Part shown: piece by piece, positions 1 to 64,000 of the stretch
Position numbering within the stretch: the first letter of the stretch is position 1
Layout of the letters: each line of letters begins with the position of its first letter
Assembly (NCBI GenBank): GCA_050613775.1
Contig: JBODTK010000014.1
Coordinates: 992,001 to 1,056,000 of the forward strand
Direction: 5' to 3'
DNA length: 64,000 bases
From: Neocallimastix sp. 'constans'
Taxonomy: Eukaryota
The notes under the pieces: generated by a model
The model's input: only the letters and a program-made list of their open reading frames with translations
What the model was told of the DNA's origin: nothing
Database searches by the model: none
Position numbers and translations under genes: made by a program

Positions 1-169
1 CTTTCTTTTTAATACTGGGAACAAATAATTTTAATTTTAAATTTAAATAAAGAATATTTTAAAATTTAATTTTTTTTTTCTTGTTTCCAAATTTATTTTT
101 ATAGTTATGTGTTAATATTTATTTTTTTTTGTTTTGAATATCTTAGTGTTTCAACCCCAGCCCGTATCA
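1..169 (+). mobile_element. LTR family A, 3' part (cut by window edge)
   Basis: Ends CAACCCCAGCCCGTATCA like the five other A copies; strand set by the PBS after the 9524-10479 copy. Confidence 0.85.
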
Positions 170-224
170 ATTTTGATACGGGGTGTCACTAAATACCTTG
201 TATTTCCTATTAAATACTCTTAAT

Positions 225-1617
225 TGTTAAGATAATAACTGAATTTCAATTCAATTTCAATTTCAATAATTCAGTTATTTGAATTTCAATATTAAAAAAT
301 ATTAATATAATAATTATTATTAAATTAACTTTATTAAAATATTTAGGAATTAGTCTAGGCCAACTAATTACTAAATATTATTAACATATTGAAATTAATA
401 TATATTAAATAATGTAAACACGTGATTGTCATTAAATTAATTTCTACATATTATATTATAATTATAAAATATAATATTTAGCTAATATTATATTCTTATA
501 TTTTATTTATATTAAATATTTATATTATTATCTTACTTTATATTATCAATATCAAACTTATATTAATATTATTACATATTCATATTAATAATTAATATTT
601 TAATAATTAATTATTTTATATATATACATGTTTAAATTCTTTTGATTAATCCTTTGTAGGATTATTGTAATTTAAATTATAGTAATAATTATATAAAATA
701 ATAATGTAATAAAATATTATTAATATTAAATAAAACTTATATTTTAAATAAAAAACTTATTTATTACTAATAATAACATGTTTTAAATAAGAATAAAATT
801 AAATTATTAATTAATTACTATAATTTTGCATCTTGACCTAATCGTTAGGAACAAATTATCCCAAAACTTTGACATTAATTGTTAAAAAGTGGACAGATTG
901 AATTTAACGACGGAATCAGGTTGATATATCTATATAATATAACTATATAGATATAAATAAATTACTAAAATAAAAGAGTTAATAAAGTTAAATTTGTTAA
1001 TTTAACACTTAATTAAAACTAATAATTGGTTTGATATGATAAAAAATTTTTATTTATTAATAAAAATATATAGTTATATTATAATAAGTTAACTATAACC
1101 TTACAAAGAACAAAAAGATAAATTTGAATTTTCTTTTTATACTTTGTAGGTTTGAGAATATTGATAATAATAATATAAAGTTGATAATAATAATATTTAG
1201 TATAAGAATATGTTTAATATAAATAAATTATATTTTTTAATCTAATATATTAGTTAATATATATAATATAATATTAAATATAAATATTTAATATAGTAAT
1301 TAATAATTAATAATTAATTAAATCAATATAACATAAATTAATACATAAACATTAATTTATGAATCAAGGATGACATGACCAAATGATTCATGTTGAATAA
1401 ATATTTTATTTACTAATAATATTTAAGTTTAATATGATATCATTAGAATCAGTAGGCCTAAGCTGGTCCTAAGATGATCAAATAACTTATAATATTATAA
1501 AATAAATAAAATTTAAAGAATAATTAATGAATTATAAATTTTTATTAATTATTTTGTTTTTAATAATTTAATTGAAATTAATTGAAATTGAAATTTAATT
1601 CAGTTGTAATTTCAACA
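225..1617. mobile_element. Family B-related TG...CA element with long imperfect inverted arms
   Basis: TGTTAAGA...TTTCAACA; 5-bp TSD TTAAT (220-224, 1618-1622); the empty site is visible in the A copy near 9570; ~920-1617 resembles B. Confidence 0.8.
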
Positions 1618-1635
1618 TTAATAATAATAAAATAA

Positions 1636-2085
1636 AAACTATTATTAAATATTCTTATTAAAATCTTTTATAATAAAAATTATTATTAAATATTCTTATA
1701 GAATTCTTTTATTAATATTAAATATAATAAAAATTATTATTAAATATTATTATTAAAATCTTTTATTAATATCAAATATAATAAAAATTATTATTAAATA
1801 TTCTAATAAAAATCTTTTATTAATATTAAATATAATAAAAATTATTATTAAATATTCTAATAAAAATCTTTTATTAATATTAAATATAATAAAAATTATA
1901 ATTAAATATTCTTATTAAATTTTCTTTTATTAATATCAAATCTAATAAAAATTATTATTAAATATTCTTATAAATTCTTTTATTAATATTAAATATAATA
2001 AAAATTATTATTAAATATTCTAATAAAAATCTTTTATTAATATTAAATATAATAAAAATTATTATTAAATATTCTTATTAAAAAT
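1636..2085. repeat. ~54-bp tandem repeat inside LTR A (about 8 units)
   Basis: Unit ATTATTATTAAATATTCTAATAAAAATCTTTTATTAATATTAAATATAATAAAA. Confidence 0.85.
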
Positions 2086-2747
2086 TATATAATATTTAAA
2101 TCATTACTAATTCTTATTTTTTATATTATGAATAATAAAAACCTATTTTAATAAATATTTGATATAAAATACAGAATTATAAGTTTCTGTATAATATTTT
2201 CTAAACCTTTGAAATAAACTAAAAAAATAAATCAAAAATCAAAAATAAATTAAATCTTTATTAAAAATAAAAATGAACTAAAATACAGAAGAATTCCAAT
2301 AATAAAAATGATCTAAAATACAGAAAATATCAATTCTGTATAATTCTCTCTCTGAAAAACAATATCAAGAAGAAGCTACCGTCCGGAATGCCTTTCGTGA
2401 TACAAGCTCTAAATTAATTTTTTATATTTTAATTTAATAAATGTTATTTTTTTTTAAAAAATAATTTAAAATAATAGTTAAAAATTAAAATAAAATAGTT
2501 ATAATAGTTTTTTTTATAAAGAATATATTAATAATAAATAAAATGTATTAAAATAAAAGTATAAAAAGAAGAATAAATTTCTTTCTTTTTAATACTTGGA
2601 ACAAATAATTTTAATTTTAAATTTAAATAAAGAATATTTTAAAATTTAATTTTTTTCTTGTTTCCAAATTTATTTTTATAGTTATGTGTTAATATTTATT
2701 TTTTTGTTTTGAATATCTTAGTGTTTCAACCCCAGCCCGTATCAATT

Positions 2748-4256
2748 TGTAATACAGAATGAATGAATAATACTAATTGTGCTAGAATAATATAAATTAT
2801 GTTAAGATTTTGATATAATTTATAGTTTAAATTTAAATAAAATAATATGTTCTATTAAAAGATATTCACTAAGTCGATATGTCTATATAGTAATATACTA
2901 TATAGATATATAATAATAATAATAAATATTTAAATGTTTAGTTTAATAAAAATTTATTTATAATAAACTTTGATAATTAGAATTATCAAATTAATTTGAT
3001 TTTAAATTTATTTATTTTATTTAATAATAAAATATCTATAATATATTACTATTAAGGTAATTTTACAATAACATTACAAAGAACATAAAAGATAGATTTT
3101 TACATCTTTCTTTTATACTTTGTAAGTTACATAATAATAATATTTAATTATAAGATTGTAATAATATAGTAATATAAATAATAATAAAATATAAGGATAA
3201 ATTTAATTATATAATTAATTTGAATAATTGAATTTAATATAGATATGTTGTAAATATATATAAAAACATAATATAAATAAAATACACGTGACTTAAAATA
3301 TATCATTGAAATTAATTATTAATATAAACCTTATTTATTAATATTCTCAGGATTATTAGGCCTAAGATAACCCTTTAAATATTAAACAAGAATTTATATT
3401 AATTATTAATTATTTAAATATATATTATTTATAATTAAATAAATAATATTTTTAATTATTGAAATGTAAATAACTGAAATTGAGATTTTAATTCAGTTAT
3501 AATTTCAACAAATTATTCTAACCTTATAGATTATTCTATTCTATATAATTGGAACTTTCCAATATTCTTCAAGTATTACTAAATAGAAATCTTAAGTTAA
3601 TAAATCACCAATCAACTTATAATTCCTTTTTGTATTATCGATCCGATTCCATTATAATGTATTAAAAATCTTTAGCCAAGAATATTGTCCTTGCCCACTT
3701 AAATATATTAATATTATATTTCTTTTGTAATATGTTATATTGAAAATAATCAAATCTATTTAATTAGTTATTAAAATTTTCGTTATCAATTTAAATTTAT
3801 TTTTAATTACTAAATTTAACTAAACCATAATTAAAATATTCTGTATAATCTCTTTATTTTTATTTTATATATATTAATATTAAACTATTATTAAATAATT
3901 AGTAATTCAATAATATATAACTACTATTTATAACAATAATATTATTAACTAAAATAATAATTCAATTTCAATTTAAATGTTTTATTTATTAAAATAGTTA
4001 GTAATTAGTTTATTAAAAAAATAGTTAGGCTTTACAAATTTTAATTTGATAAAAAAATATAAATACATGTAATTTTTAGTGAAATAAAATATAATCAATA
4101 ACTTTCTTTTTATTAAATAAATAATTACATTATTATTATTTTTCTTTTATAAATTTAAATAAATAAATATTGATTTTAAAACAAAATTATTTTTATTGTA
4201 ATTTTATTATTTGTGTTAATTATTATTATATTCTTAAAACTATATGAACCATACCA
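2748..4256 (+). mobile_element. Solo LTR family C, interrupted by B
   Basis: TGTAATACAGAATGAA...GAACCATACCA; 3511-4256 recurs almost identically at ~10600-11345. Confidence 0.8.
2800..3510. mobile_element. Family B solo-LTR-like element
   Basis: TGTTAAGA...TTTCAACA; 5-bp TSD AATTA; reverse-complement copy at 18241-32291. Confidence 0.85.
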
Positions 4257-4260
4257 TTTG

Positions 4261-5314
4261 TGATAAAGAATGAAGTAATAAATTGATTCTTATTAAAAAC
4301 CTTTTAATATAGTCAATGTGATTTTTTAAAATATTAATAAATTTATGTATTCTTTACATTAATAATTTTACTATATTATTTGATCTGAAAATTTAAGTTT
4401 ATACATAAAATTTAATTTAAATTTATGTTCATTCCTTATAAAGGTAAATTAAATTTATGAGAGTTTATCAATAACATAGTACTAATTACTTTTAGTATTA
4501 TTCTTCTAAATAAGGAATAATTCCTGTATATAAACAACTTAAATAACTTTATCAATAATTCTGTCTTTCGAATTAAGAAATAATTGAAATGAAAGAAATA
4601 AATAAAATAAAATTTTCTGTATTTAAAATTGTAAAAGGTTTTTCATATATTAATAAATGTATTTTATTTTCTATTATATCATTCAAATTAATATATAAGA
4701 TTACATATTAAATTAGTATCAAAATTAAGTTAAAGTATTCAATTTTATTGTAATACTGCTTCTCTTTTTTTGTTTAATTCTTATCTATAATGCATCTTTT
4801 ATATTATAGATTTATTTTAGTTAATTTGAATATTAGGAAATAATAAAATTTCTATTTATTACAATAAGGAAATAATCAATAAGATTTAAAATCTATTGTT
4901 TTTCCATCTCTTCAACTACTTCCAGAGGCTTTGCTACTTTTATATCTTCAAAAAGATATAAATTGACTACCTTGGAACCCCTTTTTAGGGGAGAAAAAAT
5001 AAATAAATAAAAATTAAAATAAAAATAAAATAAATAAATAAAAATAAAATAAATAAATAAAAATAATAATAAAAATAAAATAAAAATTAAAATAAAAATA
5101 AAATAAATAAATAAAAATAAAGTAAATAAATAAAAATAAAATAAATAAATAAAAATAAAATAAATAAACAAAAATAAAATAAATAAATAAAAATAATAAT
5201 AAAAATAAAATAAAAATTAAAATAAAAATATAATAAATAAATAAAAATTATTGTGTGTAGTTATTTAATGTTTTAATATTATAATTTTTTTTTTGAATTC
5301 CTCGAGCAATAACA
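4261..5314 (+). mobile_element. Solo LTR family E
   Basis: TGATAAAGAATGAA...CTCGAGCAATAACA; TTTG on both sides. Confidence 0.75.
4996..5248. repeat. A-rich (AAAAT/AAAT)n low-complexity repeat
   Basis: Direct reading. Confidence 0.8.
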
Positions 5315-5318
5315 TTTG

Positions 5319-5865
5319 TGATAAAGAATGAAATAATAATGATATTTTTAACATAAATTCTTAATAATTTATTATATAAAAATATATTATTATATTCTTT
5401 ACTATTAATAATTTTCTTATATTCTATATTAATAATTTTCTTATATTTTATATTAATAATTTTTTATATTAATTATATTTTATATTTTTAAATATTAATT
5501 TATGTAATTAATTAATTTATATGATTGGATTTTAATAATGTAATTAAATAATATAAAAATATGGATAATCCATATTTTTATTATGGGGGCCTTTCTGAGA
5601 AAAGAATTAGAAATAGTAGAAAAATGAATTAGGAATAGTAATAATTGAAAGGTTTCCCATATTGTTATTAAAATAAATATTAATACTAATAAAGTATTTT
5701 TAACAATAAAATAATTATATGATTTATAAATGATAAATATTTTTAATAATAGTTCTTTAAATAAAATTTATGTGTAATAATAAATTCTTTTAGTGTAATT
5801 TAGTAGTTAGTTAATTTATCTATTTATTTAATGTTCACACTCCTTTTACAATATGAACCTCAACA
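5319..5865 (+). mobile_element. Solo LTR family P
   Basis: TGATAAAGAATGAA...GAACCTCAACA; TTTG on both sides. Confidence 0.75.
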
Positions 5866-5871
5866 TTTGTG

Positions 5872-6838
5872 TGTAAGAAATATTAATTATTTATTAATAA
5901 TATTTCTTAGTCTTTATAATTATTGATAATAATTATAAATTTATTTAAATTATAACTAATTCATACATTGAGAAATTATTATTAAATTTATTATAATTAT
6001 AATTATTCATACACTTATATAATATTAGAAATTTTATTTAAATAATTATTATATATACATTTATTAATATTATTAATTTTATTTAGTTATTCATTTAATT
6101 ATTAAATTAATGTAAACATTACTTTTGTTTATTTTTTAAATTGTACATTTAAAAGAATAATTAATAAGTTTCTGTATTTTTTATAATTCTGTATTCTAGT
6201 TTAAAGATAGTTTTATGTTAATAAGTTTAGATTAGATTGTAAAAATGATATTTAGAAAATAGAATAATTTAGATCATTCCGGTTATTATTTATTTTTCCT
6301 TTTATCTGATGATCTAAATTAAAATTTAGAAAATCGATATACTAAGGTTTTACCCAAATATAAAATAATATATTTGGTTTTACTTAATATATACGATGAT
6401 TGATATAAATAGAATATCGATCAAAAACTTATCTAGTTTTTTCTTCTAATCTTTTTCTAGATAAGATAATTTTAAGATTAGAAAGCCTTTTTTTATTTAA
6501 CCTTATTTCCATAAAAAAATATAAAAAGGGCTCTTGATTTCCCTTTAAGAAATCAAGAGTTATTATTATAAAAATATAGTTATAATAGTAACGATTTTAT
6601 ATTTTAAACTTTAATAAATTAATAAAATATTTTATTCAAAAAACATATTTTAAAAATTAAATTTATACAAATCTTTCTTCCTTCTTATTTTTCGTGTTAT
6701 TATTATAATTAATTTTATAATAAACTCCAATAATATTTAGGTAAAACTTCTTTTTTTTATTTTCTCAACTTAATGAATTAATCGTTAAGTTGAAGTTAAT
6801 AATTCTATTTTGAGTTAGTTCTTAATAGAATTATTACA
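5872..6838 (+). mobile_element. Solo LTR family F
   Basis: TGTAAGAA...TTATTACA; close reverse-complement copy at 35939-36914; conserved core ~6330-6570; TSD imperfect. Confidence 0.85.
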
Positions 6839-6839
6839 T

Positions 6840-7746
6840 TGTTAAAGAAGAGGCAAATATTGTTAATTTGGTCTCAAATCTAACAAATAACTTAATCATA
6901 AATTAAACTATTTGCCTTCCTTATTGTATGGAACTTTCCTATATTCTACTATAAATTAAAATTGAATTATTTCTTAATAAATAATATATTATATTAAATA
7001 AATTTTTATTAATATATTTCTTATTTAAAATTATTATATTATTATTGAAATATTAACAAATTATCAATATATTTTTTTTATTAATATTTTTATTTTATCA
7101 ATTTATTATTGTCAAGTTATATTAAAAATCTAGATAGTTTTTCTTTAACCAATAGTTATTCATTGTGCTAATAATAAAAATTAATTTCTAAATAATATTA
7201 CTAATACATAATAATACAAAAAAAATAAAATTATATATTATTAATATATGTTTATTATAATCCATAATGTTATATTTTTAAGAATTAATTATAACAATTA
7301 TATTGAATAATTTAAAATTAATTTTATTTTACACATAAATGAAGGATTTAGTAAGTTATAATTACTAAACCACATTAGTAAATTCTGCAAAATTGATAAA
7401 ATTATGTTTAAAATATATTAATAATACATTAATAATTAATTAGGATAAATTTTTATATATAATAGAAATACTTAAATTAAAATAAATTTATTAGATACAA
7501 TTTAAAAATTAGAATTATTATTAAAAGAAATTAAAAATAAGAAATGGCTTTCCCATTTCTAATCAATTGTAAAAATATAAAAAGAGATAGTTTAGAAAAA
7601 AAAATCATGTAATAAATTATAAAAAATAAATTTTAATAAAGATTTTTAATAAAACAAAATTTTCTTTTATTTTTATTTTTATTATTGTTTTAATTTTATT
7701 TATAATTTTTGAATAATTTTTATAAAAAAAACCCTGAACCAAACCA
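6840..7746 (+). mobile_element. Solo LTR family N
   Basis: TGTTAAAGAAG...GAACCAAACCA; second copy 56807-57722. Confidence 0.85.
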
Positions 7747-7750
7747 TATT

Positions 7751-9518
7751 TGTGTAATAATTTCTATAAATTATAGAAATTATTATTTACAATTAATATT
7801 AACTAAATTATTAATATTAAATAAAATTAAAATAAAAATAAGAATTTAATACTTATCTTTAAAAGAGAGTTTATTATAAGAAAATATAATAGACTTTAAA
7901 TATGAAAAAAGAAATAGAATATGTTTTTTATAAGAGTTTTATTAATCTATTTGATTATTAAATATTTTATTATTATTTTTTTTTGATAAATTTTAAAATA
8001 ATTATTTTATATTGATTGAAATTTTAATGTCTTTTATTGTTATTATATTTTTCTTAAAATAATAACTCTTGATTTTCTAAAGAAGAAAATCAACAGCTAT
8101 TTATATTTTTACAAAAATAAATGTATTTTTCTAATCTTAACAATGATTCTTTCCAGAAAAAGATTAGAAGAAAAAACTGGAAAGATTTTTGATCAATAAT
8201 CTATACTTATTGATCATTGTGTTATTAAATAAAACCAATTATAATTAATCGGAAAAACTTTAATAACCGATTTTAATAACTAAAAGAATTAAAAAGAAAA
8301 AAGGATAAAAAAGAGAAGGGTAAAATAATACAGAAGTTATATTAAATACATTTTTTCATATAACAATTAATACATTAATTGGTATAATTATTTTTAAATG
8401 AAATAAAATTTTTTAAAGAATAATAATTATGAAATAATTATTAATTAATAAGAAATAGAAATAAATTATAAAAATTTATATCAATTTCTTACAATTTGAT
8501 AAATAACAAAATTATTAAATTAAAATAAATAATAAAGAACAAATTCTTGTCTAACTTAACCCATTCTAAAAAAAAATTAAATCCATATTAAAGAAAATTT
8601 AATTAAATAAAAAATAATTAAAATAAAATAATAATAAATTAATTAATCATTAATAATTTTAATTAAAAACTAGAATAAATTAATAAATAATATTTTTCTA
8701 AAACTACAAATAAACAAAATAATAAACAAATTTAATAAATTATAAATAACAAATAAACAAACTTATAAACATCTCAAAATTAAAATTAAATAGTTAAATA
8801 ATCTTTGAGTTACTTTTATTTAAAATAATGATTATTTTATTTATTTTATAACTCAACTTTTATAAACAAATTGTAATTAAAATAACATTTTAAAACTCAT
8901 TTTTATTAATATTTTAATTGTAAATATTGTTTAATTTAATAATAAATTATTCTTTATTTCTCTTTTATTAATTTTATTATTTTTAATGTAAATAGTTTAA
9001 AATCAAAGAAAAATATAAAAACATGTAAATATTTCTTATAAATATTCTTTATTATTAATTATTTAATAAATTATTATAGATATTTTATTAGTTTTAATAA
9101 TCAAAAAGTATGATTATTAATTATTTAATAAATTATTATATATATTTTATTAGTTTTTAATAATCAATTTTTATGATTATTAATTATTTTGATAAATTAT
9201 TATATATTTTATTAGTTATTAATAATCAATTTTATTATTAAAATTTAAAATAAATTAGTATAAATATTAAATATTTCATTTTTATTATTTTATTAGTTTT
9301 AACAATTATTTTATTAATTTAAACAAAATTAATTATTAAATAAATAAAGATTAATATTAAAATAAAAATAAAATTTTTTAATAAAATATTTTTGTGTTTA
9401 ATAATAAAACATTTTTATTTTTTTTAAATTTCTTAAATCTATTTTATTCAGTATTTATCCTCTTATTCACTTCTACAAAATTTAATTTTTGTAGATTAAG
9501 AATATCAGGTATAAATCA
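7751..9518 (+). mobile_element. Solo LTR family H, with F inserted after its first TG
   Basis: TG|ATAAATAA...GGTATAAATCA; TSD TATT (7747-7750, 9519-9522); relatives at 17258 and 34994. Confidence 0.8.
7753..8493 (-). mobile_element. Solo LTR family F
   Basis: TGTAA...TTACA; perfect 5-bp TSD ATTTG; conserved core ~8060-8275. Confidence 0.85.
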
Positions 9519-9523
9519 TATTT

Positions 9524-10479
9524 TGAAACGGGGCGTCATTAAATACCTTGTATTTCTTATTAAATACTCTTAATAATAATAAATAAAAACTATTATTAAA
9601 TCTTATTAAGTCTTTTATTAATATCAAATCTAACTAAAATTATTATTAAATATTCTTATAAATTTCTTTTATTAATATTAAATATAATAAAAATTATTAT
9701 TAAATATTCTTATAAATTTCTTTTATTAATATTAAATATAATAAAAATTATTATTAAATATTCTTATAAATTTCTTTTATTAATATTAAATATAATAAAA
9801 ATTATTACTAAATATTCTTATTAAAAATTATATAATATTTAAATCATTACTAATTCTTATTTTTATATTAAGAATAATAAAAACCTATTTCAATAAATAT
9901 TTGATATAAAATACAGAATTATAAGTTTCTGTATAATATTTTCTAAACCTTTGAAATAAACTAAAAATAAAACTAAAAATCAAAAATAAATTAAATCTTT
10001 ATTAAAATAAGAATGAACTAAAATACAGAAGAATTTCAATAATAAAAAAGATCTAAAATACAGAAAATATCAACTCTGTATAATTCTCTCTCTGAAAACA
10101 ATATCAAGAAGAAGCTACCGCCCGGAATGCCCTTCGTGATACAATCTCTAAATTAATTTTTATATTTTAATTTAATAAATGTTATTTTTTATTAAAATAA
10201 TTTAAAATAATAGTTAAAAATTAAAATAAAATAGTTATAATAGTTTTTTTTATAAAGAATATATTAATAATAAATAAAATGTATTAAAATAAAAGTATAA
10301 AAAGAAGAATAAATTTCTTTCTTTTTAATACTTGGAACAAATAATTTTAATTTTAAATTTAAATAAAGAATATTTTAAAATTTAATTTTTTTCTTGTTTC
10401 CAAATTTATTTTTATAGTTATGTGTTAATATTTATTTTTTGTTTTGAATATCTTAGTGTTTCAACCCCAGCCCGTATCA
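9524..10479 (+). mobile_element. LTR family A acting as 5' LTR of a deleted element
   Basis: Full uninterrupted A copy followed by a PBS. Confidence 0.9.
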
Positions 10480-10487
10480 TAAAAATT

Positions 10488-10504
10488 TGGTGGAGAATCC
10501 GGGC
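10488..10504 (+). other. Primer-binding site, tRNA-Ala-like
   Basis: TGGTGGAGAATCCGGGC resembles the complement of the eukaryotic tRNA-Ala 3' end (from memory of the tRNA sequence). Confidence 0.75.
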
Positions 10505-10538
10505 GCCTTAAACACATTATAAGATGAAAAGAAACCTT

Positions 10539-11345
10539 AGAATTTATATTAATTATTAATTAAATGTATATTGAAATGTGAATAACTGAAATAATTTCAA
10601 TAATTATTCTAACCTTATAGATTATTCTATTCTATATAATTGGAACTTTCCAATATTCTTCAAATATTACTAAATAGAAATCTTAAGTTAATAAATCACC
10701 AATTAACTTATAATTCCTTTTTGAATTATCGATCCGATTCCATTATAATGTATTAAAAATCTTTAGCCAAGAATATTGTTCTTGCCCACTTAATATATTA
10801 ATATTATATTTCTTTTGTAATATGTTATATTGAAAATAATCAAATCTATTTAATTAGTTATTAAAATTTTCGTTATCAATTTAAATTTATTTTTAATTAC
10901 TAAATTTAACTAAACCACAATTAAAATATTCTGTATAATCTCTTTATTTTTATTTTATATATATTAATATTAAACTATTATTAAATAATTAATAATTCAA
11001 TAATATATAACTACTATTTATAACAATAATATTATTAACAAAAATAATAATTCAATTTCAATTTAAATGTTTCATTTATAAAAATAATTAGTAATTAGTT
11101 TATTAAAAAAATAGTTAGGCTTTACAAATTTTAAATTGATAAAAAAATATAAATACATATAATTTTTAGTGAAATAAAATATAATCAATAACTAACTTTT
11201 ATTATATAAATATTAATTATATTATTATTTTTCTTTTATAAATTTAAATAAATAAATATTGATTTTAAAACAAAATTATTTTTATTGTAATTTTATTATT
11301 TGTGTTAATTATTATTATATTCCTAAAACTATATGAACCATACCA
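10539..11345 (+). mobile_element. B right-end remnant followed by 3' part of LTR family C
   Basis: ~10600-11345 matches 3511-4256; ~10539-10600 resembles the B end at 3389-3510. Confidence 0.75.
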
Positions 11346-11349
11346 TATT

Positions 11350-12263
11350 TATTAAAGAATGAACAAATATGTTAATTTTATTATTTTTCATAAAAATAAC
11401 TTAACCACTAAAATTAAATTATTTATTTCCTTACTTGGAGAACTTTCTTATGTTCTATTACTGCCAAATTATTACTAATATTAAAATTATTATTATAAAT
11501 ATAAATTCTTTATCAATATCAATACTTTATTATTAAAATTAATACTATATTATTAATATCAATATTATTATCAATATCTAGTTTCATTAATATGATTTAT
11601 TCTATTAATATTTTATTATTAAAGAAAATTTTATTTTACAAATATTACTAATACAGATTATTTATTATTAATAAAAATTAATATAATTAATAATGATTTA
11701 AAAATATTTTACTTAAATTCATGATCCTTGTCATTAAAATTAGTAATACTTCCTTCCAAAATACACCCTATTTATAATAAGATTAATAATAGATAATAAT
11801 CTAAAATACTTTTATTTAAAAATAGTATAAAATTAAATAATACTCTATTACTAATAGTTCTGTAAAAGTAATAAAATTATTTTTAAAATATATTATCACT
11901 ATAATTAATAATAAATAGTTTAGAATTTAATAATATATAATAATTATTTATTATAATAAAATAGATTATGAATTTATAATTTAAATACAATTCAAATATG
12001 TAACTCTAAAATATTCTAAAGAAATGGCTTGACCATTTCTAACGATAAAAAAAAATATAAATAGATGAGAAAATTGTATTTGAGAAAAATAATCTTGAAA
12101 AATATAATCTTATTGAAGAAATTAAATTATTTTTAGTTTTTAATTGAATAATTTTTATTAAATAAATAAATAAAATATTTTAAAAAGATATATTTTAATT
12201 TTTAATTTTTTTTTTTTAGTGTTTATTTCTATATTTATTATTATTCTGTCCCGAACCTCAACA
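11350..12263 (+). mobile_element. Solo LTR family M
   Basis: TATTAAAGAATGAA (TG mutated)...CCGAACCTCAACA; shares the GAAATGGCTT..CCATTTC hairpin with N. Confidence 0.7.
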
Positions 12264-12269
12264 TGTGCG

Positions 12270-13922
12270 TGTAATAATCATACTAAGTACTATTACTTAA
12301 TATGATTATTAACTTCAACTTAACGACTAATTCATTAAGTTGAGATAATATATTTAAATGATTTTTTACCTAAGTCGAGCTTATTATAAACTTAATTATA
12401 ATAATAATACAGAACAGAAATAAAAGAATGTTTAGATAATATATTAAGTTGTGACTTAGATTAAAGGGTAAACTTGGTTGGAAGCCTTTAATATAATAAC
12501 CTTATGGATTTTATTTTATTTTATAAATTTATTTATTCAAATTATAAAAATATTATTTTATTATTAAACTTTTAATTAATTATATTTAATTTAATATATT
12601 TTATTATAAAGTTATCAGATTATTAGTAAATAATAATCTTACAAAGATTTAAAAAAAGAATATTTTTTAGTTCTTTTATATTTTTGAAAAACAATATAAA
12701 ATATTTAATAATATATTTTAATAAATACTAATTTAAAGATAACAATATAAAATATAATTTTAATATATAAAGTAACAAAATAATATATAAATAATATAAG
12801 ATAATAAAAATATATAAAATAATATAATTAATAAAAAACAATTTTTATAAATAATATTCAACTATATTAATTAATAAAAAAAGGTATAATATTAATTAAT
12901 ATGTAATACAATATTAATCAATTAATATATTAGGGATTCAATAATGTATAAAAGGGATAATATTAATTAATATGTAATACAATATTAATTAGGTTATGAA
13001 CGGTACAAGGATTTAAGGAGTACAAATTATATTTTTAATTAAATTATTATTTTTATAGTATTGAATATAAATTAATTTGTATCAAATCCTTGACATTCAA
13101 CTTAACGACTAATTCATTAAGTTGAGATAATATATTTAAATGATTTTTTACCTAAGTCGAACTTATTATAAACTTAATTATAATAATAACACAGAACAGA
13201 AATAAAAGAATGTTTAGATAATATTTAATTTGTAAAATGTTTTTTAATAGAAATTATTTTATTAATTATTTAAAGATTAAAATATAAATTATTATTATTA
13301 TAACTAGATTTTTTATAATAATAACCCTTGATTTCTTAAAAAGAACTCAAGAGCCTTATTTATATTTTTTTGTTAAAATAAGGTTAAATAAAAAAGGTTT
13401 TTCTAATCTTAATAAATTTCTTATCTAGGAAAAGATTAGACAGAAAAACCTAGATAAGATTTTTGATCGATATTCTATCCATATCGATCATCGTATCAAT
13501 TAGGTAAAACCAATTACTTTTAAGAAGAAATTGGAAAAAACCCTAATTAACCGATTCCTAATCTAATCTAATGATCGAAAATAAAAGAATAAAATAATTA
13601 AAAAATATTTCGATCTTAAAATAATAAATTTACAAAAAAGGAAAATAAAACATTGATAATATTAAATAAAATACAGAATACATTATTAAATACATAATAG
13701 AATACATAATATGTTTGTTTATAATTTAATTAAATAAATAAACTAAAACTAATAAATTTAATAATTAAATATATAATAAATTATAATTATTTATAAATGA
13801 ATAATTAATAATTAATTTAATAAAATTTTGTTATAATATAAATAATTTTATAATTATTATCAATAATTATAAAGACTAAGAAATAATAATTATTTATTAG
13901 TAAATAATTATTATTTCTTACA
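12270..13922 (-). mobile_element. Solo LTR family F containing insert Q and a ~134-bp duplication
   Basis: TGTAA...TTACA; TSD GTGCG/GTGTG; core ~13320-13560. Confidence 0.8.
12450..13095. mobile_element. Putative solo LTR Q
   Basis: TGTGAC...TTGACA between two copies of an F segment; single copy in window. Confidence 0.55.
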
Positions 13923-13925
13923 GTG

Positions 13926-14631
13926 TGATCCGGAACTAGCTTATTTACTTCAAATAAGCATACATAAAAATGATAAAAAGAAAAAAATATAAAATGTTTA
14001 TAATAATGAAATTATTTAAAATTAAAATAGTTATAATAATAAAAAAAATTTATTTATAATAAAATTATTTATAATAAAAATAATTATCTATAAATTGTTT
14101 TTAATAAAATAAATACAGAAATATTTAATTCTGTATAAAATTAAATCGATTGACAATACTAACTATTATTTTTATTGTTTTCTTTATAATAGATTATTAT
14201 TTTCTGTATTCTTTTTGCAATAATAAACTTTATGAGAATATAATATTAATAATTTACAAGAATATTAAATTATATATTAATTGATAAATTAAAACATTAT
14301 TAGAATAGATAGTTAAAATTTTAAATATAAATAAATCATTAATAATTATACAACTATATTTTAAAATAGATACTTTAGAATAGGTTAATTTTAAAATATA
14401 TTAATATTAAAATAACATTCATAATAGAATAATATAAATAAATGTATTTGTTAATGTTCAATTCAAGATTCATGTAAAAAACTATAAAAGGAAGAAATTT
14501 TCTTTCCTTTGAAAAAGGACGACAATCAAATAAAATAAAAATTTATAAAATATTTTTAAACTAATAAAAATTTATTTATAATATTTAATATTGTGTTTTT
14601 AAAATATTGTGTGTGATCCGTGCCCATATCA
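13926..14631. mobile_element. Solo LTR family J
   Basis: TGATCCGG...CCCATATCA; TGTG at 12264-12267 and 14632-14635 once F is removed. Confidence 0.7.
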
Positions 14632-14635
14632 TGTG

Positions 14636-15757
14636 TGGTAAAGAATGAATTAATAACCTTTATTTTATTATTAATAATTCTTTACTAAATTGTACTTTCC
14701 TATATTCTTGATAACCTAAACTTAATAATAAAATTTAATTTATTTTGATATAAATTAATTTTAACTTGTAAATAAAATTAAATCAATCTTAATTAATTTG
14801 TTGTATATCATTAAATATATGTATATATTAAAATACAATTGTAAATATTAAAATTATACTTTTAAGATACTAAATTATTAAAATTATTAATTAAATATTA
14901 TTATAAAATTTATTATAAACTATTAATATTATAAAATTATTAATATTATTAATTAAATATTATTATAAAATTTATTATAAACTATTAATATTATAAAATT
15001 ATTAAAATTATTAAATATTATTATAAAAATTTATTTATTACAACTATTAAATATTATTATAAAATTTATAAAATTATTAATTAAATTTATTATTAAAAGT
15101 TATTATTAAAATTTATTAATTATTATAAAAATTTATTATTTAAATATTATAAAATTTATTATTAAAATTATTAATTAAATATTATAAAAATTTTATTTTA
15201 TTTTTGAAAATAATTACAAGTATTATTTAAAATAATTAAAGATTATTAAATTTATTATATTAATTTTTAAAACATTTTATTTAACTTAAAAATATCAAAG
15301 AAAATAGTAAAAACTACTTTCTATATATCTATTTTATAATTATTTTTAAAAACAATTAATTTAACTTAAAAATATCAAAGAAAATAGTAAAAACTACTTT
15401 CTATATATTTATTTTATAATTATTTTTAATTAAATTATATTTAAATATTATATTATTATATTTATAAAAATTAAAACAAAATGAATTATTGATATAAAAT
15501 TAATTCAACAATTCTATAAAATTACTTAAATTATAAACAAATAATTATACTTTAAATTTATAAAAAAATATAAATATTGTAACAATTTCTTAAAAATTAA
15601 ATATGTGTACTTCAAAAAAAAAAAATAAAATTTTATATTAATAAATAAGTAAATAAATTTTATTAAAAACAAAAATTTTTTTTTAAAATCAAAGCAGGGT
15701 AATCCCCGTCCCCCCTGCTTGATTTTAAAGTTAAACATACTAACCCCGAGTCTACCA
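14636..15757 (+). mobile_element. Solo LTR family K
   Basis: TGGTAAAGAATGAA...CCCCGAGTCTACCA; TSD TGTG; second copy 34016-34989. Confidence 0.9.
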
Positions 15758-15761
15758 TGTG

Positions 15762-16600
15762 TGGTAAAGAACGAACATATAATGGATTATTAATTAGAAT
15801 TTCAATTTACTTTAGAATCCATTATATTATTCTTTATTTAATATTACTTTACTAAATTTTCTATACTAAAATATTTTATAAATATAATTTTTTTTCTATA
15901 TTTTTATTAAAAGTTTCTAAAATATTATCAATAATTCTATATTTTTATTATTAATATCAATATCTATAATTTAACCTTAAATTTTATTATTTTATTAAAG
16001 TGTTTATTATCAATATTAATATTTTATTTTTATTCAAATATATTATTATATTATTATTATATTGTATCAATATTAAAATTGTATTCTTTTTAGTATTTTA
16101 TTTTATTTTTAAATTGATTATTTAATATTTTTATTCCCCACAAATAAAACCAAATCTTAATTGATTAATAATAAATATTAAATATATTATAGTTTTTAAA
16201 TTTATTTTATATAAAATATAAGAATATTATATTAACATTCTTGATTAAAATAACTTTATTTTTCTGTAAAATCTTTTTAAATTTTGTTTGTTTCTTTTCG
16301 TATATATTAAATAATTTAGTTTTAGTATATGAAAAATAATATAAAATTATATAAACAAAATTTATTAAAATAAAAATACTTATGAATTAGTTAATTTAAA
16401 TTAATATAAAATTTGAAGTAATTAGTAATAGTAAATTATTTTTTTTTAAATATGATAATAAAATGTAGAAAGGCTTTACATATTTATTTTTTTCAAAAAG
16501 TATAAATAAGTAAAGTTTTTCAATAATTAAAATGTAGACAGAAAAAAAAGAAAAAATTAAACAATTAAATAAAATTTCTAATAAAACCCGAACCATAGCG
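15762..16600 (+). mobile_element. Solo LTR family L
   Basis: TGGTAAAGAACGAA...CCCGAACCATAGCG; right end degenerate. Confidence 0.65.
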
Positions 16601-16602
16601 TG

Positions 16603-17253
16603 TGATACAGTATCACTATAAAAATAAGATTTAGGTAGGAAATTTAGGTTAGAAATATTGTATAAATTTTATTTGTTATAATAATTAAAATAATTTATAT
16701 ATTCAAATAATTATTTTTAAAAGCATGGTTAATTCTTTTATCATAATTAAAATAGATAAATTATATTATTAATGATTCTATTATTATGATAATAAATTAA
16801 TTCATCATTATTATTAATAAGTTTAATTTTATATTTTAAATATTATTTTGAGAATTATATAGTTTTAGGAATTATATTATAAATATTGATAATTATATTT
16901 TATTTAGGAAATATATTTTAAATATTAATAGTTAAATATATATAATAATGAAATTGTAGTTTTAAATAAAGTTATTAGGAAATTAATAGTTTAAGAGATA
17001 TGCTTAATAAAAATATAATATTAAATAATTATTTTAACAATTATATAAAATTAAGAGAATGTAATAATAAAAATTTATATATGTAAAGATAAAATAATAA
17101 AAATAAATAAAGAATAAAAAATTATTATAAAACATTATTATTATTAATTATTTTCTTATATTTATTAGAATATATTATCGTGTCATAATTCCTTAGAGAA
17201 ACGACCAACTAAATTAATAATTCGATATGGAATATTTTATATGTTCTGTATCA
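16603..17253. mobile_element. Solo LTR family I
   Basis: TGATACAG...CTGTATCA; left end resembles the reverse complement of the 58644-59145 right end. Confidence 0.7.
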
Positions 17254-17257
17254 TGTG

Positions 17258-18185
17258 TGATAAATAATGAAATTATAAAATTAAAATAAATAATAAATAA
17301 TAAATTTTTATTTAACTTAACCCAAAATTAATTCTTTTAGAAGTCCCGAAATCAAATTAAAAAATTAATTAAAAGAAATAAATGAAGATAAAAATTATAA
17401 TAATTTAATTAATTATTAACAATTTAATTAAAACTAAAATAAATTAATAATTAATATTCTTATAAAATTATAAATAAACAAAATAATAAACAATTTTAAT
17501 AAATTGTAAATAATAAATAAACAAATTTATAAACATTTCAAAATTAAAATTAAATAGTTGAATAATCTTTAAATTACCTTTTATTTAAAATAATTAATAT
17601 TTTATTTATTTTATAACTCAACTTTTATAAACAAATTATAATTAAAACTTGTTTATTTTAATACTTTATTTGTAAATATTTATATCAATTATTTATTTTA
17701 TTGTTTATAAATGTAAATAGTTTAAAATCATTGAAAAATATAAAAACATGTAAATATTTCTTTTAAATTATTCTTTATTATTAATAATTTCAATAACTTA
17801 TTTTATATATTTTATTAGTTTATTAATAATCAAATTATGATTATTAATAATATCAATAAATTATTTTATATATTTTATTAGTTTATTAGTTATTAATAAT
17901 CAAAATTATTATTATTAAAATTTAAATAAATTATTATAAATGATAAATATTTTATTTTATTATTTTATTAGTTTTAAGAATTATTTTTCTTTTATTAAAT
18001 TAAATAAAATTAATAATTAAATAAATAAATATTAATATTAAAATAAAATAATATTTTTAATAAAACAATTTTGTGTTCTAATAAACCATATTTATATTAA
18101 ATTTCTTATATTTCTTAGTATTTATACGTTTATTCACTTCAACAAAATCTAATTTTTGTAGATTAAGAATATCCGGTATAAATCA
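17258..18185 (+). mobile_element. Solo LTR family H
   Basis: TGATAAATAATG...CCGGTATAAATCA; TSD TGTG; near-identical to 34994-35932. Confidence 0.9.
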
Positions 18186-18925
18186 TGTGTGATACGGGGT
18201 GTCATTAAATACCTTGTATTTCCTATTAAATACTCTTAATTGTTGAAATTATATCTGAATTGAAATCTCAATTTCAGTTATTTACATTTCAATAATTAAA
18301 AATATTCTTTATTTAATTATAATTAATAAATAATATATAATTATTAATTTATATAAACTTTTATTTGGAAAGTTTATATAATTAATAATTAATATAAATT
18401 CTTGTTTAATATTTAAAGGGTTATCTTAGGCCTAATAATTCTGAGAATATTAATAAATAAGGTTTATATTAATAATTAATTTCAATACTACATTTGATCT
18501 AAAACAAATATGTGTAGTAACATATTTGTATATTTAATAATAATTATTAAATATTAAATTTATATCTTTTGATAATAATTTTTATAATATATTATTAATT
18601 ATTATATATTAAATTACATATTATTTATTATAAATCACACTTGATTTATTAAATTTTTGTTCAAGAAAATTTTCTACATAATAATATTATTTACATTTAA
18701 AATTTATATTCCTATCTATAATAATTTTACATTGATTCATATGATATATATCATTAAATGATATACGCCACAGTATACATAAATTTATTCTTTATAATTA
18801 TATTTATTTATTTACACTAAAATTTATTTTATACTTATTTTATATTTATTTATTTTTTATTAATTATTTATTAATTATTTATTAATTATAAATATTAAAC
18901 TTATTTCTGACATTCCCCCATAAGT

Positions 18926-20489
18926 TTAATATTCTTGGATTTTCGTTAATAAAGTGTCTCGTAACGTTTTCATTATGGACCCATTCAGATTCTTTGTCAA
19001 AAAGTCAGCTAAATTATTTTGTGATTTTACATACTCTAATTTTATTTCTTCCTCTTTAACTAATTCTCTAATTTTGTGATATTTTAAATCTATGTGTCTT
19101 GATTTTTGATTTATACTTTCATTTTTACTATTATAGATAGCAGCTTTATTATCTACATTTATATATATATATTTTATATTTATACCTAACTCATTAAGTA
19201 GATTTTTTAACCACATACACTTTAGAGCCCATTCATTCAAACTATAATATTCACTTTCAGCAGTAGAAACAGCCACACAATGTTGTAATTTAGAATACCA
19301 GGTTATAGGCGTATTTCCCATGATTATTAAAAATCCGCTAGTAGATCTTCTTGTTTCTTCGTCCCCTCCTAAGTCAGCGTCGACGTAAGCAGCTATATTT
19401 ATATTTTTTGATATTTTTATTCCATAATATTTAGTATAATTTAAATATTTAAATATTTTTAAAACATTAATCCAATCTTCATAAGTTGGATTTTCATTCT
19501 TTCTTGAAGCCTTACTAGTAGCGAACATAATATCCGGTCTGGTGCCCATGGCAAGATATAACAGACAACCTACAGCTTGCATATATACCTGTGGGTTAAA
19601 TTTTCTATTTTTTAATTTTTTATTTTCTATATTGATCATATTAGATGCCTTTTCATTTTCGTTTATTTTAAATTTATCTAATATTTTTTCTAGATATCTT
19701 AATTGATGTAAAATGTAACCATCTTTACATTTTATAAATTTTATCCCTACAATGAAGTCTACATTTCCAATATCGCTTAATTCAAAATACTTATTTATTT
19801 CTAATTTAACTTTATTTATTGTTTTATTATTCCCTGCTATTAATATATCGTCAACATAGATTGCAATAATACATAAAATATTTTTATACTTATCTTTCAG
19901 TATGTACAAGCAAGGTTCACTTTTTTAATCTTTCAAACTTAAGTTCTAGGAGTGTTTTATTTATTTTATCATTCCAGATGCGGCCAGCTTGCTTCAATCC
20001 ATATATAGATTTTTTTAATTTAATATACCCTCCTACATCCATACCTCTAGGAATTTCCATATACAATTCCTCATTAATTTCTGCATTTAGATAGGCAGCC
20101 TTGATGTCCAATTGATATATATTAAAATTATTATAAACAGCTATAGAAGTAATTATTCTCAGAGAATCTTGCTTAAGGGTAGGTGAGAAAGTGTCAACAT
20201 AATCCACACCATACACTTGTGAAAATCCTCTTGCTACTAACCTTGCTTTATATTTTGTTATGTTACCTTTATCGTTTCGTTTATAACTAAAAACCCACTT
20301 GCAGCTGATTAAATTTTTTTCTTTTGGTACTTCATTGACTATTTCAAAAACTTTCTTTTCTTCCATATTTTTTAATTCCTTATTTATAGCTTCTATCCAT
20401 GAGTTTTTATCTGGTCTATCGAATATTTCTTCATAGGTTAATGGTGGGTCTAATTCTATTGTCTTATTTGTTATTAAGATATTCGTCAT
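18926..20489 (-). pseudogene. Copia-1 reverse transcriptase/RNase H, frameshifted near 19915
   Basis: KARLVARGFSQ, QLDIKAAYLN, YVDD, YVDADLGGD, STAESEY motifs. Confidence 0.93.
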
Positions 20490-21858
20490 TATTTGTTTAT
20501 ACTTTTTGTTTACATTATTTTCACTCTCATTTAATTTTCTTTTTAAATTATAATTATTTATTTTTTTTCCTTTATTAAATTCAATTTCGTTAATTGAATT
20601 ATTTAATTTATTTTCAATTTCATAATTATAATTATTTAAATTTGTAATTTCATTATTTTTATTTAAATTATGTTTATTAATAATATTATCAATGCTACTT
20701 CCTGGTTTGTTTACATTTTCAATAAATTTTTTTTTTTTAAATTTTCAATTAAATTATTTTTATTTACATTGTTAATTGAATTAATTTCATTATTTGAATT
20801 ATTATATGAATTATACTCATTATTGCTAATTTCATTTTTCTTACCATTTGAAATTAAATTGTTTAAATTGTTTCCTGTATTATTTGAATTTCCTGTTTGT
20901 TTATTTAATTGTGTTAAATTTGAATTTTGATCATATAATTTACTTTTTGAATTAAATTCAAATTTAAATTTTCATTTCCTGAATAATTATTAATTTTATT
21001 ATTATTTAAATTATCATTTTTATTATTATAGTTTTTATTATTTAATTCAGAATAATTATTATTTTGGATATTATAATTTTCAAAATTGCCATTTGAATTA
21101 TTTAAATGACCACTTTGAGAATTGAAATCCTCATAATAATGTTTTGGAGAAGAAAAATTTTGTTTTAAATTATTATATATATTATTATTTAATTGTAAAT
21201 TATTATTATTTAAATTATTGGCTGATTCAGAAAAAATTTTTTGAGCTGGATACAAAATTAAATTTCTGTTATTCTGTGGATCATAAAAAATTTTATAATT
21301 ATTTGAATAAATTAAATTATTTTGATTAATTGGAGAAGTATTATTTATATTATATTTATTAATATTTATATTATTTTCATTATTGACTTCATTATTATTA
21401 GTATTAATATTATTATTATATGGAGTATTTATGACTGCACTTTCGTTATTATCATTAATATTAATATTATTATTATTATTATTATTATTTGGATTAATAT
21501 TATTATTGTTATTATAATTGTTAAAGTATTAAATAATATAAATAAATAAACTTAATAATTTAGGTTTATAATTAAATAATAGAAAATATAAATCATAAAT
21601 ATTTATGTAAAAAACTAAACCTAAAATGTAAATTAACATTATTTATGTTAATACATAGTTAAATGTAAATCATTAGATTTATCATGCGCATGTAAATAGT
21701 TTCTTTATTCTTGTTTATTCACGTGAAATAGTTATATAGTTTATATAAAAATAATTGTTTATTTTATAGACGAAAATTCGCGACTTTCGTCAATATAATA
21801 TTTTATAATAAATAAATAAATGTATAAATTATTAATAACTAAATAAATTACTTTAATA

Positions 21859-21873
21859 GATTAAGAGTCTCAT
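21859..21873 (+). other. PBS complementary to the tRNA-Lys(CUU) anticodon arm
   Basis: GATTAAGAGTCTCAT directly after the 5' LTR. Confidence 0.85.
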
Positions 21874-22045
21874 CTGTACTCTTAACATTCTCATATAATA
21901 TTGATAAAATAATATAAAATATCTTTATTAAAATAAAATATTAATTAAATAAAATATTAATAAAATTACATAATAAAAACACAAAATAATCTTCTTAAAA
22001 CCCAAATATATAATAATATTAATTATTAAATTAAAAATCAATTAA

Positions 22046-25000
22046 ATGAGTGATTTTATCCCGTTCAAAAAGGAAGCCATATTGAATGGCAAAAATTTTA
22101 ATATATGGTATGATAATTTAACGGACATATTGGAGAAAGATGACTTAGCTGAATATCTAACTAAAGATATATTGGAAGAAGCCAAAAGGGACAATACCAA
22201 AAAGGAAGAAGAAATAAAGGAAATCAAGAAAACGAACACAAAAGTCCGTTATATTATTAAAAATACCATAAATTCCAAAATCCATGAAGATATTATTGGC
22301 ATGAACACTCCATATGCCATAATAAATTATCTAAGAGAAGAATACAAATTAAGTGAGAATGACATGACTCAATGGATTAGTAAACTTAAAAATGTCAAAG
22401 CTGAAAAGGAAACAGAAATACCTTCAGCTATTAAGGAAATCTTTAAATTATTTAATGGCATGAACTCCTCCGGAAATATTATCTCCGAAAAAGAAAAAGT
22501 AAAATATTTATTAAGAGCATTACCAAAAAGTTATAAAATGAAATTAACTTTAAATGGTAATGAAACAGCCGAAGAATTAAAAACAACTATAGTAAAAGAT
22601 ATAAACACCTGGTTATATGTCGATGAACAAACAGATAAAGACCAACGACCATATGATCCAATGGACATCGACTATGCTGGGAAACTTGGATACAAGAATA
22701 GGAAAAATTTAAAAAACAAGAACAATAATAAAAATTTTTCAAAAAAAAAAAAAAAAGGAAATCCAAGTAAACAAAACAACAAAGAAAAATTTAATAATAA
22801 TAAATATAACAATAATAATAAATACTGCGAAATCTGTGAAAGGAGGGGTCATTCTACCAAAGAATGTAGGTATAATCCAAGAAACCCAAATGGATTATAC
22901 AATAAATACTACATTCAAAATGAACAAAAATTAAATAATTATCACACTCATAATAATTGGCATAATGGAAGACCCATAAGATATATTAATTTAAATGATG
23001 AATATAATGAAAATATATCTTATGATGATATAAAGCCAATGTTTTATAAATACTATGATCCTAAAGGAAAAGGAAAATATGAGAATAATGATGATGATGA
23101 TTCAGATGAATATCAAGAATCTGAAAAATCAAATTGTTTCATAAATTATGATAAAGAAGACGTTAAAAATGAAGTTTTAATTAAAAATAATATAATAACA
23201 CGAGTAGAAAATAAATTAAATTTAGCTAAAGAAATTTTTATAAATAATATTAATAAAAAGGAAATAAATACAAATAATACAAATGAAATTTTTAATATTA
23301 ATTACAATAAAAAAGAAACATCAGAATGGTTATATGATTCAGGTGCTGGTGAACATATAACTAATGATCTAAGTCTGCTTAAAAATTTTAAAAAAGAAAA
23401 AATAAAGTTAAGATGTGCAAATAATACTTATTGCTATTTTGAAGGCCATGGTGAATTTGAATTTACTATTAATAATTATCATTTTAAATTTAACAAAGTA
23501 TTATATTCAAAAGAAGTAGCTAAAAATATTATTAGTGGAATAGAATGGGCAAAACAAGATGTTAAAACCTTGACAGAAAAGGATAAACACAATAATATTA
23601 TCCTCAGAATTTTAGATAACAATTATAATATTATTGCCACATTCCAAGCTAATGATAACAATGAAGTTAAAATTGTAGTTACTCATTTCAATATTGAAAA
23701 CGAAAGAAACTCTAAGAATAATATTATGGCAATTCAAAATTTTCGTAATGCTGAAGAACTAATTTGGCATCGACGGCTTGGCCATTTCTACCAAGAAGAT
23801 TTGAAAAACTTCCTAAACCATCATGAAATTAACTTAGATAAGTGTGACGATTGCAGAATCGCGAAAATGAAACGCAATCCACACAATAAAATTCCTCCCA
23901 GAGCCAAAGAAATATTAGAAGTTATCCACTCGGATATTATTGGTCCAATTAACACATCATACACAGGAAAAAGGTTTATACTTACTATCTTAGATGAAGC
24001 TTCTAGAAAATCATGGGTTTTTATAATGAAGAGTAAATCAGAAGCTACTGATATTATTATCAATACCTTAAGAATGCTTAATAATAAATATAAGGATCAT
24101 AAAATTAAAGTTTTTAAATCGGATAACGCAAAGGAATATAAAAACAAGAAAATTGATTCCTTTTGCAATGAAAATGGAATTGAAAAAGTATTCTCTCCTC
24201 CGTATAATCCTGAAAATAATGGACTATGTGAAAGATTTAATCTTACTATTGTTTCCTGCGCGAAAACCTTGTTATATTGGAGTGGACTTAGTGAAAACTT
24301 CTGGGACTTTGCGATATTATACGCTAACTATATATACAACAAAGTTCCTCATTCTGGAATTCATAACAAAATTCCAGATGAAATATTCTACAAAAACAAA
24401 GTAAAAATTAATCACATCAAGGTATTCGGTTGTATCACCTTCTATATTGACAGAAGCCAAAATAAATCCAAATTTTCACCTAATTCTAAGAAAGGAATTT
24501 TTCTTGGATTTAGTGAAAAAACTAATAGCTATATTATTATGGATTTCAATGATAATTCAATTCATTATTGTAGAGAAATTTACTGTTTAGAAGATACTCC
24601 TGCTAATGTAAAATTAGCAAACAATAAATCAAATCAATATGGTGATCAGGAATTTCTTACTTTTGATTTTTATTTTTCGAAGAATTTACCAGACTCATCT
24701 GGTGGAGAAAATCATAAAGCTGGTAACCATAGTAGTAAACCTTCTGAAAATAAATTTAATAACAACAACAAAGAAAATAGCAAAAATACCAAAGAAAATT
24801 ATTCATCATTACCTATCACAAACAATGATGATTTACAAGAAAATTTAAATAAGGACAATTCCCCTAAAAGAGATAAAGGGAAAAGCCCAGAGACTGAGGA
24901 TTCTAACGATACCAATATCAATAATAATATTGGTAAGGACAAAGAAATAAAAATCGCAGAAGAAGAGACCCAAAACTACAAAAATCAAGAAAATTTCAAA

Positions 25001-27343
25001 AATCATTCTGATGAAAATTTTTCTGATAATAAAAATTTTTCAAAAAATGAAGAAAATTCAATAAACAAAAACAAAAATTTTAATGAAACCTTATCGAATA
25101 ATAATTCTAATCAAGAGAAAAATTTTTCTGAAAATTCAAATATAAATAAGGTTAAAAATTCTAAAACTCAAAATAATAATAAAATTACTGATGAAGAAAA
25201 ATTTTTTGATTTTAACGACAAAACCTTATTTAATAAGAAATCCAATAATCAAGGAAAAGTTAATGAACAAACCAATATGTCTTCAAATAAATCTAATATA
25301 ATTAAAGAAAATTTTAATAAAAATTTTTCTGAAACAAATATTAAAAATAATATATCTACCAGTACTACTGATAATATATCTAAATCCAAAAATTTTTCAA
25401 ACCCAAATTATTATAATTTTCCTTCTTCTTCTCAAGAAAATACTATGTTTAATAGAAATAATATTATCTCTTCTTACATCGACAAAAAGTTCCCTTTTAA
25501 TGGCAGAAGAAGTGTTAAAGAACTACATATAGATAACCAAAATTCTTTTAATACAAATTCATTCAATAGAATTAATTTACCTCATCATAGGAGCAATTTT
25601 CATTTCAAAAATAATAAAAATTTTGAAAATGGAAATATTGATTATTTATTTTCAAATAATCATTTTAAAATTAAGAAAAATAATTATTTACATATTAAAA
25701 AACAGTTTAATTTTAAAAAACACGGAAGGTCACTTTCGGACGATTTAACACCTTCCCAATCACAAAAATTTCGTAGATCAAACTTTAATTCAAAAATTAT
25801 TGCTACTTTGGATAATTTTGTACCCCAATCATTTTTCCAAGCCACAAATTGTAAAGACCACGCTCTATGGGAAAAAGCTATGGATAACGAACTGGATAAT
25901 TTTTATACTAATAAAATTATGACTTTTGTGAACAATATTCCAGATGGTAAGAAACCCATTCCTTCCAAATGGGTCTACGCTCTTAAGACTGATGGTCTTG
26001 GCCATATTATTAAACATAAAGCTCGTTTTGTCGCTAAAGGTTTCTCTCAAAAATATGGCATTGATTATGAGTTGACTTTCTCTCCTACCCTTAATATCGA
26101 TTGTTTAAAACTTCTTATCTCCTTAGCTGCTAAATTTAAATGGGACATTCTCCAATTAGATATCAAAGCTGCGTATCTCAACGCGGATTTAGACAAAGAT
26201 ATCTATGTCAAAATTCCCCCTGGAGATCCTAACTTTGGGAGGGGATATTGGAAATTGAACAAAGCATTATACGGTTTAAAACAATCTGGCCGACAATGGT
26301 ATAATACCATCTCTAAATTTTTAATTGAACAAGGAATGGAGCAACTAAAATCTGAAAGTTGCGTTTTTAAGAAAATCGTAAATGGAAAATTAGTCTGTAT
26401 AATTGGCTTATACGTAGACGATATGATTGTTACTGGAGAAAAGGAAGAAATTAACAAAATCTTCAATAAAATTAAAAACAAATTCAAGATCTCAAAATCT
26501 GGTCCAATAGACTACTTATTGGGAATTAAAGTTGAAAATAGAAATAACACTTATACATTATCTCAAACACAATTTATAGAAAATATTTTAAAAACATTTA
26601 ATATCAATAACAAAAGACTAAGAAAAACACCATGTGTTGGTGATAATACAATATCAGAAAATAACCAACCATTCAACAAAACAAAATATAAAAGTGCAAT
26701 TGGTATGTTAATTTATTTATCAAAATGTACCAGACCCGACATTGCATTTTCAGTCAACAAAGCTGCCAGAAATTCAGAAAATCCAACAGTATCTGACTGG
26801 CACAAAGTTATTGCAATATTACAATATTTAAAAAATACCAAAAATTACAAAATTAAATATGATGGCACTGGTAACATTGTAGGTTACACAGATTCAGACT
26901 TCGCTGGTGACGTTACTGACAGAAAATCAACATCAGGTAATATTATCTTAATGGGAAATAATCCAATATCCTGGACCTCGAAAAAACAGTCAGTTGTCGC
27001 CACATCAACAGCAGAAGCTGAATACATAAGTGCGTCAGTATGTATCAAGAAATTATTAAGAATTAAAAATATATTATACGAATTACTCAAATTTAATAAA
27101 CCACTAACATTATTCACAGACAATAATGCAAGTAAAATTTCAATGGAAAATGGAGAATTAAATCCAAAATTAAAACATATTTCAATTAAATATCACTTTA
27201 ATAGAGACAATATTGAGAAAAATTTAATTAAATTAAAATATATCAGTACTGATAAAATGCTAGCTGACACATTAACAAAATGTGTAAATGGTACTAAAAT
27301 GACAACCTTTGCAAATCAAATTTTCATTACAAATGAAAACTGA
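22046..27343 (+). CDS. Copia Gag-Pol polyprotein, 1765 aa
   Basis: CEICERRGHSTKEC knuckle, WLYDSGA protease, WHRRLGH/CDDC and DDE integrase, YVDD RT, YTDSDFAGD RNase H. Confidence 0.97.
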   Translation: MSDFIPFKKEAILNGKNFNIWYDNLTDILEKDDLAEYLTKDILEEAKRDNTKKEEEIKEIKKTNTKVRYIIKNTINSKIHEDIIGMNTPYAIINYLREEYKLSENDMTQWISKLKNVKAEKETEIPSAIKEIFKLFNGMNSSGNIISEKEKVKYLLRALPKSYKMKLTLNGNETAEELKTTIVKDINTWLYVDEQTDKDQRPYDPMDIDYAGKLGYKNRKNLKNKNNNKNFSKKKKKGNPSKQNNKEKFNNNKYNNNNKYCEICERRGHSTKECRYNPRNPNGLYNKYYIQNEQKLNNYHTHNNWHNGRPIRYINLNDEYNENISYDDIKPMFYKYYDPKGKGKYENNDDDDSDEYQESEKSNCFINYDKEDVKNEVLIKNNIITRVENKLNLAKEIFINNINKKEINTNNTNEIFNINYNKKETSEWLYDSGAGEHITNDLSLLKNFKKEKIKLRCANNTYCYFEGHGEFEFTINNYHFKFNKVLYSKEVAKNIISGIEWAKQDVKTLTEKDKHNNIILRILDNNYNIIATFQANDNNEVKIVVTHFNIENERNSKNNIMAIQNFRNAEELIWHRRLGHFYQEDLKNFLNHHEINLDKCDDCRIAKMKRNPHNKIPPRAKEILEVIHSDIIGPINTSYTGKRFILTILDEASRKSWVFIMKSKSEATDIIINTLRMLNNKYKDHKIKVFKSDNAKEYKNKKIDSFCNENGIEKVFSPPYNPENNGLCERFNLTIVSCAKTLLYWSGLSENFWDFAILYANYIYNKVPHSGIHNKIPDEIFYKNKVKINHIKVFGCITFYIDRSQNKSKFSPNSKKGIFLGFSEKTNSYIIMDFNDNSIHYCREIYCLEDTPANVKLANNKSNQYGDQEFLTFDFYFSKNLPDSSGGENHKAGNHSSKPSENKFNNNNKENSKNTKENYSSLPITNNDDLQENLNKDNSPKRDKGKSPETEDSNDTNINNNIGKDKEIKIAEEETQNYKNQENFKNHSDENFSDNKNFSKNEENSINKNKNFNETLSNNNSNQEKNFSENSNINKVKNSKTQNNNKITDEEKFFDFNDKTLFNKKSNNQGKVNEQTNMSSNKSNIIKENFNKNFSETNIKNNISTSTTDNISKSKNFSNPNYYNFPSSSQENTMFNRNNIISSYIDKKFPFNGRRSVKELHIDNQNSFNTNSFNRINLPHHRSNFHFKNNKNFENGNIDYLFSNNHFKIKKNNYLHIKKQFNFKKHGRSLSDDLTPSQSQKFRRSNFNSKIIATLDNFVPQSFFQATNCKDHALWEKAMDNELDNFYTNKIMTFVNNIPDGKKPIPSKWVYALKTDGLGHIIKHKARFVAKGFSQKYGIDYELTFSPTLNIDCLKLLISLAAKFKWDILQLDIKAAYLNADLDKDIYVKIPPGDPNFGRGYWKLNKALYGLKQSGRQWYNTISKFLIEQGMEQLKSESCVFKKIVNGKLVCIIGLYVDDMIVTGEKEEINKIFNKIKNKFKISKSGPIDYLLGIKVENRNNTYTLSQTQFIENILKTFNINNKRLRKTPCVGDNTISENNQPFNKTKYKSAIGMLIYLSKCTRPDIAFSVNKAARNSENPTVSDWHKVIAILQYLKNTKNYKIKYDGTGNIVGYTDSDFAGDVTDRKSTSGNIILMGNNPISWTSKKQSVVATSTAEAEYISASVCIKKLLRIKNILYELLKFNKPLTLFTDNNASKISMENGELNPKLKHISIKYHFNRDNIEKNLIKLKYISTDKMLADTLTKCVNGTKMTTFANQIFITNEN

Positions 27344-27689
27344 TTTGAGGGGGAGTGTTAAAGTATTAAATAATATAAATAAATAAACTTAATAATTTAG
27401 GTTTATAATTAAATAATAGAAAATATAAATCATAAATATTTATGTAAAAAACTAAACCTAAAATGTAAATTAACATTATTTATGTTAATACATAGTTAAA
27501 TGTAAATCATTAGATTTATCATGCGCATGTAAATAGTTTCTTTATTCTTGTTTATTCACGTGAAATAGTTATATAGTTTATATAAAAATAATTGTTTATT
27601 TTATAGACGAAAATTCGCGACTTTCGTCAATATAATATTTTATAATAAATAAATAAATGTATAAATTATTAATAACTAAATAAATTACT

Positions 27690-30321
27690 TTAATAATAAT
27701 TATCATTATCAATAATATTATTGTTAATATTATTATTATTATCACTAATAATATTATTATTATTATGAAAACCAATATCATCGTCAATATCACTTCCCCC
27801 GTTTTCATAATAAGGAGTAAGATTAATAAAGTCCGGAGAAGAAGAAAGGGCATCACAATTACCGGATGAGTCTTCAAAAAATACAACGGCACGAGAGATA
27901 ACTACTTTATTATTAGTAATATCATAAATACGAAAAGCCGAGGGGTTATTATCATATCCAAGAAATATTTCTGGTAAAGCCGAGTTGGTTAATTTGTTAC
28001 GTAGTTGTTTGGGTACATAAAAAAAAACTTGACATCCAAATACTCTAAATTTCTCGAAGTCCACTTTTTCATCATAAAGAAGTTCATAAGGAACATTGTA
28101 ATTGATACCTTTATGTGGGATTCTATTATATATAAAATTAGCAGTAGCAACTGCATCTTCCCAAAATACGTGATTAAGGTGTGCATCCTCCAACATAGCT
28201 CTAGCATTAGGAATAAGAGAACCGTGAAGGCGTTCAATCCTTCCATTTTATTGAGGAGAATAAGGAACAGTGTATTCATGAATGATACCGTTTAAGTTAC
28301 AGAAATTATCAAAGTTGTTATTGGAAAACTCCGTTCCATTATCTGTTCTAAGATGTTTGACACTTTTATTAAAAATATTCTTCACCTTTAAAAACCAATT
28401 ATGAAAAGCGTTAAATACGTCACCTTTGGATTTTAAGAAGATGACCCAACCGAACCTTGAATAATCATCTAAGATAGATAAGATATATTTATTTCCGTAT
28501 AAAGAGTAGTCGCTAATAGTAACTGTGTCCATATGGATTAATTCAAAAGGCTCACTTGCTCTTTTAATATTTGAATAAAAAGGGAAATTTCTTAACTTAG
28601 ATTTTGCACATATCTTGCATTTATATTTATTATTTATTTTTGGGAGTGTGTCTTTTAAGCCTTCAATATTAAAGTGACCCAATCTTCTATGCCACATATC
28701 AAGAGAGTCTATAACATTAGATGATGAGGAATAGGAGTATGCCTTACTATTATTAAATGTTATTTTATTTTTAGAAGTCCACATCACATATGTATTTGAA
28801 TTATTAGCGCATGCGCAACATACTCTGTTACTGTTTTTGTTGTATATATGACACCACTTTTTATTTTTAATTTTTTGAAAAATTGTTTTATAATGTTGAT
28901 CACTGAGACCATCAATAGAGATAAGGTTCTTCTTGAACTCAGGAACATATAAAACATTTTTTAATGTAATTTTGTTATCATTGACATATCCCTTATAAGT
29001 ACTAATGAATTTTGACTTCACGAAATCACCATTAGCAAAAAAGATTTTTTTATTATATTTTTTCTTGTCTAAAAGACAATTTAAGTCTCCTGTCATATGA
29101 TAAGTAGTACCTGAATCCAATGTCCAGGATTTCAATTCATTATTTAGTTTTTCTTTATCATTTTATTCGTCGGTTATATAATAATTTAAGTCATTATAAG
29201 GTAGGAGTGAATTTGTATTGTGGTTTGACTCAATACTATATGAGTCATTATAGTTTTCGAAGAAATATTCTTCGTGTTTATCCTTATAATTCATTTGTTC
29301 TTGTGGGTTATTATTGTTTGTTGAAATATTATTTGAAATAATTTTTTTATTTTCTGTAATGCCTCCCCTTATTATTTTTGTAAAATTTTTGGTTATTGTT
29401 ATTATTACTTCTTTTTCTGGAAGGACATTCATCAGAAAAATGTCCTAAACCTCCACAATTCCAACATTTAACATTATCCTTATTTGAATTTCTTTGCTTA
29501 TTAAAATTATATTTATATTTGTTATTATTTCTTGGTTGAAAATTTTTATTATTATTATTATAGTTATATTTTTTATTATTGGATCTATTATATTTATTAT
29601 TATTATTATAATTTGCTTCACTTTTTATTTCTGTACTTAAAACAGTAGATTCATTTGATTCTACTTGAATATTCTTTTCTTTTAAATAATTCAAATGTCG
29701 ATTAACTTCTATTATGAATTTGGTTACCTCTTCCCACGCTCCCTGATGATTTATTAAATTTGATTTGATTACTAAGTCTTCAGGTAGAGAATTATATAAA
29801 TAATCAAATTTTTCTTTCTGATTTAATTCATTATTTAAATCTCCAAGTTCATTAAACTTCATACTCATATTGGAGATAAAAACTGATAAAGGCATTTCAT
29901 TAGGAATAAATTTTGTTTTACTAAGAGAGCTCTTTATCTCTTCTATACGATTACTTTCATCACTTATATTTATGCCTTTGATTATATTATATATTTCAAA
30001 AGCAGAAGAAGATACAAAGTCCAGGTTACTAGCTAATTCCCTTTTTATACTATTAAAAATAATTTTTTTGGCCCTGGCATCACATTTTAACATAGGCTTA
30101 GTTACAGATTTATCATAGAATTTTCTTGTTGTTCCTGGAACTGATTTATAATTCTTTCATTCTTCTTCAGGTATTTCATCTTCGGAAATTTTTTTAATGC
30201 TTTCCTTTAAGATATAATTTCCCAAATCTCTTTCTTGTAGTAAAAGAAACAAATCTTGTTTCCATGATTTAAAATTGGAATTATCCAAGATTTCCAAGGT
30301 AGCATTTTCCTTGTTTGTCAT
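27690..30321 (-). pseudogene. Copia-1 gag-protease-integrase with stops and frameshifts
   Basis: CWNCGGLGHFSDEC, WTLDSGT, WHRRLGH, LRTDNGTEF, VPYSPQ, FWEDAV across several ORF pieces. Confidence 0.93.
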
Positions 30322-31082
30322 TTTATTCACACTTATTAAAAATACACTAAACACAATAAATTATTAACACTCACTTATTGAGTCAATGAGACTCTTAATC
30401 TGTTATAAATCACACTTTTTATTTATTAAATTTTTGTTCAAGAAAATTTCCTACATAGTATTATTTACATTTAAAATTTATATTCCTATCTATAATAATT
30501 TTACATTGATTCATATGATATATATCATTAAATGATATACGCCACAGTATACATAAATTTATTCTTTATAACTATATTTATTTATTTACACTAAAATTTA
30601 TTTTATACTTATTTTATATTTATTTATTTTTTATTAATTATTTATTAATTATTTATTAATTATATTAAACTTATTTCTGACATTATTTTATAATATATTA
30701 AATTATATATTTATTTTATAATTATATATTATTATATTAAAATATAATAATATTCTTATATTTAACTTTAATAGGATTTTTATTATATTATATAATATAT
30801 TATTATGTATTATTTTATATTTATTTTATATTTTATATATAATATACATTTATTATTTAAATATACATATTGTATTCTTATATATATATAATTTATATTA
30901 TATGTTTAAAATATATTTCATATTATTAAATTTTATAATTTTAAAATGTAATTTCTTAATAATAACCAATTTCTAATAAAATTAATTTAGAAAGGGGTTT
31001 TTAGTTTTTAGGAAAAGTAATAATAAATTAAATAAAGATATAACTATATTATTATAATTAAAATATAGCACATAAAAGTCCC

Positions 31083-31779
31083 TGATATAAAACAAATATG
31101 TGTAGCAACATATTTGTATATTTAATAATAATTATTAAATATTAAATTTATATCTCTTTTGTCAATAATAATATTTGAAATAATTTCTTATTCATATATT
31201 ATTCAATATTTATATATATATTATTCATTATAATATAAAATATATTAAATATATTAAATTAAATAGTTAATTTCTTCTAAATATATATAATAAGAATATT
31301 ATTATATATATAACTTAACTATTCATATTTATTTTAAAGTTTATATTAAAAATACATAATACTTCTATATATTATAATATATAATATAATGAAATAATTT
31401 TAGTTATTTTAATTATAATTAAATATATATAGTTGATATTATTTATTATATTCATATTTATTATATAATTATATTCTTATATATTTAACTTTATTATTCT
31501 TATTTTCATTTTAAGAATTATATAGTTATATTTATTATATTTATTATTTTAATATATATTTATTATATATTATACTATACTCCGATATAATATATTTTAA
31601 ATGTATATTTATTATTATTAATATTTATTAAATTATTATAAAGATTTCTAATAACTACTCTTCTTTATTGTAATTTAGAGAAGACCCTTGGTTAAATGGG
31701 TTTTTAAATTAAAATATATGGTTAATTAAATATAACGATACTATTAAAAATTAGTAGTACATAAAAGTCCCGCATATCA
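31083..31779 (+). mobile_element. Solo LTR family D, inner copy
   Basis: TGATATAAAAC...CCCGCATATCA; TSD TCCC; 3' half matches the Gypsy 5' LTR at ~59393-59788. Confidence 0.88.
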
Positions 31780-33197
31780 TCCCGTATATCACATTTGACG
31801 TCACGTGTATTTTATTTATATTATGTTTTTATATATGTTTACAACATATCTATATTAATTTCAATTATTCAAATTAATTATATAATTAAATTTATCTTTA
31901 TATTTTTATTAATATTTATATTATTATATCATTAATATCTTATAATTAAATACTATTCTGTAATTTACAAAGTATAAAAGAAAGATGTAAAAATCTATCT
32001 TTTATGTTCTTTGTAAGGTTATTTTAAAATTTCCTTAATAGTAATATATTATAGATATTTTATTATTAAATAAAATAAATAAATTTAAAATCAAATTAAT
32101 TTAATAATTCTAATTATCAAAGTTTATTATAAATAAATTTTTATTAAACTAAACCGTTTAAATATTTATTATTATTATTATATATCTATATAGTATATTA
32201 GTATATATACATATCGACTTAGTGAATATTTTTTAATAAAAAATATTATTTTGTTTAAATTTAAACTATAAATTATATCAAAATCTTAACATTAATAATA
32301 ATAAAATAAAAACTATTATTAAATTTTATTATTAAAATCTTTTATTAATATCAAATATAATAAAAATTATTACTAAATATTCTTAATTTTTTTTATTAAT
32401 ATCAAATATAATAAAAATTATTATTAAATATTCTTATTAAATATTCTTTTATTAATATCAAATCTAATAAAATTATTATTAAATATTCTAATAAAAATCT
32501 TTTATTAATATTAAATATAATAAAAATTATTACTAAATATTCTTATTAAAAATTATATAATATTTAAATCATTACTAATTCTTATTTTTATATTAAGAAT
32601 AATAAAAACCTATTTCAATAAATATTTGATATAAAATACAGAATTATAAGTTTCTGTATAATATTTTCTAAACCTTTGAAATAAACTAAAAATAAAACAA
32701 AAATCAAAAATAAATTAAATCTATATTAAAATAAAAATGAACTAAAATACAGAAGAATTTCAATAATAAAAATGATCTAAAATACAGAAAATATCAATTC
32801 TGTATAATTCTCTCTCTGAAAACAATATCAAGAAGAAGCTACCGCCAGGAATGCCCTTCGTGATACAATCTCTAAATTAATTTTTATATTTTAATTTAAT
32901 AAATGTTATTTTTTATTAAAATAATTTAAAATAATAGTTAAAAATTAAAATAAAATAATAGTTTTTTTTATAAAGAATATATTAATGAATAATAAAATGT
33001 ATTAAAATAAAAGTATAAAAAGAAGAATAAATTTCTTTCTTTTTAATACTTGGAACAAATAATTTTAATTTTAAATTTAAATAAAGAATATTTTAAAATT
33101 TAATTTTTTTCTTGTTTCCAAATTCATTTTTTGTGTGTTAATATTTATTTTTTTTGTTTTGAATATCTTAGTGTTTCAACCCCAACCCGTATCAGTT

Positions 33198-34011
33198 TGT
33201 AACAATTTTATTATAATTTCTTATAACAAAATTGTTATCTTCAATTTATTAATAATAATATTAATAAATTGAGAATTTTACCTTAAAAGTCGAGTTTATT
33301 ATAAGAGTTGAGGAGAACACGTTATTATAAAAGATATATATATATAAATTTTTTTTTTTTTTAAAAAAAGATTTTTAAATTTTATTATGTAATAATTATT
33401 TTATTGAGTTTTTTATTATTATATTTTTCTTATAATAATACCTCTTGATTTCTCAAAGAAAACTCAAGAGCCTTATTTATATTTTTTTATGAAAATAAGG
33501 TTAAATAAGAAAGGGTTTTCTAATCTTAACAAATCTTTTATCTAGGAAAAGATTAGATAGAAAAACATAGATAAGTTTTCGATTGATATTCTATCCATAT
33601 CGATCATCGCATTAATTAAGTAAAACCGATTACTCTTAAAAAGTAATTGGGAAAAATCTTAATTAACCGATTTTCCAATCTAATCTAATGATCGAAAATT
33701 AAAGAATAAAATAATAAAAGATATTTCGATCATATAATTTATCCTTATAAAAAAAATAAAATTAAATAGTTAATAAAATACAGAATACAATATAAAATAC
33801 AGAATACATTAGTTACAATAGAGAAATTAATATATTGTAAATATATTATTATAAATTAATTAAATAAATTTTGTTAAATTAATGAATATTTAAAATTAAA
33901 TTAGATAAATTTAATGAATAAATATTATATATAATTAAATAAAGTTATAGTTATAATAACATAACTAAGAAAATATAATTATTTGTTAGCAAATAATTAT
34001 AGATTCTTACA
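33198..34011 (-). mobile_element. Solo LTR family F
   Basis: TGTAA...TTACA; core ~33435-33675. Confidence 0.8.
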
Positions 34012-34015
34012 TTGT

Positions 34016-34989
34016 TGGTAAAGAATGAATTAAAAACCTTTATTTTATTATAAAATATTATTAATAATTCTTTACTAAATTGTACTTTCCTATATTCTTG
34101 ATAACCTAAACCTAATTATAAAAATTAATTTATTTTGATATAAATTAATTTTAACTTTAAATAATTTTAAATCAATTTTAATTAATTACTTTATTGTTAT
34201 ATTATTAAATATATGCGTATATTAAAATACTATTGTAAATATTAAAATTATACTTTTAAGATACTATAAATTATTAAAATTATTAATTAAATATTATTAT
34301 AAAATTTATTATAAACTATTAATATTATAAATTATTAAAATTATTAAATATTATTATAAAAATTTATTTATTATAACTATTAAATATTATTATAAAATTT
34401 TTAAAATTATTAATTAAATTTATTATTAAAAAGTATTATTAATTATTATAAAAATTATTATTTAAATATTAACAAATTTATTATTAAAATTATTAATTAA
34501 ATATTATAAAAATTTTATTTTATTTTTGAAAATAATTACAAGTATTATTTAAAATAATTAAAGATTGTTAAATTTATTATATTAATCTTTAAAAACATTT
34601 TATTTAACTTAAAAATATCAAAGAAAATAGTAAAAACTATTTTCTATATATTTATTTTATAATTATTTTTAATTAAATTATATTTAAACATTATACTATT
34701 ATATTTATATAAATTAAAACAAAATGAATTATTGATATAAAATTAATTCAATAATTCTATAAAACTATTTAAATTATAAACAATTAATTATGGTTAAATT
34801 TACAAAAAAAATATAAATATCACAAAAAATTTTCAAAATAAAAATATGTACAAAAAAAGAAAAATATTAGTTATTAATAAATAATAAGTAATTTTATTAA
34901 AAAAAGAATTTTATTAAATCTATTAAATCAAAGCAAGGTAACACCCATCCCCCCTGCTTGATTTAATTAATCCAACCCCGAGTCTACCA
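34016..34989 (+). mobile_element. Solo LTR family K
   Basis: Matches 14636-15757; TSD TTGT. Confidence 0.9.
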
Positions 34990-34993
34990 TTGT

Positions 34994-35932
34994 TGATAAA
35001 TAATGAAATTATAAAATTAAAAAAATAATAAATAATAAATTCTTATTTAACTTAACCCAAAATTAATTCTTTTAGAAGTATCGAAATCAAATTAAGAAAA
35101 TTAAAAGAAATAAATGACAATAAAAATAATAATAATTTAATTAATCATTAACAATTTTAATTAAAACTAAAATAAATTAATAATTAATATTCTTATAAAA
35201 TTATAAATAAACAAAATAATAAACAATTTTGATAAATTGTAAATAATAAATAAACAAATTTATAAACATTTCAAAATTAAAATTAAATAGTTGAATAATC
35301 TTTAAATTACCTTTTATTTAAAATAATTTAATATTTTATTTATTTTATAACTCAACTTTTATAAACAAATTATAATTAAAACTTGTTTATTTTAATACTT
35401 TATTTGCAAATATTTATATCAATTATTTATTTTATTTATTTTATTGTATATAAATGTAAATAGTTTAAAATTATTGAAAAATATAAAAACAGGAAAATAT
35501 TTCTTTTAAATTATTCTTTATTATTAATAATTTCAATAACTTATTTTATATATTTTATTAGTTTATTAATAATCAAATTATGATTATTAATAATATCAAT
35601 AAATTATTTTATATATTTTATTAGTTTATTAGTTATTAATAATCAAAATTTTTATTATTAAAATTTAAATAAATTATTATAAATAATAAATATTTTATTT
35701 TATTATTTTATTAGTTTTAATAATTATTTTTCTTTTATTAATTTAAATAAAAATTAATAATTAAATAAATAAAAATTAATATCAAAATAAAACAATTTTT
35801 TTTAATAAAACAATTTTGTGTTCTAATAAACCATATTTATATTAAATTTATTAAAATTTTCTTAGTATTTATACGCTTATTCACTTCTACAAAATCTAAT
35901 TTTTGTAGATTAAGAATATCCGGTATATATCA
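34994..35932 (+). mobile_element. Solo LTR family H
   Basis: Matches 17258-18185. Confidence 0.88.
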
Positions 35933-35938
35933 TGCTTG

Positions 35939-36914
35939 TGTAATAATTCTATTAAGAACTAACTCAAAACAGAATTATTAACTACAACTTAAGGAGTAAT
36001 TCATTAAGTTGAGAAAATAGAAAATAAAATAAAATAAATCTTTTACCTATAGAGTTTATTATAAATTAATTATAATAATAACACGAAAAACAAAAGAAGA
36101 ATTATTTGTATAAATTTGATTTTAAAAATATGTTTTTGAATAGAATATTTTATTAATTTATTAAAGTTAAAAAAATAAAATTGTTATTATTATAACTATG
36201 TTTTTTATAATAATAACTCTTGATTTCTTAAAGGGAAATCAAGAGCCTTATTTATATTTTTTTTTTTGGAAATAAGGTTAAATAAAAAAAAGATTTTCTA
36301 ATCTTAAAAAATATCTTATCTAGAAAAAGATTAGAAGAAAAAACTAGATAAGTTTTGATCGATATTCTATTAATATCGATCATCGTATATATTAAGTAAA
36401 ACCAAATATATTATTTTATATTTGGATAAAACCTTACAATATCGATTTTCTAAATTTTAATTTAGATCATCAAATAAAAGGAAAAATAAATACGGAATGA
36501 TCTAAAGTAATCTATTTTTTTTTCTAAATATCATTTTTAAAATCTAATCTAAACTTATTAACCTAAAACTATCCTTAAACTAAAATGTAGAATTATAAAG
36601 AATACAGAAACTTTTTAATTGTTCTTTTAAATGTACAATATAAAAAATAAATAAAACTAATGTTTACATTAACTTGATAATTAAATGAATAACTAAATAA
36701 AATTAATAATATTAATAAGTGTACATATAATAATTATTTATATAAATTTTCTAATATTATTTAAGTGTATGAATAATTATAATTATAATAATTTGATAAT
36801 AGTATCTCAATGTATGAATTAGTTATAATTTAAATAAATTTATAATTATTATTAATAATTATAAAGACTAAGAAATATTAATTATTTATTAATAAATTAT
36901 TATTATTTCTTACA
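35939..36914 (-). mobile_element. Solo LTR family F
   Basis: Reverse complement of 5872-6838; core ~36210-36450. Confidence 0.87.
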
Positions 36915-37718
36915 GTTAGGTACGGTGCCGAATTAAAAATATAAATTTTAATATAAATAGTAAAGTTTAATGGGAAATAATTATAAAATAATTATAAAAT
37001 AATTATATATAAATAATAATAATTAAATTTAAAATAATATAAAAAAAATATTAGTAAAGATAGTAAAAATAATATATAAATTGAACCAATAGGATTCAAT
37101 AAAAATAAATATATAAATATAAAAGAAAAATGATTTTTTTTAGACAGACGTAGTTTTAATTAGATTAGAATTAGGAATTTATAAATCTAAGTTAGGAATA
37201 CTTAGAAAATAATTATTTTAGTTAAATTTAAAATAAATACTTATTAAAGTTAAGGTTTAATTATTCAAAGAAATAGATTAAAATAACTAAGTATTTAAAA
37301 ATAATTAAAGTAAAAAAAATATATATATATATTTTTATAAAACAAAACGACAAATATTCTTTTATCTTTTTCTTATTATTTTTTTATTTAATCATTTAGT
37401 GTGATAATTATTATAATTCTTTTATTAGAATATACAATTTTATAATAAAACTTGCATTCACGAACCACCCGATACAATATAAAATTTATTCGTATCAAAT
37501 TTGGCTCCCAACGTGCGGGAGAATAAATGAAAACAAGATAAAATTATATGAAAATAATAACGGAGCATAATAATTATTAATTTTTTATTTATTATTATTA
37601 TTTTAGTTTGTAATTGATTTAGCATTATATTATATTATATTTTAATTATTATTATTATTATTTTGAATCCATATACATTTTTATATAAAAATATATTATT
37701 ATTAATTAAATTTTCAAA

Positions 37719-40700
37719 ATGTTTGACGCAACAAAACTATTAAAAGTATTACCAATTCTATCCAACTATGGAAGAGATATTGATAGTTGGATTAATGATT
37801 TCTCTAAAGTAATGGCTTTGTATGATATTATTTAACCAAGACAAATATTTACATGGGCTAAAGAGGTTGTTGAAGATGATATTCAAGGCGTTTTAAACTC
37901 TCTTATAACAAAAAGAGGTTCAGAAATCAAGTACCCTACGAAAAAGGAAGTTCAAGAAGCAATTGAAGAATATCTGAAGATTACAGAAAGTGAAAAATGT
38001 TCTATCTTGAAATCCTTAAAAATTTCTAATGTAGAAACTATAAAGAAATTTAATTATAGATACAAAAAGTTATATAATAAGCTTAGTCAAGAATATAGAA
38101 AACTTGTTACTGTTAAAGATTACACAAACTCTATTAGCTCAAGAATATTCGCATGTTCCAGAGTAACTGTAGCCGAATGTGAAAATGTAACTGAAGCATT
38201 CAAAATTGCAGAAGACGCTGAAAAGGAAATCATTTCAAATATAAATCAGGCAATGCCATATATAGGAGGAACCCCTATGATGATTACTCAAACTAATATT
38301 AATCAAAACCTAATATTAAATCATCCAATTTATGGTGAATTAATAAATGGACAAGCTAATTTAAATTATGGATTAAATTATTATCCTAATAATAATACCT
38401 TATTTATAGCAACTAGAAGAAACGATGTATCAAAACTTTGAGGTCCCAATATTGACACTAATAACTATAATATATATAATACATGTAACCATCAATATAG
38501 TGGCTATAATAATGGATATTATAATAATAATAAAAGTTATAATATGAAAAATAATACTCAATTAATGCGGTTTGGAAATTTTAAAAATAGATCATATAAT
38601 AACAGATATAATCAAAATAACTATACTAGGGGGAATTCTACTTTTATTCTGTAAAAGGAAATTCTAATAATCAATTCCTTAACAATAATAATATGACAAG
38701 TTATGATATTAATAATTCTCACATGATAAACAACAATAATAATATGATTAATAGAAATTCTAATGATCGCATGAATAATAGTACAAGAAGAAGACACTAC
38801 AATGATGCATCTAGTGGAACTATCATATGCCATAAATGCACCATGCACGGTCATAAAGCTTTCGAATGTACATATACTTACAAACAATTGGCAGACATGG
38901 AAGAAAAAGGATTAATTAAAACTCCTTTAAACCAGTAAATGGGAGAAGGACAACTTCCATGAAACAAACCCATGACAATAGTTTCAATAATAATCTTGAC
39001 AATAAACAAAATTATAATAATAACATAAATGACAATCAAAATAATAATTTTATTACGACGAAAATACCTATCAACTCATTAATGACCAATAATAACAATA
39101 GTGACAATAACAACATGACACTTTCAAAAAAATTTCCTAATCAAGAAGATCAATCACATTTATATAACACAGAAATTGTGGCGGCTGCTACAAGGAAATC
39201 AAAACCAAAATTTAATAAAGTTAAACCATATGATAAGAATAATACAATAAATAATTTAAAAGATCAACCTACCTCTATAATTACGTCAGCAATGAATCAT
39301 AATACTAATTTATCTATTAGTAATAATAATACTAATAATAATAGTTATAATAATATTAATAATAATAATAAAATGAATAATAATATAATTAATAATAATA
39401 ATATAATTAATAATAATAATAAAATGAATAATAATATAATTAATAATAATAATATAATTAATAATAATAATAAAATTAATAATAATAATAAAATTAATAA
39501 TAATAATAATGATAGTGATAGTAATAGTAATAATATTAATAATATTAATAATAGTAATGATAAAAATAATGATAATAATATTAATAGTAATCAAAGTGTT
39601 ATACCTATACAAGATGATATCGAAATGCTTGAATCTGAATTAAAAGAAGAAGAAAAAGATAACAATAATATATACTACAGTGAAACAAAGGCTAAAAATA
39701 AGAAAACTGTGAAATTTTCTTTAAATGAAAGTGAATCTGTTAATAACACTAAAGATAATCATAGCACCACAGAAAAATTAGAATCTTTAGATCCTTCCTT
39801 CATTACTGAAAAGAATATTATTAATGCTAAAAAGAAAAATAAACAAGAATGTATCAGAGAAATTAAGGAACAAATTAATGATAATAAAGTGAAAAACAAT
39901 ACTCAAGAATTACCTATTAATAATAAGGAACCTCACATAAATTTAATGAAGACTTTTGAAGAATACTGCATTCAAGATTTAGTTAAGGAAATAGCTTCTA
40001 CTGAAGTAATTACCAGGCTAGCATATTTTCTGGATCTATTCCCCAAATTTCGATCTGAATTTATGAAGGCTTTAAAACTTACACCTAAAAATACTGTTAC
40101 TAATATCATAATATCATGACAATAATTAACAAGAATAAAATTATTAAAGTAAATGGATTTGTCGAGAATAAATCATGTGAAATATTTTTGGATTCTTGTG
40201 CTAGTCTTAATGCTATAACAAGATCCACATTAAATAAATTAAAAATTAACAAACCTGCTATTGGTACTATCTCGGAAACAATTTTACAATCATATTCTAA
40301 TTCCACTATTGCTAGTGAAGTAGTTGAATTAAAAATTTCCATTGGGTGTTGAACGTTTGTTGAATATTTCAGGATCATTGAAAAAGATGACATTTTTGAA
40401 GTCTTAATAGGTGTCGATTCTCTCAAGAAAAATAGATTTGATATCAATTTAGTTAAAAATAAATTATATTATATTGATGAAAATAATAATTCTACTGAAT
40501 TAGTTGATCTATACTATGATATCGACTCACCTATTCCAAATCCAGAAAATTATGCTCAAGAAGAACATATTGAACAAAACCCTATGTTGATAACAGTAAC
40601 TGTTGTAAATGACGAAAATAACGATGCAAATGATTCTGATACAATTAAACAAAATATAATTGATGAAATTATACAAACTATACCTGAAAATTTCAAAAAA

Positions 40701-42026
40701 ATCGTGAAAGAATTATTTTATAAAATTTTGGTATTATTGCAATAAAAACAGATGATCTTGGTAAATCAAAACTTCTCCCTTATAGGATCTAACCAGTGCC
40801 AGGTGCCCAACCAATAAAACAAAAATCACACAGAATACCTAAATCTCTCATAGATGTATTAAAATAGGAATTAATAAAATTAATTGAAAATTACCTTATT
40901 GAACCTTCTTTCTCGTCATGGTCTTCACCGGTGGTACTTGTTCCAAAAAAAAATGGTAACAAATGGCGATTGTGTGTGGACTATCGCAAATTGAATAATG
41001 TTACCATTAAGGATGCTTATGCACTACCCTTAATCGATGATATCTTTAATTACATTGGCAATAATTCCCAATATTTGTCTACTATTGATTTGTTTTCTGG
41101 GTATCATCAAATACCCATGGCTGAAGAAGAAAAAGATAAAACAGCCTTTACCACTATGTTTGGAAATTATAACTTCAGAGTCATGCCATTTGGGTTATGC
41201 AACGCTCCGGCTTCATTTCAACGTGAAATGAACAGAATTTTTATGGACTTAATTGGTGTTTTTCGTTTTTATTTATATTGACAATATTATTGTATTTTCA
41301 AAAACATTAGAAGATCATATTAGTGATTTGGGTAAAGTTTTTAAAATTTTAAATGATAAATGAATTAAAAATAAATATTGAGAAATGTACCTTTTTCAAA
41401 AATAAAGTCACTCTCCTCGGTCACATTCTTTCTACCGAAGGTATTTCCCCCATTCCTAAGAAGGTCAAAGTTATTATAAACTGGATTCCTCCTAAAGACA
41501 AAACTCAATTGCGATCCTTCCTTGGCGATATTGGTTATTACCGAAAGTTTATTTACAACTTTGCTTAAATTGCATATCCATTGTTCCAATTACTTAAGAA
41601 AGATGTTCCTTTTATTTGGTCTGAGGACTGCACAGTCGCTTTCGAAGAACTGAAAAATAAATTAGTAAGTGCCCCTATTTTAACACCTCCTGACTATAAG
41701 AAAACATTTATTATTCGCACGGACGCATCAAGGACAGGCTTAGGTGATGTTTTACTTTAACTTAAAGATAATATAGAGGTTCCAATCTATTTTGAAAGTA
41801 GATCCCTTTCTCCTTCGGAAAATAGCTACAGTGTTACTGACTTGGAAGGAAAGGCTATGTTCCACTGTGTAAGGAAGTTCAAGTGTTTTCTCACTGGTAG
41901 CCCTTTTGTGACAACCCTGTATACTGATCATAAGCCCCTGGTTAGTATATTCTCTAATAAAGAACCTCTTACTAGTAGACATCTTAAATGGGTAACGGAA
42001 GTCAATATTATGAACGTGAAATTATA
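37719..42026 (+). pseudogene. Gypsy gag-pol remnant
   Basis: CHKCTMHGHKAFEC, IFLDSCA, WRLCVDYRKLN, VMPFGLCNAP, LYTDHKPL; many stops and frameshifts. Confidence 0.92.
38926..38960 (+). promoter_or_regulatory. Putative -1 ribosomal frameshift signal
   Basis: T TTA AAC in gag frame, 6-nt spacer, stem ATGGGAG/CTTCCAT; the -1 frame is open into ORF 38959-40119. Confidence 0.75.
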
Positions 42027-42576
42027 AGTTTCTGTATAATATTTTCTATACCTTTGAAATAAACTGAAATAAAACAAAAATCAAAATAAATTAAATCTTT
42101 ATTAAAATAAAAATGAACTAAAATACAGAAGAATTTCAATAATAAAAATGATCTAAAATAAAGAAAATATCAATTCCGTATAATTCTCTCTCTGAAAACA
42201 ATATCAAGAAGAAGCTACCGCCCGGAATGCCCTTCGTGATACAATCTCTAAATTAATTTTTATATTTTAATTTAATAAATGTTATTTTTTATTAAAATAA
42301 TTTAAAATAATAGTTAAAAATTAAAATAAAATAGTTATAATAGTTTTTTTTTATAAAAAATATATTAATAATAAATAAAATGTAATAAAAATAAAAGTAT
42401 AAAAAGAAGAATAAATTTCCTTCTTTTTAATACTTGAAACAAATAATTTTAATTTTAATTTTAAATAAAAGAATATTTTAAAAATTAACTTTTTTTGTTT
42501 CCAAATTCATTTTTGTATGTTAATATTTATTTTTTTTGTTTTGAATATCTTAGTGTCTCAACCCCAGCCCGTATCA
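42020..42576 (+). mobile_element. LTR family A, 5'-truncated
   Basis: Matches the 3' ~560 bp of the other A copies. Confidence 0.88.
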
Positions 42577-43325
42577 GTTTGATAAGAATGTACTAAATAA
42601 TGCATTCTTAATTAAATTTACGATTTATTTCTAATACATAATGTGTACATTATTATTTTTGTACTTTAATAAATTTTTTAAATTCAAAGATTAAAAATTA
42701 AATCAAAAATTATATTAAACTTTATATTTTTATATTATATCTTATATTAATAGTAATATTTTTATATATTTAAAACTTATTGTAAAGATATGATCAATAT
42801 CTTTAATACATTAATTAATTTATTTTGTACATTAAATTATTTAATGTAATTCACGTTTACAAAATAATGCTAATGCATTAAATTATGTAAAATATATTAA
42901 TTTATGAAATTAATTGATTTATGAAAATTAATAATAAATTTATATTTCATATAATATATAAATTTAAAAATATAAAATTAATTTTTAAATAACCTAAAAT
43001 TTAGTAATAAAATATATTAATAATTTTAGTTTAGTTTAATTTTAATTTAGTTTAATTTTAGTTTAGTTTAATTTTAGTTTAGTTTAATAATCATAAAAAT
43101 TAAATAGTAATATATAATTAATAGTATTAATAATAAAAGAATAATAAATAAATAATAAATAAGAACTTATTCAATTTGAGTCAAAACAAATTGAATAAAA
43201 AGCTTATTGAATTAGTTTTAGTTTTTTATAACTTTATTTAATTTTAGATTAATTTTTGTTTATTTTATATTGAATATATATTTAAATAAATAGAAATAGT
43301 ATATTATAATATAATTAAGAAAAAA

Positions 43326-43372
43326 TATAAATACATGTAAAATTATTCTATTAAAGAAAATGTAGTTGTTAT
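43326..43372 (+). promoter_or_regulatory. LTR TATA box and predicted transcription start / self-primer
   Basis: TATAAATA 43326-43333; GTAGTTGTTAT 43362-43372 is the exact complement of the PBS. Confidence 0.75.
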
Positions 43373-43537
43373 TAACTATTTTGCAGTTAATAACTAATAA
43401 AAAGAATTTTTATAATAAAGTGATTAATAAAAGAATTTTTTTTAAAAATAAATTTCATTTGAGTATTGTTATTGATAGTGTTGTTTTTTTTTTTTTTTTT
43501 TCGTAATTGTAATCTGCTCCATAAGGAACATTTTACA

Positions 43538-43548
43538 ATAACAACTAC
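43538..43548 (+). other. Self-priming PBS
   Basis: ATAACAACTAC abuts the LTR, lacks TGG and is complementary to 43362-43372. Confidence 0.85.
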
Positions 43549-43585
43549 CTTGTTATAAAAAGTGGAGCACGTTACGATCACGAGA

Positions 43586-43780
43586 TTAGAGAACTACCAG
43601 TTAGAGAACTACCAGTTAAAGAACTACCAGTTAAAGAACTACCAATTAGAGAACTACCAGTTAGAAAACTACCAGTTAGAGAATTACCAATTAGAGAACT
43701 ACCAGTTAGAAAACTACCAGTTAGAGAATTACCAATTAGAGAACTACCTATTAGAAAACTACCATTTGAAGAATTACTAA
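43586..43780 (+). repeat. 15-bp tandem repeat, ~13 units, in the chromovirus leader
   Basis: Unit TTAGAGAACTACCAG. Confidence 0.92.
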
Positions 43781-44051
43781 GAGAAGAAACAAGAAGTAAT
43801 AATAGAAGAAGTACTATTTGAAGAAGTACTAATTATAATTGCACCCATTAAGTCGCCGCCGTGATTACTAATTATATTGGAATATTTGAGATTATTTTTA
43901 TTTAAACTTATTATTATTATAATAATTTTGTTTACTCGACGGGCACCATTTCAAGCGGTTAGAGCCAAGTCGACTTTACATAATATTATAATAGTAAATT
44001 TAAATAAAAATAATAATCGTATATAAGAATTCTTTTATTTTTTTTTTCAAA

Positions 44052-45467
44052 GTGGAAGAACTTAATATTAGGCTAAGAAACCTCCACATTGAAGATATGG
44101 CGGAACGTGGACGAGAAGAAAAACGGAAGGTCAGTAAGCCACCGATTTTTAACGGTGAAAGAAAAGAACTTAAAGGGTTCCTCACAATTGTAAATATGAA
44201 CTTTGAGGATACCCCAGATGACTTTCCAGACGATAGATCAAAGGTTAGATTTATAACCTCATTCTTAAGAGGTGATCCTTTAAATTGGGCCTCAAATCTA
44301 TGGGATAATGAAGATCCCTTGATCGATAATTTAAATAATTTTAAGAGGGAACTTAAAATTAATTATGGGGATCCAGAAGTGGAGACAATTGTGGCTAATG
44401 GTAAATTAGATACCATTCGTCAGAAAAAATATGGGCAAGTGTTAGAATATATTAACCAGTTCAAAACAACTTGCCAAAATTCGGACTTCAACGAATCAGC
44501 CAAAATTTATATGTTTCTTAAAGGATTACATTACAAAATGAGGGAACAATTAGCCGTTGTTAACCCAAATCCAGATTCCCTTAACAAGTTGTATACCGAT
44601 GTAATTCAAATTGAAAATTTGTCAAAGCGAACTAATCTTGTTGAATTCTATTATAATCAGCAACGAGTTAGAAATTCGCAACAAAACAGTAACCACAACC
44701 AGAGAAATAGTAGTCGTCGTGATGATCCTATGGATGTTGATTTATTTAGGATCAAAAATGATAGATATAGAAGATACAACCAGAACTATAATCAAAATTT
44801 ATATGTTGAAAATAAAAGAGACTTTTCTGAAGAAAAGAAAAAAGGTCTTTGTTTTTTATGTAAACAACCAGGACACTTACAGTTTAATTGTCCTAACAGA
44901 AAAAGACCTTCTGGAGTTAAACACAAGAATAAAATTAGAGAAACAGATGAAAATCTTCCATCGGCAAAATTAAGAAGAATTAGAATGATCAAGGAATCCG
45001 ATGATGCTCAAAAAATTAGAGCTATTACTGATGAAGAAAATGCTATGAATAAAAGAAAGAACAATATAATTACTTTCTATATAAAAACAAATGATATTGA
45101 AGAAGTTCCAGTTAGGGTTCTTATCGACTCTGGCTCGGATTTGAATTTTATTCATCCTTCGTTCGTTAATAAAAACAAAATTAAATTGAATGAAGTTAAA
45201 AGATCTTTCAATGTTACTGGACTAGGATATGGTATCTCTACCATCTACGAACAAACTGAAAAGTGTATCTTACGATTCAAGAACCATTTTGAAGTTATTC
45301 AACTCTATGCACTTTATATTCCTGATGTAGATATCATTCTAGGTATTCCTTGGATTGAAAAGCATTGTCCAATGAATTATCATGATTCAAGAAAAATATC
45401 CTTTCCCTCTGGTTATTGCGCTAGGAACTGTAATAATGGTAAAAGAAAAAGAAAAAAACAAAAATAG
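44052..45467 (+). CDS. Chromovirus Gag plus protease (first ATG 44097)
   Basis: PPIFNG capsid motif, CFLCKQPGHLQFNC, VLIDSGS, ILGIPW. Confidence 0.9.
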   Translation: MEELNIRLRNLHIEDMAERGREEKRKVSKPPIFNGERKELKGFLTIVNMNFEDTPDDFPDDRSKVRFITSFLRGDPLNWASNLWDNEDPLIDNLNNFKRELKINYGDPEVETIVANGKLDTIRQKKYGQVLEYINQFKTTCQNSDFNESAKIYMFLKGLHYKMREQLAVVNPNPDSLNKLYTDVIQIENLSKRTNLVEFYYNQQRVRNSQQNSNHNQRNSSRRDDPMDVDLFRIKNDRYRRYNQNYNQNLYVENKRDFSEEKKKGLCFLCKQPGHLQFNCPNRKRPSGVKHKNKIRETDENLPSAKLRRIRMIKESDDAQKIRAITDEENAMNKRKNNIITFYIKTNDIEEVPVRVLIDSGSDLNFIHPSFVNKNKIKLNEVKRSFNVTGLGYGISTIYEQTEKCILRFKNHFEVIQLYALYIPDVDIILGIPWIEKHCPMNYHDSRKISFPSGYCARNCNNGKRKRKKQK

Positions 45468-47310
45468 AAGCAAGAAAGGTTCAAAGAAGTGTAAGATCGA
45501 TATCGAACCTGAAGAAGAAAATTCCTATGAACCAAGTACTCCATATAAGTGTAAACCCCTCTGGGATTCCGAATCAGAAAGCGAAGCTGAATACGTCCGT
45601 GGAAGAAAAGTTAGAACCATTAATGATAGTGATAGTGATAGTGATAGTGATAGTATTAATATTAGTGTTAAAGATAATGATTGTAGTAAAGAAAAAATTA
45701 ACTTTTGTAATTTTAGAGAACTTAGTACAATAGATAAAATCAAAAAATCATGTAATTTTATTAAATCATGTAAAAATGAAATTTTAAATAAAGAAAGTAA
45801 ATTGGTCGCCGAACTAACAAACTATTTTTTTTCTTATCAAAATTGTGTGTTAGACAATTTGTGTAACTGTCTGATTATTCAGAATTTAGATAATAATAAT
45901 ATTGTTAACGATAGTGATAATAAAATTTCTATTCCTCCTTGTTATCTCGATTATATTGAAGTTTTTGATGAAAAGAATTGTGATAAATTACCTCCCCATA
46001 GAGAATATGATTGTGAAATAAATTTAAAGGATAATTCAATTCTATTCTATGGTCCTATTTATCCTTTAACAGAAGCAGAAAGGGATGAATTGAAAAAGTA
46101 TATTAAAGAAAACTTAGCAAAAGGATTTATTAGAAAATCCAAATCACCAGCTAGTGCCCCTGTCTTATTTGTTAAAAAGAAAGATGGCACTTTGAGATTA
46201 TGTATTGATTACAGAAAATTAAATGAAATGACTATTAGAAATTCATATCCTTTACCATTAATAAGTGAATTAATTGACAGAGTTAAAGGTGATAAATATT
46301 TTACTAAGTTAGATCTTAAATCTGCATATAACTTAGTAAGAATAAAAGAAGGTGATGAGTATAAGACTGCTTTTAGAACTCGTTATGGACATTATGAATA
46401 TCTTGTTATGCCTTTTGGGTTAAAGAATGCACCTGCTACATTTCAACATTTTATAAATGATGTTCTTAGTGACTACTTAGATGATTTTGTTATCTCATAT
46501 ATCGACGATATTCTTATTTATTCAAATAACTTAGAAGAACATCATGAACATGTTAGAAAAGTGTTGAAAAAACTTTTAGATAATAATTTATATGTTAAAC
46601 TAGAAAAATGTGAATTCGATGTAACGGAAACCTCCTTCCTGGGCTACATCATATCTAAAGATGGTCTTAAACCTGATCCTGAAAAAATTAAAGCTATTTT
46701 AGATTGGCCTGTACCTACTAATGTCAAAGAAGTTCAGTCATTTATTGGACTTTGTAATTATTATAGAGTTTTCATTAAAGATTTTGCCAAAATAGCTTTA
46801 CCAATACATAAACTCACTCGTAAAAATGTACCTTTTATTTGGGGACCTGAGCAACAGAATGCTTTTGTTAAATTGAAAGAACTTTTCACATCTGCTCCAA
46901 TTTTAATTAATCCTGATAGTAATAAACCGTTTATCGTTGAAACTGATGCTAGTAACTTTGCAGTTGGAGCTGTACTTTCTCAAGAAGTTGATGGCAATCT
47001 CCATCCAGTTGCCTTTATTTCTTCGAGTTTGACTAAGTCTCAAAGAAACTACCCCATTTATGATAAGGAACTTCTCGCTATTAAAGTTGCTTTAGAGCAA
47101 TGGCGTCACTTTTTAGAGGGTGCTCGTCATCCCTTTACTATTTACACTGATCATAAAAATTTAACATTTCCTAGAAAACCGGAAATGCTTTCGCAACGTC
47201 AAATTAGATGGTATGAATTTTTATCTCGTTTTGATTTTAATATTGTCTATAGATCTGGGAAAAAATCGGGTAAACCTGATTTACTATCTAGGAGAAGTGA
47301 TCATTTTTAA
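45382..47310 (+). CDS. Chromovirus reverse transcriptase/RNase H (frameshifted segment of pol)
   Basis: LRLCIDYR, VMPFGLKNAP, YIDD, ETDAS, YTDHKNL. Confidence 0.92.
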   Translation: MIQEKYPFPLVIALGTVIMVKEKEKNKNRSKKGSKKCKIDIEPEEENSYEPSTPYKCKPLWDSESESEAEYVRGRKVRTINDSDSDSDSDSINISVKDNDCSKEKINFCNFRELSTIDKIKKSCNFIKSCKNEILNKESKLVAELTNYFFSYQNCVLDNLCNCLIIQNLDNNNIVNDSDNKISIPPCYLDYIEVFDEKNCDKLPPHREYDCEINLKDNSILFYGPIYPLTEAERDELKKYIKENLAKGFIRKSKSPASAPVLFVKKKDGTLRLCIDYRKLNEMTIRNSYPLPLISELIDRVKGDKYFTKLDLKSAYNLVRIKEGDEYKTAFRTRYGHYEYLVMPFGLKNAPATFQHFINDVLSDYLDDFVISYIDDILIYSNNLEEHHEHVRKVLKKLLDNNLYVKLEKCEFDVTETSFLGYIISKDGLKPDPEKIKAILDWPVPTNVKEVQSFIGLCNYYRVFIKDFAKIALPIHKLTRKNVPFIWGPEQQNAFVKLKELFTSAPILINPDSNKPFIVETDASNFAVGAVLSQEVDGNLHPVAFISSSLTKSQRNYPIYDKELLAIKVALEQWRHFLEGARHPFTIYTDHKNLTFPRKPEMLSQRQIRWYEFLSRFDFNIVYRSGKKSGKPDLLSRRSDHF

Positions 47311-48934
47311 TTTTGAATTTAATTCTTCTTGTCGTGTTATTAACTGTTTTACTATTAATAATGATACCCTTGCTAATTCTATTTTGAATGCTCTTGAGAA
47401 TGATGAATTCTATAATTCTGTTAAATCATCCTTATCTATTAATAATGCTGTTAACCCTAAAATTCAAAATATTAATAAATTTATGATTGATAAAGAAGGA
47501 TTTTTACTCTTTAATAATCTGATTTATGTTCCTAAATCGATTCGAACGAGAGTTCTTGAACTCCATCATGACTCTCCTACTGCTGGTCATTTTGGTGTTT
47601 CTAAGACTCAAGAATTACTTAGCCGCAATTTTTGGTGGCCTAATTTTTCTCTTGATGTTAAAAAATTTATTAAGTCTTGTGAAGTTTGCTGTAAATCAAA
47701 AATTCCTAGACACAAGCCATATGGACTTCTTTCACCCTTGTCCATTCCTAATAGAGCTTGGTCTGATATTTCTATGGATTTTATCGTTGAATTACCTAAG
47801 TCTAAAGATATGACTACAATTATGGTTGTTGTTGATCGTTTGACTAAAATGGCTCATTTTATTCCTTTTCGTTGTCTTCCTACTGCTTCAATTGCTGCTG
47901 ATGCTTTTATCTCGAATATTTTTAAATTACATGGTTTCCCTGATTCTATTATTTCTGATAGAGGATCGCAATTTACATCTGAATTTTGGAATCGCTTATG
48001 TAAACTTCTTGATATTACTCATTCTCTTTCTACCTCCAACCATCCGGAGACTGATGGTCAAACGGAGAGGGTGAACGGAATATTGGAACAATATCTTCGT
48101 TGTTTCATAAATGAAAGGCAAAATAATTGGGTCGATTTACTACCTTTCGCTGAATTCGCTTACAATAATACTTTACATCAATCTATAAATCAATCACCAT
48201 TCTTCGCAAACTATGGTTTTAATCCTAAATTTAGTCCTGAGATTCCATCCTCAGAAAGACCAAGTAGAGCTGAAAAAAGAATATTAGATATTAATAAAAA
48301 TATTGAATTTTTAAAAAGAAACTTAGAAGAAGCTAAGAAAACTTATAAAAAATACGCCGATTTGAAAAGACTTCCTTCCCCTAATTTCGAAGTCGGTAAA
48401 AAAGTTTGGTTACTTAAAGGATCTACTACTAAGAATGTTAAAAGAAAACTAGCCGATCAATTGATAGGTCCTTTTGAAATAATTGAAAAAGTTAGTCCCT
48501 TAGCGTACAAACTTAAACTACCTAATAATATGCATTGTCATCCAATTTTTCATGTTTCTTTACTTGAACCTTATTATGAGAATGAATTTGAAGATAGAAA
48601 TGTTAATAAACGAAAGAGTATAAATTTAACTACAAATAATTCCGATATGATTCCAGATAAAATAATTAATATGAGAACTTATAAAGGAAAGAATCGTTTT
48701 CTTATCTCTTGGAAAGGATCAAATGAAGACTCTTGGATAGATGAAGATCAAATTTTAGATAAACAATTAATTCAGGAATACTTTAGAAAAAATAAGAAAA
48801 ATAAAACAAGAACAAAGGATCAAGAATCTATTAAGAATGATGATCATGCCAATGATTTCATTGTAAGACATAAATATCAACCCTTTGTTATAGAACTTCC
48901 CTCAAGAAATGATTCTCGCAGGAGCTCGACTTAA
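47213..48934 (+). CDS. Chromovirus integrase plus chromodomain (frameshifted segment of pol)
   Basis: HHCC zinc finger, SMDF/SDRG/QTER catalytic motifs, GPF module, FLISWKG chromodomain. Confidence 0.92.
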   Translation: MNFYLVLILILSIDLGKNRVNLIYYLGEVIIFNFEFNSSCRVINCFTINNDTLANSILNALENDEFYNSVKSSLSINNAVNPKIQNINKFMIDKEGFLLFNNLIYVPKSIRTRVLELHHDSPTAGHFGVSKTQELLSRNFWWPNFSLDVKKFIKSCEVCCKSKIPRHKPYGLLSPLSIPNRAWSDISMDFIVELPKSKDMTTIMVVVDRLTKMAHFIPFRCLPTASIAADAFISNIFKLHGFPDSIISDRGSQFTSEFWNRLCKLLDITHSLSTSNHPETDGQTERVNGILEQYLRCFINERQNNWVDLLPFAEFAYNNTLHQSINQSPFFANYGFNPKFSPEIPSSERPSRAEKRILDINKNIEFLKRNLEEAKKTYKKYADLKRLPSPNFEVGKKVWLLKGSTTKNVKRKLADQLIGPFEIIEKVSPLAYKLKLPNNMHCHPIFHVSLLEPYYENEFEDRNVNKRKSINLTTNNSDMIPDKIINMRTYKGKNRFLISWKGSNEDSWIDEDQILDKQLIQEYFRKNKKNKTRTKDQESIKNDDHANDFIVRHKYQPFVIELPSRNDSRRSST

Positions 48935-50301
48935 AGGGCGAGATTGTAAAGATATGATCAATATCTTTAGTACATTAATTAATTTATTTTGTACATTAAA
49001 TTATTTAATGTAATTCACGTTTACAAAATAATGCTAATGCATTAAATTATGTAAAATATATTAATTTATGAAATTAATTGATTTATGAAAATTAATAATA
49101 AATTTATATTTCATATAATATATAAATTTAAAAATATAAAATTAATTTTTAAATAACCTAAAATTTAGTAATAAAATATATTAATAATTTTAGTTTAGTT
49201 TAATTTTAATTTAGTTTAATTTTAGTTTAGTTTAATTTTAGTTTAGTTTAATAATCATAAAAATTAAATAGTAATATATAATTAATAGTATTAATAATAA
49301 AAGAATAATAAATAAATAATAAATAAGAACTTATTCAATTTGAGTCAAAACAAATTGAATAAAAAGCTTATTGAATTAGTTTTAGTTTTTTATAACTTTA
49401 TTTAATTTTAGATTAATTTTTGTTTATTTTATATTGAATATATATTTAAATAAATAGAAATAGTATATTATAATATAATTAAGAAAAAATATAAATACAT
49501 GTAAAATTATTCTATTAAAGAAAATGTAGTTGTTATTAACTATTTTGCAGTTAATAACTAATAAAAAGAATTTTTATAATAAAGTGATTAATAAAAGAAT
49601 TTTTTTTAAAAATAAATTTCATTTGAGTATTGTTATTGATAGTGTTGTTTTTTTTTTTTTTTTTCGTAATTGTAATCTGCTCCATAAGGAACATTTTACA
49701 CTTATATTAGCAATATTAATAATAAATCTTATTTTTTTATTATTATATTAATAATGAAAATTTGTATTAATAATATTTTTATTTATTGATAATTAAAATT
49801 TATATATTATATTTTTAACTTTTATTATAAAATTTTATATCAAAATGTTTTATTTTATATTGAAAAATTTTTTATTTTATTAAAAACCTTTATATTAGAA
49901 TAGTATTTTTATTTGAATATTTTAACAGATTTTAATAATAGTTATAGCCAATTAAATAAATTCTTATTAGTAATATTTTAGATAGATTTTTCTTATAAAA
50001 AAAAATGTTTTATTAATATTATAAATGTATTTTATTTATATTGTTATAATTAAATTTTATATAATTGATTAAAAAATCAATTTAAATTTAATAGTTTTTA
50101 TAAAAAAAATAAAATGTAATAATATAAAATTTAGTGGCAAGAACAACTTTTATGCCCTAAAAAAAAAAAAAGTATAAATAGTTGTAAATTTTGCTACCAA
50201 TTTTTAGAAAATCATCATAAAAATAAAGAATTAATATATAAAAAAAATCTTTGTATTTATTATTGTTTTCTATTTAATTTCTCATAACCTTAACATGTTT
50301 G

Positions 50302-51000
50302 TGTAAGAATCTATAATTGTTTTTAACAACATAATTATATTTTCTTAGTTAAGTTATAATAATATAACTTTATTTAAATAATATTACTTTCGTACACTTA
50401 ATTATAATTAATACTTTATTTAATATTATATTAAATATTTATTTAATTTAGTATTAGAAAATTATTTAGATAAATAGTTTTTATATATTTAAATAATAAT
50501 AATAATTTATTTAATCATTCATTTAGATATCAAATTTATTAGTTTAGTAATTTAGTTAAATTAAACTATGTAACTAAAACGTTTCTCTATATTGTATAAT
50601 GTATTCTGTATTTTATAATGTATCTTATATTTTGTTTAATACATAATTTAATATTATTTATATATTGTTTTCCATATATGTAAATTCATATTTATTTGAT
50701 CGAAATATCTTTTATTCTTATTCTTTTATTTTCGATCATTAGATTAGATTAACCAATCGGTTAATTAAGGTTTTTCTAATTTCTTTATGGAAGTAATTGG
50801 TTTTACTTAATTAATACGATGATCGATATGGATAGAATATCGATCAAAAGCTTATCTAGGTTTTTCTATCTAATCTTTTCCTAGATAAGAGATTTGTTAA
50901 GATTAGATAACACTTTTTTAATTATCCTTATTTTTTCAAAAAGTATAAATAAAGTTCTTGAGTTCTCTTTGAGAAATCAAGAGTTATTATTAAATTTAAA
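50302..51000 (+). mobile_element. LTR family F, 3'-truncated; followed by diverged H-like sequence to ~51555
   Basis: TGTAAGAA start; core 50755-50990. Confidence 0.75.
50755..50909 (+). ncRNA. Candidate cis-acting structured RNA in LTR F (ENE-like loop, hairpin, pseudoknot); representative of 8 copies
   Basis: Compensatory base changes between copies; see findings. Confidence 0.7.
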
Positions 51001-51559
51001 ATAAAATAATTAATTTTTATAATTAGTTTTATAATAATTTTTATAATTAATTTTATAATTAAATAATAATTTTATAATAACAAAATTAATTAATTTAAAT
51101 AACAAAATATTTTTAATTATTTTTATAATATACAAATTTATTTATTTTATTATTAAATATTTATTTTATTATTAATATTATTACTTTTATTATTAATATT
51201 ATTACTTATTTTATTTAATTGTTCTTTTTATTTATAAATTATAAATAGTTTAATTTTAAAGAAAAATATAAATACTTGTAAATATTTCATGTAAATATTA
51301 TTATTATTATTATTATTAAATAATTAATTTTATAGTTTTAATAATCACTTTTAATTTTTATAATGTTTAATAAATTTTAATAAAGATTTAAAATTAATTA
51401 TTAGAAAACATGTGTTCTAATAAACCAAATTTTTAGTGTTATTTTAATAAAACATTTTTAATTCGTAAATAACTTATACAGTTATTATTTAAATAAATTG
51501 AAATTATCACTTTTTAATTCTATATTAAAATTATAATAATTTCTAAAATTTATCAAGAA

Positions 51560-52449
51560 TGATACGGGATGTCACTAAATACCTTGTATTTCCTATTAAA
51601 TACTCTTAATAATTATATAATAAATATTATAATTAAATATTCTTATTAATTTCTTTTATTGATATCAAATATAATAAAAATTATTATTAATTATTCTTTT
51701 ATTAATATCAAATATAATAAAAATTATTATTAAATATTTTAATAAAAATCTTTTATTAATATTAAATATAATAAAAATTATTACTAAATATTCTTATTAA
51801 AAATTATATATAATTTAAATCATTACTAATTCTTATTTTTATATCAAGTATAATAAAAACCTATTTCAATAAATATTTGATATAAAATACAGAATTATAA
51901 GTTTCTGTATAATATTTTCTAAACCTTTGAAATAAACTAAAAATAAAACAAAAATCAAAATAAATTAAATCTTTATTAAAATAAAAATGAACTAAAATAC
52001 AGAAGAATTTCAATAATTAAAATGATCTAAAATACAGAAAATATCAATTCTGTGTAATTCTCTCTCTGAAAACAATATCAAAAAGAAGCTACCGCCCGGA
52101 ATGCCCTTCGTGATACAATCTCTAAATTAATTTTTATATTTTAATTTAATAAATGTTATTTTTTATTAAAATAATTTAAAATAATAGTTAAAAATTAAAA
52201 TAAAATAGTTATAATAGTTTTTTTTATAAATAATATATTAATAATAAATAAAATGTATTAAAATAAAAGTATAAAGAATAATAAATTTCTTTCTTTTTAA
52301 TACTTGGAACAAATAATTTTAATTTTAATTTTAAATAAAGAATATTTTAAAAATTAATTTTTTTTTTGTTTCCAAATTCATTTTTTGTGTGTTAATATTT
52401 ATTTTTTTATGTTTTGAATATCTTAGTGTTTCAACCCCAGCCTGTATCA
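51560..52449 (+). mobile_element. Solo LTR family A
   Basis: TGATACGGG...CCTGTATCA; TSD AGAA. Confidence 0.92.
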
Positions 52450-55400
52450 AGAAATCATAATTATTCAATAATGAATAATTAATATTTCTTATAATTAATG
52501 AAAAATCATTAATAATTTATAATTATTTATAAAATAATAATTATTTTTTCAAAAAAAATATTTATTTAAATAATAATTAATATATTCATTGATTTTAACT
52601 TATAAATTTATTTAATAGTTATATTTTCATATATTGATCTGAATTTATTTACATATTATAATTTATAAATTTATATAAATAATATAAAATTTATTTACTT
52701 ATTATTATTGTTCATTTAAATAGAATTTTTACAAAAGATTATGTAAATTTGTATTTAATATGTGAAAAGTATAAATCTCTTTTTTTATTATATAAGAATA
52801 AAGAATAGTATGTGTACATAATTTTATACTTTTTTATGGTATTTATAGTAAACATAATATGTAGCTTTTTGTTACTATTGGTCACATATCTTACACTAAT
52901 ATATTAATTTATGTAACATTACTCCTTTAATTAATATAACTATCTTTATATTTTTGTTTCTAACATTCCCCCTCAAATCTAACTTTGGATGAAAGTTAGA
53001 GTTGAAGAGAAATATTGCAAATGTATTACTATATAAAATAATATTTTATTTTTAATAATAATAATAATACAAATAACATATTATAAAGTACATGAAAAAG
53101 ATTTATTTTATTTTTATTTGTAAACTAAAGAAATTATTTTTATATATTTTAGATTCTAACGTTTCCCCTTACTTTTAAATTGGATTTATGAAAATTTTTA
53201 TTTGATTTACAAATAACTCATTATTCTTTTTTATTTAAGATGTTTAGAATAAATATTATTTACAGTAATACATTTTTCATTATTTTTACTCTTTTTTTTT
53301 TTTAACGAATAATTATGAATATTTGGAGAATAATGAATAATTCAAATAATATATTTTAAATTATTTTATATAGATTATCTAAATGTAATCTTCCCTATTA
53401 TTGTTATTGATGTATATATTTACAGGTTTCGAGATTTAACAAAAATTAGATTAATAAATTAATAAATGGTAAATTAGATTTTTATAAATATATATATATT
53501 ATTAATAATATAATTTTTATGAAAAAATTTTAAATTGTCATTAAAATTGATGGATTGGATTAAATATTATTGATTAAAGTTTAGCAAAAATAATGAAATT
53601 TATATTATTGATTGAATTTAATTTAATTTTAATTTAATAAATCATTAATATTATTTTTAATAAATTGATATAATTGGACATTTTAAAATTATTATAAATT
53701 AAAATTTGAAATGTATTAAATAAAAATGTTATAATATATTAAAATTTTATTGAATATAAAGTTTTTTTTTTTTTTAAATTAATTTCTCTGATACTTTAAT
53801 TTTAATTTATTTCTTGAACATTATTTGTTAAAATTTTAGTGTAAAACTTTAATTATTAAAATTTCTATTATTATATTATCTGTGGATTGTTTCTAGTTTC
53901 AACGTTAATTATTTGTTAATTTTTCTTGATGGTATTTTATTGTATATTAAAAATTAAGTTAATTCATAATATATGTATATTATATCTTTTATATTATTTT
54001 GAATTGTATAATGTCAGAACGGATTTTGTGTGTGAAGATATATTATTTAATATTTAATAATTTTATAATTTTATTAATTATATATTTATTTATATTAAAA
54101 ATAAATTATATTTATATTATATATTAATGTTAATATTAATTTTTATAAATCATTTTTCTTTGTCTCTTTTTCAATTAGTTATTAATTTTTTTATTTTATG
54201 TGTTTCATTAATATTTAGTTAATAATAGTTATTATTAATTAACTTGAATAAACAGATTATTTGTAATTGATAATTCTTAGTCTTAATAACTTAAAATGAC
54301 TATTATTTTAAATTTAATTATTTAAAACTTCACTAGTTAGATTATTATTTTTATTTTTATTTTCTATTATTTTCAATTTAGTTAATCTAGTTGACAATCA
54401 TTTTATAGTTAATTATTTACATCTTAGATAAAATAATCAACAATTATTTTTATTTTTATTGTTAATCAACCTAGTGTAAAGAGACTTAGTCTGATTGGGA
54501 TACGTATACAAGGTTACACAGACTAAAGATTAGAATAACTAGGTTAGAAAAATTTTTGCTGTGTATTTTATTTGTTATTTGGTTAGGGTTCTTTTATTAT
54601 TAAAACAAGATAATTATTTTATGAATCAATAGATTATTTAATTAGAATATAATTTCATTTATTATTTATTGATATAAAAGTTTAATAATAAAAAGTACAA
54701 CACAATTTTTATAAAATAAAAAGTCTTAATTATATTTTCTATAATAAAATTTTCAATTAAAGATAAATTGTCAGAGAAAATTTGTCAATAATCTTTTTCA
54801 AAGATTAATTTAAAATAAAAACTAAACTATTTATATTTTTCCTAAACTATGTTTACATGGCTTATAAAATTTTTATATTTTATTTCTATTATTAATTCCT
54901 AATCTAAATAAATTTTTATTTTAATTATTTAATAATAAATTGGATCCCTTGTTTATTTTGTTTTAAGTTTTCTTTAATATTATCTAGATAATTATAAAAA
55001 TAAAATATTAATTATTTTGTAATTAATTTCCTAATCTAATAAGGGTATATTTTATATTTGATGTTATTTATATTTTAATAATTAAATTATAATAAAATAA
55101 TTATAAAAAATTCTAGTTAATTTTAACACCCTTAAACTTTAAATGTAAATATCTCGACATCTAGGAGGCTTTGAGACCTCGTATGATGACGAAATTATTT
55201 CTCTCTTCGCAACCTATCGGTTGCGCCTATTTTTAACCCTCCATCGCTATGGACTTTTAAAGTCAAGGCCCATTTTTTATTAAGTTTATTTATTTATTTT
55301 ATTAATTTAATATATTCGTTTTTAAACGAATATTTTACTTTAAAGTTTTAATTTATTATAATTTCTTATTTATTATTTTCTAATTGTGAAATTACTAATT

Positions 55401-56803
55401 TCAATAAAAGTAATTTCAAATTTTATTTTAATTTCATTTTTCTTATTTTTACACCTAGCTAGTTGACAGTTATTTTTATTTCATTATCAATTATTCACAA
55501 CTTAGCTAGTTGACATTTATTTTTTATTTTCATTTCTCAACTTAGAGATAGATTAGTTGACTATTATTTTATTTTAATATTTTCTTTTTATCTAATTATA
55601 TGTATATGTATTTATATCATTTTTTTATTTTTAGAAAATTAATAATAACTATGACCTATTACAATATAAGCATTTTATTTTAAATTTTATATCCTTAACA
55701 TTCTCACAATTGTTCTGTAATATTTTCTTATCGATAATGGTTATTACGTTTTGTTTCTATAACAAATTTTATAAAAATAATAAAAATATATTTTTATTAG
55801 TTTGATTATTAATGATAAAATGATTTTATATTTTATATATTTCAACTTAGTTTTATTGATAGCTCAACTGAAGAGTTGAGACTCTTAATCTGTGAAAAGT
55901 ATAAATCTCTTTTTTTATTATATAAGAATAAAGAATAGTATGTGTACATAATTTTATACTTTTTTATGGTATTTATAGTAAACATAATATGTGGCTTTTT
56001 ATTACTATTGGTCACATATCTTACACTAATATATTAATTTATATTACATTACTCCTTTAATTAATATAACTATAAATCTTTATATTTTTGTTTCTAACAT
56101 AATATTTTACCATAAAATTATTAGTTATTTTAATTAAAATGAATTATGTATTTTATAATGTATTATAAACTATAAATGTATCTAATATATCATATTATTT
56201 AATCTTTATTTTTTAAATAAAAAAAAAATCTTTTTTTTTATTAATTTCTATATTATCAATATTTAATATTTTAATAATTAATTAGAAAATCTGTAATTAA
56301 TGTTTTTCCTAACAAATAGATTTTCTTTAATTATACGATGATCAATATGATTAGAATATTGATCGAAAAACTATTTAGGTTTTTCTTCTAATCTTTTCCT
56401 AAATAGATTTTTTGTTAAAATTAGAAAATAAATTTATTTAACTGATTGATTTTTTTTAAAAAGTATAAATAGGACTCTTGAATTCTCTTTGAGAAATCAA
56501 GAGTTATTATTTTAAGAAAATATAATAAATAATAACTAACAAAATAAAATTTTATATTTATTAATCAAAAAAAAATATTTATTAATCATAAAAGTTTTTT
56601 TTTATTTTAAAAATATTTCCAACTACTAATCTATGGTTGCTGAATTATTGTTTATTATATTTACTTATAATAAACTCTACATAATTAAGTATAATTTTAA
56701 TTTTTTTTAATTTTTATTGACTCAATTAATATTATGAAAAAATAATATTAAAATTGTAGATAATAGTTATATTAATTAATTTAAGTTTAGTATAGCTATT
56801 ACA
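52450..56803 (+). mobile_element. Diverged LTR family F, host of the non-coding Copia; left end uncertain
   Basis: Core ~56290-56510; ends CTATTACA. Confidence 0.6.
52761..56099 (-). mobile_element. Non-autonomous Copia-type LTR element (no ORF of 60 aa or more)
   Basis: LTRs 52761-52965 and 55891-56099; TSD TAATA; PPT TGAGGGGGAA; PBS 55877-55890 as in Copia-1 and Copia-2. Confidence 0.92.
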
Positions 56804-56806
56804 TGT

Positions 56807-57722
56807 TGTTAAAGAAGAAACAAATATTGTTAATTTGGTCTCAAATTTAACAAATAACTTAACCACAAATTAAACTATTTGCCTTCCTTATTGTATGGAA
56901 TTTTCTTATATTCTATTATAAATTAAAATCAAATTATTTCTTAGTAAATAATATATTACTTATATAAAATAAATTCTTATTAATATATTTCTTATTTAAA
57001 ATTATTATATTATTATTGAAATGTTAACAAATTATCAATATATTTTTTTTAATATTTTTATTTTATCAATTTATTATTGTCAAGTTATATTAAAAATCTA
57101 GATAGTTTTTCTTTAACCAATAGTTACTCATTGTATTAATAATAAAAATTAATTTCTAAATAATATTACTATTACATAATAATACAAAAAAATAAAATTT
57201 ATATTATTAATATATGTTTATTATAATCCATAATGTTATATTTTTAAGAATTAATTATAATAATTATATTAAGTAATTTAAAATTAATATTATTTTACAT
57301 ATAAATGAAGGATTTAGTAAGTTATAATTACTAAACCACATTATTTAATTCTGCAAAATTGATAAAATTATGCTTTAAATATATTAATATTACATTAATA
57401 ATTATTAGGATAAATTTTTATATATTTTAGAAACACTTAAAATTAATATAAATTTATTAGATATAATTTAAAAATTACAATTATTATTAAAAGAAATTAA
57501 AGATAAGAAATGGCTTTCCCATTTCCAATTAATTGTAAAAGTATAAAAGGAGATAGTTTAGGAAATAAAAAAAAATATAATTATCATGTAATAAATTATT
57601 ATAAATAAATTTTAATAAAGATTTTTAATAAAACAAAATTTTTCTTTTATTTTTATTTTTATTATTTTTTTAATTTATTTATAATTTTTGAATAATTTTT
57701 ATAAAAACCCCGAACCAAACCA
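56807..57722 (+). mobile_element. Solo LTR family N
   Basis: Matches 6840-7746. Confidence 0.88.
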
Positions 57723-57770
57723 TTGTTCATTAATTATTGATAATTATAAAATTGTAACGATATCAGCATC

Positions 57771-58637
57771 TGTAAGAAATTAGACTTATTGTTATAAGTC
57801 TATATTTCTTAATCCTTAATAATTATAAAATAATTATTAAGTTTACTTAATTTTATAATTAATTAATTATTAATAATGTTACAAATTTTATTAAATTATA
57901 TATTAAAATTTATTAAATACATTTTGTATTTATTTTGTATGTATTTCTTTATTCGTTTCTGTATCTATTTTTGCATTTTTCTTAATTTTATTTATAAGTT
58001 AATTCGGTTAAATTGTTATATTTTTCTTAATTTTATTTAAAAGTTAATTCGGTTAAATTGTTAAAGTGTGAATTAATTTAACCGTTTAACTTACGTAATT
58101 TAGAACATCGGTTATTAAGGTTTTTCCATAAAAGTGGTTATACTTAATAATACGATAAACAATAAGTATAGATTATTGAAATCTTTCTAGGTTTTTCTAC
58201 TAATCTTTTCCTAGAAAGTATTTTGTTAAGATTAGAAAATTCTTTATTTCTTTATTTTAAAATATAAAAAGGTTTCTTGAGTTTCCTTTCAAAAATCAAG
58301 AGTTATTATTATAAGAAATTGTAATAATAATAAAAAATACTCATAATTTTTTTAATAGAATATTTAAATTTCAAATAAAAAATTTATAATAATTTCTAAA
58401 TAAGATTTATGATATAAATCTAAAATATTTAATAATAAAACATATTAATAGTTATGATAAAACATATTTTTATTACTCCCCTCACACTTAGTGTTTTAAG
58501 TTTATTATAGTTTCTTATAATAAACTCTCTTTTATAAGTTAAGTATTTAAACTTTATTTTATTTTGTTTTAATTAATATTAATAGTTAATTAATATTAAT
58601 AGATAATAATTTCTATATTTTTGTAGAAATTGTTACA
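57771..58637 (+). mobile_element. Solo LTR family F
   Basis: TGTAA...TTACA; perfect TSD GCATC; core ~58105-58310. Confidence 0.88.
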
Positions 58638-58643
58638 GCATCG

Positions 58644-59145
58644 TGATACGTGATATTTATTAAACATCAATATCAATATTTATTTTATTTTATTTGGACG
58701 ATAACAGTAGGGAATAATTGACAAAATAATATATTCTAATATTATATAGAATAATACACACAATAATAATATTCACTCTTTAATATTAATTTATTTATTT
58801 TATTTATTTATTATCATTCATCAATAAAAATTCATCATTAATATAAATATTTGTTAACTAGTTAAAATATAATTAAATCATTCAATAAAATATAATTAAT
58901 TACTAAAATCTCTTATGTTATTAATGTAAACTAAATATAAAACTACACTAAACTATACTAATAAACATGTTTATAGGTTAAATTATTAATAAAACTAAAT
59001 TAATATTAATAAAAGAATCATTCTTTAAACTATTATTATTAACTATATATAATATTACTAAATTATTATTAACCAATAAGATTTCATCAAATAATTTCTA
59101 ACCTAAATTTCACTAAATTATGGTATTTATGGTGGTACCGTATCA
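58644..59145. mobile_element. Solo LTR family I, inverted relative to 16603
   Basis: TGATACG...CGTATCA; flanks ATCG/ATCT. Confidence 0.7.
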
Positions 59146-59148
59146 ATC

Positions 59149-59392
59149 TGTAAGAATATATTAATTTATTAACATGTAAAAAATATATTAATTTATTCAA
59201 ATTAATATATTGAAAAATAATGTAAACAAATTTGTTGTAATGTATTAATTACTTAAAAATATTATTTATATTTTATTATTTTAATTAGTTGATAATTTAT
59301 AAGATTTTAGTAAAATCGGTTAATTAAATTTTTTCCCAATATTATTATGATTGAGTTTTTATTAATTAATACGATGATTAATATATTAGAAT
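59149..59392 (+). mobile_element. LTR family F 5' fragment
   Basis: TGTAAGAA start and degenerate AATCGGTTAATTAA...TACGATGAT core. Confidence 0.6.
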
Positions 59393-61492
59393 ATAATGAA
59401 ATAGTTTTAGTTATTTTAATTATAATTAAATATATATAGTTGATATTATTTATTATATTCATACTTATTATATAATTATATTCTTATATATTTAACTTTA
59501 TTATTCTTATTTTCATTTTTAAGAATTATATAGTTATATTTATTATATTTATTATTTTTAATATATATTAATTATATATTATATTATAATCCGATATATT
59601 ATATTTTAAATGTATATTTATTATTATTAATATTTGTTAAATTATTATAAAGATTTCTAATAACTACTCTTCTTTATAGTAATATGGAGAAGATCCTTGG
59701 GGGTTTATAAATTAAAATATAATAATAAAGGTTAATTAAATATAACGATACTATTAAAAATTAGTAGCACATAAAAGTCCCCATATCAAAAATTGGTGGA
59801 GATATCGGGGATGTGAAATAGTCTTGTTATATTGTTTTAAAAATTAAAGGATCAATTATACATATTAAATATTATATTTTATTGTTTTTGTTTATAATTG
59901 GTTATTGAGCTGAAATTGGTTATAATTAATAATAATAAATCATTAAAATAACACAAAACTAATTTAAATTATTAAAAAGGATATATAATTAGAGACAACT
60001 TGGAATTCGGACCAGGATAAAAACGAACAAGTCTTTAATTTTCCTTTATATTAAAATAAGATTAGTTATAATTGTTTAGTAATAATAATATTTTAGTTGA
60101 ATAGTAATAAAAATAAAATAATAAAAAATAAATATTTTGATATAGAATAAAAAAAATAATATAATTATTCTATATAGAGGATAATAATTATTTGTATATA
60201 ATATTAATAGAGTTAGCAATAACAAAATAAAAGAGTAGAGTAATAAATTATTATACAATAAAATTTATAAAAAAAAAATTAAAATAAAATAAGAGATTAG
60301 TTATATAAAAAAAAATACATATTTTCATATTTAATAATAACTAGGAATAGGATATAAAATAAAATAAAATAAATATAAAAAGTGTTATTGGTATTTATTA
60401 TTAATTATTAAACCAAAATGCAATAACGAATTAAAAAAATAAAAAAAATATTTAATTTTCTTTTATGAGAAGTAGTAGTAGTGAACATAATAGTAGCATT
60501 AATAGTAGTATTAACAACACCATGTCAGGTGTAGATACAAAGACTCTTCTAAGGATAGGTGGTCCTCGCAGAGACGCGAAGATCTGGCAGTTCCGAATCG
60601 AACAATGGTTTAAAAGAGAAGGGATAACTAACGACGAAGTTTAGTTATATTATCTCTTCTGCAGAAGATGATTTGGTACTAAAAATGAAGGAAAATGAAT
60701 TAGGCAAAACTCCCACAATAGATGAATGTGCTGAAGTTATTAAAAAGAAATATTTGCGAGAGAATAAAAAGGAAGATAAACTCAGACAGTTCAAACGTAT
60801 GACTATAGAGCCAAGAGAAACTTTCTACGATTTTGACTCAAGATATTTGAATTTATATGATTTATTAGAAAATGAAGACGAGCTTCAATTTCAGTCATTG
60901 ACTATGAGAATGCTCTTAGACCAAGGCAACAAATATATGAGAAAATAGCAATGGAAGAATACAAATCATTAGAGGATGCAGGTAGTCAAGCTGAAAAATA
61001 TGAAAACATTCTACAAGAATCTAATTTTTATAATAATAACAGTAATAAAAAGGAAAGAATGTATTCCAATAATTATAACAGAAATAATTATCATAATTCA
61101 TTCTCTAATAATAATGGTTATAATTATAACAATTCTTGGAATAGAACTAGTGGTAGAAACTCTAGAAACTCTAGGAATACTCCCACGAATATACCTCCCA
61201 ATCCCATTCATAGAAATAATCATAATATGCTAAATAATTTTAATAATAATGGAATTAATAATCCATATAATATAAATATTAATTATTTAAATAATAGAAA
61301 CAATAATAATTATAAAATTAACAACAATCAAATACCTAATAATGATGGAATGGATGACTTGATAAATAGAATGCAGAGCTTACAAATTAAAACATGCTAT
61401 TTCTGTAACCAACCTGGCCATCTTATTAAGGATTATGCTGAATTAGCCAAAATTAAGCAAGATCCAAATTATATAAATTATTTTAATTCACA

Positions 61493-61526
61493 AAAAAACT
61501 GATTAATGGAAGAAGGCAAACTTCCA
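61493..61526 (+). promoter_or_regulatory. Putative -1 ribosomal frameshift signal
   Basis: A AAA AAC just before the gag stop, 7-nt spacer, stem TGGAAG/CTTCCA. Confidence 0.7.
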
Positions 61527-61773
61527 ATAATCAAATTGCCACTTCTCCAAATAACTGCAGCAACATGGAATAATAATTATGATGAAATTATTGCTACAGC
61601 AAAACGTAATAGAGATGAAAAATATGCATCTCTACCTAAGGCAAAAAGAAATTAAAAACAATAATAATATTAAAATAAATAATAACAATTACAATAACAA
61701 TATAAATGAAAACAACAATAACGATTTAAATATAAGTGATAATGTTAGCAACAATATCTCTTACAATTTATGA

Positions 61774-61839
61774 AATCGGAAAATTTTAAAACCAAATTTA
61801 AATATTATTATTTAAATTTGGTTTTAAAATTTTCCGATT
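61774..61839. repeat. Perfect 31-bp inverted repeat with 4-nt spacer
   Basis: AATCGGAAAATTTTAAAACCAAATTTAAATA and its reverse complement. Confidence 0.9.
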
Positions 61840-62000
61840 AATAATATTAAGAATAATATTGATATTATTATTTAAATTTGGTTAAAGGAAGCAATAATGA
61901 TAATGAAAATAATAACAATAATAATTATATTAATGAAAATATAATTAATAATAATCCAAGTAATTATATTATCAATAATGATACACCCAACTTTACTACA

Positions 62001-62032
<32 letters not shown>

Positions 62033-64000
62033 TAATAAAAATAATAAAAATAATAAAAATAATAATAAAAACGTTACATTGGGAAATAAATTTGATATAG
62101 ATTTAATGAAATTAAATATACCTGAATCCAATATTGGTAACAAATTTAACGATAAAAATAATAGTACAAAAATATTTGAACAAAATAATAAGAAGTAAAA
62201 AACTACTAGGGTAGGCCAAATCATTAAATTATTAGATGGTATTGAACTTTATGATATTATGGAAGAATTACAAAATACCCCAGCAAATATTACATTGGCC
62301 CAATTAATAGGTATAAGTAGTACCCTATGTTCGGATATCACTAAAAGTTTTAAAAAGGTAAGAATTGAGGATGATGATGCAATGGTAGGATGTGCAGAAT
62401 ATCATAATAATATAGAAGAATTTGAAATAGTAAATAATCTTACCCATTGCTACGCTACAAGAGAAATTCAAGAGCACTATATTGCTATAGTCAATGGTAC
62501 AGTTAATGGTCATTCTGCTGCTGTATTAATTGATGATGATAGTAATACAAATTTGATAACTAGAAATTTTCTAAATAAAAATATTAAAAATTATAACATT
62601 GTTGGTTCTACTTCTGGTAGAGTGCATCAGGAATTATCTAATACGGAAGAACGTGTTTATGAAATGGTAAAATTAAAAGTACAAATTGATACTCTAAAAA
62701 TTAATGCAGTCTTTAGAATATTTGATAATGATAACTCAATATTTAATATAATAATTAATTTAAAAACACAAGCAGATTATAAATTATTAGTAGATGCAGA
62801 TAGTAAATATTTATACGTAAAAAGTTGTATTAATAATGTTAATGGTGTGTTTACCTTTAGTGCGGTCCCATTGTTTCCTTTGGAAGATGTGCATGAACTT
62901 CATACACAGTGTATGTTTTGCTATATATTAGAGAATAATACTAGTATTAATAATGTAATTAGTACCAATAAAATTAATACAACTAATAAAAATAAAATTT
63001 TGGAAGAATTAATCAGTAATATGGATATCAAGATGGAAATTTTAAAAATGAAATTAAATCCATATTAACTTCATATTCAGATGTAATAGCTATATTGAGT
63101 GATGATTTAGAACCATCCAAATTGCTACCTCACCATATTGAATTACAAGAAGGTAGCAAGCCAATAAAACAAAAGACATATAGGATCTGAGCCCCTTTCT
63201 AATTTGGTTGAAATTTTTTGAACTCCTGTAGAAGTTCCTTTTGTTAGAATGGGCATAGATATTATTGGACCTTTAAAAATTACTACTAAAGGTAATAAAT
63301 ACATAATTTTTTGTGTAGATTATTTCACTTTATGGACTGAAGCAGAAGCTTATCCTTCTGTTACTTCTCAAGATGTGGTTGATTTCTTAGTGAATGTGTT
63401 TAGTAGGCATGGACTACCACAAATAATTAATATGGATAATGGACAACAATTGAACAGTGATTATTCAAAAATTTTCTTTGATTTATATAGAGTTTACATT
63501 CATTTTGTTGCTAGTTATCATCCACCTTCTAATGGTTTAGTAGAAAATAGAAACCGAGAAATAGGAAAACAATTAAGGAATTTTGCTGGTAAGAATGATG
63601 AATGGGATACTCTGTTACCGTTGGCTTTATGGGCTATTAGGACGGCAAAATCCTCTGTTAGTGGATACTCTAGTTTTGAACTTTTATATGGAAGAGAGGA
63701 TTTACTTCCTACTGAAATTACTTTATTGGATTCTTTGGAGGAACCTGTTGAATGTTCAATTGACAAAGTATTAATAGAAAGAATTTTGGAACATACTAAG
63801 GGGTAAAGGATGCTGCAAACAAAAAATTGGGTACAATTAATTAATTATTGGAAGACTAGAAGAAAAGCGAAAAGAAGTATGGAAAAACATCCTGAGTATA
63901 AAGTTGGAAATAAGGTGAAATTATTTCAAAGACAAAAATTTGACCTATACTACATTGGTCCCTACACAATAAAAGAAATAACTTGTAATACGGTTAAACT

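Follow-up and report, generated by a model that had tools for sequence, protein, structure and literature searches.

How do LTRs of about 12 families come to lie end to end in one stretch of DNA, separated again and again by the same few bases? The question is raised by a train of repeats in a 64-kb window (the whole stretch of DNA analysed here, from a very AT-rich host genome, probably that of an anaerobic gut fungus). Between positions 169 and 18190, 17 junctions have gaps of 1 to 6 bases that add up to 69 bases: eight gaps measure 4 bases, two 5, three 6, two 3, and one each 2 and 1. A preliminary description had noted nearly abutting units from 170 to 18189, and the recurrent spacers that it reported were all found in place: TTTG at 4257, 5315 and 5866; TATT at 7747, 9519 and 11346; TGTG at 12264, 14632, 15758, 17254 and 18186; and TTGT at 34012 and 34990. 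The train is present over that extent but probably continues through most of the window, and two interspersed element types, T and X, had been overlooked (Table 1).

Table 1. Units of the train and elements nested in them, by position in the window
Feature	Position	Strand	Flanks and remarks
A0, LTR A, 3′ part	1-169	+	Continues beyond left end of window; 96% to A1
A1, LTR A	174-2744	+	ATTT/ATTT; contains X1
X1, TGTT...AACA element	225-1617	.	5-bp TSD TTAAT; after base 51 of LTR A
B1, LTR B (natural TA start)	2750-4256	+	TTTG/TTTG
X2, inside B1	2800-3510		TSD AATTA; after base 50
E, LTR-like	4261-5314	+	TTTG/TTTG; clade assignment by start motif only
F, LTR-like	5319-5865	+	TTTG/TTTG; clade assignment by start motif only
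T1, family T (TGTAA...TTACA)	5872-6838	-	5-bp TSD TTGTG/TTGTT; strand relative to alignment A2
G1, LTR	6840-7746	+	Right flank TATT; 92% to G2 (56807-57722)
T2	7753-8493	+	TSD ATTTG/ATTTG, the last 3 spacer bases plus TG of J1
J1, LTR family J	8497-9518	+	TATT/TATT; PPT then same start in L010, L015
A2, LTR A (to 10479)	9524-10505	+	PBS TGGTGGAGAATCC at 10488; internal region deleted
X remnant and B2 (LTR B, 3′ part)	10540-11345	+	Right flank TATT
C, G-related LTR	11350-12263	+	Unequal flanks TATT/TGTG; probable recombinant
T3	12270-13922	+	TSD GTGCG/GTGTG; internal insert and 139-bp duplication
D, LTR-like	13926-14631	+	TGTG/TGTG
K1, LTR family K	14636-15757	+	TGTG/TGTG; start of L007 resembles K1
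L, LTR	15762-16600	+	TGTG/TGTG, duplication takes in TG of M; same motif at 5′ LTR end of L007
M, LTR-like	16603-17253	.	Inverted relative of S (58644-59145)
J2	17258-18185	+	TGTG/TGTG; 95% to J3
A3-A4, single LTR A	18190-33194	+	Split after base 51 by inverted X; unequal flanks TGTG/GTTT
Inverted X in A3-A4	18241-32291		TSD TTAAT; contains P1 and P2 LTRs (TSDs CATT, TCCC) and two nested Copia elements
Train continued: T4, K2, J3, T5, LTR N	33198-37497	+	K2 TTGT/TTGT; N followed by PBS at 37502 and decayed Gypsy gag-pol to about 42020
A5 (3′ part), LTR Q/R, T6, J-like remnant, A6	42020-52449	+	A6 flanks AGAA/AGAA, bases 5-8 of a T end
Chromovirus splitting LTR Q/R	42781-49700		TSD CTTAT
T7, G2, 39-bp gap, T8, S, T9, LTR P	52450-59788	.	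T7 split by Copia LTRs and other inserts; structure of 52967-55885 provisional; T8 flanks GCATC/GCATC; P followed by PBS at 59794 and decayed Gypsy coding to end of window

Both flanks are intact in 17 units, of which 13 have identical 4-bp flanks, with unit boundaries placed by eye and by homology. Two random 4-mers from the region match with p = 0.0247, and the observed identity is beyond chance (p ~3e-18). In simulations, 30 random insertions in 64 kb produced a mean of 0.075 neighbours within 5 bp (maximum 2 in 20,000 runs), and 30 insertions in a 1-kb hotspot a mean of 4.3 (maximum 11 in 5,000 runs). Other parts of the preliminary description needed amendment. CA-NNNN-TG does not hold at all junctions: at 5866, 7747, 12264 and 35933 a T element follows the TG of the next LTR. 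The units generally run from TG to CA, but LTR B naturally begins with TA, as seen in the related locus L014, where a PPT precedes an X-free copy (96%). Equal flanks hold for the 13 units but not for C, A3-A4 and J3, whose flanks are unequal, or for S, which has one mismatch. Nor is every unit a solo LTR: a PBS lies behind A2, N and P, and Gypsy coding remains behind N and P. The orientation bias is strong, but M and S are oppositely oriented relatives and T lies both ways (4 and 5 of 9 copies in either direction).

The units of the train keep changing company. The flanks of K are TGTG at 14636 but TTGT at 34016, as reported before. To the right of K lies L or J; J itself comes after G/T, M or K, and the right neighbours of A copies are A, B, a PBS, T, Q or a T end. 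Copies of the same family bear different exact duplications. Neighbours and spacers also vary between sequencing runs, where other combinations were seen, including K-A, T-A and A-A junctions with other spacers. Because neighbours and spacers differ between copies and runs, the units are serial insertions and not fixed parts of one larger repeat. The train is a genuine row of independent serial insertions of several Gypsy families that share one re-used target duplication, and the earlier preference for insertion over segmental duplication is supported.

A composite repeat, a segmental duplication, or a train built by recombination without targeted integration is thus very improbable. The unequal flanks of C, A3-A4 and J3 and several deletion junctions speak for such an origin, and because of them recombination has most likely acted on the train. 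However, the composite-repeat reading is already largely refuted by the differing flanks, and it conflicts with the variable order around K, J and A, with the other combinations in other runs and with X-free (empty-site) A alleles, found in 30 contigs of sequencing run X1 and 2 of run X16. We find an assembly artefact, in which repeats were joined at short overlaps, scarcely credible. Although the comparison covered positions 1-480, on short contigs and with no long reads across the train, an assembler has no reason to create matching 4- or 5-base flanks, nested exact duplications or an intact 1765-aa Copia ORF between identical LTRs. Furthermore, record 19 of run X5, from a study other than that of the best-matching run X1, bridges an A-A junction with at least 31 letters on each side.

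A, N and P are LTRs by virtue of a PBS within the window, B by sequence match to L014, and Q/R by sequence match to the related loci L003 and L005; J, K and L were called by terminal motif only, and E, F, G, C, D, M and S by motif or resemblance only. The PBS of A2, TGGTGGAGAATCC, which we take to correspond to tRNA-Ala, recurs in the related loci L011 and L013. RT and RH precede IN in all seven clade proteins, giving the PR-RT-RH-IN order of Ty3/Gypsy pol, and none of the seven scanned has a chromodomain after the integrase. In a 31-row tree that did not include Ty3 and DGLT-A, the 17 clade rows formed their own group (100/100 support), all 17 apart from every named outgroup tested; RT-RH identity was 55-80% within the clade and about 40% outside. 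The best PDB match was Ty3 Gag-Pol (E 4.8e-43), in a database with few Gypsy proteins. The integrase ends a median of 44 residues past a GPY/F-type motif (77 of 129 proteins), and a C-terminal tail of Ty3 length is absent from the clade. Judged by sequence, the units belong, as LTRs, to a single Ty3/Gypsy clade of gut fungi that lacks the chromodomain. Chromovirus membership of this 4-bp clade was considered and rejected, given the absent chromodomain and the separate group.

T and X are nested elements with 5-bp duplications. T, whose copies may be solo LTRs in view of their TG...CA termini and duplications, occurs at junctions; none of its 9 copies was seen to adjoin a PBS or pol, and the loci compared match it at low complexity only. 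X occurs about 50 bases inside LTRs, at +51/+52 in three separate LTR copies, and its sites in A1 (after base 51) and in B1 (after base 50) are equally distant from the start of the TATT string (n = 2).

The spacers, the off-register insertions and the copies of LTR A bear on the direction of growth. From 170 to 11346, all spacers are windows of a single string, TATTTG (TATT, ATTT and TTTG; the duplications of T read ATTTG and TTGTG). Sliding along this string yields the first three spacer words, and the probability that two further random 4-mers both fall within the founder's three registers is 0.004. From 33195 to 57726 the spacers, AGAA excepted, are windows of TTGTT(T)G. Across units the 4-mer duplications (ATTT, TTTG, TATT, TGTG, TTGT, AGAA, CATT and TCCC) have no fixed motif, and runs of up to six identical spacers span different families. 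All 12 off-register insertions in the main train take the first bases of the right neighbour and none takes the CA of the left one (p = 4.9e-4 under symmetry), three of these bites (F-run into G1, L into M, T4 into K2) being reconstructed. Because every bite hits the right neighbour, newcomers would always have arrived on the left, even in the case of the two-way T. Finally, the six copies of LTR A form a nested ladder by position, (A0,A1,A2)/A4/(A5,A6), which no character contradicts (24 of 720 orders, p about 0.03); such a ladder could equally arise from local gene conversion. Together, the bites, the sliding string and the ladder agree better with growth at one left-hand end than with LTR ends that all act as targets.

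We therefore favour, with modest confidence, a model in which elements inserted time after time at the same narrow site. A fixed host landmark beyond the left end of the window would define that site, the foremost candidate being the start of a tRNA gene or of another gene transcribed by Pol III. Integrases of the Ty3/Gypsy clade would be tethered there and would cut at the same position, give or take a base or two, each insertion making a 4-bp duplication. A newcomer landing between the landmark and the previous element would re-use the duplication and push older elements to the right, and LTR-LTR recombination would then collapse most elements to solo LTRs. T, with its 5-bp duplication and either orientation, would use the same spot, and X a position about 50 bases beyond it. 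The sudden switches of spacer word at C and A3-A4 may be due to recombination within families. A4 sits against one end of T4, and S and A6 against the other end of T9 and T7, respectively; that either T end serves equally as right neighbour is expected, because the position would be set from the left. No tRNA gene, Rfam family or B-box consensus was found within the window, which stops short of the left end of the train. Nor did any such feature turn up in 25 related loci, all of which, as far as seen, stop short of DNA beyond the outer 5′ end of an LTR, and the ends preceding the start of A in other runs, among the matches listed, are LTR or T ends and not tRNA.

Several observations run against a fixed landmark. 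At least 30 insertions over at least 60 kb form a stack far deeper than the tandems described in the accessible parts of the literature. Private substitutions of A1, A2, A4, A5 and A6 (6, 3, 6, 11 and 6) show no clean age gradient, and B2, on the right, is nearer to L014 than B1, on the left (97.6 versus 95.9%). B2 also bears X, yet in a register other than that of B1. P1, inserted inside X, and P2, inside the last 12 bases of P1, lie away from any left landmark, and the clade is without the long integrase tail of Ty3. Six-long runs of identical spacers need precision beyond a scatter of plus or minus 2, which hints at a preference for flush LTR ends.

The preliminary description had proposed that resident LTR ends are themselves the landmark: a protein bound to U3/U5 would tether the integrase, and insertion at the 5′ boundary of an LTR would create new targets each time. 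A fixed landmark beside the stack yields the same CA-NNNN-TG junctions, and we consider LTR-end targeting the weaker reading and unlikely. It is just as doubtful that the gut-fungal clade and at least two unrelated element types recognise not a host gene but the 5′ edge of whatever LTR is present, with trains growing as a self-renewing safe harbour. The prevalence of flush 4-base junctions (8/17), the long one-word runs across families, the recurrent position of X, the insertion of P2 within another element, 8 bases from the 3′ end of P1, and the lack of a host landmark in the 64 kb would all suit it. So would the K-A, T-A and A-A junctions in other runs, but these are equally expected from many tRNA-anchored stacks. 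Moreover, about 12 dissimilar LTR families and both T ends would have to be read alike, the ladder of A copies is not predicted, and the 12:0 bite direction demands an added polar tether.

The polarity evidence is silent on the nature of the landmark. Stacking might proceed in the same manner from a fixed left landmark other than a Pol III gene (a host DNA-binding site, or a centromere or heterochromatin boundary), but this is improbable, as the base-precise Gypsy targeting described in the available parts of two reports is at Pol III genes (PMC5911963, PMC5006619). CA-NNNN-TG might also mimic a 2-LTR circle junction that integrase attacks by sequence, 3′ of CA on both strands. The geometry agrees with a 4-base staggered cut, and HIV-1 integrase cleaves its cognate 2-LTR junction in vitro, but strictly needs the cognate sequence, according to the accessible text (PMC1905944). 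We judge such mimicry highly unlikely: with a symmetric target, scatter should be symmetric and both orientations should occur, yet the bites are 12:0 and the 4-bp clade is one-way. Moreover, the window contains CANNNNTG 100 times, and CA or TG is missing from the flanks of A6, G2, P1 and P2.

If the favoured reading is right, anaerobic gut fungi would carry a large, diverse Gypsy clade with base-precise targeting, achieved by a minimal integrase with neither a chromodomain nor the long tail of Ty3. Pol III targeting would gain one more example, from a fungal lineage that diverged early. The order of units in a stack would record when each family was active, and a natural safe-harbour integrase would be indicated in fungi for which genetic tools are scarce. 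Should LTR ends prove to be the landmark, the targeting rule would have no counterpart in the literature searched.

As far as the available accounts go, Ty3/sigma of S. cerevisiae and Tj1 of S. japonicus are likewise chromodomain-less or Ty3-like Gypsy elements that re-use a site with near base precision. Ty3 makes a 5-bp target duplication, inserts both ways and has about 137 residues past GPY/F, whereas here the duplication is 4 bp, orientation is almost one-way and the tail is about 44 residues. Unlike at Ty3 and Tj1 sites, about 12 families and two other element types share one site here, and no Pol III gene is seen in the window. Ty3 inserts 1-4 bp upstream of the tRNA start and Tj1 1-10 bp upstream, in the part of the source available (PMC5911963). 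The consulted portions of two dictyostelid reports describe a similar arrangement, with the chromodomain-less Gypsy element DGLT-A about 15 bp and a second type, TRE5, about 50 bp upstream of one landmark; TRE5 is strictly oriented and makes tandems at one tRNA gene without insertion into each other (PMC5006619, PMC5391098). DGLT-A also has a short integrase end after GPY/F (PMC5006619). In contrast to the present train, TRE5 is a non-LTR element and the stacks described there are shallow. The earlier statement that no described system of this kind was known is thus not supported, tRNA-gene tandems being on record in those same portions (PMC5391098, PMC5006619). The train is best read as an unusually deep, multi-family version of known site-targeted stacking. 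In Drosophila double-insertion tandems, too, the junction keeps the target duplication and regenerates the target, but the accessible text concerns one family with a preferred motif (McGurk and Barbash, 10.1101/158386); here there are many families and no fixed 4-mer. Gypsy elements of plants also accumulate in other elements, where, in the part of the study available, insertion into LTRs is uncommon and 3′ UTRs are the preferred sites (PMC6911290), whereas the insertions in the train lie flush with LTR boundaries.

The train of head-to-tail LTRs holds up on re-examination: self-comparison and junction reading placed every spacer 4-mer named in the preliminary description where it had been reported. 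Between positions 169 and 18190, 17 junctions between units carry gaps of 1 to 6 bases (69 bases in sum), and apart from these the sole non-unit DNA is a stub of ~60 bases past the primer site of A2 (letters denote unit families, numbers their copies). The shared 4-mers flanking single units were equally borne out. Flanks match exactly in 13 of the 17 four-base units with both flanks intact (p ~3e-18, background 0.0247), a test that leaves out 11 units whose flank is lost or overwritten (A0, G1, A2, B2, M, N, A5, Q/R, J-like, G2 and P). The four mismatching units are C, J3, S and A3-A4, the last being one LTR A split by an inverted X. In simulations, random insertion did not reproduce the junction pattern, even when confined to a 1-kb hotspot. 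Homopolymer errors were considered for the 3- and 5-base gaps and rejected, as these gaps resolve as off-register duplications. The structure is real and striking.

With the nested elements removed, the train runs on to at least 52449 and probably extends to a full-length element at 59379, so that most of the window, 52967-55885 apart, may be one structure. GC content is ~11-15% in the train and 20-31% in the coding stretches of the window. The long ORFs of the window are retrotransposon genes (Copia, chromovirus and decayed Gypsy pol), and the train itself has a single ORF of 70 aa, judged to be due to chance.

To which elements do the 4-bp units belong? An alignment of 16 integrase sequences retrieved 80 metagenome loci (L handles), 19 of them at 49-78% identity; L019-L081 and L092-L100, at 32-41% identity (L033 and L099 excepted), were left out of the locus analysis. 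Matching loci show pol, then a purine tract, then the start of a window family. The Q/R start occupies this place in L003 and L005 (84-97%), the B start in L014 (96-98%, starting with TA and devoid of X), and J-like starts in L010 and L015; in L007 the start is K-like and the end L-like. In the window, primer-binding sites follow A2, N and P. On these locus matches and primer-binding sites, the 4-bp units are identified as LTRs of a single Gypsy clade; five families show this directly, the others by motif or resemblance. An identity as MITEs or as Ginger-type DNA transposons was dismissed for families A, B, Q/R, N and P, which have primer-binding sites or purine tracts, but could apply to T and X. 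Tandems with a shared LTR in L008, L011 and L013 were left out as possible assembly collapses. The shared orientation reported earlier was also found: all copies orientable by primer site, locus match or U3 start motif face the plus strand. M and S lie in opposite orientations, and thus one of the two is inverted.

The clade stands apart in the RT-RH tree, where its 17 rows form one group (100/100) separate from the chromovirus and 13 named outgroups; this midpoint-rooted tree of 31 rows comprises 30 of 129 fetched proteins and the window's chromovirus, without Ty3 and DGLT-A. No chromodomain was found in the seven clade integrases scanned. Beyond the GPY/F-type motif, clade integrases continue for a median of 44 residues (range 25-54; 77 of 129 proteins), whereas that of Ty3 continues for ~137.

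Two families that make 5-bp duplications, T and X, had been overlooked in the preliminary description. T, with TGTAA...TTACA ends, has nine copies in the window, eight of them aligned, four facing one way and five the other. Among five testable T copies, the duplication is exact in two, has one mismatch in two and two mismatches in one; in T2, T3, T5 and T7 it joins the final three bases of the spacer to the TG that opens the following LTR. X, with TGTT...AACA ends, has exact 5-base duplications in 3/3 cases and sits after base 51 in A1 and A3 and after base 50 in B1. The T core, compared in eight copies, is predicted to fold into a conserved structure in which two hairpins are accompanied by a pair of crossing 9-bp helices (an H-type pseudoknot). 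In alignment A3, 95% of cells pair and changes on both sides occur at 9 of 38 pairs, none in the first crossing helix, for a model derived from the same sequences on which it is scored; the fold has a z of -5.35 in one copy. The structure had no match in Rfam, and a DNA-pattern scan of prokaryote genomes for the T hairpin gave 0 matches. The element might use it as an RNA signal, or it might form a cruciform in the DNA.

Four features within the train bear on what fixes the site. Spacers from 170 to 11346 are registers of TATTTG (TATT at G1 and J1; ATTT at A0, A1 and A2; TTTG at B1, E and F; ATTTG or TTGTG at T), and those from 33195 to 57726 are registers of TTGTT(T)G, save AGAA, which equals bases 5-8 of a T end. 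Both switches between spacer strings fall at C and A3-A4, units with unequal flanks, as recombination would give. Twelve off-register insertions take in the initial bases of the neighbour to the right (F-run into G1, T1 into G1, T2 into J1, T3 into D, L into M, A4 into T4, T4 into K2, T5 into N, A5 into Q, A6 into T7, T7 into G2 and S into T9), and none takes the CA of the left neighbour (p=4.9e-4); reconstruction underlies three of the 12. The exception, P2 within the 3' end of P1, lies outside the main train and is a 4-bp-clade insertion away from its junctions. Either T end can serve as right neighbour, and in the six A copies shared characters form a ladder that follows position without conflict (24/720 orders). 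Attack by integrase on a symmetric mimic of the 2-LTR junction (PMC1905944) fails as an explanation, since its symmetry is contradicted by the polarity.

Serial insertion at a re-used target duplication, as proposed earlier, is clear. The other half of that proposal, that the resident LTR end is itself the landmark, predicts the flush junctions well but would require a polar tether reading many unlike ends and does not predict the A ladder; polarity and ladder make it less favoured, and we regard it as unlikely. The train is best explained as a deep stack of several families at one targeted site. A fixed landmark left of the train would set that site, each newcomer landing next to it, which would predict spacer registers, bite direction (which neighbour the duplication takes in), the use of either T end and the A ladder. 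Against such a left landmark, the copies show no clean age gradient, P1 and P2 landed a long way from the left end, and the stack depth is extreme. By analogy, the landmark would on balance be a Pol III gene; a fixed left landmark of another kind is quite improbable. Scans of the window for tRNA genes, Rfam families and B boxes found none, which also counts against the landmark, though none is expected unless the train's left end is visible. Relaxed ARAGORN output (53 calls, all intron-bearing and implausible) was taken as noise, and the motif GAACC, which resembles part of a reversed B box and lies close to many U5 ends, was rejected as a Pol III landmark inside the units, being absent from the ends of A and J.

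Ty3 inserts 1-4 bp and Tj1 1-10 bp from tRNA genes (PMC5911963), and DGLT-A ~15 bp (PMC5006619). The train, whose left end lies off-window, would work in the manner of these three. TRE5 inserts at ~47 bp with strict orientation and forms tandems (PMC5391098), a distance that the position of X in LTRs resembles. One study describes Drosophila double-insertion tandems that keep the duplication in the junction, as single families at a motif (10.1101/158386), in contrast with the multi-family train, and another describes plant LTR-retrotransposon nesting as avoiding LTRs (PMC6911290). A literature search, with most subscription journals outside its coverage, turned up no paper on LTR-end targeting or on trains of this type in gut fungi.

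The pattern is not confined to this locus. Ten of the 20 runs containing it are labelled feces metagenome. Contigs from four runs, each of a different study, were aligned to positions 1-480, giving counts without a denominator; run X1 (here a run name, as are X5 and X8) could be the source sample. At 170-173, A-A junctions carry other spacer letters in 12, 2, 4 and 3 contigs of X1 and in 2, 1, 1 and 1 of X5, and one X5 record bridges an A-A junction. A K end plus GTGT precedes A in at least two X5 contigs among the loose ends listed, a T end plus TTT does so in at least three X8 and at least four X5 contigs (consensus agreement 0.81 and 0.62), and 30 X1 contigs carry X-free A alleles. These other spacers, neighbours and alleles show that the pattern, rather than being a fixed composite, recurs at other loci and in other samples; the differing combinations agree with the earlier view of the units as independent insertions and not parts of one duplicated block. 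A DNA-pattern scan of metagenomes for true LTR ends gave 0 matches, and five viral matches were all chance, in unrelated DNA. Gut-fungal Gypsy contigs binned in four prokaryote genome assemblies (L087-L091, L099) represent contamination. In these assemblies, DNA comparison gave low-complexity matches only, no pol match had outer LTR flanks, and start-motif matches (34 versus 20 in the control) were set aside, the 30 examined looking like chance.

Features of the window and of matching loci (window positions unless a locus is named)
Feature	Position	Strand	Observation
Family B start	2750; L014:1327		TA instead of TG, straight after purine tract
Family C start	11350		may also be TA
T3 insert	12452-13095		139-bp duplication on flanks; weakly X-like; short inverted repeat near 13000-13095
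Older Copia, LTRs	~18628-18914; 30403-30684	minus	LTRs 95.5%; encloses the intact Copia
Intact Copia	21519-27695	plus	1765-aa ORF; identical 340-bp LTRs ending TA, not CA
P2	31083-31791		8 bases before P1 3' end; duplication TCCC; inside X inside A3-A4
T core	36205-36440		matching core in 7 other T copies
Chromovirus	42781-49700		young; LTRs 99.7% identical; duplication CTTAT; after base 201 of LTR Q
Tandem repeat	43541-43825		15-bp unit, chromovirus 5' leader
Integrase fragment	63222-63803		homologue at 65% labelled Orpsp1_1
Clade leader, primer-binding site to gag	L003:255-1300; L007:165-1300		long, partly GC-richer

The label Orpsp1_1 presumably stands for Orpinomyces/Pecoramyces; together with the runs labelled feces metagenome, it makes an anaerobic gut fungus very likely as the host. 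The chromovirus site in Q lies ~150 bases past the +50 position at which X sits in other LTRs, an offset that in this one case possibly reflects nucleosome spacing.

Follow-up and report, generated by a model that had tools for sequence, protein, structure and literature searches.

Copia retrotransposons of a likely anaerobic gut fungus share a putative primer-binding site for a tRNA-Lys(CUU) half

Three LTR elements and the 14-nt site they share

The window, by which we mean the whole 64-kb stretch of DNA analysed here (18% GC), contains three elements with paired long terminal repeats (LTRs) and 5-bp target site duplications (TSDs). Copia-2, on the forward strand, is bounded by a 5' LTR at 21519-21858 and a 3' LTR at 27356-27695, which begin with TG, end with TA, are 340 bp long, agree at 340 of 340 positions and are flanked by the TSD ATAAT. 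Between them lie a single, intact gag-pol ORF of 1765 amino acids (22046-27343), in which the domain order is gag-protease-integrase-RT-RNase H and an SH3 domain was also detected, and a polypurine tract (27342-27355). Copia-2 is nested within Copia-1, which runs on the opposite (minus) strand and whose 5' LTR (30401-30682; 282 bp, TG...CA) and 3' LTR (18626-18912, preceded by a polypurine tract) share 275 identities over 280 aligned columns, with the TSD AATAA. The gag-pol region of Copia-1 (18926-30321, minus strand) is disrupted by stop codons and frameshifts and is interrupted where Copia-2 inserted; its ORF pieces carry gag, protease, integrase, SH3 and RT domains.

The third, non-coding element is also on the minus strand. 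It has a 5' LTR of 209 bp (55891-56099, TG...CA), a 3' LTR at 52761-52965 (201 of 205 positions identical between the two; TSD TATTA) and a 2.9-kb internal region (52966-55859) with a polypurine tract at its 3' end, within which there is no ORF of 60 amino acids and no tblastn match at E < 0.01. The initial annotation described all three as Copia elements. This holds for Copia-2 and Copia-1, which combine LTRs and TSDs with the protease-integrase-RT-RNase H order of Ty1/copia (Pseudoviridae), whereas the third has no coding remnant and is Copia by cis signals only, the link being its termini, its primer-binding site (PBS), a polypurine tract nearly identical to that of Copia-2, and its likeness (70.6% identity over 153 nt) to a locus, L074, that encodes a copia-type gag. 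A GC-richer island within it (55130-55285, minus strand) is predicted to fold strongly, with z = -4.35 on the element strand and -3.67 on the other. The island is single-copy in the window, has no Rfam match at E 1 and found no match in the contigs of four runs, where absence is no proof; it could represent a captured structured RNA, or a signal for packaging or dimerisation. With its LTRs, PBS, polypurine tract, TSD and a non-coding interior of 2.9 kb that contains the structured island, the non-coding element resembles LARDs and TRIMs, which are non-autonomous LTR elements; it is represented here by a single copy.

Directly inside the 5' LTR of each element lies the same 14-nt sequence, at 21859-21872 (+) in Copia-2, 30387-30400 (-) in Copia-1 and 55877-55890 (-) in the non-coding element. 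These three are the exact copies in the window; one more copy, with two mismatches, is at 9494. Shuffled versions of the window contain on average 0.32 matches at up to two mismatches, and the number of exact copies expected per window is 1-3 x 10^-4 (Markov orders 1-4). The initial annotation had placed a shared site without TGG just inside the 5' LTRs, and both points were borne out: TGG is absent and the spacing from the LTR end to the 14-mer is 0 nt in all three elements. The length first given, 15 nt, was one too long. Across 16 elements, all selected by the 14-mer (the three in the window and 13 among the matches listed), the 15th base varies (A in seven, T in four, G in four, C in one), and the dinucleotide before the 14-mer is CA or TA in 15 of the 16. 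The 60 nt 3' of the PBS are poorly alike (median pairwise alignment score ~0.4 per base over 17 elements, with L067 added) while the 14-mer is constant, which argues that the 14-mer is held by selection. The LTRs had been described as unrelated; their bodies are indeed unalignable beyond AT-rich noise, but the elements resemble one another in their termini and polypurine tracts, and the RTs of the coding pair are 45% identical, and we therefore regard the three sites as homologous rather than independent.

Both LTRs of Copia-2, an apparently young and intact element, end in TA rather than CA (21857-21858 and 27694-27695; compare 18626-18627), and TA also stands before the PBS in relatives (ATA in four and TTA in one of the 16 elements). 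The integrase of this Copia clade may tolerate a TA terminus.

The window holds further LTR elements. A chromodomain Gypsy element, or chromovirus (42781-49700, +), has near-identical 758-bp LTRs, and the 11 bases that follow its 5' LTR (43538-43548) have a perfect complement within the LTR (43362-43372), a Tf1-type self-priming signature. Another LTR element (59379-64000, +) has a PBS that starts with TGG (~59793), the usual type directed at a tRNA 3' end, and fragments of a zinc knuckle and an integrase lie downstream; its LTR is 92% similar to a solo-like LTR at 31375-31779. A broken Gypsy-type element (37836-41281, +) retains a zinc knuckle and an RVT_1 fragment.

The tRNA-Lys(CUU) match and relatives of the elements

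The 14-mer is complementary at 14 of 14 positions to nt 27-40 of tRNA-Lys(CTT) genes from other eukaryotes, which serve here as surrogates. A modified base 26 of the tRNA could block copying, and a conserved stretch that ends at nt 27 would fit such a block. In a 73-nt tRNA-Lys(CTT) gene (L070) the complement of the 14-mer occupies nt 27-40, the CTT anticodon being nt 34-36, and human tRNA-Lys(CTT) as given in PMC8216282 also contains it. The earlier assignment of the complement to the anticodon arm of tRNA-Lys(CUU) up to about nt 40 is thus exact in the surrogate genes, where the PBS complements the arm and the primer would end at nt 40. Since hemivirus cDNA synthesis begins at the 3'-OH of nt 40 (PMC1181622), this is a known register.

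A search with the 14-mer plus an AT-rich run as query, covering metagenome contigs (43 of 64 parts scanned) and genome and MAG contigs, returned at least 161 loci, at least 119 from metagenomes and 42 from genomes. At least 34 of them are at a tRNA-Lys(CTT) gene (three overlap on one contig), and unrelated contigs carry the complementary arm in many different 5' halves of tRNA-Lys(CTT). Among 31 matches to a 15-mer in viral contigs, four loci have tRNA-Lys(CTT) at the match. The 64-kb window contains no tRNA gene, an Rfam scan of 55700-56050 gave chance-level matches only and none to a tRNA, and none of the 34 tRNA loci listed is assignable to a gut fungus. L130, the most AT-rich tRNA locus, was considered as the host tRNA-Lys and rejected, its tRNA being identical to that of L039, a telomere-capped, ciliate-like contig. 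Three loci (L156, L181 and L182) are on a 13-kb contig densely packed with eukaryote-type tRNA-Lys(CTT) genes, which is filed in a bacterial MAG and is a likely contaminant.

Metagenome and MAG contigs yielded at least 13 further distinct element loci with the 14-mer, nine identified as elements by tblastn to the Copia proteins and four by blastn to the window elements. Left out of the 16-element set were duplicates (L076, L107 and L139) and unproven loci (L067, L080 and L099); a polypurine tract and LTR were found at L067 later. Twelve loci were tested for flanking signals, and at eight of them a polypurine tract and an LTR of 218-300 bp run directly into the site. In an RT phylogeny, which had been proposed as a check on the initial annotation (125 rows, quick search, SH-aLRT, midpoint root), every one of the eight RT rows in which the site is known (two are nearly identical) belongs to a single branch of 49 rows, supported at SH-aLRT 99, which also contains an Orpinomyces protein; site-carrying rows occur in both of its sub-branches. 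The site is likely ancestral in this Copia clade, given rows that were picked by the site and a PBS state read for eight of the 49 branch rows.

Four Orpinomyces gene models are the nearest named protein relatives among the matches listed (73, 63, 62 and 45% identity), and the other named eukaryote matches there are plant, oomycete and animal proteins at no more than 40%. No named ascomycete protein is in the best 120 matches of either protein search, and protein clusters of ten proteins carried no eukaryote names. Half or more of the Copia-2 words occur in 20 of 24 runs among the matches listed, mostly labelled feces metagenome. From the Orpinomyces relatives and the GC content of 18% we infer that the host is likely an anaerobic gut fungus (Neocallimastigomycota). 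In viral contigs no Copia relative was found by protein search or alignment, and a FunCo1-type pattern (see below) led to a Copia match at 0 of 121 loci.

Some relatives have features of their own. At L080 and L107, an LTR end and an identical PBS are followed, ~620 nt on, by a long ORF without a match to Copia proteins, and the PBS region of L107 is common to L074; L080 and L107 are possibly non-autonomous elements that carry, or precede, host genes. L183, a gut-fungal-type Copia contig with the PBS, is filed in an archaeal MAG and is most likely a binning contaminant.

Folding, tRNA pairing and the choice between explanations

The PBS is predicted to fold back on the bases that follow it. 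An [AG]CTC motif lies at most 11 nt after the PBS in 12 of 16 elements and in 8 of 91 background loci (Fisher p = 7e-8), the background having been cut from 108 loci by removal of repeats and short flanks and differing from the elements in composition. The predicted fold of the PBS plus 22 nt averages -7.3 kcal/mol in the elements and -3.2 kcal/mol in the background, with shuffle p < 0.05 for the hairpin in 12 of the 16. When the PBS was paired with windows from farther downstream, at most 1 of 59 matched its true neighbour in 12 of 17 elements (L067 added); in Copia-2 the predicted hairpin (21861-21885, +; -7.3 kcal/mol, shuffle p 0.014) is stabler than all 59. Over 61 nt, the predicted folds of the PBS regions of the three window elements are no more stable than those of dinucleotide shuffles (z -0.7 to -1.2; -0.93 for Copia-2). 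The predicted 14-bp primer duplex has -19.8 kcal/mol, against -3 to -12 for the hairpins.

Beyond the PBS of the non-coding element, an extension (55860-55876, minus strand) is predicted to pair with nt 8-24 of the tRNA, in the D arm (-15.8 to -17.3 kcal/mol, p 0.002-0.006; 500 shuffles, three surrogate tRNAs), or alternatively to fold back on the PBS. The likeness to the D arm initially noted at 55860-55890 therefore stands for this element and for a subgroup, since pairing to tRNA nt 1-26 is significant, with the three surrogate tRNAs, in four of 16 elements (the non-coding element, L074, L183 and L105). It is not lineage-wide: pairing is not significant in Copia-2 or Copia-1, the mean over the 16 elements is not above background, and a general D-arm extension of the lineage was rejected. 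Because tRNA-Lys has internal repeats, a complement of its D arm also folds back on the PBS, and the hairpin and D-arm readings therefore overlap; in most elements the letters that discriminate between them point to the hairpin, the motif being preceded by A in 8 of 13 and CTCT being followed by T in 6 of 9. For Ty1 and Ty3, primer pairing that is extended or bipartite has been described (PMC5371799).

We propose, with a probability of roughly 85%, that the 14-nt site is the PBS for a 5' half of the host tRNA-Lys(CUU) ending at nt 40. Half-tRNA priming, as put forward in the initial annotation, remains the best reading of a 14/14 match that sits flush with the LTR in 16 diverged elements with no self-primer, and its steps can be outlined from sequence as follows. 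A host tRNA-Lys(CUU) with this arm would be cut after nt 40, as in copia and Ty5, and its nt 27-40 would anneal to the PBS, the weak predicted hairpin being displaced by the stabler 14-bp duplex, a step probably aided by the Gag zinc knuckle. RT would then extend from nt 40 straight into the LTR to make minus-strand DNA, and in the subgroup the bases downstream of the PBS would also pair with the D arm. For the non-coding element the primer would be the same, and its proteins would come from an autonomous partner of this Copia clade.

Other explanations have to account for the same site. The primer might be another host RNA, or the host tRNA-Lys might pair over fewer than 14 bases, with the match to other eukaryotes partly incidental; this gains some ground from the fact that the tRNA-Lys genes compared are not those of the host and that the gene search was itself conditioned on the 14-mer. 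We consider it quite improbable nonetheless, as the match is bounded exactly by nt 40 and nt 27, conservation ends at the 15th base, and the arm recurs in the distinct 5' halves described above. The site could instead act as a cis RNA structure, like the Conserved Hairpin Site of GalEa, a fungal element in which a hairpin replaces the PBS (PMC5445492), the tRNA match then being a relic. The enrichment of the fold-back motif fits this, as does the A before it, which suits a hairpin and not C25 of the tRNA. However, the 14-mer is fixed while hairpin partners, loop lengths and the paired half vary (a point weakened by the choice of the set by the 14-mer), predicted loop bases are conserved as much as stem bases, and four of the 16 elements have no significant hairpin, so that we hold a purely structural role to be very improbable.

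Self-priming in the style of Tf1/TAR, in which the transcript's own 5' end anneals to the site and is then cleaved off to act as primer, would explain why TGG and spacer are both absent, as they are in self-priming elements, and the PBS of L079 can fold onto U5 (p 0.05). Yet in each of the three window elements the LTR complements the site over at most 7 nt, even with G-U pairs allowed, which falls short of the ~11 nt taken to mark a self-primer, whereas the identical test recovered the perfect 11/11-nt self-primer of the chromovirus as a positive control. Self-priming would also not keep a site fixed across unalignable LTRs, and we judge it extremely improbable. U5 pairing as a replacement for the downstream hairpin was rejected, being weak in L079 and not significant in L094, L090, L051 and L032.

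A more elaborate form of tRNA-Lys half priming can also be drawn up, in which a gut-fungal Copia clade distinct from FunCo1 gained it independently and a conserved hairpin gates it by selecting pre-cut halves. The stem would hide the bases that could pair with the anticodon loop of an intact tRNA, and the loop would expose the 3' end of the PBS as a toehold for nt 27-31, which would be free only after the tRNA had been cut. We think this unlikely; if it were true, cleavage before versus after annealing would be directly testable with the intact Copia-2.

Known half-tRNA systems and what the elements add

Candida Tca2 uses half-tRNA priming with tRNA-Arg. Half-tRNA priming had also been called established for copia and Ty5, with which the literature agrees: the hemivirus type comprises Drosophila copia and 1731, yeast Ty5 and Volvox Osser (PMC1181622, PMC10275265, PMC5371799), its primer is tRNA-iMet, and priming has been demonstrated experimentally for copia and Ty5. 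The elements described here resemble this type in their Copia domain order, internal PBS and primer end at nt 40, and differ from it in that the primer we infer is tRNA-Lys(CUU) rather than tRNA-iMet. Lineage-specific half-tRNA sites are likewise found in plant Ty1/copia, where Osser, Bryco and Gymco-II have a half tRNA-Met and Bianca a half tRNA-Ile (Neumann et al. 2019, PMC6317226); non-Met halves were therefore already known. The plant lineages differ in tRNA and host, and half tRNA-Lys is absent from the accessible text of that survey.

The initial annotation regarded a Lys-half lineage as unfamiliar, a view that has to be given up. The fungal Copia group FunCo1 has the PBS ATTAAGAGTCT, described by Donnart et al. 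(2017, PMC5445492) as the complement of an internal stretch of tRNA-Lys, and this sequence is contained wholly within the 14-mer at all three sites. FunCo1 was found in 270 fungal species, almost all of them Pezizomycotina, unlike the likely neocallimastigomycete host here. In the available parts of PMC5445492 the FunCo1 PBS is termed classical, half-tRNA priming, a PBS hairpin and D-arm pairing are not discussed for it, and the supplementary texts name no anaerobic or other early-diverging fungi by the names looked up. We suggest that the elements would work like FunCo1 and the hemiviruses; membership in FunCo1 is not claimed, as the host range differs. The primer type is already in print and is not new. 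What is new is the likely Neocallimastigomycota host, a non-autonomous user of the site, the predicted fold-back of the PBS, and D-arm pairing in a subgroup only. A literature search mostly outside subscription journals found no published work on the Copia PBSs of anaerobic fungi.

An annotation pipeline that seeks only 3'-end (TGG) sites would record no PBS for these elements. Our results extend the internal tRNA-Lys PBS, until now a matter of one sentence for an ascomycete clade, to a likely early-diverging fungal phylum. Copia-2 offers a usable model in which to study the making and loading of half-tRNA primers, since its LTRs are identical, its ORF is intact and part of its sequence is present in runs from at least 18 studies. 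The tRNA-Lys half trait is either old in fungal Copia or has arisen more than once.

Follow-up and report, generated by a model that had tools for sequence, protein, structure and literature searches.

A conserved block with a predicted pseudoknot next to an ENE-type motif in a solo-LTR family: a candidate triple-helical guard of RNA 3' ends

A short block at positions 50820-50909 recurs in a family of solo LTRs within the window, which is the whole 64-kb stretch of DNA analysed in this study, and raises the question of what structure and function it might have in RNA. A preliminary description, in which the bases at 50820-50909 were written exactly as they stand, presented the block as a covarying, telomerase-like H-type pseudoknot next to an ENE, and possibly as a second poly(A)-clamping triple helix. 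The Evade ENE binds the poly(A) tail and blocks deadenylation (PMC12501189), and ENEs have been found in the LTRs of plant and fungal elements (PMC13541005). In reviews, the ENEs of transposons take the form of one internal loop or of two, and some of these ENEs are located within LTRs (PMC13541005, PMC7583470). Solved natural major-groove RNA triplexes are few (PMC7583470 table 1), and two reviews treat transposon triplexes only as poly(A)-binding ENEs (PMC7583470, PMC13541005). In the literature covered, which was mostly non-subscription, no report of a triplex knot in an LTR was found; the Tycowski 2016 set, which lay outside this coverage, may list the element. Our analysis indicates that the conserved element is real and that, if the predicted fold holds, it would be a triple-helix RNA of new design.

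The LTR family and its cassette

The window has a GC content of 10-30% per 2 kb and consists largely of LTR retrotransposons and solo LTRs, with ORFs that include copia and gypsy/chromovirus types. Eight full copies of a cassette were identified in the window using BLAST and a covariance model, the latter being used solely for listing copies and recovering all eight; every copy statistic reported here rests on these eight full sequences from one window. All cassette-bearing LTR copies in the window are solo, measure approximately 740-980 bp, start with TGTAAGAA (TGTAAG...) and end with TTACA. Perfect 5-bp target duplications flank two of them, namely, 57771-58637 on the plus strand (GCATC/GCATC) and 7753-8493 on the minus strand (CAAAT/CAAAT); the duplication of a third, 12270-13922, matches at 4/5 positions, and the remaining copies are scrambled or truncated. 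The family thus shows the TG...CA termini and 5-bp target duplication that characterise the LTR of an LTR retrotransposon. The order within the cassette is ENE-type motif, hairpin B, pseudoknot (50851-50907), TATAAAWA and hairpin C (Table 1).

Table 1. Positions of the reported LTR copy, its structural features and the sister cassettes in the window
Feature	Position	Strand	Remarks
Solo-LTR copy bearing the reported block	50302..51090	+	Starts TGTAAGAA; 3' end lost, passes into another repeat family near 51030-51090
Hairpin A, GAUCGAAA/UUUCGAUC	50698..50737	+	Such a form in 3/8 copies
Upstream AGATTAGA	50741..50748	+	Second complement of stem-2 5' strand; in 5/8 LTRs
ENE-type motif	50756..50820	+	Long lower stem; U-rich internal loop 50770-75 / 50801-05; upper stem C-G-closed in 8/8
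Hairpin B	50821..50845	+	9 bp; UAGA in loop in 8/8; 2/9 pairs compensatory
Predicted pseudoknot stem 1, 5' strand	50851..50860	+	Partner 50880-50889; two-sided change in 5/10 pairs
Loop 1, UUUUUCU(A)	50861..50868	+	99% pairwise identity; U50864-U50867 = predicted Hoogsteen third strand
Stem 2, 5' strand UCUAAUCUU, and loop 2, UU	50869..50879	+	
Stem 1, 3' strand	50880..50889	+	
Loop 3	50890..50898	+	Variable save final UU (8/8), opposite loop-1 and loop-2 Us
Stem 2, 3' strand AAGAUUAGA	50899..50907	+	AAGA = predicted central purine strand of triplex
Conserved TATAAAWA	50944..50951	+	In 8/8 LTRs, 62-78 nt past stem-2 5' strand
Hairpin C	50955..50983	+	
Sister cassette (ENE to hairpin C)	6326..6566	+	
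Sister cassette (ENE to hairpin C)	8059..8278	-	
Sister cassette (ENE to hairpin C)	13318..13562	-	
Sister cassette (ENE to hairpin C)	33435..33678	-	
Sister cassette (ENE to hairpin C)	36210..36453	-	
Sister cassette (ENE to hairpin C)	56282..56510	+	
Sister cassette (ENE to hairpin C)	58100..58309	+	

Although TATAAAWA occurs often by itself (1.6 per kb per strand), its position is fixed in the cassette LTRs, approximately 35 nt downstream of the block, and it is likely the LTR TATA box. Since this box follows the block in all eight LTRs, the block likely lies in U3, near the 3' end of the transcript. The parent element, its start site and its poly(A) site were not found in the window or in the collections scanned.

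The ENE-type motif contains a U-rich internal loop between two G-C-closed stems in the eight copies, and 92.5% of the cells of its lower stem are paired, with compensatory change in 4/14 pairs. By form it fits a single-domain ENE, and its own poly(A) binding and RNA stabilisation are putative. The knot itself departs from the ENE form, as it has no upper hairpin stem and four of its slots match genomic AAGA. The Rfam search suggested in the preliminary description was performed with Rfam 15, which covers ribozymes, riboswitches, telomerase and MALAT1, and returned 0 matches at gathering score in the 64 kb. The earlier proposal of an RNA domain of a retroelement, adjacent to an ENE, is supported: the block is located in solo LTRs, directly after an ENE-type loop with covarying stems, and belongs to no Rfam family found by this search. 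Upstream of the motif, AGATTAGA could be either an alternative partner of the stem-2 5' strand or a DNA motif. A kissing contact between the UAGA loop of hairpin B and UCUA is possible, with only 4 bp in most copies.

Several further features of the family were observed. A ninth, partial copy at approximately 59310-59394 has no pseudoknot; the surrounding LTR-like stretch 59149-59790 begins as the cassette LTR family, continues with a degenerate ENE and hairpin B and then with sequence common to 31375-31779, and is likely a chimera lacking the pseudoknot. A 139-bp direct repeat (97%), 12314-12452 / 13096-13233, bounds an insert of approximately 640 bp within the 13k LTR copy. In an uncontrolled tally, most ends of the cassette LTRs lie 1-6 nt from the apparent TG../..CA end of another solo-LTR family, at window positions 5872, 6838, 7753, 8493, 12270, 33198, 34011, 35939, 56803, 57771, 58637 and 59149; examples are CCGTATCA-ATC-TGTAAG at 59149 and TTACA-AAC-TGATACGG at 33198. 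Such end-to-end chains suggest that insertion was targeted to LTR termini. A hammerhead-like CUGAUGA at approximately 6307 was rejected, being an unconserved hairpin arm.

Covariation of the stems and the predicted triple helix

Across 60 predicted pairs and eight copies, 92.6% of the cells pair, and 15 pairs show two-sided change against a shuffled mean of 8.0 (0/500 shuffles as high) and 1-6 in slid controls, a count that is inflated by the relatedness of the copies, as the tool itself warns. Two-sided change was found in 4/14 pairs of the ENE lower stem, 2/6 of the ENE upper stem, 2/9 of hairpin B, 5/10 of stem 1, 2/12 of hairpin C and 0/9 of stem 2. Two of the stem-1 changes are clean substitutions, from C-G to U-A at 56k and from U-A to C-G at 8k, and the others may be symmetric one-pair deletions instead. 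The stem-1 variants previously quoted at 6428, ~8150-8184, 56371 and 58183, together with those of the preceding hairpin, were all found again. The description of a covarying pseudoknot holds for stem 1 and not for stem 2. The variation reported for stem 2 comes down to a single end pair that goes with a 1-nt indel. The U runs, which had been called constant, are so overall; the exception is the inner G-C pair of stem 1, which is replaced by U.U in 3/8 copies. These copies fall in two supported clades, and both U runs lengthen together. At predicted pairs, G.U and A.C cells are about equally frequent (14 versus 13 in eight copies), so that no strand bias favours RNA. Template-switch repair can also make inverted repeats co-vary.

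Seven pairs of stem 2 never vary and two are each broken in one copy, with no compensatory change in the eight copies. Stem 2 is thus conserved and complementary; as its core hardly varies, covariation lends this crossing stem no support. The stem-2 duplex has an energy of -7 to -10 kcal/mol in 7/8 copies, and an 8-bp complement without mismatch would fall within 3-15 nt of stem 1 with a rough chance of 0.003 at LTR base composition. In contigs of sequencing runs, the terminal pair A50868-U50908 is mostly U-A in run X15 and mostly an A.A mismatch in X1, X5 and X7. A stem-2 variant, A50873G, occurs just outside the triplex at loose contig ends (15 contigs in X1 and 4 in X15); it would give G.U (or G-C), the partner base being unseen in these contigs. 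Separate contig mapping on the knot alone yielded no substitutions, though the same places showed some in the wider mapping.

The major-groove triple helix that had been proposed is supported at the sequence level, since the invariant UUCU of loop 1 is an exact parallel Hoogsteen match of the stem-2 AAGA, giving U.A-U, U.A-U, C.G-C and U.A-U. With U64-U65-C66-U67 placed on A99-A100-G101-A102, 31/32 triples are canonical, compared with 13-25 in four other registers. This register accounts for the frozen C and U of the loop, which plain pairing does not. Invariant columns make up 27/28 of loop 1, stem 2 and the junction and 74/172 of the rest of the cassette, a contrast with a Fisher p of 3e-8 among copies that are not independent. 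A sequence-free descriptor comprising stem 1, stem 2 and four Hoogsteen-matched triples retrieved 6/8 copies and one low-complexity match, and the same descriptor gave 1 match in 10 locally shuffled windows; a looser fold descriptor retrieved all eight copies and three other places, against 0-2 matches per shuffle in four shuffles. Only 0-1 nt is left past the last triple to span the end of the 9-bp stem 2, and with so tight a span the distal stem-2 pair probably frays. Below the triplex, U62-U63 of loop 1 and U78-U79 of loop 2 face U97-U98 in 8/8 copies, where As would extend the helix; these two slots, with invariant U for A, might take the last As of a poly(A) tail.

Possible functions of the block

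The reading that we favour, tentatively and at slightly under even probability, is that the LTR block folds into an H-type pseudoknot with an intramolecular pyrimidine-motif triplex and, together with the ENE, forms a second guard of the RNA 3' end. From its U3 position before the TATA box, the block would enter RNA chiefly through transcription of the 3' LTR and would precede the poly(A) site by a few hundred nucleotides. Loop-1 bases U64-U65-C66-U67 would then occupy the stem-2 major groove, while the poly(A) tail would be bound by the ENE and lose its As more slowly, and the triple-helical knot would stall 3'-to-5' exonucleases, as the MALAT1 triplex does. The U-only junction slots of the knot could additionally hold a few tail As. 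The points against such a guard include the tight span at the end of stem 2 and the consideration that an RNA trimmed to the U3 knot would lack R and be usable only as mRNA. If folding as predicted, the 57-nt self-contained triplex knot with its ENE would represent a new design of 3'-end protection and a compact RNA-stabilising part.

The knot would work like the lower MALAT1 triplex and the telomerase knots and is a member of neither, nor a strict ENE. The first MALAT1 triplex comprises five U-A-U followed by C-G-C (PMC4836648). The MALAT1/MEN-beta ENE+A shares with the knot a lower stem, five U then C, an opposite CUUUU and a cis-encoded purine strand giving U.A-U and C.G-C (PMC4836648). Unlike MALAT1, the knot has no upper hairpin stem, its purine strand runs on into a 9-bp pseudoknot stem, the G follows just two As, and U stands in two of the slots; moreover, the search for a tRNA-like cleavage element was confined to Rfam, without a match, and the position of the knot near the 3' end is putative.

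Its loop sequence is presumably nearly identical to the loop of human telomerase RNA. The resemblance to telomerase in the preliminary description stands as one of fold, which the lower MALAT1 triplex and the SAM-II/V riboswitches also show (PMC7583470). Telomerase pseudoknots are likewise of the H type, and their U-rich loop 1 occupies the stem-2 major groove (PMC7583470); that of K. lactis contains five U-A-U and one C-G-C (PMC7583470 table 1), whereas the knot is predicted with three U.A-U and one C.G-C. In layout, the lower MALAT1 triplex and K. lactis telomerase RNA are at least as close to the knot as human telomerase RNA is. In contrast to telomerase RNA, the knot is part of a high-copy LTR in which no template was found, its loop 2 has 2 nt, and its loop 3 is U-rich rather than A-rich. 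Against transposon ENEs and double ENEs (Evade, TWIFB1 and the Tycowski 2016 set), the motif at 50756-50820 fits the single-domain form, and plant and fungal elements also carry ENEs within their LTRs (PMC13541005). Where a double ENE has two internal loops on one hairpin, the cassette instead has its second domain further downstream, as a pseudoknot of its own that would be filled in cis. SAM-II and SAM-V share the H-type fold, U-A-U triples and a U-U slot for an outside adenine (PMC7583470), whereas the knot has no Rfam match, is found in a eukaryotic LTR and lacks an expression platform. The close relatives of TERT are non-LTR and Penelope-like RTs, not LTR RTs (PMC4993307). A telomerase/MALAT1 fold used by an LTR retroelement, if true, would bear on a retroelement origin of telomerase RNA without proving it.

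The poly(A)-clamping once suggested for the block survives in part, as AAGA would occupy four triple slots in cis and leave at most 2-3 free. A more specific, doubtful version of the guard is a new poly(A) end-cap, in which four triples would be pre-built in cis with 2-3 U-lined slots open, the loop-3 UU would be flipped out, and the last tail As would stack on A50899 in a nicked triplex burying the 3'-OH, the upstream ENE holding the remaining tail. If true, this would mean that a telomerase-type triplex knot arose in retrotransposon RNA.

Among the rival readings, it is unlikely that the same fold serves another task, as a protein-binding signal on genomic RNA for packaging, reverse-transcriptase or strand-transfer docking, export or translation enhancement. 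Loop 1, stem 2 and the UU junction are fixed in their sequence and not just in their pairing, which such a signal would explain but the triples alone can explain too; the UAGA loop of hairpin B present in 8/8 copies also fits, and the MALAT1 triplex raises reporter translation as well (PMC7583470). The block adjoins an ENE-type motif, however, and the ENE is a known stability element.

The main rival to the guard, likewise unlikely in our estimate, is that stem 2 is no RNA helix, and that TCTAATCT and AGATTAGA are inverted promoter-factor DNA sites upstream of the TATA box, with only stem 1 and the ENE folding. Several points against the guard count for these sites: 0/9 stem-2 pairs are compensatory, a G.U bias is absent, 5/8 LTRs have a third AGATTAGA upstream, its distance taking two values, and the TATA box follows some 35 nt on, as could be the case for a DNA site. 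The base-for-base UUCU/AAGA match, the fixed spacing that fits a knot and the A-to-G variant inside the motif would be left unexplained by promoter sites, and the GATAAG sites of stem 1 are gone in 3/8 copies in which pairing is retained.

Improbable to the same degree is the version in the preliminary description, that is, stem 1 and the two U runs as a second ENE-like clamp on the poly(A) tail, with AAGA as a cap or a competing closed state. Five Us do face four (six face five in 3/8 copies) above a G-C-closed stem, and transposons commonly carry double-domain ENEs (PMC7583470, PMC13541005). Nevertheless, an upper stem is absent unless stem 2 forms, and the invariant C66/C75 require the genomic G101, as poly(A) cannot provide a G. 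Finally, it is very improbable that the block is a self-cleaving ribozyme, an aptamer for a small ligand or a fragment captured from telomerase RNA: SAM-II/V riboswitches do take an adenine in the U-U slot of such a triplex (PMC7583470) and retrotransposon RNA has been proposed as an ancestor of telomerase RNA (PMC4993307), but no Rfam family reached gathering score in the window, a telomerase RNA would be expected at a low-copy locus, unlike these eight copies within 64 kb at very high depth, and a TTAGGG-type motif, which may not be the telomere repeat of the host, is absent from 7/8 LTRs.

Homologue searches, abundance and neighbouring elements

In two copies examined with E values as high as 10, the knot had no Rfam match, and two LTR stretches gave one chance match each (E 5.3 and E 9.6), outside the knot. 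In pattern scans for the knot, all 46 matches in metagenomes and all 50 loci in viral contigs were attributable to chance, the best stem 1 of the latter having at most 7 bp without a U-rich loop, and prokaryote genomes yielded 0 matches. Alignment of the chromovirus RT gathered 157 loci, of which the best 87 (L097-L183, 505,727 bases) were scanned and 70 distant viral RTs left out; no knot was found in these 87 related retrotransposon loci and their LTR matches were only of low complexity, a weak negative as most of the loci lack whole LTRs.

The sequencing runs that contain the stretch are mostly feces metagenomes, together with three coded organisms. Summed contig depth in four runs is highest, at approximately 140,000-330,000, over the knot, hairpin B and the TATA/hairpin C region, and is at least several-fold lower on the linkers; this profile is that of a highly abundant family whose modules are conserved, and it gives no copy number. 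Three contigs of metatranscriptome X17 span the knot, and contigs of this kind show neither transcription nor strand.

The named relatives of the chromovirus RT in the window include two 'Orpsp1_1' proteins (61-64%), a label that we take to denote an anaerobic gut fungus, and the closest others reach 80-92%. With the mostly fecal origin of the runs, this makes a host in the Neocallimastigomycota likely. AT-rich chromovirus-type contigs (L097-L101 and L103-L105), up to 92% identical to the window RT, were observed inside bacterial/archaeal MAGs and are likely eukaryotic contamination of the MAG bins. Two proteins of the window had no exact match in the protein collection. PBS-like TGG... sequences follow TGATA...TATCA LTR ends at approximately 10480-10505, 37500-37525 and 59790-59812; two presumably resemble the 3' complement of tRNA-Ala and one that of tRNA-Lys. 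A GC-richer island at 55160-55270 (…GGAGGCTTTGAGACCTCGTATGATGACGAAA…GCAACCTATCGGTTGCG…) stands amid AT-rich DNA and has no Rfam match at gathering score. A copia element at 21519-27695 on the plus strand, with 340-bp LTRs that are 100% identical and a single 1765-aa ORF, is apparently intact and very young. A young chromovirus-type gypsy element occupies 42779-49700 on the plus strand, with LTRs 99.7% identical and gag-pol in three overlapping frames, and its leader carries a tandem repeat of the AGAACTACCAGTTAG type at approximately 43590-43770.
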